Positions 1 through 64,000 are shown, numbered from the stretch's first letter. The stretch is 64,000 bases of DNA from an uncultured Acidimicrobiales bacterium (GCA_938002965.1 CALKZY010000015.1:17633-81632); one strand, 5' to 3'. Numbers and translations: made by a program. Notes: generated by a model not told the origin, from the letters alone.

Positions 1-1142
1 TCGCCGGTTAGGTCGATACGTACGGGCTTGGGGACGTCGTGATACCAGTCGGCTATTTGGTCCCAGGCGTCGTCGAGGATAAGGATGTAGTCGTTGCAGG
101 CGGCGATCAGCAGATGGACATCGCAGCGCGGGTCGATGTTGGGGTGATTGGGATGTATGGGGAAGGCTTCACGTCCGACCCTGGCACCGATGTCCCATTC
201 GCACTGGCAGCTGGCCCCATAGACTTGCCATTCATCATGGCTCGCCATGGCGATGGGGTCATCTTTGGCTAGGTCGAGAAAGCCGGTCATCTCAAGCTGG
301 TCGACTCGGTTCATCATCCGACGTAGGTATGAGTCGTCCCGTTCGTTGTTGGGACTGGCGAGCTTGATGCGAAAGACTGCGTCAGCCAGGTCGGTCTCGG
401 CTTGCGAATCTGGCAGTAGCCATAGTCCACCAAAGCGGACTTGGAAGTTCTCCAGCTCGCACAAGAAGCGGGTGAAGTGGACGAAGGCAAAGGTAACGTA
501 TCCGGCGGCTTGGAGTTCTTGGCTGTAGCCAGTGTCGTCGGGATCGCTGGGGTCGGGTTCTCGATCCCAGATCCGTTCTGGGTCAAGCAGGGTTGAGCGA
601 GCGGCTGTTAGGTCGTTGCCGACCCCAGAGACTGGTGTCCACATCGAATACATGGCTTCAAAGCGGGTCAGCCACTCAACGGCCAGGCGTGACCCGACAG
701 GCGTACGAACTTCTTGACGCAAGCGCCCAAGGTGTAGACGGTGGCGATGAATAAGGCCGAGGATGATCTGGGCGGTGGCGCTGAAGATTCGAGGCTCGTA
801 GGTCTTGCGTAGGTAGTCGGCGGAAACACTCAGATTTGCGGCGGCGGCCTTGCGCAGATCAGGTGGCGGGGCTGAGCGTCCACCTTCGTCGAGGCCGAAA
901 AGGATGGCTGCAGCATCACCAAGGTCACCACCAATGGTGCTGACAGCCTCTCTCAGCAGTTGCTCGATTACGTATGGACCAACGTCGACTGTGAGATCGT
1001 CGAGACGTCCGGCAGTACGGGCGGCCTGGTCTAGGGCTGGGGTGTCAAGATCGCCGAGATTGAGCAGCCCTCGACGGCGGACCAGCTTCAGGTCATCGAC
1101 GAGTTCCTGTTGATCTGGTGGCTGGAGATCAAGCGGGTTCAC
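1..1142 (-). CDS. Hypothetical protein, >=380 aa, runs off the left edge (absent from ORF track)
   Basis: Manual translation from GTG at 1142 (MNPLDLQPPDQQELVDDLKLVRRRG...CQCEW...PRCDVHLLIAACNDY...IADWYHDVPKP) has no stop before base 1; in-frame TAA just upstream of the GTG. Confidence 0.8.
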   Translation of the reverse strand, partial: MNPLDLQPPDQQELVDDLKLVRRRGLLNLGDLDTPALDQAARTAGRLDDLTVDVGPYVIEQLLREAVSTIGGDLGDAAAILFGLDEGGRSAPPPDLRKAAAANLSVSADYLRKTYEPRIFSATAQIILGLIHRHRLHLGRLRQEVRTPVGSRLAVEWLTRFEAMYSMWTPVSGVGNDLTAARSTLLDPERIWDREPDPSDPDDTGYSQELQAAGYVTFAFVHFTRFLCELENFQVRFGGLWLLPDSQAETDLADAVFRIKLASPNNERDDSYLRRMMNRVDQLEMTGFLDLAKDDPIAMASHDEWQVYGASCQCEWDIGARVGREAFPIHPNHPNIDPRCDVHLLIAACNDYILILDDAWDQIADWYHDVPKPVRIDLTG

Positions 1143-1336
1143 GGCTCTTGAGAGTAGCCGAGGGCGGATGTGCCCGAGTTAGCTGTCGTGTTTGTCTCGC
1201 TCATGGCTCCCAGCTCTTGTTGTCGTGGAGGTCGACAGCTTCCCCAGAAGTCAACCAGTTACCCCACCCAGAAACCCCTCCAACCCAAGCACCCATGCTG
1301 ATGACCATTCAATCCCTGACTTGAAAGGTCAACCAG

Positions 1337-1669
1337 ATGAACATCAATCGTTCAGTACAACTAGAGCCCCGGTCAGCACCGCTCGGCGCTCGTGTATCGC
1401 CAGACGTGGTGAGTCGGCCAGGAGTGCGAGCAATGCAGCGGGAGGTGGATGAAGCCCTGGTCGCAGCTGCTCGGGTGGAAGGTACGGCCTATCTGACGCA
1501 TGTGGCGCTGACTCATGTTGGGCAGCTTTCGGCCCTTGAAGCTCAGATCAGCATGGCGGCGCCTGCGGCTGACCCGATTCAGAAGGAGTTGGTGGCCCGA
1601 AGAGCGGCGATGCTGGTCGACAACTTCGCTATCACCGCTGCCTCTGAGATTGCTCGGCGGGGTGTGTGA
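1337..1669 (+). CDS. Hypothetical protein, first gene of the element's rightward operon
   Basis: GAAAGG RBS; stop overlaps next start (GTGA). Confidence 0.7.
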   Translation: MNINRSVQLEPRSAPLGARVSPDVVSRPGVRAMQREVDEALVAAARVEGTAYLTHVALTHVGQLSALEAQISMAAPAADPIQKELVARRAAMLVDNFAITAASEIARRGV

Positions 1670-1926
1670 TGGGGTGGCTGGTTGTCTTACTTATCCTCGT
1701 CGTTGGCCTAGCTGGGTTGGGTTTCGGCCTGTGGCTGGGTTGTCTGTGGCGTGATTGGCACGACGCTCAGTACGGCCGGGCGCTGAGTATCACCAGGGCC
1801 GTGATGGCCGAGCAGGCCCAAGTGCTGGCCGCCGCTCATCAATTGAACCAGAGGGCCTTCGCGGCCCGGTCCGTAATCAGCACTGATCTGCGGCGGGCTC
1901 AGTCTGGGGGTGGCCTCGATGTCTGA
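1666..1926 (+). CDS. Small membrane protein (one N-terminal TM helix)
   Basis: Hydrophobic WLVVLLILVVGLAGLGFGLWLG; coupled to neighbours. Confidence 0.65.
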   Translation: MMGWLVVLLILVVGLAGLGFGLWLGCLWRDWHDAQYGRALSITRAVMAEQAQVLAAAHQLNQRAFAARSVISTDLRRAQSGGGLDV

Positions 1927-2281
1927 TTCGAACGACAACGGGTTGACGGTGCGCATCATCTCCGACTGGGAATGGACGGAGTATGACCCCGGCCCCATCC
2001 TCGATGAGGACGATCTCGGTCTGCTGCCGACCCACGCTTGGCATCGGTTGACTGAGAAGCTGGTCGATGGCCAGTGGGTACGGGTGACACATTGGCACTT
2101 TGGGCTGGAGCCACCGGATCAGCTGGATGACCACCGGCAGGATTGGGCCTGGGATACTCCAGAGCTGTTCCAGGTCGATGATGACCAGCCGATTCTGCGC
2201 CTGGTCGACGGCGAGGCGTGGGGTGATGGGACCGATGAAACCGATCAAGCCGACAGTGGTGAGTCAGAGGAGCGGTCATGA
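1910..2281 (+). CDS. Acidic, Trp-rich hypothetical protein (start may be ATG 1919)
   Basis: ORF track; ATGA overlap with next gene. Confidence 0.65.
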   Translation: MASMSDSNDNGLTVRIISDWEWTEYDPGPILDEDDLGLLPTHAWHRLTEKLVDGQWVRVTHWHFGLEPPDQLDDHRQDWAWDTPELFQVDDDQPILRLVDGEAWGDGTDETDQADSGESEERS

Positions 2282-2679
2282 CGGCGTCGTCTGACTCCCT
2301 TGGCGCTATCTCGCCCTCAAGGCATATTCATCATCTGAAATTGATCGTCCCTGTCCTTGATCGCCATGGCCATCGCGTTGGTCGGCAGGTGCGATCGGCT
2401 GTCGTCGCCAAGATCAAAGAGTCGCTATCGGACTGGGCCGGTGGCTTCACAGCATCAGTTGGCTATGGCGGATGGGTGACACCGGATGGCCAGTTGATGG
2501 AAGAGCCTGTGACCTTGATCGAGGCTTATGGGGCCAGGGCTATGCCGCTCGGGGTGCTAGGCGGCATGGTCGAGCTGATCATGACCGAGCTTGATCAGGA
2601 GGTGGTGGCTGTTGTGTTTGACGGTGCGCTGCTGCTCTATGGCCGTGAATTCGTCGACGATGGCGAGGTGGCTTCATGA
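2278..2679 (+). CDS. Hypothetical protein, DUF3574/SAM-lyase-like ferredoxin-fold pattern
   Basis: GGFT..GYGGW....G..EEPV..IE.....ELDQEVV; GAGGAG RBS; ATGA overlaps at both ends. Confidence 0.6.
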   Translation: MTASSDSLGAISPSRHIHHLKLIVPVLDRHGHRVGRQVRSAVVAKIKESLSDWAGGFTASVGYGGWVTPDGQLMEEPVTLIEAYGARAMPLGVLGGMVELIMTELDQEVVAVVFDGALLLYGREFVDDGEVAS

Positions 2680-2861
2680 GGAGTGGCTTTGAGACACTGG
2701 TCATCTGGGCACTGTTGTTCGTCGTCTTCGGCCCAATGGTGGCCGCGATGTTGACCGACTCGGTTGATCAGATCGTTAGCACGCTGGCACCCTATGTCGG
2801 TCTGGCTGGCGTAGTGGTGTTAGTGGTGCTTGCGCTGCGCATGGTGTTTCGGCGCTACTGA
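2676..2861 (+). CDS. Small two-TM membrane protein
   Basis: Two hydrophobic segments; GAGGTG RBS; ATGA overlap. Confidence 0.6.
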   Translation: MRSGFETLVIWALLFVVFGPMVAAMLTDSVDQIVSTLAPYVGLAGVVVLVVLALRMVFRRY

Positions 2862-3148
2862 AGTAGTTGGGCGCCAAAGGCAACGGCCATGACCAGGTTC
2901 AGCTTCAGTGTTGTCAATCGGTCAACGTCTCGGACGCAGCCGACATTTTCTTTACTGAATTGGCGGTCAGCCAGCTCGGAGTGACTCGTGTTCCGGTCGC
3001 TGTGCCGACCGCTGGAGATCGGCGAAATACCCCAGCTGATCGTTGGGTAGTAGGACTAGACGAAGCGGCCAATGAGAATACCGGCCGCGGCTCGGATCTC
3101 TGCCTTCGTCACTTCATCAAGTCACAAGAAGAAGAGAGGAGGTACTAC

Positions 3149-3370
3149 ATGAGCAAACAACAGCGGATCTCTATTCGCCCGGTTGAGAAGGATGAGCCGG
3201 ATCTACGACGATTAGCAAGAGCCATCATCGACCTGGTCATTGAGGAGCAGTCGTCGGGGCAACAGGCCAATGAGCGAGAGCCCGCCCAGCAGGCCTCACC
3301 CGCCGACGGTGAGTCGACGTCAAGCCGCAGCCGCGACAGCAGCGAAGGTGACCGGCGGAGGGCAGCATGA
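3149..3370 (+). CDS. Small hypothetical protein (MSKQQRISIRPVEKDEPDLRRLARAIIDL...), 73 aa
   Basis: Strong AGGAGG RBS before ATG 3149; stop overlaps the VirD4-like start. Confidence 0.7.
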   Translation: MSKQQRISIRPVEKDEPDLRRLARAIIDLVIEEQSSGQQANEREPAQQASPADGESTSSRSRDSSEGDRRRAA

Positions 3371-5841
3371 GCCTGATTGACCGGTTGCTGCCAACTCGGC
3401 CAGCGGGGGACCTGGACTGGCTGCAGTTGTCTTTTGGTCGCCAACTCGATCACAGCCAGGCCTATCACTTGGTCGGCTCGCTCTTGGCCAGCAATCATTT
3501 GCGTCGCATCGTGTTCGAGGTGGAGTGCGGCGGCAACCGCGATGATGGCGGAGACCAGTTGACCTACCGCATCGGTAGCACGGACGGCCCGGCCGTCATG
3601 GCCCTGGCAGCCCAAGCGCCTATCGATCTGACGCTGCAGCGCGTCAGTCGGGAGCGACCCGATGTGAGGACCGCTCTACGGGTCACGGCTCAGCCCTGGG
3701 ATCGAATGCTGGTCACTAATCAGCCAGAAGTGACTACGGCCCGCTTGCTGGGGGCTCTAGCCTTAGCGGCCACCACTATCGGGAATGGGAACGAACAGCT
3801 CATTCACCAGATCGTGGTCGGGAGGCGGGTAGCACCTAGGGCACCGTCGAAACAGGTCAACGAGATTCAAGGCTCGTCTGCCTTAGAACGAGCCATTAGA
3901 GCCGTGACGACCGGGCCGACACCACTACCAGCCGAGCGCTTAAAGGCCCGAGCGCAGAAGCAATCAGTTGTCGGTGCGCAGGTTACGTGGCGCATCCTCA
4001 GCTCGCGCCGTACAGATCACTGGAAGGGTCGCTCAACGACCCGGCCAGGTACATCGAGTCGGGCGCTGCGGGCCTACTCGGCCGTCGTGCGCAGTCTAGA
4101 ATCTCCAGGCCTGAGGCTGCGCTTGCGGCGTGAGCACCCTGGACGGGCAATCGAGGCTCGTCCAGCGTGGAACGCGAACACCATGACCCTAAACGCAGCG
4201 GAGCTGACGGCTATCACGGCCTGGCCCTTTGGTAGCCACAGCTACGCCGGACTTGATCGACGTGGGGCAACGAAGTTGCCAGTGCCGAGTACTGGAGGGG
4301 TGAAGTCTGGCCGAGGTGATGATCGGGTGCCAGCTCGACGGGTCATTGCGACCTCGGATCATCCAGCGACTGTGGAGCAGCCGATCGTCGTACCGCCTGA
4401 AGCTGGCTTGCATCACCTGCACGTCCTCGGTCCGACTGGTGTTGGTAAGAGCACACTGCTGCTCAATCTGATCCTGTCCGACATAGCAGCTGGACGTGGA
4501 GTAGTCGTACTCGATCCCAAGGGTGATCTGGTTGATGACGTGCTGGCTTCCGCTCCCCCATCGGAGCTGGAGCGCATTGTCGTACTCGACCCAGCCCGGA
4601 CTGATCATCTGGTGGGGTTCAATCCGCTTAGATCTACGACAGGAGCGAGAGTCGGTGGCGACAGGGCAGGCCGAAGCACTAACCATGACCTGGCTGTCGA
4701 TGGCCTGCTGCATATCTTTACCCAGCTCTATGGCAGCAACTTCGGACCTCGGAGTTCCGACATTGTCCACTCGGCGCTGCTGAGTCTGGCAGCCTCTGAC
4801 TATCCGACACTGTGTCTACTGCCGCAGCTGCTGATCGATGCTCGGCTACGTCGGGTGCTGCTGCGAGGTAACCCAGCTGTCGAGAGTAATGCCGCACTGA
4901 AGATGTTCTGGGCCTGGTACGAGGGCATGAGTGAAGGTGAGCGCAGCGCTGCCATCGCGCCGGTGCAGAACAAGCTGCGACCGGTGGTCATGCGCAACTC
5001 ACTGCGGGGCATGCTCGGCCAGACTGAACCGAAGTTTGACCTGCGTCAGGTCTCTACTGAGCGCAAGGTCCTGCTGGTACCGCTACGCAAAGGACAGATC
5101 GGACCTCAAGCCTCTCAGCTGCTCGGCTCCATGATCGTCGCCAACCTGTGGCAGCACGCCCTCGGCCGTACGGCCATTGCCAAGGAGCGGAGACATCCGG
5201 TCTTCGTCTACCTCGATGAGTTCCAGGACTACCTGCACCTTCCCACTGACATGGGCGATGTCTTGGCCCAAGCTCGGGCACTTGGTTTGGGCTTGGTACT
5301 GGCTCACCAGCATCTTGGCCAGCTTGAGCCTCGCATGCGATCTGCCATGCTGGCCAATGCCAGGAACAAGGTTGTCTTCGGCCTCAGCGCACCCGATGCC
5401 AAGGTCTTTGCGGCTGAAGCATCCGGGCTAAACCGACTCGACCCAGTCGACTTCCAGGAACTCAGTCAATTCCAGATCTATGCCCTGACTATCCCGGTAA
5501 CCAGGGCCACGTCTGATGGGCAACACCAACCATGGCAGCAGGGAACCAACTGCTGGACATCCGGCCAAACAATGCCACCACCAACCGTCCATCGCAGCAC
5601 TAAGCGGTTGGCCGCCCAGCTGGCCAAGCGCTACGGCCGACGACCGGTCGACATTGACGTCGAGCTACTACGACCGATCACTGATCGGCCTATTGAGAAG
5701 GAGAAGGGCAGAAACCAAGGACACGACCAGATCGTTGGGCGACGTAGCCGAACCTCACGCCAATCCCCTCCCTCTCCTGAAACCAACTCGACACGTACCC
5801 CATCCGAACCACCAACTAACCAAGCAAAGGAGGACAGATGA
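3367..5841 (+). CDS. VirD4/TraD-like type IV coupling protein (conjugative DNA-transfer ATPase)
   Basis: Walker A GPTGVGKST, VLDPKGD, Walker B VYLDEFQ, QARALGLGLVLAHQ. Confidence 0.9.
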   Translation: MSLIDRLLPTRPAGDLDWLQLSFGRQLDHSQAYHLVGSLLASNHLRRIVFEVECGGNRDDGGDQLTYRIGSTDGPAVMALAAQAPIDLTLQRVSRERPDVRTALRVTAQPWDRMLVTNQPEVTTARLLGALALAATTIGNGNEQLIHQIVVGRRVAPRAPSKQVNEIQGSSALERAIRAVTTGPTPLPAERLKARAQKQSVVGAQVTWRILSSRRTDHWKGRSTTRPGTSSRALRAYSAVVRSLESPGLRLRLRREHPGRAIEARPAWNANTMTLNAAELTAITAWPFGSHSYAGLDRRGATKLPVPSTGGVKSGRGDDRVPARRVIATSDHPATVEQPIVVPPEAGLHHLHVLGPTGVGKSTLLLNLILSDIAAGRGVVVLDPKGDLVDDVLASAPPSELERIVVLDPARTDHLVGFNPLRSTTGARVGGDRAGRSTNHDLAVDGLLHIFTQLYGSNFGPRSSDIVHSALLSLAASDYPTLCLLPQLLIDARLRRVLLRGNPAVESNAALKMFWAWYEGMSEGERSAAIAPVQNKLRPVVMRNSLRGMLGQTEPKFDLRQVSTERKVLLVPLRKGQIGPQASQLLGSMIVANLWQHALGRTAIAKERRHPVFVYLDEFQDYLHLPTDMGDVLAQARALGLGLVLAHQHLGQLEPRMRSAMLANARNKVVFGLSAPDAKVFAAEASGLNRLDPVDFQELSQFQIYALTIPVTRATSDGQHQPWQQGTNCWTSGQTMPPPTVHRSTKRLAAQLAKRYGRRPVDIDVELLRPITDRPIEKEKGRNQGHDQIVGRRSRTSRQSPPSPETNSTRTPSEPPTNQAKEDR

Positions 5842-6815
5842 ACCAACCACAAAACCACGACCCTGTACCGATCGACCAGCCGATCGCGTCGAGCAGCCAG
5901 AGCCAGACTCCAGCTCCAACTGCCGGATCTGGCCGATTAACGAGGCCGACATCTTTGACCCGTACAAAGATCACTACTACTTCTCCTACAAGCCAGGAGC
6001 CACCCCCTCGGTTGAAGCCCAAACGACGCATCAGTCAGGCCCGCTTGTACGAGATCCGTCAACAGCTTGGCACCCGTGACCTGGCCGTCCTCGAATCGCT
6101 ACGTACCTGGAAGCTGCTAAAGATCGAGCATCTGCGCCGATTGCACTTCGTCCAGCACGCCACCAAAGACACAGCCCTACGAGTTGCTCGCCGGGTCCTC
6201 AGCCGACTCGAAGACACCGGGCTGATCCGCCGACTAGAACGAAAGATCGGCGGAGTTCGAGCCGGATCGTCAGGCTCCATCTTCTGCCTCAGCCCACTCG
6301 GTCACCGACTCCTTGGAGGTCAGACCAAGTACTGGCGCGAACCATCAAAGATGTATGGCGACCACACCTTGGCCATCGCCGAGCTGGGCAGCCTCGCCAT
6401 CGATGCTGCCCGCACAGCCCAAGTCGATCTAGCAGAGATCTCAACCGAACCGAACGTCTGGCGGGCATACAGCTCGCCAACCGGCACCAAGACCCTCAAG
6501 CCCGATCTACTCATCAGGCTCGCAGGGCCAAAATTCGAAGCCAGCTGGTTCATCGAGGTCGACCTCGGTACCGAGTCAACACCCACACTGCGCAAACGCT
6601 GTCAGATCTACCTCGACCACTACCAGTCAGATGAGGAACAAGATCAACACGGCTACTACCCATCCGTGCTCTGGGTCATGCACAGCGAGGACCGCAAAGA
6701 CGCGCTGACCGAAACCATCGAACGCCTGCACCACACCCACTCGACACCGCCCAACCTCTTCCACGTCACCACCAACAACCACGCCATCGACCGGATCATC
6801 GACAGCGTGCGCTGA
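5838..6815 (+). CDS. Replication-relaxation (Replic_Relax, MOB_L-like) family protein
   Basis: wHTH-like HLRRLHF...RVLSRL; HTLAIAE; KPD...WFIEVDLGTES (PD-(D/E)xK-like); AAGGAGG RBS. Confidence 0.85.
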   Translation: MNQPQNHDPVPIDQPIASSSQSQTPAPTAGSGRLTRPTSLTRTKITTTSPTSQEPPPRLKPKRRISQARLYEIRQQLGTRDLAVLESLRTWKLLKIEHLRRLHFVQHATKDTALRVARRVLSRLEDTGLIRRLERKIGGVRAGSSGSIFCLSPLGHRLLGGQTKYWREPSKMYGDHTLAIAELGSLAIDAARTAQVDLAEISTEPNVWRAYSSPTGTKTLKPDLLIRLAGPKFEASWFIEVDLGTESTPTLRKRCQIYLDHYQSDEEQDQHGYYPSVLWVMHSEDRKDALTETIERLHHTHSTPPNLFHVTTNNHAIDRIIDSVR

Positions 6816-6861
6816 CGATCACTACACAAGCACATTCAACGTAAACAAGGAACCCCTACCC

Positions 6862-7473
6862 ATGAAAGGCAGACACAACCAACCACAGACCACCCGCCAC
6901 CCCGAGCCACGGTTCGAGCTACCCGACCCTGACGAGCCAGCGATCTACGCTGCCAGCCTCAGCGACTACAACGCCGGGCAACTTCACGGCCGCTGGATCA
7001 GCGCCAACCAAGACGCCGACGACATGCAAGACCAAGTCGACGAGATGCTGGCCACCTCCAACCTGATTGGCCGAGAAGCCGTCGAAGAATGGGCCATCCA
7101 CGACTACCAAGGCTTCGGCGCCCTGGCCATCAACGAATACGAACGATTGCAAACCATCGCCACCCTCGGCCACGGCATCGTCGAACACGGACTGGTCTTT
7201 GCTGACTGGGCCAACATCACCGGCCGAGACAATGTCGAACACCACGACTTCAATGACCACTACCGCGGCCACTGGCCCAACCTGGAGGCCTACGCCGAAG
7301 AGCTACTCAACGATTTTGGGGCCAACCTCGACCAACTGCTGAAGGACGAGCACTCCTGGCTCCGACCCTATGTCAAACTCGATCTTCTGGCCTTAGCCCG
7401 AGATCTCGCCCACGACCTCGAAACCGCAGAAGCTGAGGACGGCGGCCTCCACATCTTCGACCCACCCGACTAA
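6862..7473 (+). CDS. ardA: Antirestriction protein ArdA
   Basis: IYAASLSDYNAGQLHGRWI, EEWAIHDYQGF, acidic C-terminus with YVKLD..ALARDL. Confidence 0.9.
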   Translation: MKGRHNQPQTTRHPEPRFELPDPDEPAIYAASLSDYNAGQLHGRWISANQDADDMQDQVDEMLATSNLIGREAVEEWAIHDYQGFGALAINEYERLQTIATLGHGIVEHGLVFADWANITGRDNVEHHDFNDHYRGHWPNLEAYAEELLNDFGANLDQLLKDEHSWLRPYVKLDLLALARDLAHDLETAEAEDGGLHIFDPPD

Positions 7474-7628
7474 CGCAGACAACCGATCACACACCGACAC
7501 GGCACCGACACCACCCCAAGCCGCAAACTCACGAACGTTGTCAATTCCGCGCTTTTACCCTCACCCGTGTTTGCGTAGCATAAACATAGCATTTGTCATA
7601 GGCAAAGTAGTCTCGAAAGGAGGCCCCA

Positions 7629-9419
7629 ATGGCATCACCAACAACAGAACGGGAGGTAGTTCCGATGACCGGGGCAACGGCCGTCATCTACCTGCGCGTC
7701 TCGTCAGCCAGCCAAATCACTGGCCGGGACGCCGATGGGCTGTCGATTAAGGCTCAACGTGAAGCTTGCCTGAAGAAGGCTCGTGACCTCGGCGTTGAAG
7801 TTGTCGAGCAGTATGTGGACAAGGCCGAATCCGCTCGCTCGTCCAGGCGTCCAGCGTTGCAGCAGATGCTCAGCGACATGCAGAAGCGGCCGGTGGGTTA
7901 TGTCATCGTCCACAAGCTCGATCGACTGGCCCGCAATCGTGGCGACGACGTGGCCATCAATCTGGCCCTGCAACAAGCTGGCGCCAAGCTGATCAGCTGC
8001 AGCGAGAACATCGACGACTCGCCCTCAGGAATGTTGCTGCACGGCATCATGTCGACCATCGCCGAGTTCTACTCGCTGAACTTGGCTGCCGAGATCCAGA
8101 AAGGTGTCCACCAGAAGCTCAAAGCCGGGGGCACTCCGAAGCCAGCGCCATTGGGTTACCTGAACGTACGGGAGCGGAGCGAAGACGGTCGTGAAGTCCG
8201 CACGATTGCCGTCGACCCAGAGCGTGCGCCACTAGTGCGCTGGGCCTTCGAGCGCTACGCCACGGGCGAGGAGTCTCTCAAGTCCTTACAGCTGCAGCTC
8301 AACGAGCGAGGACTACGAACCCGAGCCACTCCCAAACGACCGGCCAAGGAGATCACTGTCAGCACACTGCAGTACATGCTGCGCAATCCCTATTACATCG
8401 GCATCGTGCGCTGGAAAGAAGCCGAGTACGAAGGCACTCATGAGCACCTGGTGGACAAAGACACCTTTGCCCGTGTCCAGGAGGTGCTCGACACCCATCG
8501 ACGAGGCAGGTCTGGCACCAAGGTCTGGAAGCACAAGCACTACCTGCGGGGCATGCTCACCTGTGGGCACTGCGGCTCGTCCATGGGCTTCACTCGAGCC
8601 AACGGGCGGTCAGCTACCTATGACTATTTCTTCTGTGTCGGGCGGGCCAATGCCAAGAACGGTTGCCAACAGCCATACACACCGGCCGAGCTGATCGAAC
8701 AGCACGTCGAGGAGTCATATCGGGATATCCGCCTGGACGCTGGAGCCGTCGAGAAGCTCAAAACGCTGATCGCTGAGGGTTTCAAGGCTCTACAGCAAAC
8801 CGACCAAGACAACCTTGAGCTGCAGCGGAGACGGCTACAGAAGATCGAGCGCCAACAGAAGAAGCTGCTCGATCTGCACTACGAGGAACTGATCGAGCCT
8901 GAGCTGTTCAAGGCCGAGCAGAAGCGACTCCGCGCCGAGAAGGCTGATGCCCAATCGCAGCTGCAGGCTGCAACCACGGCCGTCGATGTATTGGTCGACC
9001 AGGCCACAGCCGCTCTAGAACAACTGCGCGACTGCTACGACGCCTACCAAGCAGCCAAACCGACGCAGCGGCGCACACTAGATGCCGCCATCTACGACGG
9101 CTTCATCATCTACAACGATCAACTCAAAGAGGCCGAGCCGTCCGAAGTCACAGCCGCTCTAACCAGCCCAGATCTCATCACCACCCTGGAGCGCGAGGTA
9201 GAGGAGCTACAAAGCGCTCAGAACCTAGACGCAGCAGAAGATACTCAGACAGCCGTCTCGGTCACGACCCACGCCACTCCCCCGCCGATCACCAGCACGC
9301 ACTCACAGACCCACACCCAGAACAACAAAAACCGCGCCACCTTTTGCAAGCGACGCGGTTCGCGAATCCAGGAATTGGTGGACCGTACTGGACTTGAACC
9401 AGTGACCTCTCGCGTGTGA
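7629..9419 (+). CDS. Large serine recombinase (integrase)
   Basis: YLRVSS catalytic Ser, VHKLDRLARN, recombinase domain (PLGY, LRNPYYIG, HEHLV), Zn ribbon CGHC...C...C, coiled coil; AAAGGAGG RBS. Confidence 0.95.
   Translation: MASPTTEREVVPMTGATAVIYLRVSSASQITGRDADGLSIKAQREACLKKARDLGVEVVEQYVDKAESARSSRRPALQQMLSDMQKRPVGYVIVHKLDRLARNRGDDVAINLALQQAGAKLISCSENIDDSPSGMLLHGIMSTIAEFYSLNLAAEIQKGVHQKLKAGGTPKPAPLGYLNVRERSEDGREVRTIAVDPERAPLVRWAFERYATGEESLKSLQLQLNERGLRTRATPKRPAKEITVSTLQYMLRNPYYIGIVRWKEAEYEGTHEHLVDKDTFARVQEVLDTHRRGRSGTKVWKHKHYLRGMLTCGHCGSSMGFTRANGRSATYDYFFCVGRANAKNGCQQPYTPAELIEQHVEESYRDIRLDAGAVEKLKTLIAEGFKALQQTDQDNLELQRRRLQKIERQQKKLLDLHYEELIEPELFKAEQKRLRAEKADAQSQLQAATTAVDVLVDQATAALEQLRDCYDAYQAAKPTQRRTLDAAIYDGFIIYNDQLKEAEPSEVTAALTSPDLITTLEREVEELQSAQNLDAAEDTQTAVSVTTHATPPPITSTHSQTHTQNNKNRATFCKRRGSRIQELVDRTGLEPVTSRV
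9321..9360 (-). terminator. Intrinsic terminator downstream of tRNA-Val(CAC), inside the recombinase ORF
   Basis: Minus strand AACCGCGTCGC-loop-GTGGCGCGGTT followed by TTTGTTGTT. Confidence 0.65.
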
Positions 9420-9452
9420 GGCGAGCGCTCTAGCCAACTGAGCTAACGGTCC
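9376..9452 (-). tRNA. tRNA-Val (anticodon CAC)
   Basis: GGACCGTTAGCTCAGTTGGCTAGAGCG CTCGC-CTCACAC-GCGAG AGGTCACTGGTTCAAGTCCAGTACGGTCCACCA; full cloverleaf with encoded CCA. Confidence 0.97.
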
Positions 9453-9585
9453 TCGAATTGACACGTTAGCTTATCTTTCGGCCACCCGATTGTGCGGCCG
9501 GATGAACACCGACCGGGGAATGAGAGCATGACCGCCGGCGGTTACGGTAGCGATCAACGAACGACGTGAAAGTAGACAACGCACC

Positions 9586-10014
9586 ATGGCCAAGATCACT
9601 GCCGAACTCATCGACGGCTACCGGGTTGACATCACCAATGGGACGCACACCTGGAGGGCCGACGAACCCGCCGACCTAGGCGGGGACGACACCGGCCCCA
9701 ACCCCTACGATCTTCTCTTGGGCTCACTAGCGGCCTGCACCACTATCACCTTGACGATGTACGCCAAACGCAAGGAAATCGACATCACCTCGCTGTCAGT
9801 GTCCTACAGCCACGAACGGGTCCACGCCAAAGATTGCGAGCAGTGTGATGAGTCCCACTCCGGCATGGTCGACCGCATCAGCTCGAAGATCTTCATTGAC
9901 GGCAATTTCGATGAGGCCACCCGAGCCAGGCTGACCGATATCGCTCAGCGGTGCCCGGTTCACAAGACACTGGCCAGTGGCGTTGTCTTCGACGAAACCA
10001 TCTACGCTGGCTGA
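9586..10014 (+). CDS. OsmC/YhfA family protein
   Basis: ADEP..GG.DTGPNPYDLLL..LAAC and RCPVHKTL. Confidence 0.9.
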   Translation: MAKITAELIDGYRVDITNGTHTWRADEPADLGGDDTGPNPYDLLLGSLAACTTITLTMYAKRKEIDITSLSVSYSHERVHAKDCEQCDESHSGMVDRISSKIFIDGNFDEATRARLTDIAQRCPVHKTLASGVVFDETIYAG

Positions 10015-10084
10015 ACCCGACGGCCCCACGTCCACCTCGCCGGCGACTAGGCCTACACCGAGCTAGCGAGGAGCGAAGGCGACA

Positions 10085-10681
10085 CTAGTCGTCGTATTCT
10101 TCAGCGCCCATCTGACAACGCACGTACAGCTTGGACGTCGGATCCAGACTGTCGTGACCATGCCACTCAGTCTCCGACATGTTGGCTTCGATGTCGGCCT
10201 TGACGGCATCGTCTTGATGGTCGATGTAAAGCTTCCCGGCCAAATGATCTGCCTCATGCTGAAAGCAACGTGAACGAAGCCCGTCGCCGTCATAGACGAT
10301 CTCGTTGCCGTCTTTGTCCTGGCCGCGGACCCGGCAGCGCTCGAAGCGAACAGTGTCCAAATCAAACCCGGGAAGAGACAGGCAACCTTCGGAACCGGAC
10401 TGGAACTCCATTCCGATGCGCTCAATCACGGGATTGATGACATAGCCGACCACGCCGTCACGGCAATCGAAAACAAAGGCGCTCTCCGAGCGACCAATCT
10501 GATTGGCAGCCAGGCCGACACCAACATCGATGGAGTACATCGTGTCAAACAACTGATCGACCAAAGCCTCGACGGACTTATCGAACACGGTGATTGGTGT
10601 GGCGGCCTGACGAAGAATCGGGTTGCCCCACAGGGTGATCACCTTCGGACTGCGTCCCGGAAGAGAGAGTTTCTTGATCAC
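10085..10681 (-). CDS. def: Peptide deformylase
   Basis: GVGLAANQ, EGCLS, QHEADHL. Confidence 0.95.
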   Translation of the reverse strand: MIKKLSLPGRSPKVITLWGNPILRQAATPITVFDKSVEALVDQLFDTMYSIDVGVGLAANQIGRSESAFVFDCRDGVVGYVINPVIERIGMEFQSGSEGCLSLPGFDLDTVRFERCRVRGQDKDGNEIVYDGDGLRSRCFQHEADHLAGKLYIDHQDDAVKADIEANMSETEWHGHDSLDPTSKLYVRCQMGAEEYDD

Positions 10682-10704
10682 AGTTTGAGAGCTTACAACC
10701 GTGG

Positions 10705-11388
10705 TCAGCGTCTGCGGGCCACGACCAGGTGATCAATGGCCCGAACAGCAGTCTCAACGCCACGTTCGTCGGCTACAGATAGATCCCGGTAGACCAGTTC
10801 AGCCCGGGTCACTTCAAGGCCTGAGGCAGTCAGGAGATCTCTCAGCTCATCAGGCGTGGTCAGCAGTTCCGGGTTCTGCGGGCCACCGTGCCCGTGATCG
10901 ATATTGGACCGGTCATGGCTCACCACGATCATGGCACCGCCGTCGGCGACCGCTTCGGCGGAGCGGCGGAGGAACGGTTCTCGCTGTGGCCCACCCCAGT
11001 GCAGATAGACATGGGCAACCACGTCGTAGGAGTGCACACCCAGGTCCCAGCTCTCAAGGTCAGCAATCTGCCAGTTGACCGTAATCCCCCGCTCGGCGGC
11101 AGCAGCGCTGCCGCGCTCAACCCCAACGCTGGAAAAGTCAACAGCGGTCACATCCCAACCGCGCTCGGCCAACCACACAGCGTTGCGACCCTCGCCACAG
11201 GCCAAGTCAAGCGCTTTGCGCCCGGACGGGGTGTCCCCGACCTCAAGATCGGCCACTGCCTCGGCGAAGAACTGATTGGGATCGACACTCCACTGGCGTC
11301 CCTCGCCATACCGGCCGTCCCAATCCGTCGCCGTCATAACCTTTGACCGGCCAACCTTGTGACCCGACTCAGTCGATCCTCCACTCAC
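10705..11388 (-). CDS. Class I SAM-dependent methyltransferase (start probably ATG 11337)
   Basis: ALDLACGEGRN, VTAVDFS. Confidence 0.9.
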   Translation of the reverse strand: MSGGSTESGHKVGRSKVMTATDWDGRYGEGRQWSVDPNQFFAEAVADLEVGDTPSGRKALDLACGEGRNAVWLAERGWDVTAVDFSSVGVERGSAAAAERGITVNWQIADLESWDLGVHSYDVVAHVYLHWGGPQREPFLRRSAEAVADGGAMIVVSHDRSNIDHGHGGPQNPELLTTPDELRDLLTASGLEVTRAELVYRDLSVADERGVETAVRAIDHLVVARRR

Positions 11389-11422
11389 GGTCTACTCCCC
11401 CTGTGAACTAGCCGGACGACGC

Positions 11423-12124
11423 TTAGACCGCCGCCAGGCAAACAAATACGCCATTGGTCAACTCGATCTCGGTCCTGGTGGCCGTCGGACACACACCGTC
11501 ACCCAGGTGGGCCCCGATGACCTTGCCGTCAGCAGTCGCCGTGCACGGAACCTCAAGCAGGGCCGGGCCGGAAATGACGTCGACACAATCGTTGGCCTCG
11601 ATTCCGGTACCGAGCGACGGTCCGGGCACTGTCGTCGAGGTTGGACCTCGAACCTGGTCGCTGGCATAGGCGGTGAACACGAATATCCCGACCAGCAACG
11701 TCAAAACGGCTACGACCGGAAACACGCGAATGGCGACCGAACTTCGATTCGAGATCTCATCGAACTGGGCTTGACGACGAGCAGCCAGAAAGTCCGGGTC
11801 CAGCAGGCGGGGATCGATGCGAGTAATGCCGTCATCCACCCGAATACCACTGACCGAAGCATCAAGTGAGGACCGGCCGTCCAACTCCTGGTCATAGAGG
11901 ATGCGTCGATCGCTGTCACCCAGCGTCTCCCACGCCTGATTGACACGGCGCATCGCCTGTTCTGCCCGTTCGGCATCCTCGGGGCTGCGACCGACAAAAC
12001 GATCAGGATGCCACTTGCGAGCGGCGGCCACATAGGCCCGCCGGACCTCGTCTTGCGGCACTCCGCGAGGGACGCCGAGAATCTCGTAGTGTGTTCGAGT
12101 CTTGCCTGCCATCAGCGATGACAC
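11423..12124 (-). CDS. J-domain (DnaJ-like) membrane protein
   Basis: HYEILGV...WHPD J-domain; one TM; Cys-containing C-terminal domain. Confidence 0.85.
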   Translation of the reverse strand: MSSLMAGKTRTHYEILGVPRGVPQDEVRRAYVAAARKWHPDRFVGRSPEDAERAEQAMRRVNQAWETLGDSDRRILYDQELDGRSSLDASVSGIRVDDGITRIDPRLLDPDFLAARRQAQFDEISNRSSVAIRVFPVVAVLTLLVGIFVFTAYASDQVRGPTSTTVPGPSLGTGIEANDCVDVISGPALLEVPCTATADGKVIGAHLGDGVCPTATRTEIELTNGVFVCLAAV

Positions 12125-12225
12125 CGGCCCGATTCGTCAGATCGAACGCCTTGGCAGGAGGCGACACGGGTGCCAGTGCAGGCCACAAAACTCACCCATA
12201 CAGCCTACCTTGCAGGTGGTACACG

Positions 12226-12251
12226 TGATCGGCCGCAGTAGCGGCCGATCA
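12226..12251. terminator. Perfect 11-bp hairpin, probable terminator
   Basis: TGATCGGCCGC-AGTA-GCGGCCGATCA just downstream of the 12278-13006 gene; no U tract. Confidence 0.45.
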
Positions 12252-12277
12252 TCTCGGCAACCCAACAGGTCGTAAAT

Positions 12278-13006
12278 CTACTCGACCCGACGAATTCGTC
12301 CGGCTAGATCAGTGGCGGACGAAACCACAGGCGGCCAATGACCGACCGACAGTGCATAAGCGCTGGCGAGGACACAGCTGACAACAGCCAAGCTGCGAGC
12401 TAAGGTCGTGGCACCGAGCAACGCTATTCCCATCCAAGACTCCGGACTCCAGCTAAGCCAGCCAACCGTCATCTCCAGTGTTAGACAGAAGGCAAAGCCG
12501 GCCAGTGGCTGAGCAGCAGACAGTGAGGTGGTCAAGAGCCAACGCGGCAGACCGCATCCTGCCGCCAAAGCGCAGCAGGCAACCAAGATTCGGATACCGT
12601 CTTGCGCCGCTCCCCCGACGAAGGTGAACGGTGCAAAGGCAATCGCCCCGGCCAACCCGACGGCATGCAGCCTCCAGCCAATCACTCCACTACCCAACGA
12701 GCGAAACGTCGGCAGAGCAATAGTGGATCGAACCAGCCATATGGCCCCGACCAGAACGGTGAACACCGACAGTGTGGCGAAGAGCGCCCGGCTGAAAATC
12801 ATCGAGTCCTGAAACCCGCTCAGCTCAGACGGCTGTCTCAGTATCGCCGTCGATGCTACAAACATCGCTGATGCTGGCCCAGCCCACAACAGGATGAGAA
12901 AGCGGAACACCTCGCGAATGCCTAGATGCTGTGTCCACTCTTCAATTGCGCACTCGGGGTCAACGGTAACCGCCGACCCCTCCACTTCTCCACTTTTGAT
13001 CGCCAC
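12278..13006 (-). CDS. Hypothetical multi-TM membrane protein
   Basis: About six hydrophobic segments. Confidence 0.6.
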   Translation of the reverse strand: MAIKSGEVEGSAVTVDPECAIEEWTQHLGIREVFRFLILLWAGPASAMFVASTAILRQPSELSGFQDSMIFSRALFATLSVFTVLVGAIWLVRSTIALPTFRSLGSGVIGWRLHAVGLAGAIAFAPFTFVGGAAQDGIRILVACCALAAGCGLPRWLLTTSLSAAQPLAGFAFCLTLEMTVGWLSWSPESWMGIALLGATTLARSLAVVSCVLASAYALSVGHWPPVVSSATDLAGRIRRVE

Positions 13007-13086
13007 TGAATAGCATTCGGCGGATATCGAGGTCGCTTTATCTCAAATTGATGTCGATCCATCTTGAAAGCCCAAAGGTCCGGCCG

Positions 13087-13959
13087 TCACGACAAAGAGA
13101 TGCCGACCGCCAGCAGCAATCCGGCCACCAACTGGGTCCGACCGGTCATGGCCAGAGCGGTGATCAGATCCCGGCCCGCCGCACCACCCAGAACGGAACG
13201 GGCAGGTTCCGCCGCCAACAAGACACCGACCAGAGCAATGAATGACATCGAAGCCGACAGCGAGCAGAGGATTATGAACCCGGCAACAGCGACGAGCAGG
13301 CCGACGTAGAACAACCGAGTTGGCCGGTCGCCCATGCGCACCGCCAGCGTCCGTTTACCTGCAGGTTGATCGGTGGGAATGTCTCGCAGATTGTTGATCA
13401 CTAGCAACGCCACAGCCAACAGACCCACCGGTACCGATGCCAAAAGACCGAACGATGATATGGACTCGGTGTGGACGTAGGTCGACCCGACAGTGGCGAC
13501 CACGCCGAAGAAGACGAAGACGAAGACCTCGCCCAGGCCGTAGTAGCCGTACGGATTTGGACCACCGGTATAAGCCCAGCCAGCCGCCATCGAAACCGCG
13601 CCGACCACGATTAGCTCTGGGCCCACAACCCAGGCCAACAAGAGCCCGGCCAGACCGGCAACTCCGAAACTGATCAGTGCTGCGGTCTTTACATCTTGTG
13701 ATGACACCGCCCCGGCACCAACCAGCCGGGGAGGGCCCAGCCGGTTACTGTCGGTTCCACGATCGCCGTCTGCGTAATCGTTGACGAAATTGGTGGCGAC
13801 CTGCAAGGCCAGCGATACCACCATGGCCGCTCCTGCTCGCCACCAAGTAATCGAGGCGCCCTCGACCTGGGTAACGGCGGCTGTACCAACCGCCACGGGG
13901 ACCACCGCGGCGGGCAGCGTGCGAAGTCGTGCGCCTTGTACCCAATGTGAGAAGTCCAT
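13087..13959 (-). CDS. menA: 1,4-dihydroxy-2-naphthoate polyprenyltransferase
   Basis: ARLRTLPA, NDYADG.RGTD, NNLRDIPTD..AGKRTL. Confidence 0.95.
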   Translation of the reverse strand: MDFSHWVQGARLRTLPAAVVPVAVGTAAVTQVEGASITWWRAGAAMVVSLALQVATNFVNDYADGDRGTDSNRLGPPRLVGAGAVSSQDVKTAALISFGVAGLAGLLLAWVVGPELIVVGAVSMAAGWAYTGGPNPYGYYGLGEVFVFVFFGVVATVGSTYVHTESISSFGLLASVPVGLLAVALLVINNLRDIPTDQPAGKRTLAVRMGDRPTRLFYVGLLVAVAGFIILCSLSASMSFIALVGVLLAAEPARSVLGGAAGRDLITALAMTGRTQLVAGLLLAVGISLS

Positions 13960-13986
13960 CGGCCCGCCAGTCTAGTGGTCGGTGCT

Positions 13987-15363
13987 CTAGCCCGATTGCC
14001 GATCGACCAATAGCTCGGCCAGACGCTCCAGGCCCGCCACCCGACTGGCCTTGACTAGAACCGCAGTTGTGGAGTCGACCGAACCGACGAGTTCGGCCGC
14101 GCCGTCGATTCCGTCCACGTGCCGGGCACGATCGCCATAAGCCGGAGAAGCCACCGCCACGACCTCAATCCCGGCATCAACAGCCTCCTGAGTGACAGCT
14201 AGGTGCTCACGTTCACCTTCGACACCAAGCTCGGCCATTTCCCCAACAACAGCCACGCGACGCTTAGCCGGCACGGCAGCGAGGGCGTTCAAGGCGGCCC
14301 GCATCGATGTCGGATTGGCGTTGTAGGCGTCATTGATTACCACGCCACCTTCGGCTGCCACGTCGACCTCCATCCTCCACGGCGACAAGACGGCGCTGGC
14401 AACCTGGCGGCAGGCTTCATCGAAGTCCACTCCGGCGGCCACCGCTGCGGCCACCGCTGTCGTAGCGTTGATGGCCATATGGGCGCCTCTGGCGTCGAGA
14501 GTCACCTGGTTCGTTCGATTATTGTGGGTGATGACAAAGGTCGGCCGCAGCCCGGAGTCCACCTCGATGTCGCTCACGGCGAACGACGGCTGATCGTCAC
14601 CGTTGTCTCCAGAAGAACCAAAGGTAAGCACCTGGGCGGTCGTACGATCACCCATCGCCAGAACGTGTGGGTTGTCGGCATTGAGGACCGCTGCCCCCTC
14701 GGTCGGCAGTGACTCGATCAACTCACCTTTGCCTAGGGCCACATCTTCGATAGACCCAAACAACTCGGAGTGGACAAGGGCAACAGTGGTGATCACGCCA
14801 ACAGAGGGAGAGGCTATGTCGCACAAATAGGAGATGTGGCCGAGCCCGCGTGCGCCCATTTCCACCACAGCCAGCTCCACGTCATCGGGAGCATTGATCA
14901 ACGTCAGCGGAACCCCGATTTCGTTGTTGAACGACTTGTCCGCCGCCCACACCGAGGCGAACATCGACCCACTACAGGCCGCCCGAGTCAGATCTTTGAC
15001 CGACGTCTTGCCGACACTCCCGGTGATACCGATCACAGGACCCGTGATGCGACTTCGGGCCGCTCGGCCCAGAGCGGCCAACGCCAGTTCGGTATCGGCG
15101 ACCCGAATCACGGCGGCACCGTCGGGCATAGAGGCCAGCTCGTCGTTGGCTAGGTGGCGACTAACGACAACGGCTGATGCGCCAGCCAGCGCGGCGGCAG
15201 GAACAAAATCGTGCCCATCACGCTCAGCTACGAGAGCAAAGAATGCCGAACCGGTCTTCAACTCGCGACTGTCGATGTCGGCACCATCAACACGAACATT
15301 GAGTTCACCCCGGTCGAGATGACCGTCCATGGCATCAACCAGCTCACCAACAGAGAAACGCAT
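13987..15363 (-). CDS. murF: UDP-MurNAc-tripeptide:D-Ala-D-Ala ligase
   Basis: ITGSVGKTS, SFNNEIGVP, INDAYNANP, LVKASR. Confidence 0.95.
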   Translation of the reverse strand: MRFSVGELVDAMDGHLDRGELNVRVDGADIDSRELKTGSAFFALVAERDGHDFVPAAALAGASAVVVSRHLANDELASMPDGAAVIRVADTELALAALGRAARSRITGPVIGITGSVGKTSVKDLTRAACSGSMFASVWAADKSFNNEIGVPLTLINAPDDVELAVVEMGARGLGHISYLCDIASPSVGVITTVALVHSELFGSIEDVALGKGELIESLPTEGAAVLNADNPHVLAMGDRTTAQVLTFGSSGDNGDDQPSFAVSDIEVDSGLRPTFVITHNNRTNQVTLDARGAHMAINATTAVAAAVAAGVDFDEACRQVASAVLSPWRMEVDVAAEGGVVINDAYNANPTSMRAALNALAAVPAKRRVAVVGEMAELGVEGEREHLAVTQEAVDAGIEVVAVASPAYGDRARHVDGIDGAAELVGSVDSTTAVLVKASRVAGLERLAELLVDRQSG

Positions 15364-15501
15364 GGGTATTGTCTAGCTCAACCCCTGCCCGTTGGCTTGG
15401 ACCCGCTGTTCAAACCCTTGGCTCAGCCGCCCCGGGCCGAGACGTCACCGATTGCGGTGCATTGCCCACACGTCACCAGCGCCGACTATTAGTCTGATTC
15501 C

Positions 15502-16599
15502 GTGGTCTCAAACGAACGTCCCATCCGACTACTGGTTCTCTTCGGCGGCCAATCGGCCGAGCACGATGTCTCTTGCATGACGGCTGCCCACGTATTGGCC
15601 GCCGCCGATCGAAGCCGGTATCAGATTGAAGCGATCGGCATCACACGAGAAGGACAGTTCGTCGCAGTCGACAGCCTGTCCGAGATCGAGCCCGGTGCTG
15701 AAGTCAAAGCCCTCGAACCGGTCGGTGCCGCGACTCAACTCGGTGCCCGTCAATTGACCGCACAGCCGGACGACCCGGCACAACAAGTGGTCGTTCTCCC
15801 GCTGCTCCACGGCCCACTGGGCGAAGACGGCACAATTCAAGGCCTTTGTGAACTAGCCAATGTCCCCTACGTCGGTGCCGGCGTACTCGGATCAGCAGTC
15901 ACGATGGACAAGGCGATGGCCAAGACCGTGCTCGACGCCCACGGCCTTCCCCAGACCAAGTGGAAAGCGTTTACTGAGGCCGACGTTGCTGCCCGACAAC
16001 AAGAAGTCATCGAAGAAATCGAGACGGATCTAGGCCTCCCCTGTTTCGTGAAACCCGCCAATATGGGATCGTCGGTCGGAGTCAGCAAGGCATCCACCCG
16101 CGACGAGCTGACGACCGCCCTTACTACCGCATTTCGCTACGACGAGGTACTGGTTGTCGAAGAGGCCGTCGACGCACGCGAGATCGAGCTGTCAGTACTG
16201 GGCAACGACAATCTTGACGTCTCGGTTCCCGGCGAAATCGTCCCCGGAGCCGATTTCTACCACTATGAAGACAAGTACCACGACGGAGCAGCCGAGCTGA
16301 TCATTCCGGCCGAGTTGCCCGACGGAGTCACCGGTGAGCTCCAGGAGTTGGCAAAGCAGGCATACCGCTGCCTGCGAGTGGAGGGTTTGGCCCGGGCCGA
16401 CTTCCTCTACGAGCAGGGAGGCCGAGGTGCTCTCATCAACGAGTTGAACACCATTCCGGGCTTCACCCCGATCTCCATGTATCCGAAGCTTTGGGAGGCC
16501 AGCGGCCTCTCCTATGGGGACCTCATTGACCGACTGGTTGATCTAGCCGTCGCGCGCCACCAACGACGAAGCTCCAAGCGAACCACAGCACGTTCGTAG
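15502..16599 (+). CDS. ddl: D-alanine--D-alanine ligase
   Basis: FGGQSAEH, LHGPLGEDG, GSSVG, NELNTIPGFT. Confidence 0.97.
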   Translation: MVSNERPIRLLVLFGGQSAEHDVSCMTAAHVLAAADRSRYQIEAIGITREGQFVAVDSLSEIEPGAEVKALEPVGAATQLGARQLTAQPDDPAQQVVVLPLLHGPLGEDGTIQGLCELANVPYVGAGVLGSAVTMDKAMAKTVLDAHGLPQTKWKAFTEADVAARQQEVIEEIETDLGLPCFVKPANMGSSVGVSKASTRDELTTALTTAFRYDEVLVVEEAVDAREIELSVLGNDNLDVSVPGEIVPGADFYHYEDKYHDGAAELIIPAELPDGVTGELQELAKQAYRCLRVEGLARADFLYEQGGRGALINELNTIPGFTPISMYPKLWEASGLSYGDLIDRLVDLAVARHQRRSSKRTTARS

Positions 16600-16600
16600 C

Positions 16601-19084
16601 TCAAAATCCGCCGCTGCTGCGGCCGCCGCCAAACGTGTGGCCACCACCGCCGAAACCGCCGCCGAACGATCCGCCACCACCGCCGAAGCCGCCGCCGCCG
16701 AACGATCCGCCACCACCACCGGCGCCGAAACCACCTCCACTACCTGAGCTGCCCCAGCCCCCTTGGCTCCCGCCAATCACGATCCACGTTCCGGATCGAC
16801 GGCGGCGAGCGATGATGCGTTCTTGGACTGCCAGTGCGGTGTCGGCGATGCGTTCGGCGTGCTGGATCTGTGCCTCCGGTGTGGCTGGCAGATTAGCCAG
16901 CGACTCCTCGAGACGATCCAGGCTTGACCCGGCACTAGACTGAATAAGTTCCCAACCGAGAGCTCGTTTGGCTCGAGCGATAGCCCGTTCGGCTCTGGCC
17001 ACCTCGCGTTGAGCTTCCCGCCTGAGTGCCTGCATCCTGGAGTGCTGATCTTGGGCCGAAACCATCAAGTCGTCCATCTGCCGATTTGTGCGGTAGGACG
17101 TTTCAGCGACTCGCAGGAAGTTGGGCTTAACCTGACGAAGCTCCGCTTCCATGCTGGCGATGATCTGGCGAAGTTCGTCAGGGGCGCGACGGGTCGCTTC
17201 ATCGAGATCGACGCGATGATTGGCTACGAAATCGGCCAGATCTACCAGAATCTCTTTGCCCTGGTCGATGAGCAGCGGGGCTTCGACTTGAGCCTTGTCC
17301 AAATCCACCATCAGATCTTCAACCTGATCGAGGAAGCCATCGGCGGCGATGACATGCAAGCCGGCCTGCTCCAAGTGACGACCGGCCTCGTCGAATTGTT
17401 GGGCGTCGAGCGCCTCAGGCATTGGGCCCACACGAACCTGTTCGCCGTATTGAAGTTCACGCAACGCCCGCTCAGGATGCTCTGCCGCCCACTCCCATGA
17501 ATCTCTGGCATGCAAGGCGGCGACGTTACCGAAGCGGCGTCGCACATCGTCGGATCGAGCAGTTTCCAGGGCCACGGCGGCTTCGAGCTCCTCGCTCCAC
17601 TTCTTCAGGCTTTCGACGCGCGACGGAAGTGCCTGGAGATAGTGTCCGACGGCGAAGAGATCGGCCTCAACGGCTTCTACCCGGTCTGAAAGCTGAAGCC
17701 AGTCCAGTTCAAGACCATCAAAGTCCAGGCCCTCAAGATCGGCGCCGATTAGCTCTAACTTCTGGACCTGGCCGGATACCGCCCAACCCTGCTCGGACCG
17801 TTGACCGGCGAGGTCACCGGCACCCTCGAGTTCTCCCTCAAGAAGTTCTTTCTTAGCTGGCACCGCTACCCGAAGGTGGTCCAGGTGCGCCCCGAATGCC
17901 ACGAGGTGATCAAGCGTCTCCTCTTGGAAGTCCAGCGCCCTCAGCAAGTTGACCACCTGCGTCTTAGCGCTTTCGGCTGCATGCAGATCAGCGGCACCGG
18001 GGCCACCGGGTAGCAACTGGTTCAGTACCGCGGCCACGGCGTCGGTGCTGTTGGCGGCTTCTACTGACTCGGAACTTAGCGATTTGAGTTTGTCTTGAGA
18101 GGTGCCGGCGACGACCTTGTCCCAAACGTCGGCTTGCAAGAGTATGCGATCGTGACGCTCGCGGACCGACCCAAGGCGACCGGTTGGCCCGACTAACGAG
18201 CCCTCGAGCTCCCGACGGACCTGAGCCAGTCGACGTCGGCGAGACCCGACGGCGGCCACACCGGCTCCTCCGCCAACAACAGCGACACCGGCCAACGCCA
18301 CTAGCGGCGAAAGTCCACCACCGTCGCCCTCGCTATCGGTAGTACCGGAGCTCGGCTCATCGGCACCTTCGGTTGAAGTTGTCGGATCGGTCGAGGTGCT
18401 GGTGCCCCCAACCTCAGAGCTAATTCGTGAACCAATGATGGTTACGGCATCGGTCATACCTGCGGTGTATTCGCCCTCGGCGAACTGTGAACCCATCACA
18501 TCTTCACGGATGGCGTTGACGTCACCGACAGCGGTCAGCCAGCGATCGCCGACCACGACATCGGACTTCCGATCCTCGACGGACAAGCCAAGAATGATGA
18601 CCTCAGGGTCAGTGGTCCCGCCCGAATCGGAATAGCACGTCCGTATAAGTTCGTCGACGACGGCTACCAAATCGCCGCCCTCGACCGAATCGTAAGAACG
18701 AACAATGACCAGAGCGTCAGCAGGTACAGCGCCGGCGATCACGTCTTCAACATCAGCGACATTCACCGAACCACTGGTGTCGACTACAGCCGCATCGCAG
18801 ACAAGCGTCTCATCGCTCTGGGCTAGGACAGGTGAGGGCGCGAGAACCGCGATGGCGGCGCACGTCAACAGGCTGCTAGCAGCTAGAAAAAGCCGGGCTA
18901 CCGGCGGGCGCCCGGTCACGGCGGTAGAAGTCACAGGACCCCAAGTTACTACCGCCAGGGCTCCAGGCCCCGCTTGGCTCTCCCGAGAAACTCTAACGTC
19001 AAACAGAGAGACCACTCTTGCCCGCGTTCTCATACCGGCTGCTTTCCAAATACCGCCACAACTAGTCCTTACGTTGCTTGCCAC
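16601..19084 (-). CDS. TPM-domain membrane protein with long coiled coil and Gly-rich tail (true start probably downstream)
   Basis: Signal peptide, TPM-like N-domain, TM, heptad region, GGGFGGGGGS tail. Confidence 0.75.
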   Translation of the reverse strand: MASNVRTSCGGIWKAAGMRTRARVVSLFDVRVSRESQAGPGALAVVTWGPVTSTAVTGRPPVARLFLAASSLLTCAAIAVLAPSPVLAQSDETLVCDAAVVDTSGSVNVADVEDVIAGAVPADALVIVRSYDSVEGGDLVAVVDELIRTCYSDSGGTTDPEVIILGLSVEDRKSDVVVGDRWLTAVGDVNAIREDVMGSQFAEGEYTAGMTDAVTIIGSRISSEVGGTSTSTDPTTSTEGADEPSSGTTDSEGDGGGLSPLVALAGVAVVGGGAGVAAVGSRRRRLAQVRRELEGSLVGPTGRLGSVRERHDRILLQADVWDKVVAGTSQDKLKSLSSESVEAANSTDAVAAVLNQLLPGGPGAADLHAAESAKTQVVNLLRALDFQEETLDHLVAFGAHLDHLRVAVPAKKELLEGELEGAGDLAGQRSEQGWAVSGQVQKLELIGADLEGLDFDGLELDWLQLSDRVEAVEADLFAVGHYLQALPSRVESLKKWSEELEAAVALETARSDDVRRRFGNVAALHARDSWEWAAEHPERALRELQYGEQVRVGPMPEALDAQQFDEAGRHLEQAGLHVIAADGFLDQVEDLMVDLDKAQVEAPLLIDQGKEILVDLADFVANHRVDLDEATRRAPDELRQIIASMEAELRQVKPNFLRVAETSYRTNRQMDDLMVSAQDQHSRMQALRREAQREVARAERAIARAKRALGWELIQSSAGSSLDRLEESLANLPATPEAQIQHAERIADTALAVQERIIARRRRSGTWIVIGGSQGGWGSSGSGGGFGAGGGGGSFGGGGFGGGGGSFGGGFGGGGHTFGGGRSSGGF

Positions 19085-19122
19085 CTATGCAGTTGCACGA
19101 CTGTTGCCCGGTGCCGGTGCAG

Positions 19123-19716
19123 TCAACTTGCGCCCTGGCCCAACAAAGCCGCCTCAAGAAAAGATAACAGCGTGCGGCGCAAGGTTGCCGCCGCCCTCAG
19201 ATCGAGTTGCAGATCAAGCGCTCTGAGCACTTCGGTCTCGGTCACCGAACCGGCCACAACAGCGTAGGAGGACAACAAGATAACCCTCGGATCGTTGCGT
19301 AACAGTAGGCCTTCGTCCATGTAGCCACGAAGAGCCGCCTCGGCTGCGGCCAGGGTCGGGCGAAGTTCCTCGACAACACCTTCGGACCATGGTGGCCCCA
19401 GCCGGGATGTTTCGCGAAGTACTCCGATAAGTTCCGGTCGCCTCACCGCTAACTCGAAGCTGGCTCGAACCACCGCTTCGACCGCCGGCCACCCAGGGCT
19501 ACTTTGCTTGGCCGCGGCAGCCAACACTCCTAGCAAATCCTGGGCAGATCGGGACAAAACAGCCTCAATCAGCCTGCTTTTGGACCCGAAGTGGTAAAGG
19601 ATCGACTGCTTGGTTAGACCTAGTCGCTGTGCGAGATCGTCCAGCGAGGTCCCGTCAACTCCACGATCGGCAAACGCTAAGGTCGCTTGATTCAGTACCC
19701 GATCCTTGGTATCCAC
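19123..19716 (-). CDS. TetR family regulator
   Basis: TSLDDLAQRLGLTKQSILYHFGSK. Confidence 0.93.
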   Translation of the reverse strand: MDTKDRVLNQATLAFADRGVDGTSLDDLAQRLGLTKQSILYHFGSKSRLIEAVLSRSAQDLLGVLAAAAKQSSPGWPAVEAVVRASFELAVRRPELIGVLRETSRLGPPWSEGVVEELRPTLAAAEAALRGYMDEGLLLRNDPRVILLSSYAVVAGSVTETEVLRALDLQLDLRAAATLRRTLLSFLEAALLGQGAS

Positions 19717-19717
19717 T

Positions 19718-19760
19718 TACCAAATGGTAGACAGATTGCTTGCAAGGCGCTAGACAGATT
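19718..19760. promoter_or_regulatory. Candidate TetR operator region between tetR and the lipid operon
   Basis: Palindrome TACCA-AA-TGGTA (19718-19729); direct repeat TAGACAGATT at 19728 and 19751. Confidence 0.45.
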
Positions 19761-19819
19761 TCAGTGAGTGCGTTGAACCCACCTCGGTGTTGCCAAAACT
19801 GTCTGGACCGGAGGACCCA

Positions 19820-22156
19820 ATGATTGCCGACCAGCTGGCCGGAAAACGAATAGCCGTAACAGGGTCCACAGGGTTCTTGGGGACGGCGCTCGTAGAACGA
19901 CTTCTTCGGGGTGCGCCCGACTGCCACATCGTTCTTCTCGTCAGGGCAGGGCGTCGATCATCGCCGTCACAGCGGGCCCGACGTGAGATCTTCCGCAACG
20001 ATGCCTTTGGGCGGCTACTGAAAGACCTTGGCAAGGAGTCGTTTTGGGACGAGATCGATCGCCGAGTCACTGTCATCCAGGGCGACATCAGCAAAGACGG
20101 ACTTGGCCTCGATGACGAGGGCCGCACGGCGCTAGCGCAGTGCGACATCGTCATTCACTCAGCGGCCACAGTTAGCTTCGATGCCCCTCTTGATGGTGCC
20201 GTCGAGGTCAATCTTCTCGGCCCAACACGCATCGTGGAGACACTCAGCGATTTGGGCGTCAAGCCCCATCTCGTAGCCGTCTCGACCTGCTACGTGGCCG
20301 GAAACCGAAGAGGTCGGGCGCCAGAACAGCTCCTTTCCGACAGCCCGTTCCACATTGACGTCGACTGGCGTGATGAAGTCATGGCCGCACGGCGCACCAG
20401 GGCCGATTTCGACGCCTTGTCACGAACGGCAGCTCAACTCGAAGACTTCCGTAAACAGGCCCGGTACGAGCTGGGAGCAGCCGGCACACCTCTGTTAGCG
20501 GCCAAAACCGAACAGCTCCGAGGCCGATGGGTTTCCGATCAGCTGGTCGAAGCCGGCCGAGCCCGCGCCGCGTCACTCGGCTGGCCCGACGCCTACGCTT
20601 ACACCAAAGCATTAGGCGAACGAGCCCTCGACGAAAGCAAGGGCGACATCCCGGTCTCCATCGTGCGGCCGAGCATCATCGAATCGGCTTGGGCCCAACC
20701 GTTTGCCGGTTGGATCAAAGGCTTTCGCATGGCCGAACCCATCATTATCAGCTACGCCCGAGGGCTCCTGAAGGAATTCCCAGGCGTTCCCGAGGGTGTT
20801 ATCGACGTCATCCCGGCCGACCTCGTGGTCCACGCCATCATCGCTGTGGCCGCCCGAGGTCATGCCGGTGACAACAACATCGATGTCACCCAGGTCGCTT
20901 CGGGAACAGCCAATCCGCTCCGGTACCGCCACCTGGTCAACCTGGTCTCAGAATGGTTTACCGATAATCCGCTCTACGACCGCAAGGGCCAGCCCATTGC
21001 TGTACCCGAGTGGTCGTTTCCCGGACGCGGAGCGGTCGAGCGTCAACTGGACCGAGTCGAGAAGAATCTTGGCCGGGCCGATCGGGCCTTGAAAATGTTG
21101 CCGTTGCGAGGGCGCCAGGCAATGGTCACCGCCGAGGTCGAGGATCGCAAAGAACAAGTCTCACGTGCCGTAGGGTACGTGAAGATTTATGGCGCCTACG
21201 CCGAATGCGAAGCCTTGTACGGGGTAGAGAACCTCATCAAGCTCCATCAGTCCTTGGACGAGAGTGACCAGATCGAGTTTGGCTGCGATCCCGGCATCGT
21301 GAATTGGGATCACTACGTCCAGAACGTCCATCTCCCTTCGGTGGTCGAACACGCCCGGGTAAAGACGACCGGCGAGCGAAGCGACCCGGACCAGCGCACC
21401 AAGCGTCTACGGTCCCGGGTTCTGGCACCCGAGCGTCAACTGGCGGCTTTCGACCTCGAAAACACAATCATCGCTTCCAACGTGGTCTTCAGCTACGCAT
21501 GGTTGGCAACGAGGAAGCTCGGGCCTCGTGACCGCATGCGCTTCACCATGAAGACCCTGGCCGAAGGGCCAGCCCTGCTGGCCCTTGACCGCCGGGACCG
21601 AACCGACTTCCTGCGACACTTCTACCGTCGTTACGAGGGAGCGCCGGTTGATGACCTCGACATTCTCGGCCCCCAGCTGTTGGCCGATCACGTTTTGACC
21701 AAAGCCTTTCCAGCAGCCCTTCGCCGCGTGCGGGAGCACCGGCGCCTGGGCCATCGAACCGTGCTCATCACCGGAGCGCTCGATGTTGTGGTGAAACCAC
21801 TGGGCCCCCTGTTCGACGACGTCATCTGCGCCGAGATGTCGCAGCGCGACGGACGTTACACCGGTGAGCTGTTGGCCGTGCCCCCTACCGGCGAAGTGCG
21901 AGCACAGGCCCTGCGAGACTACGCCGACGCCCACGGACTGGACTTGGCCGAGTCGGTGGCCTACGCCGACTCGTCGTCCGACCTGCCGCTGCTCGATGCA
22001 GTTGGCTTCCCGGTGGCAGTTAATCCTGAATCAAGACTGGCCTCGATGTCAGCCAAACGCGGTTGGCTTATCGAGTATTGGTCGAAGGCCGAAGGCGGCA
22101 CCGACAAGACGTTGCCGCTCGGTCCCCTGCCCGCGGCGAGACGAAGCCGCAAGTAA
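19820..22156 (+). CDS. Fatty acyl-CoA reductase (FAR/male-sterility SDR) fused to a HAD-IB hydrolase
   Basis: TGSTGFLG, IHSAATVSFD, YAYTK, IVRPSIIES; C-terminal FDLENT...AYADSSSDLP...AVNP; GGAGG RBS. Confidence 0.88.
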   Translation: MIADQLAGKRIAVTGSTGFLGTALVERLLRGAPDCHIVLLVRAGRRSSPSQRARREIFRNDAFGRLLKDLGKESFWDEIDRRVTVIQGDISKDGLGLDDEGRTALAQCDIVIHSAATVSFDAPLDGAVEVNLLGPTRIVETLSDLGVKPHLVAVSTCYVAGNRRGRAPEQLLSDSPFHIDVDWRDEVMAARRTRADFDALSRTAAQLEDFRKQARYELGAAGTPLLAAKTEQLRGRWVSDQLVEAGRARAASLGWPDAYAYTKALGERALDESKGDIPVSIVRPSIIESAWAQPFAGWIKGFRMAEPIIISYARGLLKEFPGVPEGVIDVIPADLVVHAIIAVAARGHAGDNNIDVTQVASGTANPLRYRHLVNLVSEWFTDNPLYDRKGQPIAVPEWSFPGRGAVERQLDRVEKNLGRADRALKMLPLRGRQAMVTAEVEDRKEQVSRAVGYVKIYGAYAECEALYGVENLIKLHQSLDESDQIEFGCDPGIVNWDHYVQNVHLPSVVEHARVKTTGERSDPDQRTKRLRSRVLAPERQLAAFDLENTIIASNVVFSYAWLATRKLGPRDRMRFTMKTLAEGPALLALDRRDRTDFLRHFYRRYEGAPVDDLDILGPQLLADHVLTKAFPAALRRVREHRRLGHRTVLITGALDVVVKPLGPLFDDVICAEMSQRDGRYTGELLAVPPTGEVRAQALRDYADAHGLDLAESVAYADSSSDLPLLDAVGFPVAVNPESRLASMSAKRGWLIEYWSKAEGGTDKTLPLGPLPAARRSRK

Positions 22157-22202
22157 GCATGAGGGCACACCAACCAGTGAGCACAGAAAGCAAAGTGCGT
22201 AC

Positions 22203-23816
22203 GTGAGCGAACAAACTAGAGCCAATCCCCGTCCCGGTTTCGTGCTTGAGGTCGATCGTCGGACCCCGCCGATCCTCTTCCACCACGGTGAGGGTTTCCG
22301 GCTGGAGAAACTGCCGGTCGGGCGAAGCAGAGTGATCTACCCCGGCGAGCCGCTTGTGGGGATCAAGGATCCTGACGCGGCGATCCGAGACGCGCTGCTA
22401 AACCCCATCGACGATGATCCACTGCCCTCGATCCTGCGAGCCGGCATGAAGCTGACCATCGCCTTCGACGATATTTCTTTGCCCCTGCCACCCATGCAGC
22501 GGCCCGACAGTCGACAGCGAATTATCGAGGCCGTTCTCGACATGGCGGCTGAGGCCGGGGTGGACGACGTTCACCTCATCGCTGCCCTGTGCCTTCACCG
22601 CCGAATGACCGACAACGAACTACGACACGCTGTCGGTGATCGGGTGTTCGAGGCCTTCGCTCCCCACGGCCTGCTTTACAACCACGATGCCGAGGACCCC
22701 GACGGGATGGTCATCCTCGGCCACACTGACAAAGGTGAAACAGTTCAAATGAACAAGCGGGCGGCTGAATCCGACCTGCTCATCTACGTCAACATCAATC
22801 TGGTGTCGATGGATGGAGGCTGGAAAAGCACTGCCACCGGCCTGGCCGGCTACGAAGGCGTCAAAGCCCACCACAACGTCCACACGCTGCGCCACTCCAA
22901 GTCCTTCATGGATCAGGACAACTCCGAGTTGCACCGCTCAAACTGGCGACAGGGCGACGTCATCAAGGCTCACGGGCCCCGAATCTTCCAAATCGAGTCG
23001 ACCCTCAACACCAACACTTTCGGTCGTCAAGGGCCGATGTCGGTCTTGCAAAAGCGCGAGTGGGAGTGGACGGCTCGAGACCGGGCATCGTTCGCCGCCA
23101 TGCACGCTGGACTCAACCGAATGCCACCAGCGGCCCGACGCCGAGTCTTCCAAGGGTGGAAGGCCCCGTACGACATCACGTCGGTCCAAGCAGGCGAGGT
23201 CGAAGCCGTCCACCGCAAGACAACCGAAGCTGTCTACGCCCAACACCTGGTCCCAGTTTCCGGACAGACCGACGTTCTCACGATGGGTCTCCCCTATCTG
23301 ACCCCGTACAACGTCAACTCGATCATGAATCCGATCCTGGTGATGGTCCAGGGCCTCGGATACTTCTTCAACCTGTACCGGGGCAAGCCACTGGTCCGTG
23401 AGGGCGGTGTGCTGATCATGAGCCACCCGACGCCGTGGGAGTTCCACCCGGTTCACCATCCGAGCTACATCGACTTCTTCGAAGAAGTCCTGGCCGAGAC
23501 AACAGACCCGGTCGAGATCGAACAGAAATACGAAAAGCAGTACGCCGAAGACGAGTGGTACCGCCACCTGTACCGCACCAGCAACGCCTACCACGGCGTG
23601 CATCCGTTTTACATGTGGTATTGGGGCTCACACGCCATGCAGTACCTGGGCGGAGTCATAATTGTCGGGGGCGACCCTCGGTCTGTACGTCGGTTAGGAT
23701 TCCGTCCGGCGTCAACACTTGAGGACGCCTTTGAAATGGCTGAAGATGTGGTCGGTCCGAGACCGACCGTGACTCATCTTCACAATCCACCTATCCTGAT
23801 GGCAGACGTAACCTAA
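22203..23816 (+). CDS. Lactate-racemase (LarA/DUF2088) domain protein
   Basis: TIAFDDISLP, LCLHRRMT, NHDAED, GGWKS, AHH; start set at GTG 22203. Confidence 0.8.
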   Translation: MSEQTRANPRPGFVLEVDRRTPPILFHHGEGFRLEKLPVGRSRVIYPGEPLVGIKDPDAAIRDALLNPIDDDPLPSILRAGMKLTIAFDDISLPLPPMQRPDSRQRIIEAVLDMAAEAGVDDVHLIAALCLHRRMTDNELRHAVGDRVFEAFAPHGLLYNHDAEDPDGMVILGHTDKGETVQMNKRAAESDLLIYVNINLVSMDGGWKSTATGLAGYEGVKAHHNVHTLRHSKSFMDQDNSELHRSNWRQGDVIKAHGPRIFQIESTLNTNTFGRQGPMSVLQKREWEWTARDRASFAAMHAGLNRMPPAARRRVFQGWKAPYDITSVQAGEVEAVHRKTTEAVYAQHLVPVSGQTDVLTMGLPYLTPYNVNSIMNPILVMVQGLGYFFNLYRGKPLVREGGVLIMSHPTPWEFHPVHHPSYIDFFEEVLAETTDPVEIEQKYEKQYAEDEWYRHLYRTSNAYHGVHPFYMWYWGSHAMQYLGGVIIVGGDPRSVRRLGFRPASTLEDAFEMAEDVVGPRPTVTHLHNPPILMADVT

Positions 23817-23835
23817 GGGTTCGGGGAGAGTACAC

Positions 23836-24729
23836 GTGAGCTGGCTGCACTTCATCTCGCAACCTCCGTCGACGCCGAAAGGGGTCGACAAAGTAAGGGC
23901 GACACCGAAAGCTGGTGTTCATTTTGATACGGACTGGGCTTATCGAAGTCCGGCCAAGATTGTGCGGCGCGCCGGCGTCTGGGGCTTTTTCAAACCCGCC
24001 GTCCGGCTGTACGCCAGTCCACGGGTAGTCGGCGTTGACCGGCTCCGAAACATCAAGGCGCCCGTCATCTTCGCCGCCAACCATCACAGTCACGCCGACA
24101 CCAGTGTTCTGCTGGCCACGCTGCCGTCCAAGCTTCGCGACGACCTGTCGATCGCTGCCGGAGCCGACTACTTCTTCCCCAACCGAGTGGCGGGAACCAT
24201 TTCGGCGCTGTTCATCGGGGCTATTCCGATTGAGCGCAAGCGACTGTCCAAGCTTTCGATCCGCAACAGTCTCCGTGCTTTGGAGAAAGGCCGCAGCCTG
24301 CTGATCTTCCCCGAGGGCGGTCGAAGCCCAGACGGCTACAGCCGTGAGCATCGACCGGGCGCAGCCTATTTGGCCAAGCGGGGCAAGGTGCCGGTGATTC
24401 CCGTCTACCTCGACGGCACCGGGTCCATCCTGCCCAAAGGCAAGAACTGGCCGACACGGGGACGAAGCGCCGTGGTCTTCGGTGATGCGATGAAGATCGA
24501 CGATGACGAAGATCCACGGGTATTCGCCAAGAGAATCGAGCGTCGGATCGGCGAGCTGGCCGACGAATTCGGCTCCGGTTGGTGGCAGGCTCGTAAGAAC
24601 GCTTACGCGGCCGAAACGCCGGAACCAACAGGTCCCGATGCTGGCGCTTGGCGTCGCCGCTGGGCCCTCGGCCCGAAGCCAAGCGAGCAGCGAACCAGCC
24701 CAAACAAGCCAAAGTGGCCGGAGATCTGA
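23836..24729 (+). CDS. Lysophospholipid acyltransferase (PlsC family)
   Basis: NHHSHAD (HX4D), FPEGGRS. Confidence 0.9.
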   Translation: MSWLHFISQPPSTPKGVDKVRATPKAGVHFDTDWAYRSPAKIVRRAGVWGFFKPAVRLYASPRVVGVDRLRNIKAPVIFAANHHSHADTSVLLATLPSKLRDDLSIAAGADYFFPNRVAGTISALFIGAIPIERKRLSKLSIRNSLRALEKGRSLLIFPEGGRSPDGYSREHRPGAAYLAKRGKVPVIPVYLDGTGSILPKGKNWPTRGRSAVVFGDAMKIDDDEDPRVFAKRIERRIGELADEFGSGWWQARKNAYAAETPEPTGPDAGAWRRRWALGPKPSEQRTSPNKPKWPEI

Positions 24730-24776
24730 TCAACCGCTAGCTCCTTATGACGCCGATGGGCTGAGCGGCCCAACAA

Positions 24777-25370
24777 TCAGCGGCGATCGACGCCGTCTAG
24801 TTCCGTGTCCGCCGGATTCTGATCAAGCTCGGGGTCGTCGAGATCGGCACAACGAGCAACATCAGGGCGTTCGCCGCAACTGAGGCCAAATTGCTCGTAC
24901 CCACTGTCGAGCGGCGAGTTGCGGAACAGTTCATCGCAGGCCGAACCGGATCCGGCTTCGCAGTCGTCCCACAGCAGATCGAGTTCGCCGTCGTCGCCGT
25001 AGCTGGCCGAGTCATCGACACGAGCCAAGACGCCGGCATCAGTTGACGAGCCGGACAATGCCTCTTCAGAATCGGTGTCGTCGTTCATGACAGCCTGAGC
25101 AGCTAGGCAGGCCGCCCTCAGCTCGTCCTCTAGAACGTCGTCGTAGTTGTTGCGATCAATTTCCGCCGAGCCCAACCGCAGCACACAGTCAACGACCTCA
25201 GCAGAATCACCGGAGGCGACCAGTGCAGTTCGAACCTCGTCGCGGCCGTCGGCCTGAGGCGGCGCATCGTCCACAAGCGCGCTGCAACCAGCGAGACCTA
25301 GTACGGCTACGCCTGCGGCCAAAGCCATAGTTCCGGCGAGAACTCGATGAGGAGATTGGCGGCCGGTCAT
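24777..25370 (-). CDS. Hypothetical Cys-rich lipoprotein
   Basis: Lipobox LAGC; several C-terminal Cys. Confidence 0.7.
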   Translation of the reverse strand: MTGRQSPHRVLAGTMALAAGVAVLGLAGCSALVDDAPPQADGRDEVRTALVASGDSAEVVDCVLRLGSAEIDRNNYDDVLEDELRAACLAAQAVMNDDTDSEEALSGSSTDAGVLARVDDSASYGDDGELDLLWDDCEAGSGSACDELFRNSPLDSGYEQFGLSCGERPDVARCADLDDPELDQNPADTELDGVDRR

Positions 25371-26794
25371 CGAAGAAGACCCTTACCTTCGCCGACAAGC
25401 TCGATCCATGTTCGACCTGGGGTGAGTTCGATGGCCGAACCGCCGGAAACCAGCGTCGGGGCAAGGCTCAATGAGGGCCTGTTCCAACGTCCATCGATAC
25501 GTTTGCCGTCGGTAAAGACTGTCACGTCTCCGGCTCCGACGAACACAAACTCCGGGACGTTGGCGCCAGTCGAGTCAACCATTCCGGTTCGCACTTCACG
25601 CGCCTCGATTACGACGACGTTTGCCGCACTCACCTGCTGACCGGAACTGGTCAAGTGCGGGCTACCGCCCTGCGTTCGCAGCCAGGCCGAACCGTTCCAG
25701 GTCCATCCGGCCGTCGATGCCCGATAGGCGACCGAGAAGCTGGTGGCCGGAACCGCAGTCGGATGACCCGAGTCGACCCCCCGACCTGCTGGCCGATAAG
25801 CAAACTGCGGCGGAGGCGGGCCAGGCTGAGCCGACGCCCAGTGGTCGGCGGTATCGGTGTACAGATTTGATGGGGCTCGCCGTCCGCTGCTTCGCCAATA
25901 GCCAGAGGATGTGCCTGCGTTACGATTCTGGACGGTTGGTTGAGCCCGAATCAGACCCTCGGTCACCTCGTTCGCTCCCGAGTACATCAAAAGCGGCGAG
26001 CCGAAACCGTTGATAATCCCGATGTCGGTCGTGCGTGCCGATCGAACCGGCCCAACGGTCGACGACGTCGAGTGAAAGACAGCGGCGAAACGAGTAACGC
26101 CGCCCTCGACCTCTTCTTCGATGACGATGTCAGCGGCATTCAGGCCTGATTGAGGACGGGCTGCGGGGCTGTTGTCAATCTTGATGATTGCGGCAGGGCG
26201 ACTCGGCACCTGCCCCGCAAGGCCCGTCAACGGCTGGATGCCTGCTGCCACCGACGGTGGCGACCCCAGCGGATCAACGATCCGCTGATTGCGGCCCAAG
26301 GTGCCCAAATATCCCTTATACAACGAGGCCACACCTCCGCTGACCCCCGGAACCGTGGTGACAACAGTCGCGGCCCGCCCAGTCGGGCTTACCGCTTCGG
26401 GCGTAATCGAAGACCCACCGTTGGTCGTGTCGGCCATTGTCGTCGTCGACTCCCCCTGTGGACTCGTTGTCGAGGTGACGGTTGGACGCTCGATGCGCCA
26501 TGGGAGTTCCTCCACCGCGTCCTCGGCATAGGCGTACGATCCACCACCCGGTGGTCGCGCTAACTCGCCTGCAGCCGATTCAGAGAATCGAGCGCTAGGT
26601 AACTCATTGTCACCTTCGTCCGCTGTCACAACATCATCGAGCACGTCAGCTCTGGTTAGTGCTCCTTTACTGGAGTCCGCCGACCCATTGGCCTCCACCG
26701 AGGCTCCCCCGCCGCAACCGGCGAACCCCAAGGCGGCAACCATGAATAGTGTTGTGCCCCTCATTGCTCTGACCCTCATTGCCCTGACCCTCAT
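25367..26794 (-). CDS. DUF3048 (YerB-like) lipoprotein, paralogue 2
   Basis: PLTG, KIDN..AARPQSGLNAADIVIEEEVEGGVTRF, GPVRSAR, PGRTWI; lipobox FAGC. Confidence 0.85.
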   Translation of the reverse strand: MRVRAMRVRAMRGTTLFMVAALGFAGCGGGASVEANGSADSSKGALTRADVLDDVVTADEGDNELPSARFSESAAGELARPPGGGSYAYAEDAVEELPWRIERPTVTSTTSPQGESTTTMADTTNGGSSITPEAVSPTGRAATVVTTVPGVSGGVASLYKGYLGTLGRNQRIVDPLGSPPSVAAGIQPLTGLAGQVPSRPAAIIKIDNSPAARPQSGLNAADIVIEEEVEGGVTRFAAVFHSTSSTVGPVRSARTTDIGIINGFGSPLLMYSGANEVTEGLIRAQPTVQNRNAGTSSGYWRSSGRRAPSNLYTDTADHWASAQPGPPPPQFAYRPAGRGVDSGHPTAVPATSFSVAYRASTAGWTWNGSAWLRTQGGSPHLTSSGQQVSAANVVVIEAREVRTGMVDSTGANVPEFVFVGAGDVTVFTDGKRIDGRWNRPSLSLAPTLVSGGSAIELTPGRTWIELVGEGKGLLR

Positions 26795-26797
26795 TGC
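26758..26797. repeat. 15-bp tandem repeat, 2.7 copies, encoding MRVRA-MRVRA-MRG
   Basis: Minus strand GCAATGAGGGTCAGG GCAATGAGGGTCAGA GCAATGAGGG. Confidence 0.85.
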
Positions 26798-28104
26798 AGT
26801 GCACCCGACCCCAGCTCGATCAGTTGAATCCAAGTACGTCCCGGTTCCAGTTCGATGACCTCGCCATTGCTATCGGTTAGCGTCGCCACGCTGGCCAGCG
26901 TGGGGCGGGTCCATCGGCCTTCGATTCGCTGGTCGCCAACGAAGACCGTCACCGGACCCGAACCAACAAAGACCGACTCCGGCACCTGTCCCCCGGCCGA
27001 ATCCACCATTCCGGTGGCAACTCGATCTAGCTCTACGACAAGTACGTTGGCTGCAGCTACCGCTTCGCCGGAAACGAGTTCGTGTTGCTTCCCTCGCTGG
27101 TGGCGGATCCACTGCGATTCATTCCACGTCCACCGAACTGGCGACGCTGGGTAGGCAATGGCGAACTCGGCCGAGGTGTCTCGCGAGACTTCGGTCCCGG
27201 CGGCTCGATAGCTGAATTGCTGAGGAGGTGGGCCGCCATCGGCCGAAGCCCAATGAGGGGCGGTATCGGTGTAAACGTTCGACGGGGCTTGTCGGGTCTC
27301 ATCCCGCCAGTACCCAGATGATGAGCTGTAGCTCCGATTCCGGATGGCGGTCTGCCCCCTGACAATCATTTCGGTAATGTCGTTAGCCCCCGAGTAGAGG
27401 TAGAGCGGCTCGCCCAGGCTTGAGACCAAGGCGACATCGGACGTTCGACCTGACCGAACCGGACCAACGATCGAAGGAGTCGAATGGAAGATTGCGGCGA
27501 AACGAGTAACCCCACCCTCGACTTCTTCCTCGATCACGATGTCAGCAGCGTTCAGTCCTGTCTGCGGGCCGGCGGCCGGTCCGTTGTCGATTTTTACTAC
27601 CGCGGCGGGCCGATCCGGTATCGATCCGGGCAGCCCAGTAAGAGGCAGTATGTCCTCACTCGGTTCGGGGGGATCGGTGACGGGTTCGGCAATCTGCTCA
27701 TCGACTCCAAGGCCACCGAGTACGCCCTTGTAGATGTTCTCGGGATCTCCCCCTGCCGGGCCGGGCACCGTGGTGACGGGCGGCAGCCCGCTTCCGGTGG
27801 TGGTCGGTGGAGATGAGCTGTCGTCTCGCGGCTCGTCGGCACCTGCGGTATCCATGCTCTCACTGGTTTCAGCGGCGCTCGCCTCGACACCGAGCGTTGT
27901 TGTGGCGGCGGACACATCGTCCTCAGAGGCCAGTGCACCTTGCCCGTCGCCGTTGCCACTGCAGCCGACCATGAGGAAGACCCCAAGTGCCGCCAACGTT
28001 GCCATGGCCATGCTGCGGGGTTGTTTTGCCTTTTCAGCGCGCACGTTCGAACGTATGAAAGTTGTAGTGCCTTGGCAGTCCATTCGTGACCTCCGACTGC
28101 CCAA
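26791..28104 (-). CDS. DUF3048 (YerB-like) lipoprotein, paralogue 1 (start probably ~28044 or ~28011)
   Basis: Same motifs as paralogue 2; lipobox MVGC. Confidence 0.85.
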   Translation of the reverse strand: MGSRRSRMDCQGTTTFIRSNVRAEKAKQPRSMAMATLAALGVFLMVGCSGNGDGQGALASEDDVSAATTTLGVEASAAETSESMDTAGADEPRDDSSSPPTTTGSGLPPVTTVPGPAGGDPENIYKGVLGGLGVDEQIAEPVTDPPEPSEDILPLTGLPGSIPDRPAAVVKIDNGPAAGPQTGLNAADIVIEEEVEGGVTRFAAIFHSTPSIVGPVRSGRTSDVALVSSLGEPLYLYSGANDITEMIVRGQTAIRNRSYSSSSGYWRDETRQAPSNVYTDTAPHWASADGGPPPQQFSYRAAGTEVSRDTSAEFAIAYPASPVRWTWNESQWIRHQRGKQHELVSGEAVAAANVLVVELDRVATGMVDSAGGQVPESVFVGSGPVTVFVGDQRIEGRWTRPTLASVATLTDSNGEVIELEPGRTWIQLIELGSGALQ

Positions 28105-28189
28105 TCGGCGTTGCGGGCTCGGTCGTGAGCCATTGGCACTACATCACCCATGTGACGAGTGTCGCCGCTGGTGCGCGGCGTCTCGTGCG

Positions 28190-28945
28190 CTAGGGGTCGG
28201 CGACCAGTCTCAAGGTGGGCGAGGTTCCCGTCGATGCGTCACTGGCGCCGGTCAAGTTGACGATGAACTCGGTGAGATGTCCTGGAAAGACGTGTTCAGC
28301 CATCAACATCGGTTTGTCATCACCGTCAAAGGTGGTTCGTCGTACGACCAGTGCCGCCGTGCCGACGGGAACCTCAAGCAGATCACCGTCGTCTTGGGAG
28401 ACGGGTTCGGCCGAGATGGTCTGCGATGCGGTCTTGGCGTCGACCGGGAGCAGGTCGTAAAAGCTTGACTGCGAAACGTTGTGAAGGGTGACTTCCTGCG
28501 ACAGGGCTTCAGTGCACCACACCGTCACGCGAGCAAATGGTCGATCGTCAACCCGACTTACCCGCCTCACTTCGAGGACACGATCTCCGAGTACGCCGGC
28601 TACATCGGCTTTCGAATCGACGTTGGCACCGTCGATGAATCGGAAGTCAAGAATCTGGCGCTCGTGAGTGCGCCCTACTTTGGCCAGCTGACTCTCAATC
28701 GACTGGAGAAACTCAAGCGATTGGCTCAACAGCTGACCGGAAACGATCCACCCGAAGCCTTGCCTGGATTCCACCAACCCGGCGCTCCTCAGTACCTCGA
28801 GGGCTTTGCGGACTGTCACCCGGCTAGCCTCATGTTCCCGGCCAAGATTGGCCTCGGACGGTAGTACTTCACCTGGGCCGAAGGTACCCGTTTCGATCTG
28901 GAGGCGGAGTGTCTCCGCGATCTGCCTGTAGCGAATTGTTCGCAC
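28190..28945 (-). CDS. GntR family regulator (HutC/UTRA)
   Basis: LPSE..L...ASRVTVRKAL; UTRA-like C-domain. Confidence 0.92.
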   Translation of the reverse strand: MRTIRYRQIAETLRLQIETGTFGPGEVLPSEANLGREHEASRVTVRKALEVLRSAGLVESRQGFGWIVSGQLLSQSLEFLQSIESQLAKVGRTHERQILDFRFIDGANVDSKADVAGVLGDRVLEVRRVSRVDDRPFARVTVWCTEALSQEVTLHNVSQSSFYDLLPVDAKTASQTISAEPVSQDDGDLLEVPVGTAALVVRRTTFDGDDKPMLMAEHVFPGHLTEFIVNLTGASDASTGTSPTLRLVADP

Positions 28946-29039
28946 TCTTACCTCCTGTGTGTCAGCGATCTACCGGCGGTCGGATCCGGCCCGATAGGTT
29001 CTATACGACGATCTGGCAGCGTTCTAGACCATCAACTGC

Positions 29040-29090
29040 TTGTATTGTACTTGTATTTGTTTGGCTCGGCGCTGTACTATATTTGTATCA
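29040..29090. promoter_or_regulatory. AT-rich TGTA-repeat promoter/operator region between gntR and aconitase
   Basis: TTGTATTGTACTTGTATTT...CTGTACTATATTTGTATC in a GC-rich background. Confidence 0.5.
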
Positions 29091-29131
29091 GAGTTCTTAC
29101 GTCAGAGTCGTAGCGCCCAGAGGAGATCAAG

Positions 29132-31438
29132 ATGGCAGCTAACAACCAACCCCGTACAACCGTCGGGCCGGAGACACCGATCGAACTGATCAACTCCGTC
29201 TACTCCACCCTGGATGACCGAATCGGCGCTTTCCGCACACGCATGGGACGCCCGTTGACGTTGGCCGAGAAGATCCTCGCCAACCATCTCGATGATGCCA
29301 ACGCCGACGTCGAGCGAGGCATCAGCTACGTCGACTTCCGTCCTGATCGGGTGGCTATGCAAGACGCCACGGCGCAAATGGCCTGGCTCCAATTCATGAC
29401 CGCAGGCCTCCCAAGCGTTGCCGTGCCCACCACCACACACTGCGACCATCTAATTCAGGCCCGTGAGGACGGCAAGAAAGACCTCATGGCCGCGTTGAAC
29501 AACAACAACGAGGTCTACGACTTTCTGGAGTCGGTGTCCGCCAAGTACGGCGCCGGATTCTGGAAGCCCGGCAGCGGAATCATTCACCAGGTCGTCCTGG
29601 AGAACTACGCCTTCCCAGGCGGCATGATGATCGGCACCGACAGCCACACACCCAACGCTGGGGGCCTGGGCATGGTCGCCATCGGCGTCGGTGGGGCCGA
29701 CGCCGTCGACGTGATGACCGGCTTCCCCTGGAACGTTAGGTGGCCAAAGATGATTGGCGTCCATCTGACCGGAGAACTTAGCGGCTGGAGTGCATCCAAA
29801 GACGTGATTCTAAAAGTGGCGGAGATCCTCACCGTCAAGGGCGGCACCGGTGCCATCGTCGAGTACTTCGGTACTGGAGCCAACAGCATCAGCGCAACCG
29901 GCAAAGCCACCATTTGCAACATGGGCGCCGAGATCGGGGCCACCACCAGCATCTTCGGCTACGACGATGCCAGCGCTCGGTACCTCAAAGCGACGGGCCG
30001 CGAAGCCACCGCCGATGCAGCTACAGCCGTCGCCCATCACCTGCGCTCAGACGACGAAGTCTTCGCCGACCCTGCCAGCTACTACGACAGGGTTATCGAA
30101 ATCGATCTCTCCCAACTACGGCCCCACATCAACGGCCCCCACACGCCAGACCTGGCCCGCGAGGTTTCAGCTCTCGGCGACGAGGCCCGTGACAACGACT
30201 GGCCGCTTGAAATTAGCGCAGCGCTCATCGGCAGCTGCACCAACTCCTCCTACGAGGACATCACAAGAGCAGCGTCAATCGCCCGACAAGCAGCGGCCGA
30301 GGGCCTGAAGGCTAAGACTCAACTCATGATCACACCCGGGTCCGAGCAGGTGCGGGCCACCATTGAGCGAGACGGCTTGCTGGCCGATTTCGAAGCCCTC
30401 GGTGCCACGGTCCTAGCCAACGCCTGCGGACCATGCATTGGACAGTGGGATCGCTCGGCCGAGCGGGAGCCCGGCACCAAGAACTCCATCGTCACCTCCT
30501 ACAACCGGAACTTCCCGAAGCGCAACGACGGTGACGCCGCCACGCTGGCCTTCGTCACCTCACCGGAAACAGTGATGGCGCTTGCCTTGGCAGGAACTCT
30601 CGACTTCGACCCCCTCAGCGAAACATTGACCACCGAGGACGGCCGCCAGGTCCAACTGAACACACCCGAAGGCATCGAGCTTCCGCCTCAGGGGTTCGAC
30701 GAAGGCGAGAGCGGCTTCTTGGCACCGCCCGCTGACACCAGCGATATCGACATCAAGGTCGATCCATCGTCTGATCGCTTGCAGGTGCTCACCGCTTTCC
30801 CCGCCTGGGACGGCAACGACTTCGCCGATCTACCCATCGGGGTGAAGGCCAAAGGGAAGTTCACCACCGACCACATTTCAATGGCCGGACCATGGCTGAA
30901 GTACCGGGGACACCTTGAGAACATTTCGGGGAATCTCTACCTCGGCGCGGTAAACGCCTTCCACGACGACGAGGTCGTCGGCATGGGCAAGAACCAACTA
31001 ACCGGCGAACGAATGAGCTACCCCGATCTCGCCAAGGCCTACCACGAGGCCGCCCAGCCTTGGGCCGTCATCGGTGACGAGAATATGGGCGAAGGCTCAT
31101 CACGCGAACACGCAGCTATGGAGCCTCGTTTCCGAGGTGTAGTTCTGATCATCGCTCGATCGTTTGCCCGAATCCACGAGACGAATCTCAAGAAGCAGGG
31201 CATCATTCCTGTCACCTTCGCCAACCCAGGCGACTACGACAAGATCGAAGAAGACGACAGACTGGGCACCAGCGGACTTGCCGACCTGGCCCCTGGTCAG
31301 CCCGTCACCGTCACGGTAACCAAGCCCGATGGGTCGACCTGGGAGTTTGAAGGCAACCACACCTTCAGCGATGACCAAATCGAGTGGTTCAAGGCTGGCT
31401 CTGCACTGGCCGTGATCCGCCAACAGGTGGACGCATAG
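29132..31438 (+). CDS. acn: Aconitate hydratase (mitochondrial-type subfamily)
   Basis: [47 protein letters not shown]. Confidence 0.95.
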
Positions 31439-31456
31439 TTTCGTTTGTCTTGCCTG

Positions 31457-31482
31457 CGGCCCCATCTTGGTGGATGGGGCCG
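31457..31482. terminator. Hairpin between convergent genes
   Basis: CGGCCCCATC-TTGGTG-GATGGGGCCG. Confidence 0.6.
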
Positions 31483-31514
31483 TACGGACTCGTCAAACGC
31501 AATAGCCGTGTTGG

Positions 31515-32915
31515 TTATCCGGCCTTGGCCGATTCGTGTCCGGGCGGGAACGTGAGCGCCAGTTCCGACTTGGTCGGCTCGCGATCTTGCCTGGCCTGAT
31601 CGGGCAACAACATGGCGATCCGGGCCATAAGGTCTTCGGTGGCCGCATCAACATCCTCTTCAGGAAAGAACGGCTCGCCTACAGCGATGGTCACGACCGG
31701 TGGATCAGCCAGATTGAGAAGATACGGCACACGAGATGACCGGGGCCAGGCTTTTTCGGTCCCCCAGATTCCGACCGGCACCAGCGGGGATCCGCTGGCT
31801 AACGCTAGCCGGACGGCACCAAAGCGGCCCTTGAGGACCGGATCGAAGAACTGACGCCCACGCGGAATTGTTCCCTGAGGAAAGACGGCGATAAGTTCGC
31901 CTCCTTGGAGAGCTCTGGCCGCCTCCAACATCGGTGTTTCGCTACCGCTCCCCCGGTCGACGCGGATTGCCCCAAGGGCTGTGGCCAACGACCCGACCAC
32001 CGGAGCATCCGTCACCTCTTTCTTGGCCAGGAAACGGGCCGGCCGGCCTCGTTGGTTCGACAGAAACGAGACGACCAGAGGATCAAGGTAGCTGCGGTGA
32101 TTACTGGCCACGATGGCCGCTCCGGCCTCGGGTAGATTCTCGACGCCGGTGATTCGCATGTCGATCCAAGGAAACAACTCCTCCCGGGCAAGCATGGCCA
32201 TGGCCCGCTGCGGCTCCAGGCCGACCGGCTTAGGAACACCGGGTGGGGCATTGAACCATGAGACTGTCCAGCCACGTGTCTTGGCGTAGGCGAATAGGCG
32301 TGGGTCGGGGTTGACGGCAACCGGATTGCCGACTCCGATCAGCATCGGGATGTCAAAGAAACTGTCGGAGTATGCGTAGCTTTGGTCGAGGTCGATCATG
32401 TTGGCCCGAGCCCAGACCTTGACCGATCGGGCTTTGCCCTGTGACCAAACAAACTCGCCATCGATCGTCCCATCAAAGGCTTGGTCGTGGCCGACGCGAT
32501 AGCGGGTTGCCAAGACGTCGTCGAAGCCGAGGATGTCAGCGAAGGGTTTAACCAACTGGTACGGCGTTGTCGTGGCCAACACCACTTTGCGGCCGGCGGC
32601 TCTGTGTTCGTCAATGGTGATCTTGGCAAACGGCTCAACGAGCCCGGCCAGCGTTGGGGCCAGGTCGATAGCGGCGTCGTTGACCTTGTCCACCGGCCAC
32701 CCCTTTGCCCCTCGCGCTCCCTGACGAGTTAGGAGAATCGAGGGTAGGTTCTCACCGAAGATATCAAAGATCTTGAAGGCGAATCCTTCGCCGGGTATCG
32801 GATCAGCCGACAGCAGCCCGTGATGACGGAGAGCCCGCGACAGGACCGGGCCGCTGGCGCCGAGCAGAAGTGTGCGGTCGAGGTCGAAGAAGGCGGCCGA
32901 CTTTGTCATTCTCAC
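31515..32915 (-). CDS. HAD-IB hydrolase / PlsC acyltransferase fusion
   Basis: FFDLDRT, YAYSDS..D, NHRSYLD, FPQGT. Confidence 0.9.
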   Translation of the reverse strand: MRMTKSAAFFDLDRTLLLGASGPVLSRALRHHGLLSADPIPGEGFAFKIFDIFGENLPSILLTRQGARGAKGWPVDKVNDAAIDLAPTLAGLVEPFAKITIDEHRAAGRKVVLATTTPYQLVKPFADILGFDDVLATRYRVGHDQAFDGTIDGEFVWSQGKARSVKVWARANMIDLDQSYAYSDSFFDIPMLIGVGNPVAVNPDPRLFAYAKTRGWTVSWFNAPPGVPKPVGLEPQRAMAMLAREELFPWIDMRITGVENLPEAGAAIVASNHRSYLDPLVVSFLSNQRGRPARFLAKKEVTDAPVVGSLATALGAIRVDRGSGSETPMLEAARALQGGELIAVFPQGTIPRGRQFFDPVLKGRFGAVRLALASGSPLVPVGIWGTEKAWPRSSRVPYLLNLADPPVVTIAVGEPFFPEEDVDAATEDLMARIAMLLPDQARQDREPTKSELALTFPPGHESAKAG

Positions 32916-32984
32916 AGTTTAGATGAGGACGTCGTTGCCTGGTTGGTGACCTTGGTCCAAGTGACGCCACCGAAACACGGACCT

Positions 32985-33021
32985 AAAACGATGGAAACCG
33001 GCCGCATAGCGACCGGTTTCC
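32985..33021 (-). terminator. Intrinsic terminator of the 6C-like RNA
   Basis: GGAAACCGGTCGC-TAT-GCGGCCGGTTTCC-ATCGTTTT. Confidence 0.7.
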
Positions 33022-33032
33022 CTTCGAGAGAT

Positions 33033-33103
33033 GCTCGGATTTTGAAGGGGGACACAAATCCGAGCGCCGAACCTGAACTGGAGGGGGAACCAGCAAGTTC
33101 GGT
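33033..33103 (-). ncRNA. 6C RNA-like small RNA
   Basis: Two adjacent hairpins with C-run loops: CCGAAC..CTGG-TTCCCCCT-CCAG..GTTCGG and GCTCGGATTT-GTGTCCCCCTTCA-AAATCCGAGC; own promoter and terminator. Confidence 0.8.
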
Positions 33104-33111
33104 ATGTCGTG

Positions 33112-33141
33112 AGTATAAGCGACCCGTTGGTCATCTTTCAA
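33112..33141 (-). promoter_or_regulatory. Sigma70-type promoter of the 6C-like RNA
   Basis: TTGAAA-N18-TATACT. Confidence 0.6.
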
Positions 33142-33223
33142 GTGATTGCCCTAGATTCCCTCCATCGGAAATAGAGATTGTCAATTCCCATCTACCCACC
33201 GATCTGTGCCATCATTGATCGCG

Positions 33224-34141
33224 ATGGACCTACGGCAACTACAGGCCTTTCTCGCCGTCGTGGAACACGGCGGCTTTACCGCGGCTGCTCGGGCGACCCA
33301 CACCGTACAGTCCAACGTCTCAACCCACGTGGCCCGGCTCGAACGCGAGTTGGAAACAACGCTCATTGACCGGGCAACCGGCAAGCCAACCGAAGAAGGC
33401 GCCGCGGTGCTAACCAGGGTGCGTCGAATTCAGACTGAGCTTGCTTCACTTCAGGCCGACGTCTCGTCGCTGCGAGGCTCGCCGCGCGGCACCGTTCGCC
33501 TCGGCATCATCGGAACGACCGCCAGATGGCTCACCCCGCTTCTGGTTGACCGAGTCGCCGACGAGTGTCCTGACATCAACCTCGTGATTTCCGACGCCAC
33601 GACACGTTCAACGGAACTGGGACTACTTGGCGGTGAACTGGACCTGGGTGTCGTGGGGCTGCCGGTTGATGACCCGGAAATCCGAACCACGACGCTGTTC
33701 GATGAGGACCAAGTAGTGATTGGCCCGGCCGACCACCCTCTCGCCGGTTCAAGCGAGCCGGTAACGCTGGCTGAACTGGCTCGCCACCCACTGTTGCTGG
33801 CGGCACCGGGAACCTCCTTCCGACAAGAAATCGACGAGACGTTCAGAGCCCGAGGTCTCCAACCAAAGCCGAAGGTGGAAATCGACGGACTTCGGCTGCT
33901 GGCATCGCTGGCGTTCCAAGGATTCGGGGTCACCATTCTTCCTGCGACCGCCGCCCCTAGTTGGGTGGGCGGCGATTGGGTTCGCGTCCCGGTGGAAGGC
34001 CTATCCCTACGAACCGTCGGGCTTGCTGTGCGCCGGCGCGGGATGCCGACGGTGGCCGCCCAAGCCATTGTCAATACCATCCGTGAAGTTATTCTCGAGC
34101 GGGCTCCCGAGGTTCCGGGTCTTCACGTGGTGGGCAGTTGA
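33224..34141 (+). CDS. LysR family regulator
   Basis: MDLRQL..F.AV..HGGFTAAA...QSNVS..VARLE. Confidence 0.93.
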   Translation: MDLRQLQAFLAVVEHGGFTAAARATHTVQSNVSTHVARLERELETTLIDRATGKPTEEGAAVLTRVRRIQTELASLQADVSSLRGSPRGTVRLGIIGTTARWLTPLLVDRVADECPDINLVISDATTRSTELGLLGGELDLGVVGLPVDDPEIRTTTLFDEDQVVIGPADHPLAGSSEPVTLAELARHPLLLAAPGTSFRQEIDETFRARGLQPKPKVEIDGLRLLASLAFQGFGVTILPATAAPSWVGGDWVRVPVEGLSLRTVGLAVRRRGMPTVAAQAIVNTIREVILERAPEVPGLHVVGS

Positions 34142-34196
34142 AGCCTGAACAATTCTGTTACCGACCACGGACCGACGCCGCTACCGTTACTTCGGC

Positions 34197-35534
34197 ATGA
34201 CCGCGATCGATCTCAGCAAACAAGCCCGAGTGCGGGTTAGCACCGAAACGCTTAGCGACCGCAGGGTCGTCATTGCCCGGACGTCGTTCCCCGGTGACGA
34301 AAGCGAACTAACTGAAGACCTTGGGCGGCAGCTGACCGATGGCATTCAGCTAGCCGTCGAGAAGCGAATGCCGTTTGTCATGGTCATCTCGACCACCGGA
34401 GTGGCAGTGGCAGAAGGGATTGCCGGCTCGCTCTCGTGGGCGCGGGCCGCATCCGAACTTACGTCGGCCAGCGGCGTAATTCCCACCTTCGCCGTCGCGG
34501 CCGGACCGGTGCTTTCGGGCCCAGCGCTCCTCCTGGGCCTTGTCGACATCGTTGTGTTCTGCGACGATGCCTATTGCTATCTGAGCGGCCCGAAAAACGT
34601 CGAGACCTACACCGGGGTGGCCCTCAGCGCCAAAGAACTCGGTGGGTCGAGCGTCCACAGCCAGACAAGCGGTCTTGCCTCTCTGTCATCTGAGGACGTC
34701 GATCAGGCGCTGGAACTGGTTGGTGATGTTCTCGGCTACCTGCCTAACAGCAACGACGATCTACCCCCGGTGTGGCCGACGACGGACTCGTCACATCGGT
34801 CCACTGAAGAAGTGGGGCAGCTCATGCCCGACACACCCACTGGCTCCTATGACGTCCGCGACGTCATAGGAGAACTTGTCGACGACGGTGAGTTCCTCGA
34901 GCTTCGGCCGAGGTGGGCACCCAATCTGGTGACCGGCATGGCGTCCATGGCCGGAATGTCCATCGGCGTCGTGGCCAACCAACCTCGATCCCTTGCCGGG
35001 TCCATTGACATTCCGGCTTCACAGAAGGGCGCCAGGTTCGTCGCCATGTGTGACGCGTTCGCCATCCCCCTTCTGACCCTGGTCGATACCTCAGGCTTTC
35101 TTCCCGGCAAGGACCTGGAGTGGCGGGGCATGATCCGTCACGGTGCCCAGTTGGCTTTTGCCTATGCTCGGGCAACCGTGCCCAGAGTCGGGCTGATCCT
35201 GCGCAAGTCGTACGGCGGCGCTTACATCGTCATGGACTCGGTGAACATGGGTAACGACGTCATGTTTGCCTGGCCCAGCGCCGAGGTTGCGGTTATGGGA
35301 GCCAAAGGTGCGGTCGAAATTCTTCACCGCAAAGCCGACGAAGAGGAAAGGGCGCAGCTGGTGGAACAGTACGAGGCTCAGTATCTAACGCCGTACCCGG
35401 CAGCCGAGCGCCAATCCATTTCTGCTGTCATTGAGCCGGCCGACTCGCGCCGGGAACTGATTGCCGCCTTTACCATGCTTGCCACTAAACGTGAGCGTCT
35501 GCGAAGCCGCAAACACGACAACAGCCCGCTGTAA
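34197..35534 (+). CDS. Acyl-CoA carboxylase carboxyltransferase (beta) subunit
   Basis: ELGG, VANQP, LVDTSGFLPG..E..G.IRHGA, RKSYGGAY, KHDNSPL. Confidence 0.88.
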   Translation: MTAIDLSKQARVRVSTETLSDRRVVIARTSFPGDESELTEDLGRQLTDGIQLAVEKRMPFVMVISTTGVAVAEGIAGSLSWARAASELTSASGVIPTFAVAAGPVLSGPALLLGLVDIVVFCDDAYCYLSGPKNVETYTGVALSAKELGGSSVHSQTSGLASLSSEDVDQALELVGDVLGYLPNSNDDLPPVWPTTDSSHRSTEEVGQLMPDTPTGSYDVRDVIGELVDDGEFLELRPRWAPNLVTGMASMAGMSIGVVANQPRSLAGSIDIPASQKGARFVAMCDAFAIPLLTLVDTSGFLPGKDLEWRGMIRHGAQLAFAYARATVPRVGLILRKSYGGAYIVMDSVNMGNDVMFAWPSAEVAVMGAKGAVEILHRKADEEERAQLVEQYEAQYLTPYPAAERQSISAVIEPADSRRELIAAFTMLATKRERLRSRKHDNSPL

Positions 35535-35799
35535 GCCCGGATAGCCGCCGAGCGGCCATTGAATCGGCCATATCTCCGAGCCGCTCACTAGCTGACGTGG
35601 CATCTATTACAACCTGTATTCAACGGGCCGACTAGATAACCATGTAGTGTCACGACTAGATTCAGGCGTGCGGGACCAACGTCCCGCTTCAGCTTGGAGC
35701 TGGCATCACAGCTCGGCGCGGTAACACAAGGAGGTGTTCGCCCCGGGACAACTAAGCCCCGCACCACGTGGGGCCTACGTCTTTACAGAGAGGAACGCT

Positions 35800-37068
35800 G
35801 TGCCCGAATCGGTGACTGTTACGGACAACCGGACAGGAGAATCGTTTGAAATGCCCATCGAGCAGGGTGGGGTTGATGGCACCGCATGGCGGAAGAACCT
35901 TCCCGGCATCTGGTTCCTCGACCCGGGGTTCAGCGCAACGGCATCCACCGAAAGCGCCATAACCGAGCTTGACGGTGGACAGGGTTTCCTCCGCTACCGG
36001 GGCTATCCCATCGAGCAGCTGGCTGAGCAGTCCACCTTCCTCGAGGTGAGCTATCTCCTTTTGAACGGCGAACTGCCGAGTTCGGCAGAGTACGACCAGT
36101 GGGTATACAACGTAACCCACCACACCTTCATCCACGAGAACATGCGCAAGCGGTTCTACGAAGGCTTCCACTACGACGCCCATCCAATGGGCATGTTGGT
36201 ATCGGCTATCGCCGCCCTATCGACCTTCTACCCCGAGGCCAAGGACATCACGGACCGCACCAATCGGTTCATCCAAATCAATCGCCTGGTTTCGAAAGTT
36301 CCGACACTGGCGGCCATGGCCTACCGGGCAAGTATCGGCATGCCGTTTGTGTACCCCGACAACTCCCTCAGCTACACCGAGAACTTCTTGTCGATGATGT
36401 GGCGAGTCGCTGAGCCTCAGTACGACGCCGACCCGGTTTTGGCCAAGGCTCTTGATGTTCTCCTGATCCTCCATGCCGACCATGAGCAGAACTGCTCGAC
36501 GACGGCCATGCGAGTCGTTGGATCGTCCCACGCTGACCCGTATTCGGCAGCAGCCGGCGCTACAGCCGCTCTGTACGGCCCACGCCATGGTGGGGCGAAC
36601 GAAGCCGTGATCCACATGCTCCGGGAGATTGGCACCTACGACAACATCCCGAACTTCATTGAGAGCGTAAAGAACGGTGAAGGTCGACTCATGGGCTTCG
36701 GCCACCGGGTCTACAAGGCCTACGATCCCCGAGCCCGTATCGTCAAGTCGCAGGCCGATGAGGTGTTCAAAGTCACCGGTCGCAATCCGCTACTCGACAT
36801 TGCTCTCAAGCTGGAAGAGATCGCCCTTGAAGACGAGTACTTCAAGAGCCGCAATCTTTACCCCAACGTCGACTTCTACACCGGGCTCATCTACCAGGCC
36901 ATGAACTTCCCGATGGACATGTTCACGGTACTGTTTGCCATCGGCCGCATGCCCGGTTGGCTCTCACATTGGAATGAGGCCATCGAGCAGGATGTGCGAA
37001 TCAGCCGCCCCCGTCAGGTTTACATCGGCGAAGGTGAACGCAAGTACGTTCCGCTATCTGACCGCTAA
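35800..37068 (+). CDS. gltA: Citrate synthase
   Basis: LRYRGYPIEQLA, HADHEQNCST, HGGANE, MGFGHRVYK, YPNVDFY; GAGAGGA RBS before GTG 35800. Confidence 0.96.
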   Translation: MPESVTVTDNRTGESFEMPIEQGGVDGTAWRKNLPGIWFLDPGFSATASTESAITELDGGQGFLRYRGYPIEQLAEQSTFLEVSYLLLNGELPSSAEYDQWVYNVTHHTFIHENMRKRFYEGFHYDAHPMGMLVSAIAALSTFYPEAKDITDRTNRFIQINRLVSKVPTLAAMAYRASIGMPFVYPDNSLSYTENFLSMMWRVAEPQYDADPVLAKALDVLLILHADHEQNCSTTAMRVVGSSHADPYSAAAGATAALYGPRHGGANEAVIHMLREIGTYDNIPNFIESVKNGEGRLMGFGHRVYKAYDPRARIVKSQADEVFKVTGRNPLLDIALKLEEIALEDEYFKSRNLYPNVDFYTGLIYQAMNFPMDMFTVLFAIGRMPGWLSHWNEAIEQDVRISRPRQVYIGEGERKYVPLSDR

Positions 37069-37108
37069 GAACCCGAGTTTCCACTCGGTCTGATATGCCC
37101 TGACATCG

Positions 37109-38086
37109 TCAGCTCACGTCTACCAGGATCTTGCCGAAGTTGGCGTTTGACTCCATGTAGGCCTGGGCTGACGCGATGTCGGCTAGGTCATAGCGAGAGT
37201 CCACGATCGGCTTTAGCAGCCCCTGATCGAACAGAGGTAGCAACTCGGCGGTCGCCCGCTGGGTGAGCACAGCCTTCTCTTCGAGAGGGCGGGCTCGCAG
37301 AACGGTGCCGATTAACGAGGCCCGCTTGGGCAACAACATACCGAGTGGAAGCTCGACGGTCTGCTTGCCCATCACGCCCACTTGGATGAGTCGGCCGCCC
37401 ACCCGTAGTGCCTTGATGTTGTCGATGGTGTACTCACCGCCGATGACGTCAATGACGACGTCGGCCCCTCGGCTGTTGGTGAGGTCCCCAACCCGGTCGA
37501 GGAAGCTCTCGGCCCGGTAGTCGATGGCGGCATCGGCTCCAAGGTCGAGACATCGTTGGACTTTGCCCGCCGAGGCGGTGACGGCAATGCGCGCACCCAT
37601 AGCCTTAGCGATCTGGATTGCCGCTGTACCCACGCCGGAGCCGCCGGCATGGACCAGAGCCCACCTGCCCGATGTCAGCCCGCCTTGCACCACCATGGCA
37701 TCAAAGGCGGTCAGGAAAACCTCGGGCACGGTGGCGGCGTCAGAGATACCCACCGACGAGGGAATCGGCATAAGTTGCCGCTGGTTGACGGCTAACTGTT
37801 CTGCGTACGCCCCACCGCTGACAATTCCCATGACTTCGTCGCCGACCCGCCATTCACCAACCGCTGAGCCGATGGCGGCCACAGTTCCGGCAAACTCCAT
37901 CCCGGGCACCTCGTGCTCGGTTGCTGGGCCCGGGTACAGGCCTCGGCGCTGGAGCAGATCAGCTCGATTGAGCGCCGTAGCTCTCACGTTGACGAGGACA
38001 TCGTCGGGCCCATAGCTGGGCGCCGGAATCTCAGTCAGAGTTAAGACATCGGGGTCGCCGTATTCGGTCAGTACAACAGCTCGCAT
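37109..38086 (-). CDS. NAD(P)H-quinone oxidoreductase (PIG3/zeta-crystallin family)
   Basis: ALNRADLLQR.G.YP, HAGGSGVG. Confidence 0.92.
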   Translation of the reverse strand: MRAVVLTEYGDPDVLTLTEIPAPSYGPDDVLVNVRATALNRADLLQRRGLYPGPATEHEVPGMEFAGTVAAIGSAVGEWRVGDEVMGIVSGGAYAEQLAVNQRQLMPIPSSVGISDAATVPEVFLTAFDAMVVQGGLTSGRWALVHAGGSGVGTAAIQIAKAMGARIAVTASAGKVQRCLDLGADAAIDYRAESFLDRVGDLTNSRGADVVIDVIGGEYTIDNIKALRVGGRLIQVGVMGKQTVELPLGMLLPKRASLIGTVLRARPLEEKAVLTQRATAELLPLFDQGLLKPIVDSRYDLADIASAQAYMESNANFGKILVDVS

Positions 38087-38161
38087 CGGCTCAACCTAGA
38101 TCGTTCAGCCGAAAGATCCGTAGTTTTGGATCAAGTTTCGATCGAGTCCCGCAGCGGTGAG

Positions 38162-40402
38162 CTACTGCTGCTGGTTGATGCGACGCAGGAAGTCAGCGGC
38201 GATCGGGCCGGCCACCGCTCCCCCGGCTCCACCGCCCTCGACGAGCACGGCGAAGGCAACATCGCCTTGGAATCCGGTGAACCATGCATGGGTCGCCGGC
38301 GGTTCCCCGGTCCCGAACTGTGCTGTGCCGGTCTTGGCGAACACCCGATCTCCTGGCAGTCCGCGAGCTGCACCGCCGGTTCCGTAGTCGACCACGGCCC
38401 CCATGAGGTCTCGCAGCTGGTTTGCGGCCTGTTCGTCCAAGCGGTCGATGGCCTGCGGTTCTACAGCTGCTCCATCAAGTACGAGTTGAGGAGTGAAGTA
38501 GACGCCGCTGGCCGCAGTGGCCGACATGACCGCCATGCTCAGAGGGCTTGCCAGCACCTGGCCTTGACCGAAGGAGGTCGCCGCCTGCTCAACAGCGTTG
38601 CCAGGGCTGGGAACGGAACCGGAGAACGCCGAGGTCCCCAGGTTGTACTGTGAACCGACACCAAAACGGCGGGCGGTTGACGGGAGTTGACCTCGGTCAA
38701 TCCCGAGACCGACCTGGATGAACGAGGTGTTGCACGAATAGGCAAATGCGTCGCGGAAGCGGACCCTGCCGAATCCCTGAAAATTGGAGTTGCGGAACTC
38801 TCGACCGTCTACTTGAACAGTCGGTGGGCATTCAATCTCGTTGTCGGCGGTAAAGCCCTGTTCCAGCGCGGCGTAGGCGGTCACGATCTTGAATACCGAC
38901 CCCGGTGGATACTGGCCGGTGAGGGCGAAGTTGTCAGTGGTGTTGGCCGGGCCGTTGGCGACGGCCAGTACTTCGCCGGTGGAGGCTCTGATAGCCACTA
39001 GAGAGCTGGGTTGTTGAGTTTGTCCCACAGCGGCATCCGCCGCTTCCTGCGTGACAGGGTCGATCGTAGTTTGGACTGGTGTTCCGGCGGTTGCCTCGGT
39101 TAGGGCGAGAACGTTGGTCGGATCGTCCGGCAGAAGCTGTTGGCCCTGGTCGTTGGTCATGGGGAAACGCCGGTTGATGCGAATTCTCCAGCCTGGGTAG
39201 CCGGAAAGCCGCTCGTTGTACGCCGCCTGTAGCCCTGATCGCCCGACGATGTCACCGCGAGCGAACTGGTCGGGGCTGTTGTCGATGAGCTCGGCAGTGG
39301 CTTCTCCGGTGCGTCCCAGCAGCCCTCGGGCGAAACCCGACGATGGCGGCAAGATGGCGGTGGATTCGTTGAGAACAACTCCAGGGTTTGCGACTAGCTC
39401 GCCGCGAAGTGGCTCGATGTCTTCCGGTCGTTGAACAGTGACGGCGAAGATGTCGTCGGACGGGGAACGACGAAGGCTGTCGAGCAATGCGCCTTCGTCG
39501 AGCTCGAAGAGTCGGGCAAGAGTGGCCGCGACGTCGTCGAGCGACGGAGCTTGTCGGGGTATCACTCCGATTGTCACGGCCGGACGTTCGCCGACTAGTT
39601 CGAAACCTCCGACTCCCAGGATCGGAGCTCGATCGGCCGGCACCCGGTCGAAGACCAGCGTGTCGCCAGGGAGAAGCCGTTCATCGATAACCGTCGGCGA
39701 CCAGTCCACCTGCCACTCGGTTCCGACTTGTACCACGTCAACTACGCCCTGGGTGGCAAATGTAGCCGTACCACCTTGGAGATTCACTGCCCCTGAGTTG
39801 GCGTCATCACCTTCAGACACCGGAGGCGGAGCGACGGGAATATTGCGAAGGGTCCAGGTTGTTTCCACCGGCACACTTGTTCTGATCTCGTCTTCGGCCA
39901 AGACCACGGTTTCGATCTCTACGGAGAAATCGACGTCGTCAAGATCACTCCAGATCGCCGTGAACTCCGCTTGTGCCTCTGCGGGGTCGTCGAAGGCAAA
40001 GTTCATTCGGGTCAAAGACCGCCCGTTAAGCGCATCTTGGAACCGCAGGGCTGCTGCCTGGGCCAGCTCTTGTGATGACAGACCTGAGGAGGCCACGGAA
40101 TCGCCGTCGACCTCACTCGAATCAGCGTCTTCGCCTGAAGCATCATCGTCGGATTCGTTGCCGGGCGACCCGACGAGCTGAATGACGAGCAGGACTACTA
40201 GTCCGAGACCGACGATCGCTCCAAAGAGCGGTATCAGCCAGCGGGCCGAGGCGACGTCGGCGTACACCTCCTCGACGGTTTCGACTTCGCCGGTTGGGCG
40301 CGGGTCATGGCTGACCGGTCTCGCCCCGTAGCCGGTCTCGTCCATGGAACCCCTGCCCCCCGCCGGGGGGATTCCTGTACCTGAACCCTGGTACTCACCC
40401 AC
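38162..40402 (-). CDS. Class B penicillin-binding protein (MecA_N-like + transpeptidase)
   Basis: SVFK, SCN, KTGT motifs; N-terminal TM. Confidence 0.92.
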   Translation of the reverse strand: MGEYQGSGTGIPPAGGRGSMDETGYGARPVSHDPRPTGEVETVEEVYADVASARWLIPLFGAIVGLGLVVLLVIQLVGSPGNESDDDASGEDADSSEVDGDSVASSGLSSQELAQAAALRFQDALNGRSLTRMNFAFDDPAEAQAEFTAIWSDLDDVDFSVEIETVVLAEDEIRTSVPVETTWTLRNIPVAPPPVSEGDDANSGAVNLQGGTATFATQGVVDVVQVGTEWQVDWSPTVIDERLLPGDTLVFDRVPADRAPILGVGGFELVGERPAVTIGVIPRQAPSLDDVAATLARLFELDEGALLDSLRRSPSDDIFAVTVQRPEDIEPLRGELVANPGVVLNESTAILPPSSGFARGLLGRTGEATAELIDNSPDQFARGDIVGRSGLQAAYNERLSGYPGWRIRINRRFPMTNDQGQQLLPDDPTNVLALTEATAGTPVQTTIDPVTQEAADAAVGQTQQPSSLVAIRASTGEVLAVANGPANTTDNFALTGQYPPGSVFKIVTAYAALEQGFTADNEIECPPTVQVDGREFRNSNFQGFGRVRFRDAFAYSCNTSFIQVGLGIDRGQLPSTARRFGVGSQYNLGTSAFSGSVPSPGNAVEQAATSFGQGQVLASPLSMAVMSATAASGVYFTPQLVLDGAAVEPQAIDRLDEQAANQLRDLMGAVVDYGTGGAARGLPGDRVFAKTGTAQFGTGEPPATHAWFTGFQGDVAFAVLVEGGGAGGAVAGPIAADFLRRINQQQ

Positions 40403-40534
40403 CCAATCATCCTAGGTGACGCCAAGCCGGTGTCGGGTGAGCGCACCAGTTCCGTCAACAAACCGAGTCACGCACTCAACATCATGTTGACCTGCCGACA
40501 GCACCAGGGTTGTAGGAAGCTAGGCTGTGGGCCG

Positions 40535-41035
40535 ATGACGACCGAGGACCACGTTGACGAACATCATGGGGAGACTGCGCTTGGCCGCAGCCTCCGACCG
40601 CTCCTGATGCTGGCGCCCCTGACCTTGGCCGTGATCGTTCCTGCTGTCATCTACGGGTGGTACTCGTCGCGGGCCGCTGATGACGCCTTCGCCTTTGTGG
40701 AAGAAGCGTTGATCAGTGACGCCGACGGAACGAGCATCGATCAGGCCAGCTTCTGTGAAGGTGTTGCGAGCGATGTGTCCGCCTTGTCGTTTCACCAACT
40801 GGTTGAGAACGTCGACGGGGCTCGAGCGTCATTGAGCAATCTGGGCTTCGGCACCGCCGTCGTCGATTTCAAAGGATGGCTCGATGAGCCTCAGGCAGTC
40901 GAAGAGGACGACAGCTCGGATTCTTCGACAACCGGTCAGGATCTGCGAGACGACATAACGTTCAGCCTCGTCCGCTCGGAGTCGGGCTCAGGCAGCGAAT
41001 CGTCGTGGTGCATCGAGGACATAGCAGTCCAGTAG
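40535..41035 (+). CDS. Hypothetical membrane-anchored protein
   Basis: One TM; start ATG 40535 preferred over 40430. Confidence 0.6.
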   Translation: MTTEDHVDEHHGETALGRSLRPLLMLAPLTLAVIVPAVIYGWYSSRAADDAFAFVEEALISDADGTSIDQASFCEGVASDVSALSFHQLVENVDGARASLSNLGFGTAVVDFKGWLDEPQAVEEDDSSDSSTTGQDLRDDITFSLVRSESGSGSESSWCIEDIAVQ

Positions 41036-41058
41036 CGCTGAGCAGTCCCCGTCACGAT

Positions 41059-44000
41059 CTAGCGAGGCGTCCACGTCCCACCGCTGCGCTCCAGCGACTC
41101 AACTACTTGATCGAGCTCGGCGACGGCCTCTATGAACGAGGGGTGTTCGGCATCGAAGCCGCTTGAAGCTCGTTCGATCGCTTGGCGTTGACTGGCGGTT
41201 GGCCCGTTTGTCGTTTGCCAGTGGTAGTAGGCAACCCGGCCGACCAAGGCCGATATTGACGGATTGTCGGCTTCACCCAATTCGCTAAGAATCGGATCTC
41301 CCACGAGTGCCCGGGCAAAGCCCTCCACCCGGCCGCGAATTCCTTCAAGCTCGGAGTTCAAATCATGTCCGGCAATGGCCGTGCCTTGCAATGTGCGACG
41401 CACCAGAGTTATCCGGTCTCGAACCTGCTGGAGGTGTGCCTCGGCTCCGGCCACTCGTCGTTCAAGGTCAAGCGTGTGTCGAACAAACTCGGCATCGGCC
41501 TGGTTAGAACGCTCGTGAGGACCGAGATCGATGCCAAGCACCGGGCGGACGGTGAACGCCTGGGCGTCGCCGATTTGCCGATCACCTTCATCTGACAGCA
41601 GCATCAACTCCACCGTGAAAGCACCGGGTTCAACCAGCGGCCCTGGAAGTGGGCGATCCCACGGAACGACGAAATCCGGCTCGGTGGCCCGCAACGGTTG
41701 CGGTGAAGCCAGCCGGAGATCCCACGTTGTTCGGTGAAGGCCCTTCTTCGTTTCGGCCTGGAGCTGTCTCACCGGCTGTCCACTGCTGTCACGAACGACG
41801 AGCACCAGCGCTGGCTCCCCGGCCAGGTGCTCGCTGTAGAGCGTGTCTACGTCGGGGATTTCGACGTTGTCCCCGGCGCCTCGCTGTTCCTTTTCCTGCT
41901 TCTGTCGCTGTTTGCGAGGCCCGATGATGTCGTCGGGCAAGACGTAGGTGATGGTGGCCCCGAAGTCGGGGTTGGGCGCCCGAAAGGCGGAAGAACCAAG
42001 CGTCGGCTGACCTTCAGCCTGGGCAAGAGTGTGGGGAACGTACCACCAGGCGTCGCCAGCAGACAACAGTCGCGGCTCGTCAACACGGTCGTCGGCAACA
42101 AGGGCCCGAAGCGGTCCATAGTCATCGAGGATGTAGATCCCGCGACCGAATGATCCTGCCACGAGGTCGTCGGATCGGCGGTGGATTTTAACGTCTCGGA
42201 ACGAGATGGTGGGTACTCCCCCACTTAAGTTGTGCCAGGTCTCACCGCCGTCCAAGGTGACATGTAGACCGTATTCGGCACCGATGAACAAGAGGTCGGA
42301 TTCGACGTGGTCCTGCTCGATCGACCAAACAATGGTGTGACCGGGGAGGTCGCCGACGATCGGGTGCCACGAACGGCCCCGGTCGTCGCTTCGATAGGCG
42401 TAGGGCGTGAAGTCACCAAACTTGTGATTGTCGGCCACTACGAACACCACATCGGCGTAGTGTTCGGACGCTTTGACGTTGTTGATGAAAGCCGTCTCGG
42501 GCAGTCCCGGTGGGGTCGCAGTTTCGGCCCAGGTCTCGCCCCCATCAGAGGTGACGTGCAGGCGGCCGTCGTCGGTGCCCACGTAGAGCAGGCCTTCGGC
42601 CACCGATGACTCACACATGTGTGAGACGGTGGCATATTGCGACATGGCTACGTGGTCGTACGGACCGGTCACGCCAGGGACCGCGGCGAACGTCGCCATC
42701 TCGTAGCGGTTGCGAGCGGTAGTCAAGTCCTCGCTGATGGGTTTCCAAGAGTCGCCTCGGTCATCGGAGCGCCACACCCGCTGTGAGGCAAGGTAGAGGC
42801 GATGCCGGTTGTGGGGGCTCACAACGATCGGGCAGTCCCAGTTCCATCGTTCCGGGTCGTCGTCTTTACCAGGCAGTGGACGAATGTCAGTGAGCTCCAT
42901 CGTTCGGCGGTCGTGGCGCATGACGTTGCCCTCCTGCCACTCGATGTAGCTGACATCGGGGTCTTCGGGGTCGAAGGCGGCGTGGTATCCGTCGGCGCCA
43001 AGCGGCACGGTCCAGTCCTGGTTTCGCACGCCCTCCACACTGGTTGTGCGGGACGGGCCGTACAGCGTGCCGAGGTCCTGAGCCCCGGCCAGGATGTTGT
43101 AGAACGGCTCGGCGTTGTCCATCGCGATTCGGTAGAACTGGGCGATCGGCAAGTTGGGAAAGTGACGGTTGGTGACACCGTCATCGAACGTTTCGTACAG
43201 GCCAGCGTCGCATCCGATTAGGAGGTGATCGGGGTTCACCGGGTCAATCCAAACCACGTGGTTATCGCTGTGCTTGTTGCGTCCGGTCTCCATGTTGGTG
43301 AACGTGTGGCCCCCATCCGTGGACACGTGCAGGAAGACGTCGACCTGGTAGATCTTGTCGGCGTCGGCCGGCGAGGCGAATAGTTCCTGGTAGTAGTGCG
43401 GCCCAGTTCCGCCGGAGATGTACTCGCTGCGCCGCTCCCAGCTTTCTCCACCGTCGCCGGAGTAGTACAGACCACGCTCGTGCTCGTCGGCTTCGATTGT
43501 GGCGTAGACCCGGCGGGGATCAGCCGGCGTGACGGCTAGGCCGATCTTGCCCATATCGCCTTCTGGCAGTCCCTTGCCCACTTTGCGCCAGGTCGCTCCG
43601 CCGTCAGTTGACTTGTGGATCCCGGATCCTGGGCCCCGACTGGCAAAGGTGGCTACGTGACGTCGCCGCTGATATGACGCCGCCAGTAGCACATCGGGGT
43701 CGGCGGGTGATCGAACGATGCTGGTGACGCCGGTGTCGTCATCTATCTCAAGCGCCTGGTCCCAGGTTTGTCCTCCATCGGTGCTGCGGTAGACACCACG
43801 CTCACCGCCGGATGACCACAGCGGACCCTCAGCGGCCACCAGGATCGTGGCGCTGTCGTTGGGGTCGACGCTGATGGCACCAATGTGCTCAGAACGGCCG
43901 AGGCCCATCTGCTCCCACGTTTGTCCGCCGTCACGGCTGCGGTAGACGCCGTCGCCCCAGGCGACATGTCGCCCGCTGACGCTTTCGCCGGTGCCGACCC

Positions 44001-44289
44001 AGATGGTATTGGGATCTGCCGGATCGAGCGCCAGGCAGCCAATCGAATACGAGGTTTGCTCATCGAAGATGGGGGTCCACGTCGTTCCAGCGTTGATCGT
44101 CTTCCACACGCCGCCGGAGCCGACGGCCACGTACCAGGTTGCCGGACGAGTCGGGTGTACGGCGATGTCGGATAGTCGCCCGCCCATGAATGCAGGCCCG
44201 ATACCGCGGAGCTTGAGGCCGGAGATGGCTTTAGCAAGCGGTGATTGGTCGTTGTCAGCGTCGTTGGTGGGGGTCATGTTGTTAGGCAT
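41059..44289 (-). CDS. BNR/VPS10 (Asp-box) repeat glycosyl-hydrolase-like protein
   Basis: Many SxDGGxTW repeats; RWNW..P; start near 44289/44277. Confidence 0.88.
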   Translation of the reverse strand: MPNNMTPTNDADNDQSPLAKAISGLKLRGIGPAFMGGRLSDIAVHPTRPATWYVAVGSGGVWKTINAGTTWTPIFDEQTSYSIGCLALDPADPNTIWVGTGESVSGRHVAWGDGVYRSRDGGQTWEQMGLGRSEHIGAISVDPNDSATILVAAEGPLWSSGGERGVYRSTDGGQTWDQALEIDDDTGVTSIVRSPADPDVLLAASYQRRRHVATFASRGPGSGIHKSTDGGATWRKVGKGLPEGDMGKIGLAVTPADPRRVYATIEADEHERGLYYSGDGGESWERRSEYISGGTGPHYYQELFASPADADKIYQVDVFLHVSTDGGHTFTNMETGRNKHSDNHVVWIDPVNPDHLLIGCDAGLYETFDDGVTNRHFPNLPIAQFYRIAMDNAEPFYNILAGAQDLGTLYGPSRTTSVEGVRNQDWTVPLGADGYHAAFDPEDPDVSYIEWQEGNVMRHDRRTMELTDIRPLPGKDDDPERWNWDCPIVVSPHNRHRLYLASQRVWRSDDRGDSWKPISEDLTTARNRYEMATFAAVPGVTGPYDHVAMSQYATVSHMCESSVAEGLLYVGTDDGRLHVTSDGGETWAETATPPGLPETAFINNVKASEHYADVVFVVADNHKFGDFTPYAYRSDDRGRSWHPIVGDLPGHTIVWSIEQDHVESDLLFIGAEYGLHVTLDGGETWHNLSGGVPTISFRDVKIHRRSDDLVAGSFGRGIYILDDYGPLRALVADDRVDEPRLLSAGDAWWYVPHTLAQAEGQPTLGSSAFRAPNPDFGATITYVLPDDIIGPRKQRQKQEKEQRGAGDNVEIPDVDTLYSEHLAGEPALVLVVRDSSGQPVRQLQAETKKGLHRTTWDLRLASPQPLRATEPDFVVPWDRPLPGPLVEPGAFTVELMLLSDEGDRQIGDAQAFTVRPVLGIDLGPHERSNQADAEFVRHTLDLERRVAGAEAHLQQVRDRITLVRRTLQGTAIAGHDLNSELEGIRGRVEGFARALVGDPILSELGEADNPSISALVGRVAYYHWQTTNGPTASQRQAIERASSGFDAEHPSFIEAVAELDQVVESLERSGGTWTPR

Positions 44290-45409
44290 CGATGAGTCCA
44301 AGCTGGCGGCCAACCCATTCACGAATTACCGGGCCGCTTTCGTAGGGGAAGTTGTTGACCACGTGGTTCCCGCCTTCGACGAGAACGAACTCCGCCGGTC
44401 CGGATGCCTCGTCAACTATGCGCTTGCCTTGCTCCCACGGGATCAACGGATCTCTATCGCCATGAACTACAAGCAAGGGCGTGGTGATCTGATCAGCGAT
44501 TCCCTCCAACGTAAGTTCGGCGGCCAACACCTTGGCCTCGGCGGCGTCGGCCGCTCCCGAGTAGTGTTGGAACGCGTCACGGGTGACCTGTGGTATCAAA
44601 TCCCAACACTCAGCCCAATCGAACGGGCCGCAGTTGCCGACCACAGCCGCTAGGCGATGCTCAAAACACGCCGCCCGGGGAGCGTAGTACCCGGCCAACG
44701 ATCCACCCACTAAGGCGATGCGCTGACCGTTGGCCCAGGGTTGTTCGACGATCCAGTCGATCATGGCGCTCACAGCCACCTCATAGTCGGGACGAATTGT
44801 TGACCAGCGGCTGGCTTCGCCCTGACCTGGTCCGTCCATCGAGATCACAGCGTATCCGTCGGCCACCCAGCCACCGGCCGCGCCGTGACGGGTCTCTTTG
44901 GTCGAGTCGAGGCCGGGCAGGAAGATGGCAACCGGGACCGGCCCATTGCTCGGCGGGAGCGACAGCAGGCCGACGATCCGGTCAGCGCCATCACCGACTG
45001 AAATCTTCTCCACCGCCGGGCGAACGTGCGGTAGCGCCTTGTCATGGCTCTCCAGCATCCGGGTTAGGCCCTCGGCATGCAGATCGAGGTCTCGGGTGGC
45101 CACGTGGTAGCCGACGTGATAGCACCGCGATGCCAACAGCCATGCGCCGGCGGCCCGCGACGTCGAACCGATGGCAGCCAGACGGTCGCCCCGTTCCTCG
45201 TGGCGATGTCCGGTCTGCATCCACGCACCGACCCAGTCATCCCATGTTTTGACCTGGCTAACCGTGCGAGCGATGTCACCGATGGGGATACCGGCGTTCA
45301 AGAATCGAGGTGTCCAGGTCTCCATGACCTGACGTACCAACGGATCGTCATGGAGCAGCGGCGTGATATCGGAGCTGAATGAGGTGGTGCGAAGGATTTG
45401 CTCTCCCAT
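44282..45409 (-). CDS. Alpha/beta hydrolase (2,6-dihydroxypseudooxynicotine hydrolase-like)
   Basis: PGLDSTKE, DGPGQGE, GGSLAG, HG.RDPL, GGNH. Confidence 0.85.
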   Translation of the reverse strand: MGEQILRTTSFSSDITPLLHDDPLVRQVMETWTPRFLNAGIPIGDIARTVSQVKTWDDWVGAWMQTGHRHEERGDRLAAIGSTSRAAGAWLLASRCYHVGYHVATRDLDLHAEGLTRMLESHDKALPHVRPAVEKISVGDGADRIVGLLSLPPSNGPVPVAIFLPGLDSTKETRHGAAGGWVADGYAVISMDGPGQGEASRWSTIRPDYEVAVSAMIDWIVEQPWANGQRIALVGGSLAGYYAPRAACFEHRLAAVVGNCGPFDWAECWDLIPQVTRDAFQHYSGAADAAEAKVLAAELTLEGIADQITTPLLVVHGDRDPLIPWEQGKRIVDEASGPAEFVLVEGGNHVVNNFPYESGPVIREWVGRQLGLIDA

Positions 45410-45585
45410 GCTTCACGAGTGAAACACAACCTCAACGGCTCCGCCAGAGCGATCGTCATCGTCAAGCCCATGTTCTGTACTGCCCGTGTTGTTTGATAGC
45501 AGGCCTTCTCGGTATGCATCCGGGTGGCAACGTCGACCGGGGCGGATGGGTCGTAGGCTATCTGCAGACGAGACGGGAGATTTCG

Positions 45586-45966
45586 GTGGCCGCCAAGGTG
45601 TTTGAATACAAGCTCGACACACGCTTCTTCTTCGTCTGGTGGCCGCTGGGGGTCAGAGTGGGTCAGGGCGTCACCATCGAGAATGGTCGACTGACCGCCC
45701 AATACGGTCGGGTGAATCTGTCTACTTCACTCGACAACATCGACGGTGGTCACATCACCGAAAACTACAGCTGGGCCAAGGCCATCGGGATTCGCATGTC
45801 GTTCGCCGATGACGGGCTGACGTTCGGGACCAATACCCAGGCCGGAGTTTGTATTCACTTCGCAAAACCGGTCGGCGGTGCGCTCCCCGGAATGGAACAT
45901 TCGGCATTGACGGTGACCGTCGACGACTGCGAAGGCCTGCTAGCTGCCATCGGCCAGGCGGACTGA
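45586..45966 (+). CDS. Conserved-looking hypothetical protein
   Basis: GGGAGA RBS before GTG 45586; IG.R.S..D.GLTFGTN...GVC..F. Confidence 0.7.
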   Translation: MAAKVFEYKLDTRFFFVWWPLGVRVGQGVTIENGRLTAQYGRVNLSTSLDNIDGGHITENYSWAKAIGIRMSFADDGLTFGTNTQAGVCIHFAKPVGGALPGMEHSALTVTVDDCEGLLAAIGQAD

Positions 45967-46107
45967 ACCAAGGCAGGTGAACCAGCCGGTTAGCGGTCCA
46001 ACATTAAGTTATGGACGAGATTTGGCCAGGATCTGAGACCCCACCGGACATCGCCTCCGCCTGGAGACTACGTTGCAGATCATCACCACGCCTTTGGGGG
46101 TTTTGTC

Positions 46108-47910
46108 ATGGCGTCAGTTCGGCCAACGCACTCATCCGCTGATTTAGAGCGGCGAACTCGAAATCGTCGCGGCTTGCTAGCTGGCTTGGCTCTGTTGCTC
46201 GCGATAGTGGTTGTCGTTCCAGCCGCCGAAGCTGCCCGAGATGCCAACGGCACCCGTCAGAGTGTTTCGGTCCGGGGCCGCAAGGCCATCTTCGTCGGAA
46301 AGGTCACCGATGCAGCAACTCCGGTGGCCGGTGTGAGCGTCGCGCTCCACCAGACAACTAGTGACGGCGCTGTAGGCCGTCGCCGGGCCTCCACCACCAC
46401 TGACGCTGCTGGCGCCTTTTCGTTCGAGTCGAAGGGCGACTGCTACCAGGTTGTCTTTACCGCCCCACAAGATCGGACCTTCACCGATGGCGCATCCATC
46501 CTTACGGTGCCCGTCTGCGGCGAAAGGGGTGCTGTGGTTTCGGGTATCGACGCCGAGCTGGCGACGGTGAGCGTGCCACCTTCCACAACACCGCCGACTA
46601 CGACCTCGTCTACAACCGCTCCCCCGACAACCTCGCCGCCTACAACCTCGTCACCTACGACTGCACCGCCAACCACTACGCCGACAACCGCACCACCTAC
46701 GACTCCAACCTCTGCGCCGCCGCCCGTGGGTGTCGGCTGTCTTGGGGCACCGGCGTTGCCTACTCCCTCAGGCAACGTGATCAGCGTCGGCAACGAGGCT
46801 GACTTGCAGGCCGCCATGCGGTCGGCTCCTGCCGGAACCACTGTGCTTATCGCCCCCGGCATCTACCAACTGACAAGCACACTGGCGCCGCGTGCCGACG
46901 ACATCACCATCCGAGGCGATAGCGATGACTGCACAGATGTTGTGCTGCGTGGCAACGGGATGGACAACTCGTCATACGGAAACGTGCCTCATGGCGTCTG
47001 GACGGACCGTTCCGGATTGTCGGTTCAGAACCTCACTATTGTCGACGTCTGGTACCACTCGGTAGCCGTTGACGGAGCGGCCGATGACGTTCACCTCTAT
47101 AACCTCCGCATGGTCGACGCCGGCGAGCAGTTCGTAAAGGCCAGTTCCGGCGCGACCTACGGTGACGGCTCGCGCCGAGGCCTGGTGGAGTACTCGATCA
47201 TGGAGTACCCCGACGGCCCGTCGCTGGTCGATCACGGTTCCGGCATCGGCTATACCCAAGGCGTTGACGTGGTCGGCGGCCATGACTGGGTTGTCCGCAA
47301 GAACCTGTTCCGCAATTTCCACACCCCGGACTATGCGACGTACTTGTGGAATCCCGTCGTGCTCGGTTGGCAGGGCAGCAGCAATATGGTGATTGAGGAC
47401 AATGTCTTCATTGATGTTGATCGCGCCATCGGGCTCGGCCTGGCAGAGCAGCAGAGCGGCACCGACCACAGTGGTGGGCGAGTAGCCAACAACATGGTGT
47501 ACATCACACCCGGTCTGTTCAGCGATCAGCGCTCGGCCGATGCCGACGCGCCGATAATCGTGTGGGATTCACCGGGGTCAGTGGTTGAACACAACACCTG
47601 CGTCAGCAACGGAAACCACCCCTCCTGTATTCAGTTCCGTTTCAACACGACCGGTGGCATCGTTGGAAACAATCTGCTCGATGCCCCGGTGACCGGTCGA
47701 ACGGGAGCTGACTACACCGAAATCGGCACCCGAACCGTTCCCTCGCCGTCCATCTTCGTGGACTCGGCAAAGGGCGATCTACACCTCAGCGATGGCGTTG
47801 ACTTAGCCACTCTCGAATCGCTTCGGGTGGCGAGAAGTGCGGCTACCAGCGTGGACATCGACGGTCAATCCCGGCCCAGTCGAACGTTGGCCGGCGCAGA
47901 CGAGCGCTAG
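46108..47910 (+). CDS. Secreted right-handed beta-helix protein with Ig/SdrD-B-like N-domain and Pro/Thr linker
   Basis: Signal peptide, TTDAAGAFSF, TTxPP repeats, IAPGIY, stacked N repeats, DIDGQSR tail. Confidence 0.8.
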   Translation: MASVRPTHSSADLERRTRNRRGLLAGLALLLAIVVVVPAAEAARDANGTRQSVSVRGRKAIFVGKVTDAATPVAGVSVALHQTTSDGAVGRRRASTTTDAAGAFSFESKGDCYQVVFTAPQDRTFTDGASILTVPVCGERGAVVSGIDAELATVSVPPSTTPPTTTSSTTAPPTTSPPTTSSPTTAPPTTTPTTAPPTTPTSAPPPVGVGCLGAPALPTPSGNVISVGNEADLQAAMRSAPAGTTVLIAPGIYQLTSTLAPRADDITIRGDSDDCTDVVLRGNGMDNSSYGNVPHGVWTDRSGLSVQNLTIVDVWYHSVAVDGAADDVHLYNLRMVDAGEQFVKASSGATYGDGSRRGLVEYSIMEYPDGPSLVDHGSGIGYTQGVDVVGGHDWVVRKNLFRNFHTPDYATYLWNPVVLGWQGSSNMVIEDNVFIDVDRAIGLGLAEQQSGTDHSGGRVANNMVYITPGLFSDQRSADADAPIIVWDSPGSVVEHNTCVSNGNHPSCIQFRFNTTGGIVGNNLLDAPVTGRTGADYTEIGTRTVPSPSIFVDSAKGDLHLSDGVDLATLESLRVARSAATSVDIDGQSRPSRTLAGADER

Positions 47911-48199
47911 CTTCGCCTCGATCGAATTATCAACGAGTTCGAGCACTCTAGGTTGGCCGTCAATTTCGTTGACGGCATCGATCCGATGGATCGTGGCCGA
48001 ACCTCTCCTGGCCGCTTCGGTGGCGTTGTGTTCGATGAGAACAGGGCTGGCCTTGTCTACTACTCCGTCAGGGGCGATGTGACCAAGGCCCATTCTTGAG
48101 CATGTATTAATCGCGTCGGCTCCGTCATCTATTCGGCATCACGGATCGCCCCTCCCGGTCGTGACTAACTAACTAACTACTGAGGAGACAAGATCCACA

Positions 48200-48680
48200 A
48201 TGCCTAAATCTTCTGGCACCACCGCGCCCACATTCGACAACGCCATTCGGGCCTGTCGATTTATTGATGACGCCAAAGCGCTTTATCAGCGCCACATGTG
48301 TCTTTTACCGGTCTCGAAGAACCTTCGCGGTCGGCTTCACCACTGCATGTCGGAACGGCAAGAATGCCATGAACCGGAATGCGTGACCTACAAAACCGAT
48401 CACGTGCTCAATCTCGAGGCGCTAGGTTTCGACTGTGACGGGGATGTCAGCGCCTGCCTCGACGGCTCGTTCCTGGTCAGAAATTTTGTCAACGCCCTGA
48501 TCGACTCCGGCCTCGGCCGTGGACCCCACACCGGGGACTTCTACTGGCAGGGTGAGTGCATGGTCGTGGTCGGCGAGATGTCGGGTATGACCAATGTTGG
48601 CACCCACCGGGAACCGGTGTTTGATCCCTGCCAACAATGCGATGAGAAGCAGGTAATGGAGGGTCGTTTGCCACCCCAGG
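48200..48680 (+). pseudogene. Cys-rich hypothetical protein, apparently truncated or fused to unrelated DNA (ORF continues to 49036)
   Basis: GAGGAGA RBS; sequence character changes after MEGRL. Confidence 0.4.
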
Positions 48681-48789
48681 TAACCACATTGTTATCTGTC
48701 ATCGGATTGCCCTCGTGGTCCCGGACGTTGATCCGCACATCGTCCCCAATCTCAAGTGGATTCGGGTACGTCCCGACCGCGAAGTTGTC

Positions 48790-49996
48790 GAAGTTCACGC
48801 AGCGCTCTTCCGTCAAACAGGCCGACACGTCCCTTCGGTTGGCCGGCGAGCAGGTCAAGACGACCGAGCGCAGCCTCAAGCTCGCTAATGACGCCGTCGA
48901 GCTGGCCAAAACGGACGTCACCCGCCTCGGCGGTACCGTGTCGCGGTCCGGTCTCCTGACGATTCCTGGATTCCACGCCTGGCCGGCGCCGCAACCGCGG
49001 CGGCACAAGAACATCAGACGACCGAGTCGCTGGTGAAAACGACAGCCGACGACGCCAAGGTGGCATCCGTTGCCAAGGCGGCGGCAATCAGGCAGGCAAC
49101 TGAATCCGGAGCTCTACAAGCGGTCGACGTGGCGACCAAGGCCCTGGACAAGTCAATCGTCGCCAACGTTAAGGCGACCGCAGATGTTGAGGAGGCCACC
49201 CGCCAACTTGAATCAGCAACCGACGAACTAGAGTCTCTAACTCAAGAATCTCAAGTGATTGCCGAAGCCGTCAGCAAGCTCCAGGACAGTGTGCGGCTGA
49301 TGCAACGCGAAGTAGAAACCGTTGAGTTGTCGCTGCGAACAGCCGAGGCCGACCTTGCCGCCGCGGCCAAGCTTGTTGACGAAACCGACCTGGAGCTGGC
49401 CAACAAGCTCGATGCCGTCCACCACCGCAGTCTCGAACCACGTCGCATCGCTGACGACCTCAGAGAGCATCAAACGAACGGCGATCGTCTTGCCGTGGAC
49501 TCAGTCGATTGAGCTGTCCCGGCTTAACGCATCGTCCCAGGACGAGACCACTCTGTCGTTCAAATTCGACGATCAGCACGGCGACGTAACCGTGGAACAA
49601 ACCGAGGACGGCGGCTGCCGGCTGATCTTCACCCCCCGTGTCGACTGGACGGGAACCGTCGAGGTGGTCATTAGCCGAACGACGGCCGAGGGTACTCAAA
49701 CCGAGGTAGCACCCCTGGTTATCGTCGAACCCACCGGAGCGCAGAAGACTGTTCCCATCGCGGCACCGACACAGGGCACGACCGAGACAGCAAATGCATT
49801 TGAGGCAGCGACCGTAAATGCAACCGCAAATGCGACCGGTCCGGTCCTAGCTCAGTCTTCTGAAAAGCCCGAGACCCTGGCTCACACCGGAATTAGTTCG
49901 CCGGAGACGGGCGCCCTCGGCTTTTCTCTGGTCATCGGCGGTGCGGTTACCGTCGTGCTGTCCCGGCGGCTCGGGGCCATTTCGACCCGAAACTGA
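48790..49996 (+). pseudogene. Frameshifted remnant of a coiled-coil, sortase-anchored surface protein
   Basis: Heptad segments in ORFs 48200-49036 and 49033-49512; ORF 49322-49996 ends LAHTG + TM + RR. Confidence 0.55.
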
Positions 49997-50020
49997 ACCG
50001 TTCGTCAATAAACGGGCCAG

Positions 50021-50386
50021 GTGACGAAACGCCAAGATCAAACCGGGGTACGACAGCGTCGTCGCCCTGGCATCGCCCGAGTACGTACTGGCGGCCCTGT
50101 GCCGCATTCAGTGGTGTTGATGATTGGCGCATCGTTGGCGTTCAGCGTCTTTCCCATCGGGAGCATGTGGGCTGACGATCGATTTGATGCTGTCGAGACG
50201 TCTGTGCTGGCGATCGGTGTCTCCCAGGCTGTTCTAGTTGGTGTGGTTTCTCTCAGTACGAAGCGCTGCGTCCTAGCGCGTCGATGCCTGACGCTTCGAA
50301 GGGCATCATTGATGCTTGTTCTCTCAGGGCTTGCACTTGCTGGCGGCTATGTGGGCCCCGCTGCCGTCGACGGATCAGAGCTCTAG
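50021..50386 (+). CDS. Small hypothetical membrane protein
   Basis: Three hydrophobic segments; weak support. Confidence 0.35.
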   Translation: MTKRQDQTGVRQRRRPGIARVRTGGPVPHSVVLMIGASLAFSVFPIGSMWADDRFDAVETSVLAIGVSQAVLVGVVSLSTKRCVLARRCLTLRRASLMLVLSGLALAGGYVGPAAVDGSEL

Positions 50387-50466
50387 GGTTTCAACTCCGG
50401 GCGTCAGAGTTCATTGCGGCGGAAAAGTTCGGGTGTCGATAGCACCGTAATCGTACTGATTGCTGT

Positions 50467-50511
50467 GGTGGGCGTTGAGGGACTTGAACCCCCGACTTTC
50501 TCCTTGTAAGG
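50467..50511. repeat. att core, left copy (displaced 3' part of tRNA-Val)
   Basis: GGTGGGCGTTGAGGGACTTGAACCCCCGACTTTCTCCTTGTAAGG, identical to 63368-63412. Confidence 0.97.
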
Positions 50512-50606
50512 CGGACGAGCGTGTGCGTGTGTGTGCGCCGCTCGTCTCATCAACGGGGAAACGCCGGCCGCCCTCCTCTGAGCGTGTGCGTCAGTGCGAG
50601 GACGTT

Positions 50607-50658
50607 GGGTCCAAATTCGGGTCCAAGCCTCGCAGCGGTATGCGCTTGCAGGGGTCCA
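50607..50658 (+). repeat. Putative integrase arm-type sites, left
   Basis: GGGTCCA at 50607, 50619, 50652. Confidence 0.7.
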
Positions 50659-50685
50659 AGTCCGCAGCGACGTCTGCCTGGCTGA

Positions 50686-51045
50686 CTATCTCCGATGTGA
50701 AGATGCGCTCAAACACCAGTCGTTTGTCTGGTCCAATCGCCTGGAGAGCGTTTCATAGCGTGTTCCGGCATCGCGCGGCTGAAAGTGGATCACCTTGGTC
50801 CACTGCTTCCAGAGATGACATCCAAGTGCTGCGTCTACCTGTGGACACAGCTCGCGCAGCAACAGAAAGCGGGTGCTCCAGGCTACGTTCGGTATCGCAT
50901 GCTGTTCCAAAGCTCGTCGGACCGAGGCTTCTATCGCGCGACGAGCAAGATAAGAGCAACCGAGCCGGTAGCTGTTTCTATCCGGTCCGAGTATGAGTAG
51001 ATCGCGGCCCGCCGTTATGAGTGGCAGAGGATCAGGCATCGTCAA
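50686..51045 (-). CDS. Small HEPN-like helical protein coupled to the ATPase
   Basis: YLARRAIEASV helix and late WKQWTKVIH; overlaps the ATPase stop. Confidence 0.6.
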   Translation of the reverse strand: MTMPDPLPLITAGRDLLILGPDRNSYRLGCSYLARRAIEASVRRALEQHAIPNVAWSTRFLLLRELCPQVDAALGCHLWKQWTKVIHFQPRDAGTRYETLSRRLDQTNDWCLSASSHRR

Positions 51046-53428
51046 GCGTCCCGGGGAACAACTCCAAGGTAACCCGTCGTGTTTCGCCGACTAGCACTTC
51101 TGGCGAGAACTGCTGAAGCTCCTCATGCCCAGCATCAGAAAGTGCTTTGACAAGACTTCTCGTCTCTAGCGAATAGTCGGCTTCGATCTTCTTGGCAGTC
51201 GACTTGTCTCCCGGTCCGTAGCGAGCTAGGCCAACTCGATCCCAGAGAGTGAGTGCCGACTCGATCGACTCCTCCACCTCGGCCACGGTCACGCTTCCCG
51301 ATGCGGCCCCTCGACGGTAGTAGCGAACGGCTGCCTCCTCGAGTGCTGTTCGACAACAACCTGCGACGACGGCCATACGGACGGCTTCGGGAATCCTCAG
51401 CTCCTGCGCTAGCTGACTCGCTTCGCGTAACCGAGCCTCGATCGGCCCCTCCGCCTCATTGACGATCACGACAGATCCAGGGCCCCGCTCAAGTCGAACA
51501 ACCTCGGCGGGCAAGTCAAGGGCCTCGAGTGCCGACTCAAGCCGGCTGTCATGTGTGAAGACGACGACCTGACGAGAGCAACCGATCTCATGAAGGACCT
51601 CGGCGAGTCCATCGATCTTGATCTCATCGAGAGCATGAATCGGGTCGTCAATCAGAACGAATCCAAACGGACTATCGTCGATAAGTGCTCTGGGTACGAA
51701 TAGAGCCAGTGCGAGAGCGTGCAATTCACCCTGACTTAGGATCGATCTCGCCGAGGCGTCGACACCCTCGGTTTGACATGACAGGTTCAGTCTACGGTGC
51801 GTTTTGCCACCCTTGAGTTCTGGCATCGCCAGTTCGATTTCTGTCCCGGGACTCAAGCGACGCCAGATATTCATTGTGCGCTCACCCATGTCAGCAAGAC
51901 GTAGGTCCCGCAGATCTCGTTTCAACTCATTGAGCCATCGTTTGGCAGCTTCATAGTGCTCCCGAGAGGAGGCGACAGATGCAAGTTCCTCAGATGAGGC
52001 AATCCATCGCTGAGCGGACTCGACTACAGGAGCAACTTGTGCGCGCCGCTCTGCGTCTATCTCTTTGGCTTTCGCGCGTACCGTGGCAAAGAGTTCGATG
52101 CAACGCTCCAATTCGTCGCCGACCGTCGGCTCCTGGACGTTGTCTACCAGACGCCCGCGTACCCGCCGGGCCAAGGAGACGAGTTCTGCGATCTCTGCAA
52201 TCTCTGCGGTAGGATCAAGGCCGGTCAATTGCTCCAGCCTTGCCAATATGGCTCTCTTGCCCTGCTCTATCTGACCGTCTTCCGCCCTTCGATCGGCAGT
52301 CTTATCTTGCAGTTGTTTTAGGCTCTCCTGAGCTTGTTGGACCCACGGCAGATCGAGGCAACCCTCCCCGCAAAGCGGGCACTCCATTGACTCTGAGTTT
52401 TCCTGTCGATAGTGCGTTAACCCGAGTTCGAGGAGGTCGGCGACCCGCGCAGCAGAGACCTCAAATCCATCTAACGCTAAGGTTTCGACTCGTCGCTGGA
52501 TCTGCTCCAGCTCCTCTATCGCCGTGTCGAGAAGTGTTGGATTGACTTGGAGTACCTTGTGCACAGCGCTCGGCGTCGGCTGCAATTGGACCCGCTCTAA
52601 AACTTCGCGGAGCGCATCGATATCTGGTTCGATGACAACCATGTCTCCGATTTCGTTCGCGATTGGAAGATCCAGATTTTTGCACGAGTCAAGTACGGCG
52701 TTTCGCAGGTCATCTTCTGTGCGTTGAATCTTGTCATACTTGTAGAGCTGCGAAGCGATGGCTCCGCTCGCCTCCTCGATCGATCCCAGACCCAGGATTC
52801 GGTTAAAGGCATCGAATAGCTCGGCTGGCTTGCCATGGACGGTGGCATCAAGCTCGTCGTACGACAACAACGGTGGAAAGATATCGACTTGATCCTGGAG
52901 ATGGCGCATATCGTCTCGACTAACGACATGCGAACCGAATCGAGCGCACTGATTTCCTGCTTCGAACTCATCTCCTGCCGACCACTCAAGGTCGATATCC
53001 ACTGGCTCAGCGTGGTCATCGGCAACGAGGCGTGCAGACACTCTCGATTGGCCAGAGTAGTGGACGTTTCGCCAGTTCTCTTTCGCATCGGCGGGGGAAC
53101 GTGCCCACCTTGAGGTCCGACCGGTCAGCATTCTCTCCAGCGCTTCAGCGAAACTCGACTTGCCGATTCCATTGCCACCGACGACTAGGGTGAGGCCCTT
53201 TTTCGGGACGAACTCAATTCGACTTTGGGGACCGATTCCCCGGAAGCCCTCGGCACTAATAGATCGGAGGTAGTAGCGGCCTCCATCATCCTGTGGATTG
53301 TCGACTGATGAGTCGACTATTACCGACTCAATTACCTCTTTGGCCTCTTGGCAAAGATCTGCCTCTTCAAGTTCATCTAAAACGCGCCGTGAGATTCGCT
53401 GGAACATGTGGATAACCGCAGGTGGCAT
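51032..53428 (-). CDS. SMC/Rad50-like ABC ATPase with Zn hook and C-terminal HEPN-like extension
   Basis: GFRGIG, Walker A GGNGIGKSS, CPLC mid coiled coil, LSQGE signature, LIDDPIHALD, FTHD. Confidence 0.88.
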   Translation of the reverse strand: MPPAVIHMFQRISRRVLDELEEADLCQEAKEVIESVIVDSSVDNPQDDGGRYYLRSISAEGFRGIGPQSRIEFVPKKGLTLVVGGNGIGKSSFAEALERMLTGRTSRWARSPADAKENWRNVHYSGQSRVSARLVADDHAEPVDIDLEWSAGDEFEAGNQCARFGSHVVSRDDMRHLQDQVDIFPPLLSYDELDATVHGKPAELFDAFNRILGLGSIEEASGAIASQLYKYDKIQRTEDDLRNAVLDSCKNLDLPIANEIGDMVVIEPDIDALREVLERVQLQPTPSAVHKVLQVNPTLLDTAIEELEQIQRRVETLALDGFEVSAARVADLLELGLTHYRQENSESMECPLCGEGCLDLPWVQQAQESLKQLQDKTADRRAEDGQIEQGKRAILARLEQLTGLDPTAEIAEIAELVSLARRVRGRLVDNVQEPTVGDELERCIELFATVRAKAKEIDAERRAQVAPVVESAQRWIASSEELASVASSREHYEAAKRWLNELKRDLRDLRLADMGERTMNIWRRLSPGTEIELAMPELKGGKTHRRLNLSCQTEGVDASARSILSQGELHALALALFVPRALIDDSPFGFVLIDDPIHALDEIKIDGLAEVLHEIGCSRQVVVFTHDSRLESALEALDLPAEVVRLERGPGSVVIVNEAEGPIEARLREASQLAQELRIPEAVRMAVVAGCCRTALEEAAVRYYRRGAASGSVTVAEVEESIESALTLWDRVGLARYGPGDKSTAKKIEADYSLETRSLVKALSDAGHEELQQFSPEVLVGETRRVTLELFPGTLDDA

Positions 53429-53467
53429 CGGCCCGACCCTGCGGCGCGAATCGAGCCAATCAGTCTT

Positions 53468-54967
53468 TCAGATACGCGGCTTAAGGTCAAGTAATTGCCG
53501 TAACCCACCCAATTCAACCAGCAACCGGATTCCCTGAAGGTAGGCGAACAGCCCCTCGTTGCACCATCGACGATCGTGAGCAAGCGCAGCAAGGGAACCG
53601 GCATCAGACGTTGAGTATGTCTCTATTGCTGCCGTTTCCCAGTTGCCGATGATCAGGTGGCCCCACTGTTCCCACCATGTCTCGTCATCAATGACGATGA
53701 GACACGGGACCTCAAACGTCCCGGACAGCAGATTTAGCCCGAAACCAGTACACCACACTGAGAACGAGTCAGGATTGGCCAGTAGGGCCGCCATAGCGTC
53801 GGGTCGGTGCTGGCTATGCATCGGTGCTGCTGTCCGGCGTGCAGCTTCCGAGAGCTGCTCAAGGTCCGCTCGGCCAAGCAGTTCCTCTTCCAGCTCTCGT
53901 AGCAATGTCATTCCAAGACGTGTCTGTCGAGCGGGTTCGCCTACCGGCTGATGCCAGCCCTTCGGAATGGTCGAGATCTTGCCCGGGATGTCGATTACCT
54001 GCTTGCCTCTTACCTGGACCAGGAGGGCATAGTCGGAGGGACGCTCGTCAGTCTCCGGGCGTGCGATGGCGACCAGGGCAACAGGGCCACCCATGCAATG
54101 TCTTGATCCGACGTCGATCATCGACGCCGCATCCGGTAGCAGCGCCTCTCGAAGGGGCATTGGTGAGCCGGCAGGATGTACGCCCGCGACCTGGTCGATG
54201 AGTTCCTTCTCCATCAGCCCAGCGCGTAGGGCATAGTCAGCGAAGTCGGCTACAGCGAACGTTGTGCTCATTGCCCCACCGGCCACGTCTACTGACATCA
54301 GGCGATAGGTCGGGTTGTTGGTCAAGACCCGCCCGGCAACCTCCACATCAGCCAGGCGTCGCGTGGCAGCTTCCACTACATGATTCGACACTGCGCTGAC
54401 GCTGCCGTTCGGCGCTTCGACCAGAGCGCTACGTTCACCATCGCTTCCGAGCGCCACCGCAGCGTTGTCCCATCCATCGGTAGTCAGAATCGTGGTCTGG
54501 ATCGGCTTGCCGTCAACTACCGCCGAGTAGTAGCGGTACGGCTCTGGAGGCTTGCCGTAGTAGCCAGCGACAGCTTCCGCCAATTGATCACGGTCGATCG
54601 AGCCACGTGCGTACGCACTGGCGTGTTTGGCCGATGTCGACTCTCTCCCGATCTGGTCGGCGGCAGCACACACCGATTGGTAGATCGATTCAAACGACTG
54701 GTCGGAATTGTCGGCCAGCCAGGAGACGAATTCAACCGACCGGAGTTCACGCTTCGATGGCGCATCGACTTCGCCCAGTCCGATACCGAGGGCAGCGGCA
54801 AGGGCCGCTTCGTTTCTCGGCCGGATCTGTTGTGCTCCACGCTCCCACCTGGCAATTGTTCCGGTGTCGACGCCGACCGCCTCGGCAAGCATCTCCTGAG
54901 TGAGACCCCGTTCGCGCCGGAGCTGAGCTATCCGCTCGCCGTTCAGTGGTGGTGGAGTCGGGCTCAT
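53468..54967 (-). CDS. XRE helix-turn-helix protein with large C-terminal Nudix-like domain
   Basis: LRRERGLTQEMLAEAVGV...IARWERG; LLVQVRG, IPKGWHQP, LLRELEEELLG. Confidence 0.8.
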   Translation of the reverse strand: MSPTPPPLNGERIAQLRRERGLTQEMLAEAVGVDTGTIARWERGAQQIRPRNEAALAAALGIGLGEVDAPSKRELRSVEFVSWLADNSDQSFESIYQSVCAAADQIGRESTSAKHASAYARGSIDRDQLAEAVAGYYGKPPEPYRYYSAVVDGKPIQTTILTTDGWDNAAVALGSDGERSALVEAPNGSVSAVSNHVVEAATRRLADVEVAGRVLTNNPTYRLMSVDVAGGAMSTTFAVADFADYALRAGLMEKELIDQVAGVHPAGSPMPLREALLPDAASMIDVGSRHCMGGPVALVAIARPETDERPSDYALLVQVRGKQVIDIPGKISTIPKGWHQPVGEPARQTRLGMTLLRELEEELLGRADLEQLSEAARRTAAPMHSQHRPDAMAALLANPDSFSVWCTGFGLNLLSGTFEVPCLIVIDDETWWEQWGHLIIGNWETAAIETYSTSDAGSLAALAHDRRWCNEGLFAYLQGIRLLVELGGLRQLLDLKPRI

Positions 54968-54972
54968 GGGGA

Positions 54973-55008
54973 ACGCCTAGCAAACGCCGGAATACGCCTG
55001 GCAACGCC
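54973..55008. promoter_or_regulatory. Four helically phased ACGCC repeats, candidate operator
   Basis: ACGCC at 54973, 54984, 54994, 55004. Confidence 0.55.
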
Positions 55009-55096
55009 CTTCTGCACCTTGCTGCGGCTCATCAGACTTGATGGTGTGACTAAGGTTCATCGACCCACCCGGCTATCTGCTCCCCACGCTCCGAGG

Positions 55097-55435
55097 TCAT
55101 CGTCGACCGTTTTCATCCTTGTAGTAGCTCCATCGCTGACGGGCGGCGTCGGTGGAGATTCCCAGAGCACTACCTATCTCCGTCCATGGAACCGGGGGGT
55201 TGCTCTGTCGGCTCTGGTCGATCAACTCGCCCGTCTTGTGGCGGGCTACGTCGATCATCTCGTTCCAGTAGCCCAGGGCCTCGCGAAGGTCATCGGCCTC
55301 AATGACGGCCTCGGCGTCCTGGTGGGCGCGGTCAGCTCCTTGACGGCCGGCGGCTGCCGCATCCTGAACCCTCGCTTGGTAGTCAGACTTGGCCACGTCC
55401 TCAACATAGAGGAAACGTACCGCAGGATTCTTCAT
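55097..55435 (-). CDS. Small C-terminal HTH regulator (Kor-like position), 112 aa
   Basis: WTEIGSALGISTDAARQRW; divergent from the transfer operon. Confidence 0.75.
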   Translation of the reverse strand: MKNPAVRFLYVEDVAKSDYQARVQDAAAAGRQGADRAHQDAEAVIEADDLREALGYWNEMIDVARHKTGELIDQSRQSNPPVPWTEIGSALGISTDAARQRWSYYKDENGRR

Positions 55436-55470
55436 GGAGTATTTGACATGAAGTATTTCTTCGCTACTGT
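55433..55470 (+). promoter_or_regulatory. Transfer-operon promoter with overlapping direct-repeat operator
   Basis: TTGACA(55443)-N16-TACTGT(55465); CATGGAGTATTT (55433) and CATGAAGTATTT (55447). Confidence 0.65.
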
Positions 55471-55488
55471 TGATGTTGAGGTGCTGCC

Positions 55489-56082
55489 ATGAGTCACGAC
55501 TCAAGATCCACATCCACAAGGAGCCATTTAACGGCCACGACGAAAGTGCGATTCGTTCTCGTCGCGGCACTGCTCGTGTCCGTAGCGGCAAACATGCTGG
55601 CGGCCGAACCGACAGTGGTTGGCAGAGCGGTCGCTGCCTGGCCGCCGATTGCATTGCTTCTTCTCGTCGATGTTCTTGGGCGTACACCTCGGTCTTCAGG
55701 GTGGCTTGGCCGGCTCGTTGCTCTCGCTACGGCCAGCGTTGCCGGAGTAGCTGCAGTGGCGTCGTTTTGGCATATGCGAGCAGTGGCGTTGTCAGCCGGG
55801 GAGTCCGAGCTGGTGGCGGTGTTGTTCCCGCTGACGGTTGACGGCCTGGCGGTCGTGTGTTCGGCGGCGTTGGTGGAGCTGAGTCGTTCTGATCGGCCTG
55901 CAGCCCAAGTACCGGACTTGTCGGTGATGAGTGTTGAGAGCCCGGGGTTGGTCGACTCCACGGTTCCGATTTCGGGTTCTCAACGGTCGTTGCCGACTTC
56001 TACTCCTGCGCTTGTTGGAGGCGGACTAGCACCGGCCTTGCAGATGAAACAACCAACAAAAGAAAGAGAGATTGAACAATGA
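55489..56082 (+). CDS. DUF2637 / Spd-like membrane protein
   Basis: SVAAN, AAWPPIALL, SFWHM, FPLTVDGL. Confidence 0.8.
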   Translation: MSHDSRSTSTRSHLTATTKVRFVLVAALLVSVAANMLAAEPTVVGRAVAAWPPIALLLLVDVLGRTPRSSGWLGRLVALATASVAGVAAVASFWHMRAVALSAGESELVAVLFPLTVDGLAVVCSAALVELSRSDRPAAQVPDLSVMSVESPGLVDSTVPISGSQRSLPTSTPALVGGGLAPALQMKQPTKEREIEQ

Positions 56083-56435
56083 ACACGTTCCCAATTGACC
56101 CGGTGTGGTTCTCGGCCTCGATAGCGGCTGTCTTGCCGGTCGCTCCCTCGCTGGACTACCGCACGCAGGAACAGCGCCTGTCGCCTGACGGAGTTCCGCA
56201 GTGGACCATGTCTGTGCTGTTGGCCCCTGAGGATCAGCAGAACGCCCTGGTGGAGATCTCGATTGCCTCCCCGACCCAGCCTGCCTACATCGAAGGTGTC
56301 GTTCCTCGATTCGACGGACTTCGTGCTCGGTTCTGGCAGTCCAATCGCAACGGTCGCCAGTCGGCTGGGCTGATGGTCACTGCGGACGCTGTGCACTTCG
56401 ATTCCGGTCGGGCAGCTGAGCCCGTCGCCGCCTAA
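56079..56435 (+). CDS. SCO3933/Pra-like AICE accessory protein (possible ssDNA binding)
   Basis: DY.T.EQ...DGVPQW...FDGL.A.FW......G....ADAV. Confidence 0.65.
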   Translation: MNTFPIDPVWFSASIAAVLPVAPSLDYRTQEQRLSPDGVPQWTMSVLLAPEDQQNALVEISIASPTQPAYIEGVVPRFDGLRARFWQSNRNGRQSAGLMVTADAVHFDSGRAAEPVAA

Positions 56436-56597
56436 GGGCCAGCATGAATCCGGCTCAGGAGCGTGGCCACCGAATTGAGATGGAGAAGTTGGCCAACTCA
56501 TCGGCGATCGTTCGGGCTGAACGGTCTGGGGACTTCGCCCTGGCCGAGTTGTTGATGGACCGAAACGTCGAGCTTGAGATGGAGCTGTTGTCCCTTG

Positions 56598-56732
56598 ATG
56601 CCTCCTGACGACGAACTCGACCTGATCACCGACGTGTTCGCTCATGAACTTGCCGGTAACCCCGACGCCGCTATCCCGCTTGTTGACCGGTTGGCGGCGT
56701 CGAGATTGGAGGCCATCACGAATTCTTCCTGA
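56598..56732 (+). CDS. Small hypothetical protein, 44 aa (below ORF-track cutoff)
   Basis: MPPDDELDLITDVFAHELAG...; GGAG upstream. Confidence 0.4.
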   Translation: MPPDDELDLITDVFAHELAGNPDAAIPLVDRLAASRLEAITNSS

Positions 56733-56750
56733 CCTGTTTGTTCACCTATC

Positions 56751-56814
56751 GGCCGGGGCATGACGCCCACCCACTCGTTGTGGGTGTCGGGGTTCGTTAC
56801 CCCTTCCGGCCACA
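56751..56814 (+). other. tRNA-like three-helix structure in an AICE intergenic region
   Basis: GGCCGGGG/TTCCGGCC closing stem, GACGCCCAC/GTGGGTGTC arm, GGGG-TTCGTTA-CCCC T-like arm. Confidence 0.5.
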
Positions 56815-56853
56815 ACATCGAACCTCAATCCGACTGAATGGAAGGAGCCCTTG

Positions 56854-56979
56854 GTGGCTGAGAAAGACGCAATCACTGCAATGTTGGACGGAGCCGGCGA
56901 TCTGGTGACCGGTTTGTTCGACGACCTGTGGACCGGGTTTACCGACCTGCTCCCAGATCCTGGCGATGATGTCCTGTGA
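56854..56979 (+). CDS. Small acidic protein, 41 aa
   Basis: GAAGGAG RBS; MAEKDAITAMLDGAGDLVTGLFDDLW...; GTGA overlap with next gene. Confidence 0.55.
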   Translation: MAEKDAITAMLDGAGDLVTGLFDDLWTGFTDLLPDPGDDVL

Positions 56980-57251
56980 GCCGGGGTATACACGTTGTCG
57001 TTTCGGTGGCCACGCTGCACGCCTTCTCTGCTGCGGTTGATCCCTCAGCTCAAGGTGTGAAGTCATGCGACGACCTGCTGCGAGCTATCGAGGCTGTCAA
57101 GGCGACTGATCCTGATGCTCACCGCAGCTGGCCTGGAATCAATCCGCTGACCAAGGCCCTTCAAATCCAACGAGATCGGGTGCGGTGGTCCCGCTCCGGC
57201 CATGTGACCGGCCAGTTGGATCTTGCCGGCTGTGAGGTGGAGATCCGATGA
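56976..57251 (+). CDS. Hypothetical protein
   Basis: Coupled to both neighbours. Confidence 0.55.
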   Translation: MSRGIHVVVSVATLHAFSAAVDPSAQGVKSCDDLLRAIEAVKATDPDAHRSWPGINPLTKALQIQRDRVRWSRSGHVTGQLDLAGCEVEIR

Positions 57252-58507
57252 CAGCCGCCTTCGACATTGCTCCCACTCGTTCGTGGTTCTTCGACCGAGG
57301 TGATGAGTTAGACCCGGCGACCCGTCCGCCAGTTGACCGGGTCGGTGGTGATGCTCGGGTGTGGTCTGAATGGCCGGAGTTCTGTCAAGACGTGGGCTTG
57401 TCGGTTCCAACGACGATGAACACCCGCTGGACCCCTCGTCTTGTCGATTGGTCCCGCACCTCGGACGGGTTTGAGATCTTCGAAGTCGAAATGACCGGGC
57501 GCCTATCTGACTTTGGCGACCTGCTGGGAGACGTGTTGCTGTCGTGCCGTCACGCCGCCACTGTCACCACGATGACGGTTCGGCCCGGGGTTGTGCGGGC
57601 GGTATTGAACCACACCGAACTACCTCTGGCACTGCCGTTTGACGCCGGGTTGATTCCGGATTCCCCCGATGAGTTCTATCTCGGCTCCACCGGTTTCGGG
57701 TCGGACCTGATCTGGGATACCCGGGACAAGTACCACGGCCTAATCGTCGGTGAATCGGGCTCGGGTAAGACCGAGGCGGCTGCCCTGGTCCTACTCCAAG
57801 CCCACTTGAAGGGCTGGAAGTTGATCATTCTCACCCCTACTACTGATGATCCGGCGTTCCAGTTGTTCGCCGATGCCGGTCACACGCTCATAGCCGGCGC
57901 TGAACCCAGTCATCTTGCCTCTGCTCGTCGAGCCATCGAGTCCGAGTTGGCTGATGTGCCCCACCGTGAAGCCGTCAAAGCGGCTGCCGGCGACGACTGG
58001 TTCCAAGGCCAACCCGTCCTGCTGGTGGTAGATGAGTCCGGCGATTTCCTCGAGGACCGCAAACACGACACAACCCGGGTGCGGGAGGACAAAGCGGTGA
58101 TCCGGTCCGGGGTCGATTTGCGAGCGAGGCGTGGCCGCAAGATCCGTCATCACCTCCTGGTCCTGACCCAGGAGCCATACGCCCACAACTTCGGCACGCC
58201 GGAGACGTTGCGCCAGCTTTCGTTTCGTTTGGCGGTCACGAAACTTGATCGGGTGTTTCAGCCGGTGATCTTTCAACCGGCCGGCGACAAGTTGGACTCA
58301 AACGTCCCCCGAATCTTGTCCGATCCGCTCACACCTAAAGGGCGTGGTATCGCCCGCGGGTTCAAGACCGGCACCGGCCCGTCACCTATAACTGCTGCTG
58401 AGATTCCGGTGCAGGTGGCCTGGTGCCCCAAAGAACAACGCGCTGCCCTCATCGGCGGCCGCCCCTCCCCTGCTCCGACTCCGATCGGTTTGGAGGTAGC
58501 GGCGTGA
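57248..58507 (+). CDS. FtsK/SpoIIIE-like (TraB-type) ATPase without TM segments
   Basis: HGLIVGESGSGKT, LLVVDES, RGRKIRHHLLVLTQ, KGRG. Confidence 0.8.
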   Translation: MTAAFDIAPTRSWFFDRGDELDPATRPPVDRVGGDARVWSEWPEFCQDVGLSVPTTMNTRWTPRLVDWSRTSDGFEIFEVEMTGRLSDFGDLLGDVLLSCRHAATVTTMTVRPGVVRAVLNHTELPLALPFDAGLIPDSPDEFYLGSTGFGSDLIWDTRDKYHGLIVGESGSGKTEAAALVLLQAHLKGWKLIILTPTTDDPAFQLFADAGHTLIAGAEPSHLASARRAIESELADVPHREAVKAAAGDDWFQGQPVLLVVDESGDFLEDRKHDTTRVREDKAVIRSGVDLRARRGRKIRHHLLVLTQEPYAHNFGTPETLRQLSFRLAVTKLDRVFQPVIFQPAGDKLDSNVPRILSDPLTPKGRGIARGFKTGTGPSPITAAEIPVQVAWCPKEQRAALIGGRPSPAPTPIGLEVAA

Positions 58508-59355
58508 GCTATCTCGGTGTGGGGTTCAAAGCGCGCCCGGCGTTCCTTCCTCTACAGGGAACTCCAGCAGCCAAGGTCGGCATCGGTGTGCGCTGGTTGT
58601 TTTGGCTTGCCCGGGGCTGGCTACCAACAACCGTCGCCCTGACCATCATGACCGCCGTTGTGGTGACCGTCGCTCAGCCAATCGTGTTGGTCGGGTCATT
58701 CATCACCGGGCTGGCCGCTGTTCCAAAGGCAACCCGGTGGGCGTCGCCACTTGTTGGTGCTTTCACGATTCTGGCAGCGTTGTGGTGGACGTGGACCGGC
58801 CTCGACCTGACGGGCCAGCTGGCTGCGATTGGTTTGGTGTTGGTTTGGCCAATTGACGCTCTGGTTGGTATGCGTGCCGGCCACTATCGGGTGTGCCGGT
58901 TGTGGTCGGAGTTTCGGCGTGGGTTCCCGGTGCGGTTTTCGATCATGGCGGCAAAATCCAACAAGATCCAAGGCCCCTTGGATGGTGAGCAGCAGCTTCC
59001 CGTTGGTGGCCGCCCGATCCTTGACCATCCTGCGCTCGATCATCAGGCCGTGTTCGACGGCGACACGGTGTGGTGCCGCTGTACCGTCTCGCCCGGTCGT
59101 CGACACGAAGCCCTGCGAGAAGTCCTGGCCGAACTGGCTGCATCGTTTGTGCACGTGCAACGAATCGACCTCGTAGTAGCAAACGACCAGCAATCATTCG
59201 GCCACCTCGTAGTTCGCTTCGGGCCACCACTGCTTTCGGCCGACTGCCCGCAACCTACTGGTGGCCGGCTACGCCGCCTGGCCTACATCGCCCCGGCCTA
59301 TGTCGGGATTGGGGCCGGTGTCGCGCTCGCTACCTGGATCTTCACCACCACCTGA
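58504..59355 (+). CDS. Membrane protein resembling the N-terminal anchor region of TraB
   Basis: GGAGG RBS, GTGA overlap; TM helices then TVSPGR...L..LAASF. Confidence 0.6.
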   Translation: MSYLGVGFKARPAFLPLQGTPAAKVGIGVRWLFWLARGWLPTTVALTIMTAVVVTVAQPIVLVGSFITGLAAVPKATRWASPLVGAFTILAALWWTWTGLDLTGQLAAIGLVLVWPIDALVGMRAGHYRVCRLWSEFRRGFPVRFSIMAAKSNKIQGPLDGEQQLPVGGRPILDHPALDHQAVFDGDTVWCRCTVSPGRRHEALREVLAELAASFVHVQRIDLVVANDQQSFGHLVVRFGPPLLSADCPQPTGGRLRRLAYIAPAYVGIGAGVALATWIFTTT

Positions 59356-59366
59356 AAGGACTAGCT

Positions 59367-59510
59367 ATGTCTTTGCCCGATTTTCCTGTCCATGTTGACC
59401 AGCTTGAAGTGTTCACCGTGATCGACCCTGGTGACACGCCGCTGGATCAACAACTGAACGTCTTCCGGGTTCTCGACCCAATCGACCAACCGAGAGGGAG
59501 CCGGCCGTGA
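59367..59510 (+). CDS. Small hypothetical protein, 47 aa
   Basis: AAAGGA RBS; internal repeat DQLEVFTVIDP / QQLNVFRVLDP. Confidence 0.5.
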   Translation: MSLPDFPVHVDQLEVFTVIDPGDTPLDQQLNVFRVLDPIDQPRGSRP

Positions 59511-59681
59511 GCGAACTCGACTACGTGTCGGGAATCGACCAGCGCTGCTGGACGCCCCAACAGCAGTAGAGCCCGAACCCTTAACTCGAGGCCGTGTCAC
59601 TGGTACTGACACCGCTCGACGGGAACAGGCCCTACTACAAGCAATCAATTCGCAGATGAAACAAGAAAGCGAGCAACTGCT

Positions 59682-60092
59682 ATGACCGACACTACCACCA
59701 CCCGGCTACGGGTTCGCCAGTGGCAAGACCCGGCCCCACCCGACGACCAAGCTGACGCCCTGGAGTGGGAACACGCCAACGGTTTGCCAACAACCGGCGA
59801 TGCGTCCGCCGACGTTGTCACTCTTGGGCGAATCACTGATCACGACACAGCGCCGGCTTGCGCCCCGTCTGCGGTCGGACCTTCTCCTCGTAGGCCTGCA
59901 GCTGCTGCTCGGCTCCGTTCAACGGTTGGCTGGTCAGTCGCTCTGGCCCTGGTCGCTCAATGCACAGTTAGTTTAGCGATTTGGACCGGCCGAGCTGACA
60001 ATCCGCTCACGTTGGTGCTTTCGGCGTCGTTAGCAGTCTGTTGCGTTCTGCTGGTGTCTGCGGAGTATCTGACGAGGCGACAAGCCCGCTAG
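59682..60092 (+). CDS. Hypothetical two-TM protein
   Basis: Two C-terminal hydrophobic helices. Confidence 0.55.
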   Translation: MTDTTTTRLRVRQWQDPAPPDDQADALEWEHANGLPTTGDASADVVTLGRITDHDTAPACAPSAVGPSPRRPAAAARLRSTVGWSVALALVAQCTVSLAIWTGRADNPLTLVLSASLAVCCVLLVSAEYLTRRQAR

Positions 60093-60449
60093 CCCCACTG
60101 CACGCCGGGACGAGCGGCCAGCGAGGACCGATCCCCCGACTCACTCACGGCCCTCGGGTCGCCCAACCCCGATTGGTTTCACCGGCCGGACAGGCCGGTG
60201 TCCCAGCCCTTGCACGACACAGCGTCCGTTGCCGTACCCGGCCGAACGTTCACCACTAGACCGCACGAGAGGAACCCACACCGTGGTCACCGCTTACACC
60301 CTTGAGCCACTACGCGGCTCGACACACTCGATCTCGATCGACGCTTGCACGTTTTCGCCACTCCCCGACTCAGACCATGGCGACCGGCCAGACACCCGGC
60401 AGACGCGAGGCCTCGTTGACGGAATAGAGACCGGCATACCGACGAGGCG

Positions 60450-61946
60450 TTGGCGTCACGACACGCGTCGCTGCACCCGTTCCGCAACCACCGGGATGGC
60501 TCACGCGACGGCTACGGCACGAGCAAGGACTCGGCCATGAGCCAGCGACACCGGAGAAGCGACACGATCCCAGCAGACACAAGCCAGGCTTGTACGGCGA
60601 CCCTGGCCGGCGGCCCAGCGTCAAGCGATCAGGCCGACGGCCCCGGGCACGCATGTGCCCGGCCGGCTCTTGGTAATGCTAAGAAATCCGTTTCCACCCT
60701 CGACGACTGGAAGCGGCTTCGAGCCGATCTCCGACGCTCGGATCGGTACCGGATGCGTCGAGACATCGCCGCTCTGTTGCCGGACTCGGCCACAGCGAAA
60801 TGCGGGCTCGGAAGACGCCCAAACGGCAAAGGTGGTGTGTCGAATATTGAGATCCGCACCAACGACGGCCGATCGTTCTACTCCGGCGTGCTGGCCTGCG
60901 GTTCACCCTGGATCTGTCCGGTGTGTGGCCCGAAGATCTTCTACCGGCGCTCGCTTGAGATTAATCAGGTCGATGACGTTGTCCGGGAGCAAGGCGGCAC
61001 AACGGTGTTCGCAACCCTCACGGTGTCGCACTCTGATCAAGACCCGGCCGATTTGTTGGTGCCGTTCATGTCCAAGGCGTTCGGCAAGATCCTGGCTGGT
61101 CGTGCCTGGTACGGCCACTCAGGCAAGGAACGCACCCGACGAACTACCAAGGGCCTGCCGGTGTCCGACGGGCTGCGTGGTGATCTGGGCTATGTCGGCA
61201 TGTCCCGGGCCATGGAATGCACGCATGGCTGCAACGGCTGGCACCCACACATCCACGCTGCTCTCGTGTTCGACAAGCCGCTTGACGACGACCAGGTCGA
61301 CACCCTGCGAGAGTTCGTAGCCGATCGGTGGGCCGACTATGTCGAGAAGACCCTCAAACGTGAGGTCAACGAACACGCCGTGGATGTTCGCAAATGGGAC
61401 AAAGACGAGAAGACCATCGGCTGGTATGTCACAAAGATCGGCCAAGGCTGGAACCTTGGCACCGAGCTAACCGGCCACGACAAGAAGCACACCAAGGGAG
61501 GCAATGAGAACCCCGCCCAGATCTCAGCCCGCTACTCCCGATCCGTCAGAGCGGGCCACCCGGATCGACAAGCCGCTGACCTGCTCGTCGAGTTTTACAA
61601 GGCCACCAAGGGCCGCCCTGCCATCTACATCAGTCCTGGACTCCGCAAGTGGGCTGGGCTGGCTGAGGAACAGACCGACGAGGAACTGGCCAACGAGGAC
61701 ATTAACGGTCAAGTCGTTACCGAACTCTCGGCAACAGTCTGGACCGCCGTCCGATCGCTGAACGCGGAAGCAGACCTGTTGCGCTCATCTGAACAGAACG
61801 GCCTCAACGGCATCGTGGACACACTCCACGACTTCGGACTACGGGTCACCACGACTTCACGAGACCACCCAGAGGACGAAGTGGCCGTGCCGCTGGTGAT
61901 CTTCAGGCCTTTACTACCCACCAACCACAGAAGGGACAAAACATGA
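60450..61946 (+). CDS. rep: Rolling-circle replication initiator (HUH, Rep_1/pIJ101-like); start uncertain (60537 or later)
   Basis: CGSPWICPVC, FATLTVSH, GWHPHIH, YVTK. Confidence 0.9.
   Translation: MASRHASLHPFRNHRDGSRDGYGTSKDSAMSQRHRRSDTIPADTSQACTATLAGGPASSDQADGPGHACARPALGNAKKSVSTLDDWKRLRADLRRSDRYRMRRDIAALLPDSATAKCGLGRRPNGKGGVSNIEIRTNDGRSFYSGVLACGSPWICPVCGPKIFYRRSLEINQVDDVVREQGGTTVFATLTVSHSDQDPADLLVPFMSKAFGKILAGRAWYGHSGKERTRRTTKGLPVSDGLRGDLGYVGMSRAMECTHGCNGWHPHIHAALVFDKPLDDDQVDTLREFVADRWADYVEKTLKREVNEHAVDVRKWDKDEKTIGWYVTKIGQGWNLGTELTGHDKKHTKGGNENPAQISARYSRSVRAGHPDRQAADLLVEFYKATKGRPAIYISPGLRKWAGLAEEQTDEELANEDINGQVVTELSATVWTAVRSLNAEADLLRSSEQNGLNGIVDTLHDFGLRVTTTSRDHPEDEVAVPLVIFRPLLPTNHRRDKT
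60643..60675 (+). other. Candidate double-strand origin
   Basis: CCGGGCAC-GCAT-GTGCCCGG hairpin then CTTGGTA. Confidence 0.5.
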
Positions 61947-62122
61947 CCACCAAATTGGCATTCGACGTGGAGGAAGCGGCCGCTCTTATGAGCATCAGTC
62001 GACGGACCATTTACGAACTGATGCGGACCGGAGAACTCGGCTCGATAAAAATCGGTCGCCGTCGGCTGGTACGTCTCACCGACATCACGGACTTCTTGGC
62101 GAACCAAGAGACAGCAGCATGA
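61943..62122 (+). CDS. xis: Excisionase, 59 aa (below ORF-track cutoff)
   Basis: MTTKLAFDVEEAAALMSISRRTIYELMRTGELGSIKIGRRRLV...; ATGA overlaps with rep and int. Confidence 0.92.
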   Translation: MTTKLAFDVEEAAALMSISRRTIYELMRTGELGSIKIGRRRLVRLTDITDFLANQETAA

Positions 62123-63279
62123 GCCGTCGAGCGCGGGGCGAAGGGACGATCTACCGGGATGGCTCAAGGTGGGTCGCCCGTGTGGATCTTCCGCCTGGAG
62201 CTGATGGCAAACGTCGTCAACGGAAGCGACGGACCCGAACCAAAGCTGAAGCGGTTCAAGCGCTCCGCTTCATGACCTCCGAACTTGAGTCAGTCATCAA
62301 CCCGGATGGCGAGAGCCGCACGGTGGCACAGGCTGCCGATGAGTGGTTTCGAATACAGCCGAAGGACAAGCAGCAATCCACGATTGACAATTGGGCTTGG
62401 CGTTGCGACGTGATTAGAACGGGCTTGGGTGCTCGGACGCTTGGACAGCTCACGGTCGCCGACTGCGACATGTTCCTGGACTGTGCAGCTAGGGGCGAGT
62501 TTGGATCTCGGACCCTGTCACCCGACAGCGTCCGTCGGCTCCGTTCTGTACTCATCAATGTCATCCGCAATGAGGCCCGGCTCGGCAACATTGTTCGCAA
62601 TGTGGCAGATCTCTCGGTGATGCCTCAAGCCGCTGGGGCGTCGACAGAGCATGCGCCCGATGGTGATAGCAGCCTGAGCAGCCGCCGTTCGTTGGATCAT
62701 GACGAGTTTCGCCGCCTTTGGCGGGCGGCTCGATATCCGCTACTGGTAGCGGTGGAGCTGATCGGAAGAAATGGGCTACGTCCGGCTGAGGCAAGAGGAC
62801 TTCGCTGGTCCCGGGTAGACCTTGAAACAGGAACGCTCACCGTGGACACCCAGATGACATCTGGGACCATACTGGCTGACGCTAAGACCAAACGATCTCG
62901 ACGGACCATTCCAATAGATGGACGGACGATCGAGACTCTTACCTCCTGGGCGGAACAACAAGATGTCAAACGTGGGCGAGCTGGTGACCGGTGGCATGAC
63001 CTCGATCTAGTTATCTCGACTCGTTACGGCACCGGCATCAACGGGCCAAACCTGCAAAGGATGGTTGAGGCGGCGTGCTCTGAAGCCGGCATTGATCGGT
63101 ATCTGCCATACGAGTTGCGCCACACGGCGATCACCTTCCAGATCGAGGCCGGGCAAGAGGCGTGGAAGGTGGCCGATTGGGCAGGGACCAGCGTCCGCAT
63201 GATCGAAGACGTCTACCGCCACCGACTTAGTCGAGTCACCGAGATTTCCTCTGCTCGGGTGCCGGATCTAGACCTGTAG
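62119..63279 (+). CDS. int: Tyrosine recombinase / integrase
   Basis: RRARGEGTIY arm-binding N-terminus, GLRPAE, KT, YELRHT, DVY. Confidence 0.95.
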   Translation: MSRRARGEGTIYRDGSRWVARVDLPPGADGKRRQRKRRTRTKAEAVQALRFMTSELESVINPDGESRTVAQAADEWFRIQPKDKQQSTIDNWAWRCDVIRTGLGARTLGQLTVADCDMFLDCAARGEFGSRTLSPDSVRRLRSVLINVIRNEARLGNIVRNVADLSVMPQAAGASTEHAPDGDSSLSSRRSLDHDEFRRLWRAARYPLLVAVELIGRNGLRPAEARGLRWSRVDLETGTLTVDTQMTSGTILADAKTKRSRRTIPIDGRTIETLTSWAEQQDVKRGRAGDRWHDLDLVISTRYGTGINGPNLQRMVEAACSEAGIDRYLPYELRHTAITFQIEAGQEAWKVADWAGTSVRMIEDVYRHRLSRVTEISSARVPDLDL

Positions 63280-63297
63280 GGTCCAGGTTCGGGTCCA
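63279..63297 (+). repeat. Putative integrase arm-type sites, right
   Basis: GGGTCCAGGTTCGGGTCCA, matching 50607-50625. Confidence 0.7.
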
Positions 63298-63339
63298 CGC
63301 TGCTGGCCGGTTGAATCGGGATTGGGTCCGAGCAGCAGG

Positions 63340-63364
63340 AAACCCGCCCAAAATGAGCGGGTTT
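63340..63364 (-). terminator. Element-supplied hairpin/terminator downstream of tRNA-Val(TAC)
   Basis: AAACCCGCTCA-TTT-TGGGCGGGTTT. Confidence 0.6.
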
Positions 63365-63366
63365 TT

Positions 63367-63443
63367 CGGTGGGCGTTGAGGGACTTGAACCCCCGACTTT
63401 CTCCTTGTAAGGGAGACACTCTAGCCAACTGAGTTAAACGCCC
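63367..63443 (-). tRNA. tRNA-Val (anticodon TAC), ending CCG
   Basis: GGGCGTTTAACTCAGTTGGCTAGAGTG TCTCC-CTTACAA-GGAGA AAGTCGGGGGTTCAAGTCCCTCAACGCCCA-CCG. Confidence 0.96.
63368..63412. repeat. att core, right copy
   Basis: Identical to 50467-50511. Confidence 0.97.
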
Positions 63444-63698
63444 AGGAGAGACCGTTGCGATCCCTGGACCCGAGATTCTACAGGGTGCCGACCTCGGTTC
63501 GCTCGCATTAGTCCGGACGTCGTAGGTAGTTGCACCCATGTGATTCGACACATTTCGACTCCCATCTACCGGCGTCCGAGGATTCTTCACCGGCCTGCAA
63601 TCCAACGGAAACTCTACAACAGCACTGGTGTCGTACAGTTGAAATTGGTATTGGCGACAGCTCACTCGGATGCGTGTCGTAACGTGCCAGCAGGAATC

Positions 63699-64000
63699 AT
63701 GACTACTCCGACAAGTCGGATCGGCAGCAACCCCCACGACGTGCAGGCCGAACCCAAGCCATCTTCAACACTAGTTTTTGCCGTCGCTCTGACGATGGTC
63801 CTTGTCGTTGGTCTCGCCTCCTTCATGGCCAGGTCGGAGGCCAGCGTCGGCGGCAGTGGAACTGTTTCCATTGGCTCGGACAGCTACTCGTTCGAAGCGT
63901 CAACCTGCACCGTCTCCGACAGTGCCTTCGTGGTTGCGGGCCCCGGTGTCATCGACGGCGTCCCCTTTTGGCTCTCCGCTTCAAGTCGCACTATCACCTT
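63699..64000 (+). CDS. Hypothetical membrane-anchored protein, runs off the right edge
   Basis: MTTPTSRIG...LVFAVALTMVLVVGLASF...; open to window end. Confidence 0.65.
   Translation, partial: MTTPTSRIGSNPHDVQAEPKPSSTLVFAVALTMVLVVGLASFMARSEASVGGSGTVSIGSDSYSFEASTCTVSDSAFVVAGPGVIDGVPFWLSASSRTIT

What the first reader, a model, noticed from the sequence alone, without database searches (positions are those of the whole stretch)
19123..24729. TetR-linked FAR-HAD / LarA-like / PlsC operon: candidate ether-lipid or fatty-alcohol lipid pathway using a racemase-family enzyme
Seen: an acyl-CoA reductase fused to HAD-IB (motif DLENT rather than DxD), a LarA-domain protein retaining HRxM, HD, GGxKS and His motifs, and an acyltransferase. 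Known: LarA proteins use the nickel-pincer cofactor for hydride-transfer racemisation, and Myxococcus ElbD combines reductase and acyltransferase domains for ether lipids. From memory the elb cluster also has HAD and similar accessory genes, which needs checking. Inference: a split elb-like pathway in an actinobacterium, where the LarA-like enzyme may form the ether bond or invert backbone stereochemistry. No larBCE is present in this window.
Basis: partly seen in the sequence, partly recalled or inferred. Interest (0 to 1): 0.75.

Follow-up and report, generated by a model that had tools for sequence, protein, structure and literature searches.

The report
Split ether-lipid operon with LarA-like enzyme
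A conserved lipid operon in a marine Acidimicrobiales bacterium is a compact relative of the myxobacterial ether-lipid (elb) gene cluster, and the one elb gene of unknown function is a lactate-racemase-like nickel-cofactor enzyme that may perform the still-unassigned chemical step.

Summary
The region holds a TetR gene (19123-19716, -), a FAR + HAD-IB fusion (19820-22156), a LarA homologue (22203-23816) and a PlsC acyltransferase (23836-24729).

The LarA homologue passes the curated NCBIfam model for the LarAH14/15/16 family (875.9 bits, cut-off 740). It keeps the Asp/His/Lys/His set that holds the nickel-pincer (NPN) cofactor. It lacks the second catalytic His and the carboxylate-binding Arg.

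- Desguin 2020's supplement lists MXAN_1529 as LarAH group 15, and by the elbA-E locus tags MXAN_1529 is elbC, described as "unknown function".
- In 80 metagenomic loci the same family sits between an ElbB-like HAD and an ElbD-like FAR-ACS-ACP-acyltransferase.
- Searched back, these elb-like proteins hit the window operon best.

In Acidimicrobiia, larC tracks this gene: 54 of 59 carriers hold it, against 2 of 192 non-carriers. The window's own 91%-complete assembly has no larB, larC or larE.

The most likely product is a 1-O-alkyl glycerolipid. The role of the LarA homologue (ether-bond formation by hydride shuttling, or stereo-inversion) is inferred and untested. No paper found makes the NPN-ether lipid link.

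The parts
19123..19716 (-). TetR-family regulator, divergently transcribed from the operon
   Evidence: PF00440, 44.4 bits. A homologue lies upstream in 53 of 80 related loci. An elb-like metagenomic cluster (L158) also starts with a TetR gene.
19728..19804 (.). Candidate operator: two direct copies of TAGACAGATT (19728-19737 and 19751-19760) and an inverted copy AAACTGTCT (19796-19804), in the TetR/operon intergenic region
   Evidence: the repeat finder. Function is inferred and no chance test was run. The third copy lies between the GTG at 19787 and the ATG at 19820, which favours ATG 19820 as the start.
19820..21380 (+). Fatty acyl-CoA/ACP reductase domain (NAD_binding_4 plus a weak Sterile/FAR_C match) of the fusion protein
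   Evidence: PF07993, 197 bits. PF03015 scores 25.3 bits, below its cut-off of 35.4. The TGSTGFLG and YAYTK motifs are conserved in relatives. It is 26-36% identical over its full length to the N-terminal FAR domain of ElbD-like proteins.
21380..22156 (+). HAD-IB domain (ElbB-like) fused to the reductase, with a variant active site: motif I D-L-E-N-T, motif III Arg in place of Lys
   Evidence: TIGR01490, 109 bits against a cut-off of 98.3. The E at D+2 is invariant (76/76) and the Arg is invariant (77/77). It is 27-41% identical to ElbB-like HADs. Those mostly carry D at +2 (47 D, 17 E) and Lys (65/66).
22203..23816 (+). LarA homologue of the LarAH14/15/16 family (ElbC-like), 537 aa
   Evidence: NF052592, 875.9 bits against a cut-off of 740. 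The AF2 model has pLDDT 96.1. The best fold match is 9q3k_A, a single-His LarA-like enzyme, at E 3e-35 and TMt 0.85. D90, H132, K208 and H224 are invariant. It is 44-53% identical to ElbC-like proteins.
23836..24729 (+). PlsC/AGPAT-type acyltransferase (like the C-terminal domain of ElbD)
   Evidence: PF01553, 75.2 bits. The HX4D (H83..D88) and PEGGR motifs are conserved. It is 29-40% identical to the acyltransferase domain of ElbD-like proteins.

Best explanation
The operon TetR | FAR-HAD, LarAH, PlsC is a compact, re-partitioned version of the myxobacterial elb (ether lipid biosynthesis) cluster. The FAR domain of ElbD is fused here to the ElbB-type HAD. ElbC is the LarA homologue. The acyltransferase domain of ElbD is a separate PlsC gene. 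The ACS-ACP module is missing, so acyl-CoA or acyl-ACP from the general pool would be used.

Most likely pathway (inferred):
1. The reductase makes a fatty aldehyde or alcohol.
2. The LarA homologue uses a bound nickel-pincer nucleotide for a 'hidden redox' step at the C2 hydroxyl of a glycerol-phosphate-type backbone. My preferred version is a redox-neutral hydride shuttle that turns glycerol-3-phosphate plus fatty aldehyde (via the hemiacetal) into 1-O-alkyl-dihydroxyacetone phosphate.
3. An NAD(P)H dehydrogenase reduces the ketone. This is a Zn-ADH placed inside the operon in half of the relatives and unlinked in this genome.
4. PlsC acylates sn-2.
5. The HAD removes the phosphate.

What is shown: the homology, the synteny, the retained cofactor residues and the co-occurrence with larBCE in relatives. 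What is inferred: the product and every catalytic step.
For: Family membership. P0001 passes NF052592. So do the ElbC-like proteins that sit next to ElbD-like genes: 834.7, 834.8, 832.4 and 759.6 bits.

Literature link. MXAN_1529 is LarAH group 15 (supplement), and elbABCDE are MXAN_1531 to MXAN_1527. ElbB is a HAD, ElbC is 'unknown', and ElbD is FAR + ACS + ACP + AGPAT. Desguin's Table S1 gives these contexts:
- group 14: COG0204 88%, COG0560 88%, COG1063 88%, COG3320 50%;
- group 15: COG0560 100%, COG0451 150%, COG1022 75%.

Synteny in 80 elb-like metagenomic loci:
- the HAD lies directly upstream in 63 of 67 loci with room;
- the FAR lies within 800 nt downstream in 41 of 55;
- the acyltransferase is in the same ORF as the FAR in 24 of 37.

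Pfam shows NAD_binding_4 + Sterile + AMP-binding + AMP-binding_C + acyltransferase in the large ORFs of L113 and L158, with PP-binding also in L158. An Epimerase-family SDR follows in L113 and a TetR precedes in L158.

Reciprocal search. All four elb-like parts hit the window operon best in the window's own genome.

Cofactor.
- D90, H132, K208 and H224 align to Asp73, His115, Lys195 and the Ni-binding His of LarA_Sp. They are invariant in 81/81 sequences in each of two sets.
- In the same 251 Acidimicrobiia genomes, 54 of 59 carriers have LarC, against 2 of 192 non-carriers.
- LarB is adjacent to LarC in 3 of 3 loci examined.
- LarE is present in 5 of 5 LarC-positive relatives.
- In G113, larE, larC and the LarAH gene lie within 5 kb.

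Not a hydroxy-acid racemase.
- The Arg75/Lys76 position is Leu93, and the His174 loop is deleted (paper section 2.1).
- Frankia LarAH14 was inactive in 7 hydroxy-acid assays.

Fit to the unknown step. In M. xanthus the ElbD route is largely AGPS-independent. An aldehyde, not an alcohol, was linked to ElbD, and the steps to the alkyl ether are called unknown.

Precedent. NPN can shuttle hydride between molecules (abstract).

Ketone reduction. A Zn-ADH sits between the FAR-HAD and LarAH genes in 39 of 80 relatives. The window's genome has a 53-56% identical copy on contig C34.
Against: Cofactor supply.
- The window's own assembly has no larB, larC or larE. It is 91% complete, and I could not tell an assembly gap from a deletion.
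- Five other good genomes carry the gene, and the two whose protein I aligned (L016 and L047) have intact cofactor residues. None of the five has LarB, LarC or LarE: G003, G005, G142, G220 and G187.
- In the phylum sample, 12 of 98 carriers lack LarC, while 186 of 303 other genomes have it. This is my hand tally. Co-occurrence is therefore informative only within the class.

Pathway completeness.
- No ACS-ACP module and no ElbE/ElbA-like SDR are in the operon. The best SDR elsewhere is 26% identical.

The role of ElbC.
- elbC itself is not reported as individually tested in the review passages I read.
- The sponge preprint says its gene-cluster families 5-10 hold only elbD and elbB homologues. 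A LarA homologue is therefore not linked to every ElbD.

The product.
- Pontiella has an ElbD homologue but no ether lipids were detected in it.
- I found no report of ether lipids in Acidimicrobiia. Only 2 records hold both search terms, a preprint and its published version, and the passages I read from the published version do not report such lipids.
- The HAD site is non-canonical (E at D+2, Arg for Lys), so phosphatase activity is not assured.
Confidence: 0.55

Rival explanations
1. The operon makes ester-type neutral or storage lipids (fatty alcohol, wax ester, or acylglycerol through a HAD phosphatidate phosphatase and PlsC). The LarA homologue serves an accessory role and no ether bond is made.
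For: FAR plus acyltransferase is also the logic of wax-ester formation. A second HAD-IB-PlsC fusion lies in the window at 31515-32915, which shows that HAD/PlsC pairing occurs without a LarA homologue. Isolated ElbD showed no acyltransferase activity and no fatty alcohol. An ElbD homologue does not guarantee ether lipids, as in Pontiella.
Against: This does not explain why a cofactor-competent LarA homologue is the most conserved gene of the cluster, at 69-88% identity across the order. It also does not explain why that gene sits between ElbB- and ElbD-like genes across distant lineages. elbD disruption removes ether lipids in M. xanthus.
Confidence: 0.15
2. The LarA homologue is a true C2 epimerase or racemase of the backbone. 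It would interconvert sn-glycerol-3-phosphate-type and sn-glycerol-1-phosphate-type (or lyso-lipid) stereoisomers through a transient ketone.
For: All characterised LarA enzymes invert a C2 hydroxyl stereocentre through a keto intermediate. The nearest solved relatives (group 17-like) sit beside triose-phosphate genes. The M. xanthus ether triglyceride is named as a 'rac' compound in the review.
Against: Only one catalytic His is present, and the loop that carries the second is deleted. The authors of the single-His structures argue that such enzymes cannot run the two-base racemisation in both directions. Inversion would leave the ether-forming step of the ElbD route still without an enzyme.
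Confidence: 0.1
3. The substrate is a 2-hydroxy fatty acyl thioester or 2-hydroxy aldehyde. The LarA homologue sets its configuration or shifts the carbonyl, the FAR reduces it, and the products are long-chain 1,2-diol or hydroxy-alkyl lipids that PlsC acylates.
For: The family name and ancestry point to 2-hydroxy-acid chemistry. Loss of the carboxylate-binding Arg (Leu93) fits a thioester or aldehyde rather than a free acid. That 1,2-diol lipids exist in some thermophilic bacteria is recalled, not from a call.
Against: No 2-hydroxylase or related gene was seen in the operon or in the Pfam-scanned genes of four related or elb-like loci. The only genetic evidence for this cluster type concerns glycerol ethers.
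Confidence: 0.08
4. In this organism the LarA homologue works without NPN, either with another ligand or as a non-catalytic lipid-binding or scaffolding subunit, because the genome cannot make the cofactor.
For: No larB, larC or larE in the assembly. At least five high-quality relatives are in the same state. Of 45 diverse representatives of this branch, 25 have lost His132, Lys208 or His224, so cofactor-free paralogues are common.
Against: The window protein keeps all four cofactor residues, as do the proteins from the two lar-less genomes that I aligned, L016 and L047. That is hard to explain without cofactor binding. The assembly is only 91% complete, and the nearest relative (G214) has larC and larE about 0.8 kb apart on one contig, so a single gap could hide them. 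Uptake of cofactor from neighbours cannot be excluded.
Confidence: 0.1

Closest known systems
Myxococcus xanthus elbABCDE ether-lipid cluster (MXAN_1531 to MXAN_1527; MIBiG BGC0000871 as cited)
   Same: It has a HAD-IB (ElbB), a LarAH14/15/16-family protein (ElbC = MXAN_1529), a FAR domain and an AGPAT-type acyltransferase domain (ElbD). One elb-like cluster (L158) has a TetR upstream.
   Different: Here the FAR is fused to the HAD rather than to ACS-ACP-AT, and the acyltransferase is a separate gene. There is no ACS, no ACP and no ElbA/ElbE SDR. A Zn-ADH fills that place in 39 of 80 relatives and is unlinked in this genome. HAD motifs I and III are altered (E, R). I could not reach the M. xanthus genome itself. 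The comparison rests on papers and on unnamed elb-type metagenomic loci.
LarAH group 14 of Desguin et al. 2020 (e.g. Frankia Franean1_4168)
   Same: Same family model, the same missing His174, and the same neighbours: COG0204, COG0560, COG1063 and COG3320.
   Different: That work lists the group as 'unknown function'. It found no activity in 7 hydroxy-acid assays and drew no link to elb or to lipids.
LarA_Sp / LarA_Bw, single-histidine LarA-like enzymes (PDB 9q2u, 9q3k, 9q3j)
   Same: They are the best sequence match (E 4.8e-37) and the best fold match (TMt 0.85). They are long (~500 aa) LarA proteins with one catalytic His and retained Asp/Lys/His cofactor ligands, and their substrate is unknown.
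   Different: They carry Asn at the His174 position and Lys at the Arg75 position, and they lie in carbohydrate/triose-phosphate contexts. The window protein has a 4-residue deletion at the His174 position, Leu at the Arg75 position, and a lipid context. Whether it forms octamers was not tested.
FAR1-GNPAT-AGPS route of animals and the minor M. xanthus route (MXAN_1676)
   Same: It works like this route in outline: a reductase supplies the alkyl donor, an acyltransferase and a keto-intermediate reductase are involved, and alkyl-DHAP is the proposed intermediate.
   Different: The proposed ether-forming catalyst would be an NPN enzyme rather than the flavoenzyme AGPS. I did not search the genome for AGPS.
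NphT, an NPN-dependent aldo-keto-reductase-fold hydride transferase
   Same: It is a precedent for NPN moving hydride between two carbons or molecules rather than only inverting one centre (abstract).
   Different: It has an unrelated fold and uses sugar substrates. It serves as a mechanistic analogy only.

Membership tests
LarAH14/15/16 family (NCBIfam NF052592) within the LarA superfamily | Full-length HMM score above the curated cut-off | tested here: met
   875.9 bits against 740, model positions 1-519 of 520.
LarAH14/15/16 family (NCBIfam NF052592) within the LarA superfamily | Two-domain LarA fold | tested here: met
   The AF2 model has pLDDT 96.1 and pTM 0.94. The top 19 PDB matches are all LarA-family chains, with 9q3k_A best at E 3.1e-35. 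Pfam itself sees only Lar_N.
LarA superfamily (NPN enzymes) | Cofactor ligands: Asp (ribose), Lys (thioamide link), His (Ni) | tested here: met
   D90, K208 and H224 by alignment to 9q2u. They are invariant in 81/81 sequences in two sets. The Ni-binding His is placed by the +16 spacing from the Lys. The paper's text numbers this residue differently.
LarA superfamily (NPN enzymes) | Two catalytic histidines (His108 and His174 of LarA_Lp) | tested here: not met
   H132 is present. The His174 loop is a 4-residue gap in the alignment. The paper states the same for groups 14 and 15.
LarA superfamily (NPN enzymes) | Arg (or Lys) binding the substrate carboxylate and the NPN phosphate | tested here: not met
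   The position aligned to Lys76 of LarA_Sp is Leu93. It is Leu in 80 of 81 relatives; the remaining one reads X.
LarA superfamily (NPN enzymes) | larB, larC and larE in the same genome | tested here: not met
   None in the 91.46%-complete assembly. In class relatives the feature is met in 54 of 59 carriers. The result for this organism is inconclusive because the assembly is incomplete.
LarA superfamily (NPN enzymes) | Racemase or epimerase activity on a 2-hydroxy acid | not testable with these tools
   The only literature datum is that Frankia LarAH14 was negative in 7 assays.
elb ether-lipid cluster | ElbB-type HAD-IB next to the LarA homologue | tested here: met
   TIGR01490 is over its cut-off in the window and in ElbB-like proteins. 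Identity is 27-41%, and the window HAD is the reciprocal best hit.
elb ether-lipid cluster | ElbC-type protein | tested here: met
   Same NCBIfam equivalog model. MXAN_1529 is in group 15. Identity to ElbC-like proteins is 44-53%.
elb ether-lipid cluster | ElbD: FAR + ACS + ACP + acyltransferase in one protein | tested here: not met
   The FAR and the acyltransferase are present as separate genes. There is no AMP-binding or PP-binding domain in the operon. Only generic FadD-like hits occur elsewhere.
elb ether-lipid cluster | ElbE/ElbA NAD-dependent epimerase-family SDR | tested here: not met
   None in the operon. The best genome hit is 26% identical. A Zn-ADH may substitute.
elb ether-lipid cluster | Ether-lipid product dependent on the cluster | not testable with these tools
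   Known only for M. xanthus elbD.
HAD-IB phosphatases (TIGR01490) | Motif I DxDx(T/V) and a motif III Lys | tested here: not met
   Motif I is D-L-E-N-T and the Lys position is Arg. Both are invariant in relatives. Motif II Thr and motif IV DSxxD are kept. The HMM score is 109 against 98.3.
PlsC/AGPAT acyltransferases (PF01553) | HX4D and EG(T/G)R motifs | tested here: met
   H83..D88 and PEGGR are conserved in 78-80 of 80 sequences. The names of these motifs are recalled.
Fatty acyl reductases (NAD_binding_4 + FAR_C) | Rossmann GxxGxxG, YxxxK, and the C-terminal Sterile domain | tested here: inconclusive
   The two motifs are present and conserved. PF07993 scores 197 bits, but PF03015 scores 25.3 bits, below its cut-off of 35.4. 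Aldehyde- versus alcohol-forming activity cannot be told.
AGPS-type ether synthesis | An alkyl-DHAP synthase (flavoenzyme) in the genome | not tested
   I held no AGPS query or discriminating family model, and the Pfam domains are shared with other oxidases.

The most novel reading that the evidence does not exclude
ElbC/LarAH14-15 is the missing AGPS-independent ether-bond-forming enzyme of bacteria. It would be a nickel-pincer enzyme that takes the hydride from C2 of glycerol-3-phosphate (or a lyso-lipid) and returns it to the oxocarbenium formed from the hemiacetal with a fatty aldehyde. This gives 1-O-alkyl-DHAP in a redox-neutral step. It would make NPN a lipid-biosynthetic cofactor. It would also make Acidimicrobiia, including marine, sludge and sponge lineages, unrecognised producers of alkyl glycerol ethers.
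Probability: 0.2. Interest if true: 0.9.

Novelty: new variant of a known kind. Interest (0 to 1): 0.72.

Why it matters
Ether-bond formation in the ElbD route is still unassigned. The review calls the steps to the alkyl ether unknown. A 2025 survey says the role of the elb proteins in ether-bond formation is not conclusively shown.

Recognising ElbC as a cofactor-competent nickel-pincer enzyme gives that question a concrete candidate. The tests are simple: an elbC or larBCE knock-out, nickel dependence, and deuterium tracing.

It also gives the orphan LarAH groups 14 and 15 a testable substrate class outside 2-hydroxy acids.

Environmental surveys use full-length ElbD as the marker for bacterial ether-lipid potential. 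The split form described here may score poorly in such screens. This would matter for Acidimicrobiales, where 56 of 77 same-order genomes I counted in the listed rows carry the gene, and for other Actinomycetota (98 of 401). The sources of alkyl glycerol ether biomarkers may therefore be wider than assumed.

Tried and rejected
- The search of earlier findings was not open.
- Lorenzen 2014 (the primary elb paper) is not held. What I say about it comes from review passages.
- I could not reach a Myxococcus genome with the tools, so larBCE in M. xanthus and direct alignments to Elb proteins were not done.
- Synteny around the lar locus of the nearest relative (G214, L171) did not map onto the window's genome. 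The hits scattered at 28-53% identity. An assembly gap and a deletion could not be told apart.
- Apparent LarAH-PlsC fusion proteins (P0071, P0063, P0094, P0022, P0059) were rejected as evidence. P0071 has an Arg/Pro-rich out-of-frame-looking stretch between the two parts, and the others break off.
- P0073 (Lar_N plus a chlorophyll a/b-binding domain) looks like a merged eukaryote-type gene model and was not pursued.
- No RNA holder was listed for the stretch. Three DNA runs of one marine-metagenome study hold it.
- Phylum-level co-occurrence with LarC turned out to be uninformative, because LarC is common there.
- The ESM Atlas gave only a lead: a Myxococcota-rich Lar_N cluster at score 0.92.
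- The 2024 JBC paper's 'LarAH15' is a Phytophthora gluconate epimerase under a different numbering and does not bear on group 15 of 2020.
- No complex prediction was run, because I claim no physical binding.

Full report
**What is in the window**

ORF listing and Pfam/NCBIfam scans confirm four genes:
- a TetR gene at 19123-19716 (-);
- a 789-aa ORF at 19787-22156 that joins a fatty-acyl reductase (NAD_binding_4, 197 bits; weak Sterile domain) to a HAD-IB domain (TIGR01490, 109 bits against a cut-off of 98.3);
- a LarA homologue;
- a PlsC-type acyltransferase at 23836-24729.

The likely starts are ATG 19820, preceded by GGAGG, and GTG 22203. The gaps between the three + strand genes are 46 and 19 nt, and the next gene converges, so this is one operon. 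Record titles of the closest loci place the organism in the Acidimicrobiales.

**The LarA homologue**

It scores 875.9 bits on NCBIfam NF052592, 'LarAH14/15/16 family' (cut-off 740). A model built with 45 sequences has pLDDT 96.1. Its best PDB matches are the single-histidine LarA-like enzymes 9q3k and 9q3j (E 3e-35, TMt 0.85), followed by classical LarA structures.

In the HMMER alignment to 9q2u, the residues correspond as follows:

| Window protein | LarA_Sp |
|---|---|
| D90 | Asp73 |
| H132 | His115 |
| K208 | Lys195 |
| H224 | the Ni-binding His, 16 residues after the Lys |

The paper's text gives a different number for that last residue. I follow the alignment and the +16 spacing.

The position of the carboxylate/phosphate-binding Arg or Lys is Leu93. 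The loop that carries the second catalytic His (or Asn) is a 4-residue gap. Section 2.1 of the 2025 Protein Science paper states that groups 14 and 15 lack that histidine.

The four cofactor residues are invariant in 81 of 81 Acidimicrobiales sequences and in 81 of 81 sequences of an elb-type set.

Desguin et al. purified LarAH14 from Frankia and saw no activity in seven hydroxy-acid assays (section read whole).

**Conservation**

Eighty related loci from named genome records were compared by tblastn with the window's proteins. The counts are not corrected for contig ends.

| Window protein | Loci with a match (of 80) |
|---|---|
| LarAH | 80 |
| PlsC | 79 |
| HAD | 76 |
| FAR | 73 |
| TetR | 53 |
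| Ddl | 50 |
| MurF | 37 |
| aconitase | 32 |

In 39 of the 76 loci with both a HAD and a LarAH match, about 1.2 kb or more is inserted between the HAD and the LarAH gene. tblastn finds a Zn-type alcohol dehydrogenase in 39 of the 80 loci. Of 14 ORFs scanned, 12 hit ADH_zinc_N, one hit SnoaL_2, and one had only a weak match. L055 and L046 hold both a Zn-ADH and a small SnoaL-like ORF.

This agrees with COG1063 at 88% in Desguin's Table S1 for group 14. The window operon lacks this gene, but the genome has a 53-56% identical copy at G000:C34:150280-151611.

**The link to elb**

Review passages describe the M. xanthus operon as follows:

| Gene | Description |
|---|---|
| ElbA, ElbE | NAD-dependent epimerase-family proteins |
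| ElbB | HAD-like |
| ElbC | 'unknown function' |
| ElbD | FAR1-like + ACS + ACP + AGPAT-like |

A 2026 PNAS figure legend gives elbA-E as MXAN_1531 to MXAN_1527, so elbC is MXAN_1529. Desguin's supplementary dataset lists MXAN_1529 of M. xanthus, and Anaeromyxobacter genes, under LarAH group 15, 'unknown function'.

To test this with sequence, I took representatives of the family and aligned group-15-like ones (A1). I then scanned metagenome contigs with that alignment. In the 80 loci returned:
- a HAD lies directly upstream in 63 of 67 loci with room;
- a FAR lies within 800 nt downstream in 41 of 55;
- an acyltransferase domain is in the same ORF as the FAR in 24 of 37.

Pfam on two loci shows the full ElbD architecture. 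L158 has NAD_binding_4, Sterile, AMP-binding, AMP-binding_C, PP-binding and acyltransferase in 1471 aa. L113 has the same domains without a PP-binding hit in 1501 aa. An SDR follows in L113 and a TetR precedes in L158.

These ElbC-like proteins pass the same NCBIfam cut-off: 834.7, 834.8, 832.4 and 759.6 bits. Searched back against the window's genome, the ElbB-like, ElbC-like, ElbD-FAR and ElbD-AT parts of both loci hit the window operon best.

| Part | Identity to the window operon, L113 / L158 |
|---|---|
| HAD | 37% / 28% |
| LarAH | 47% / 50% |
| FAR | 27% / 32% |
| Acyltransferase | 35% / 35% |

**Cofactor supply**

The window's assembly (91.46% complete) has no LarC, no LarB and no LarE above cut-off.

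In one sample of 251 Acidimicrobiia genomes, 59 carry the family above cut-off and 56 carry LarC. Fifty-four carry both, 5 carriers lack LarC, and 2 of 192 non-carriers have it. One of those two has another weak LarA hit beside its LarC.

LarB sits next to LarC in 3 of 3 loci examined. LarE is present in 5 of 5 LarC-positive relatives. In G113, larE, larC and the LarAH gene lie within 5 kb.

Against this, G003, G005, G142, G220 and G187 carry the gene and have none of the three lar genes. The two of these whose protein I aligned, G003 (L016) and G005 (L047), keep the cofactor residues intact.

In a 401-genome phylum sample, 98 genomes carry the family and 272 carry LarC. By my hand tally, 12 of the 98 lack LarC. 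These tallies include genomes flagged as unpublished, and no main conclusion rests on them.

**The other domains**

HAD motif I is D-L-E-N-T, and the motif III Lys is Arg. The E is invariant in 76 of 76 relatives and the Arg in 77 of 77. ElbB-like HADs mostly carry D at that position (47 D, 17 E) and Lys (65 of 66).

The PlsC HX4D and EGGR motifs and the reductase GxxGxxG and YxxxK motifs are conserved.

**Interpretation**

Shown:
- the operon is homologous and syntenic to elb-type clusters;
- its LarA homologue belongs to the ElbC family;
- the protein keeps the NPN ligands but lacks the features needed for two-base racemisation of a carboxylic acid;
- within its class it co-occurs with NPN synthesis genes.

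Inferred:
- that the product is a 1-O-alkyl glycerolipid, from M. xanthus genetics;
- that the LarA homologue acts at the C2 hydroxyl of a glycerol-phosphate backbone;
- that it forms the ether bond.

The hydride-shuttle version is redox-neutral: glycerol-3-phosphate plus aldehyde gives alkyl-DHAP plus water. It needs only one base. It fits the report that an aldehyde, not an alcohol, was linked to ElbD. It explains a companion NAD(P)H dehydrogenase. It has a precedent in NPN-dependent intermolecular hydride transfer (abstract).

The counter-evidence is given in the fields above: the missing lar genes, elbD/elbB-only clusters in sponge symbionts, an ElbD homologue without ether lipids in Pontiella, and no lipid data for Acidimicrobiia.

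**Is it in print?**

Full-text searches gave the following:
- elbC + DUF2088 + ether lipid: only the review, which has no DUF2088 mention;
- nickel-pincer + LarA + ether lipid + plasmalogen: none of the 10 papers listed, out of 48, holds 'nickel-pincer';
- nickel-pincer + ether lipid: one Haloferax annotation paper, seen only in the listing.

I found no statement that ElbC is a LarA/NPN-family protein or that NPN is involved in ether-lipid synthesis. The raw facts are in a 2020 supplement. Subscription papers and bioRxiv supplements were not visible to me.

Noticed in passing
window 31515-32915 (-): A second lipid gene: one 466-aa ORF fusing a HAD (PF12710) to a PlsC acyltransferase (PF01553). 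It is a paralogue of the operon's HAD (34% identity) and keeps a canonical-looking Lys at motif III. It is probably the housekeeping HAD-PlsC of actinobacteria.
   Followed up: partly
window 19728-19804: TAGACAGATT occurs twice, 23 nt apart, with an inverted copy just upstream of ATG 19820. This is a candidate TetR operator.
   Followed up: no
L031:5781-6980 and 38 other related loci; G000:C34:150280-151611 (L172:7280-8611): A Zn-dependent medium-chain dehydrogenase sits between the FAR-HAD and LarAH genes in 39 of 80 relatives. In the window's genome the 53-56% identical copy is unlinked, on another contig. A radical SAM/SPASM gene lies just downstream of it, after one small ORF without a Pfam hit.
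   Followed up: partly
L055:~6500-6998 and L046:~6600-6998: A small SnoaL-like (NTF2-fold) ORF lies between the dehydrogenase and the LarA homologue in at least two loci. The window's genome has no homologue.
   Followed up: partly
proteins P0007, P0010, P0015, P0019, P0021 and others (alignment A2): Of 45 diverse representatives of this LarA branch, 25 have lost the catalytic His, the cofactor Lys or the Ni-binding His. Many Actinomycetota genomes hold 2-4 matches. This suggests cofactor-free paralogues beside the competent copy, like Desguin's group 16.
   Followed up: partly
protein P0073 (947 aa): A member of the family at 36% identity is joined to a chlorophyll a/b-binding domain. This hints at a eukaryotic (algal) copy or a merged gene model.
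   Followed up: no
G113:C18:21577-26563: larE, larC and the LarAH14-family gene are clustered within 5 kb in one Acidimicrobiia genome of another order.
   Followed up: no
window 16601-19084 (-), 24777-25370 (-), 25367-28104 (-): An 827-aa ORF and a 197-aa ORF flank the operon and have no Pfam or NCBIfam match. Two tandem DUF3048 genes follow. These neighbours are shared only with the closest 3-5 relatives.
   Followed up: no
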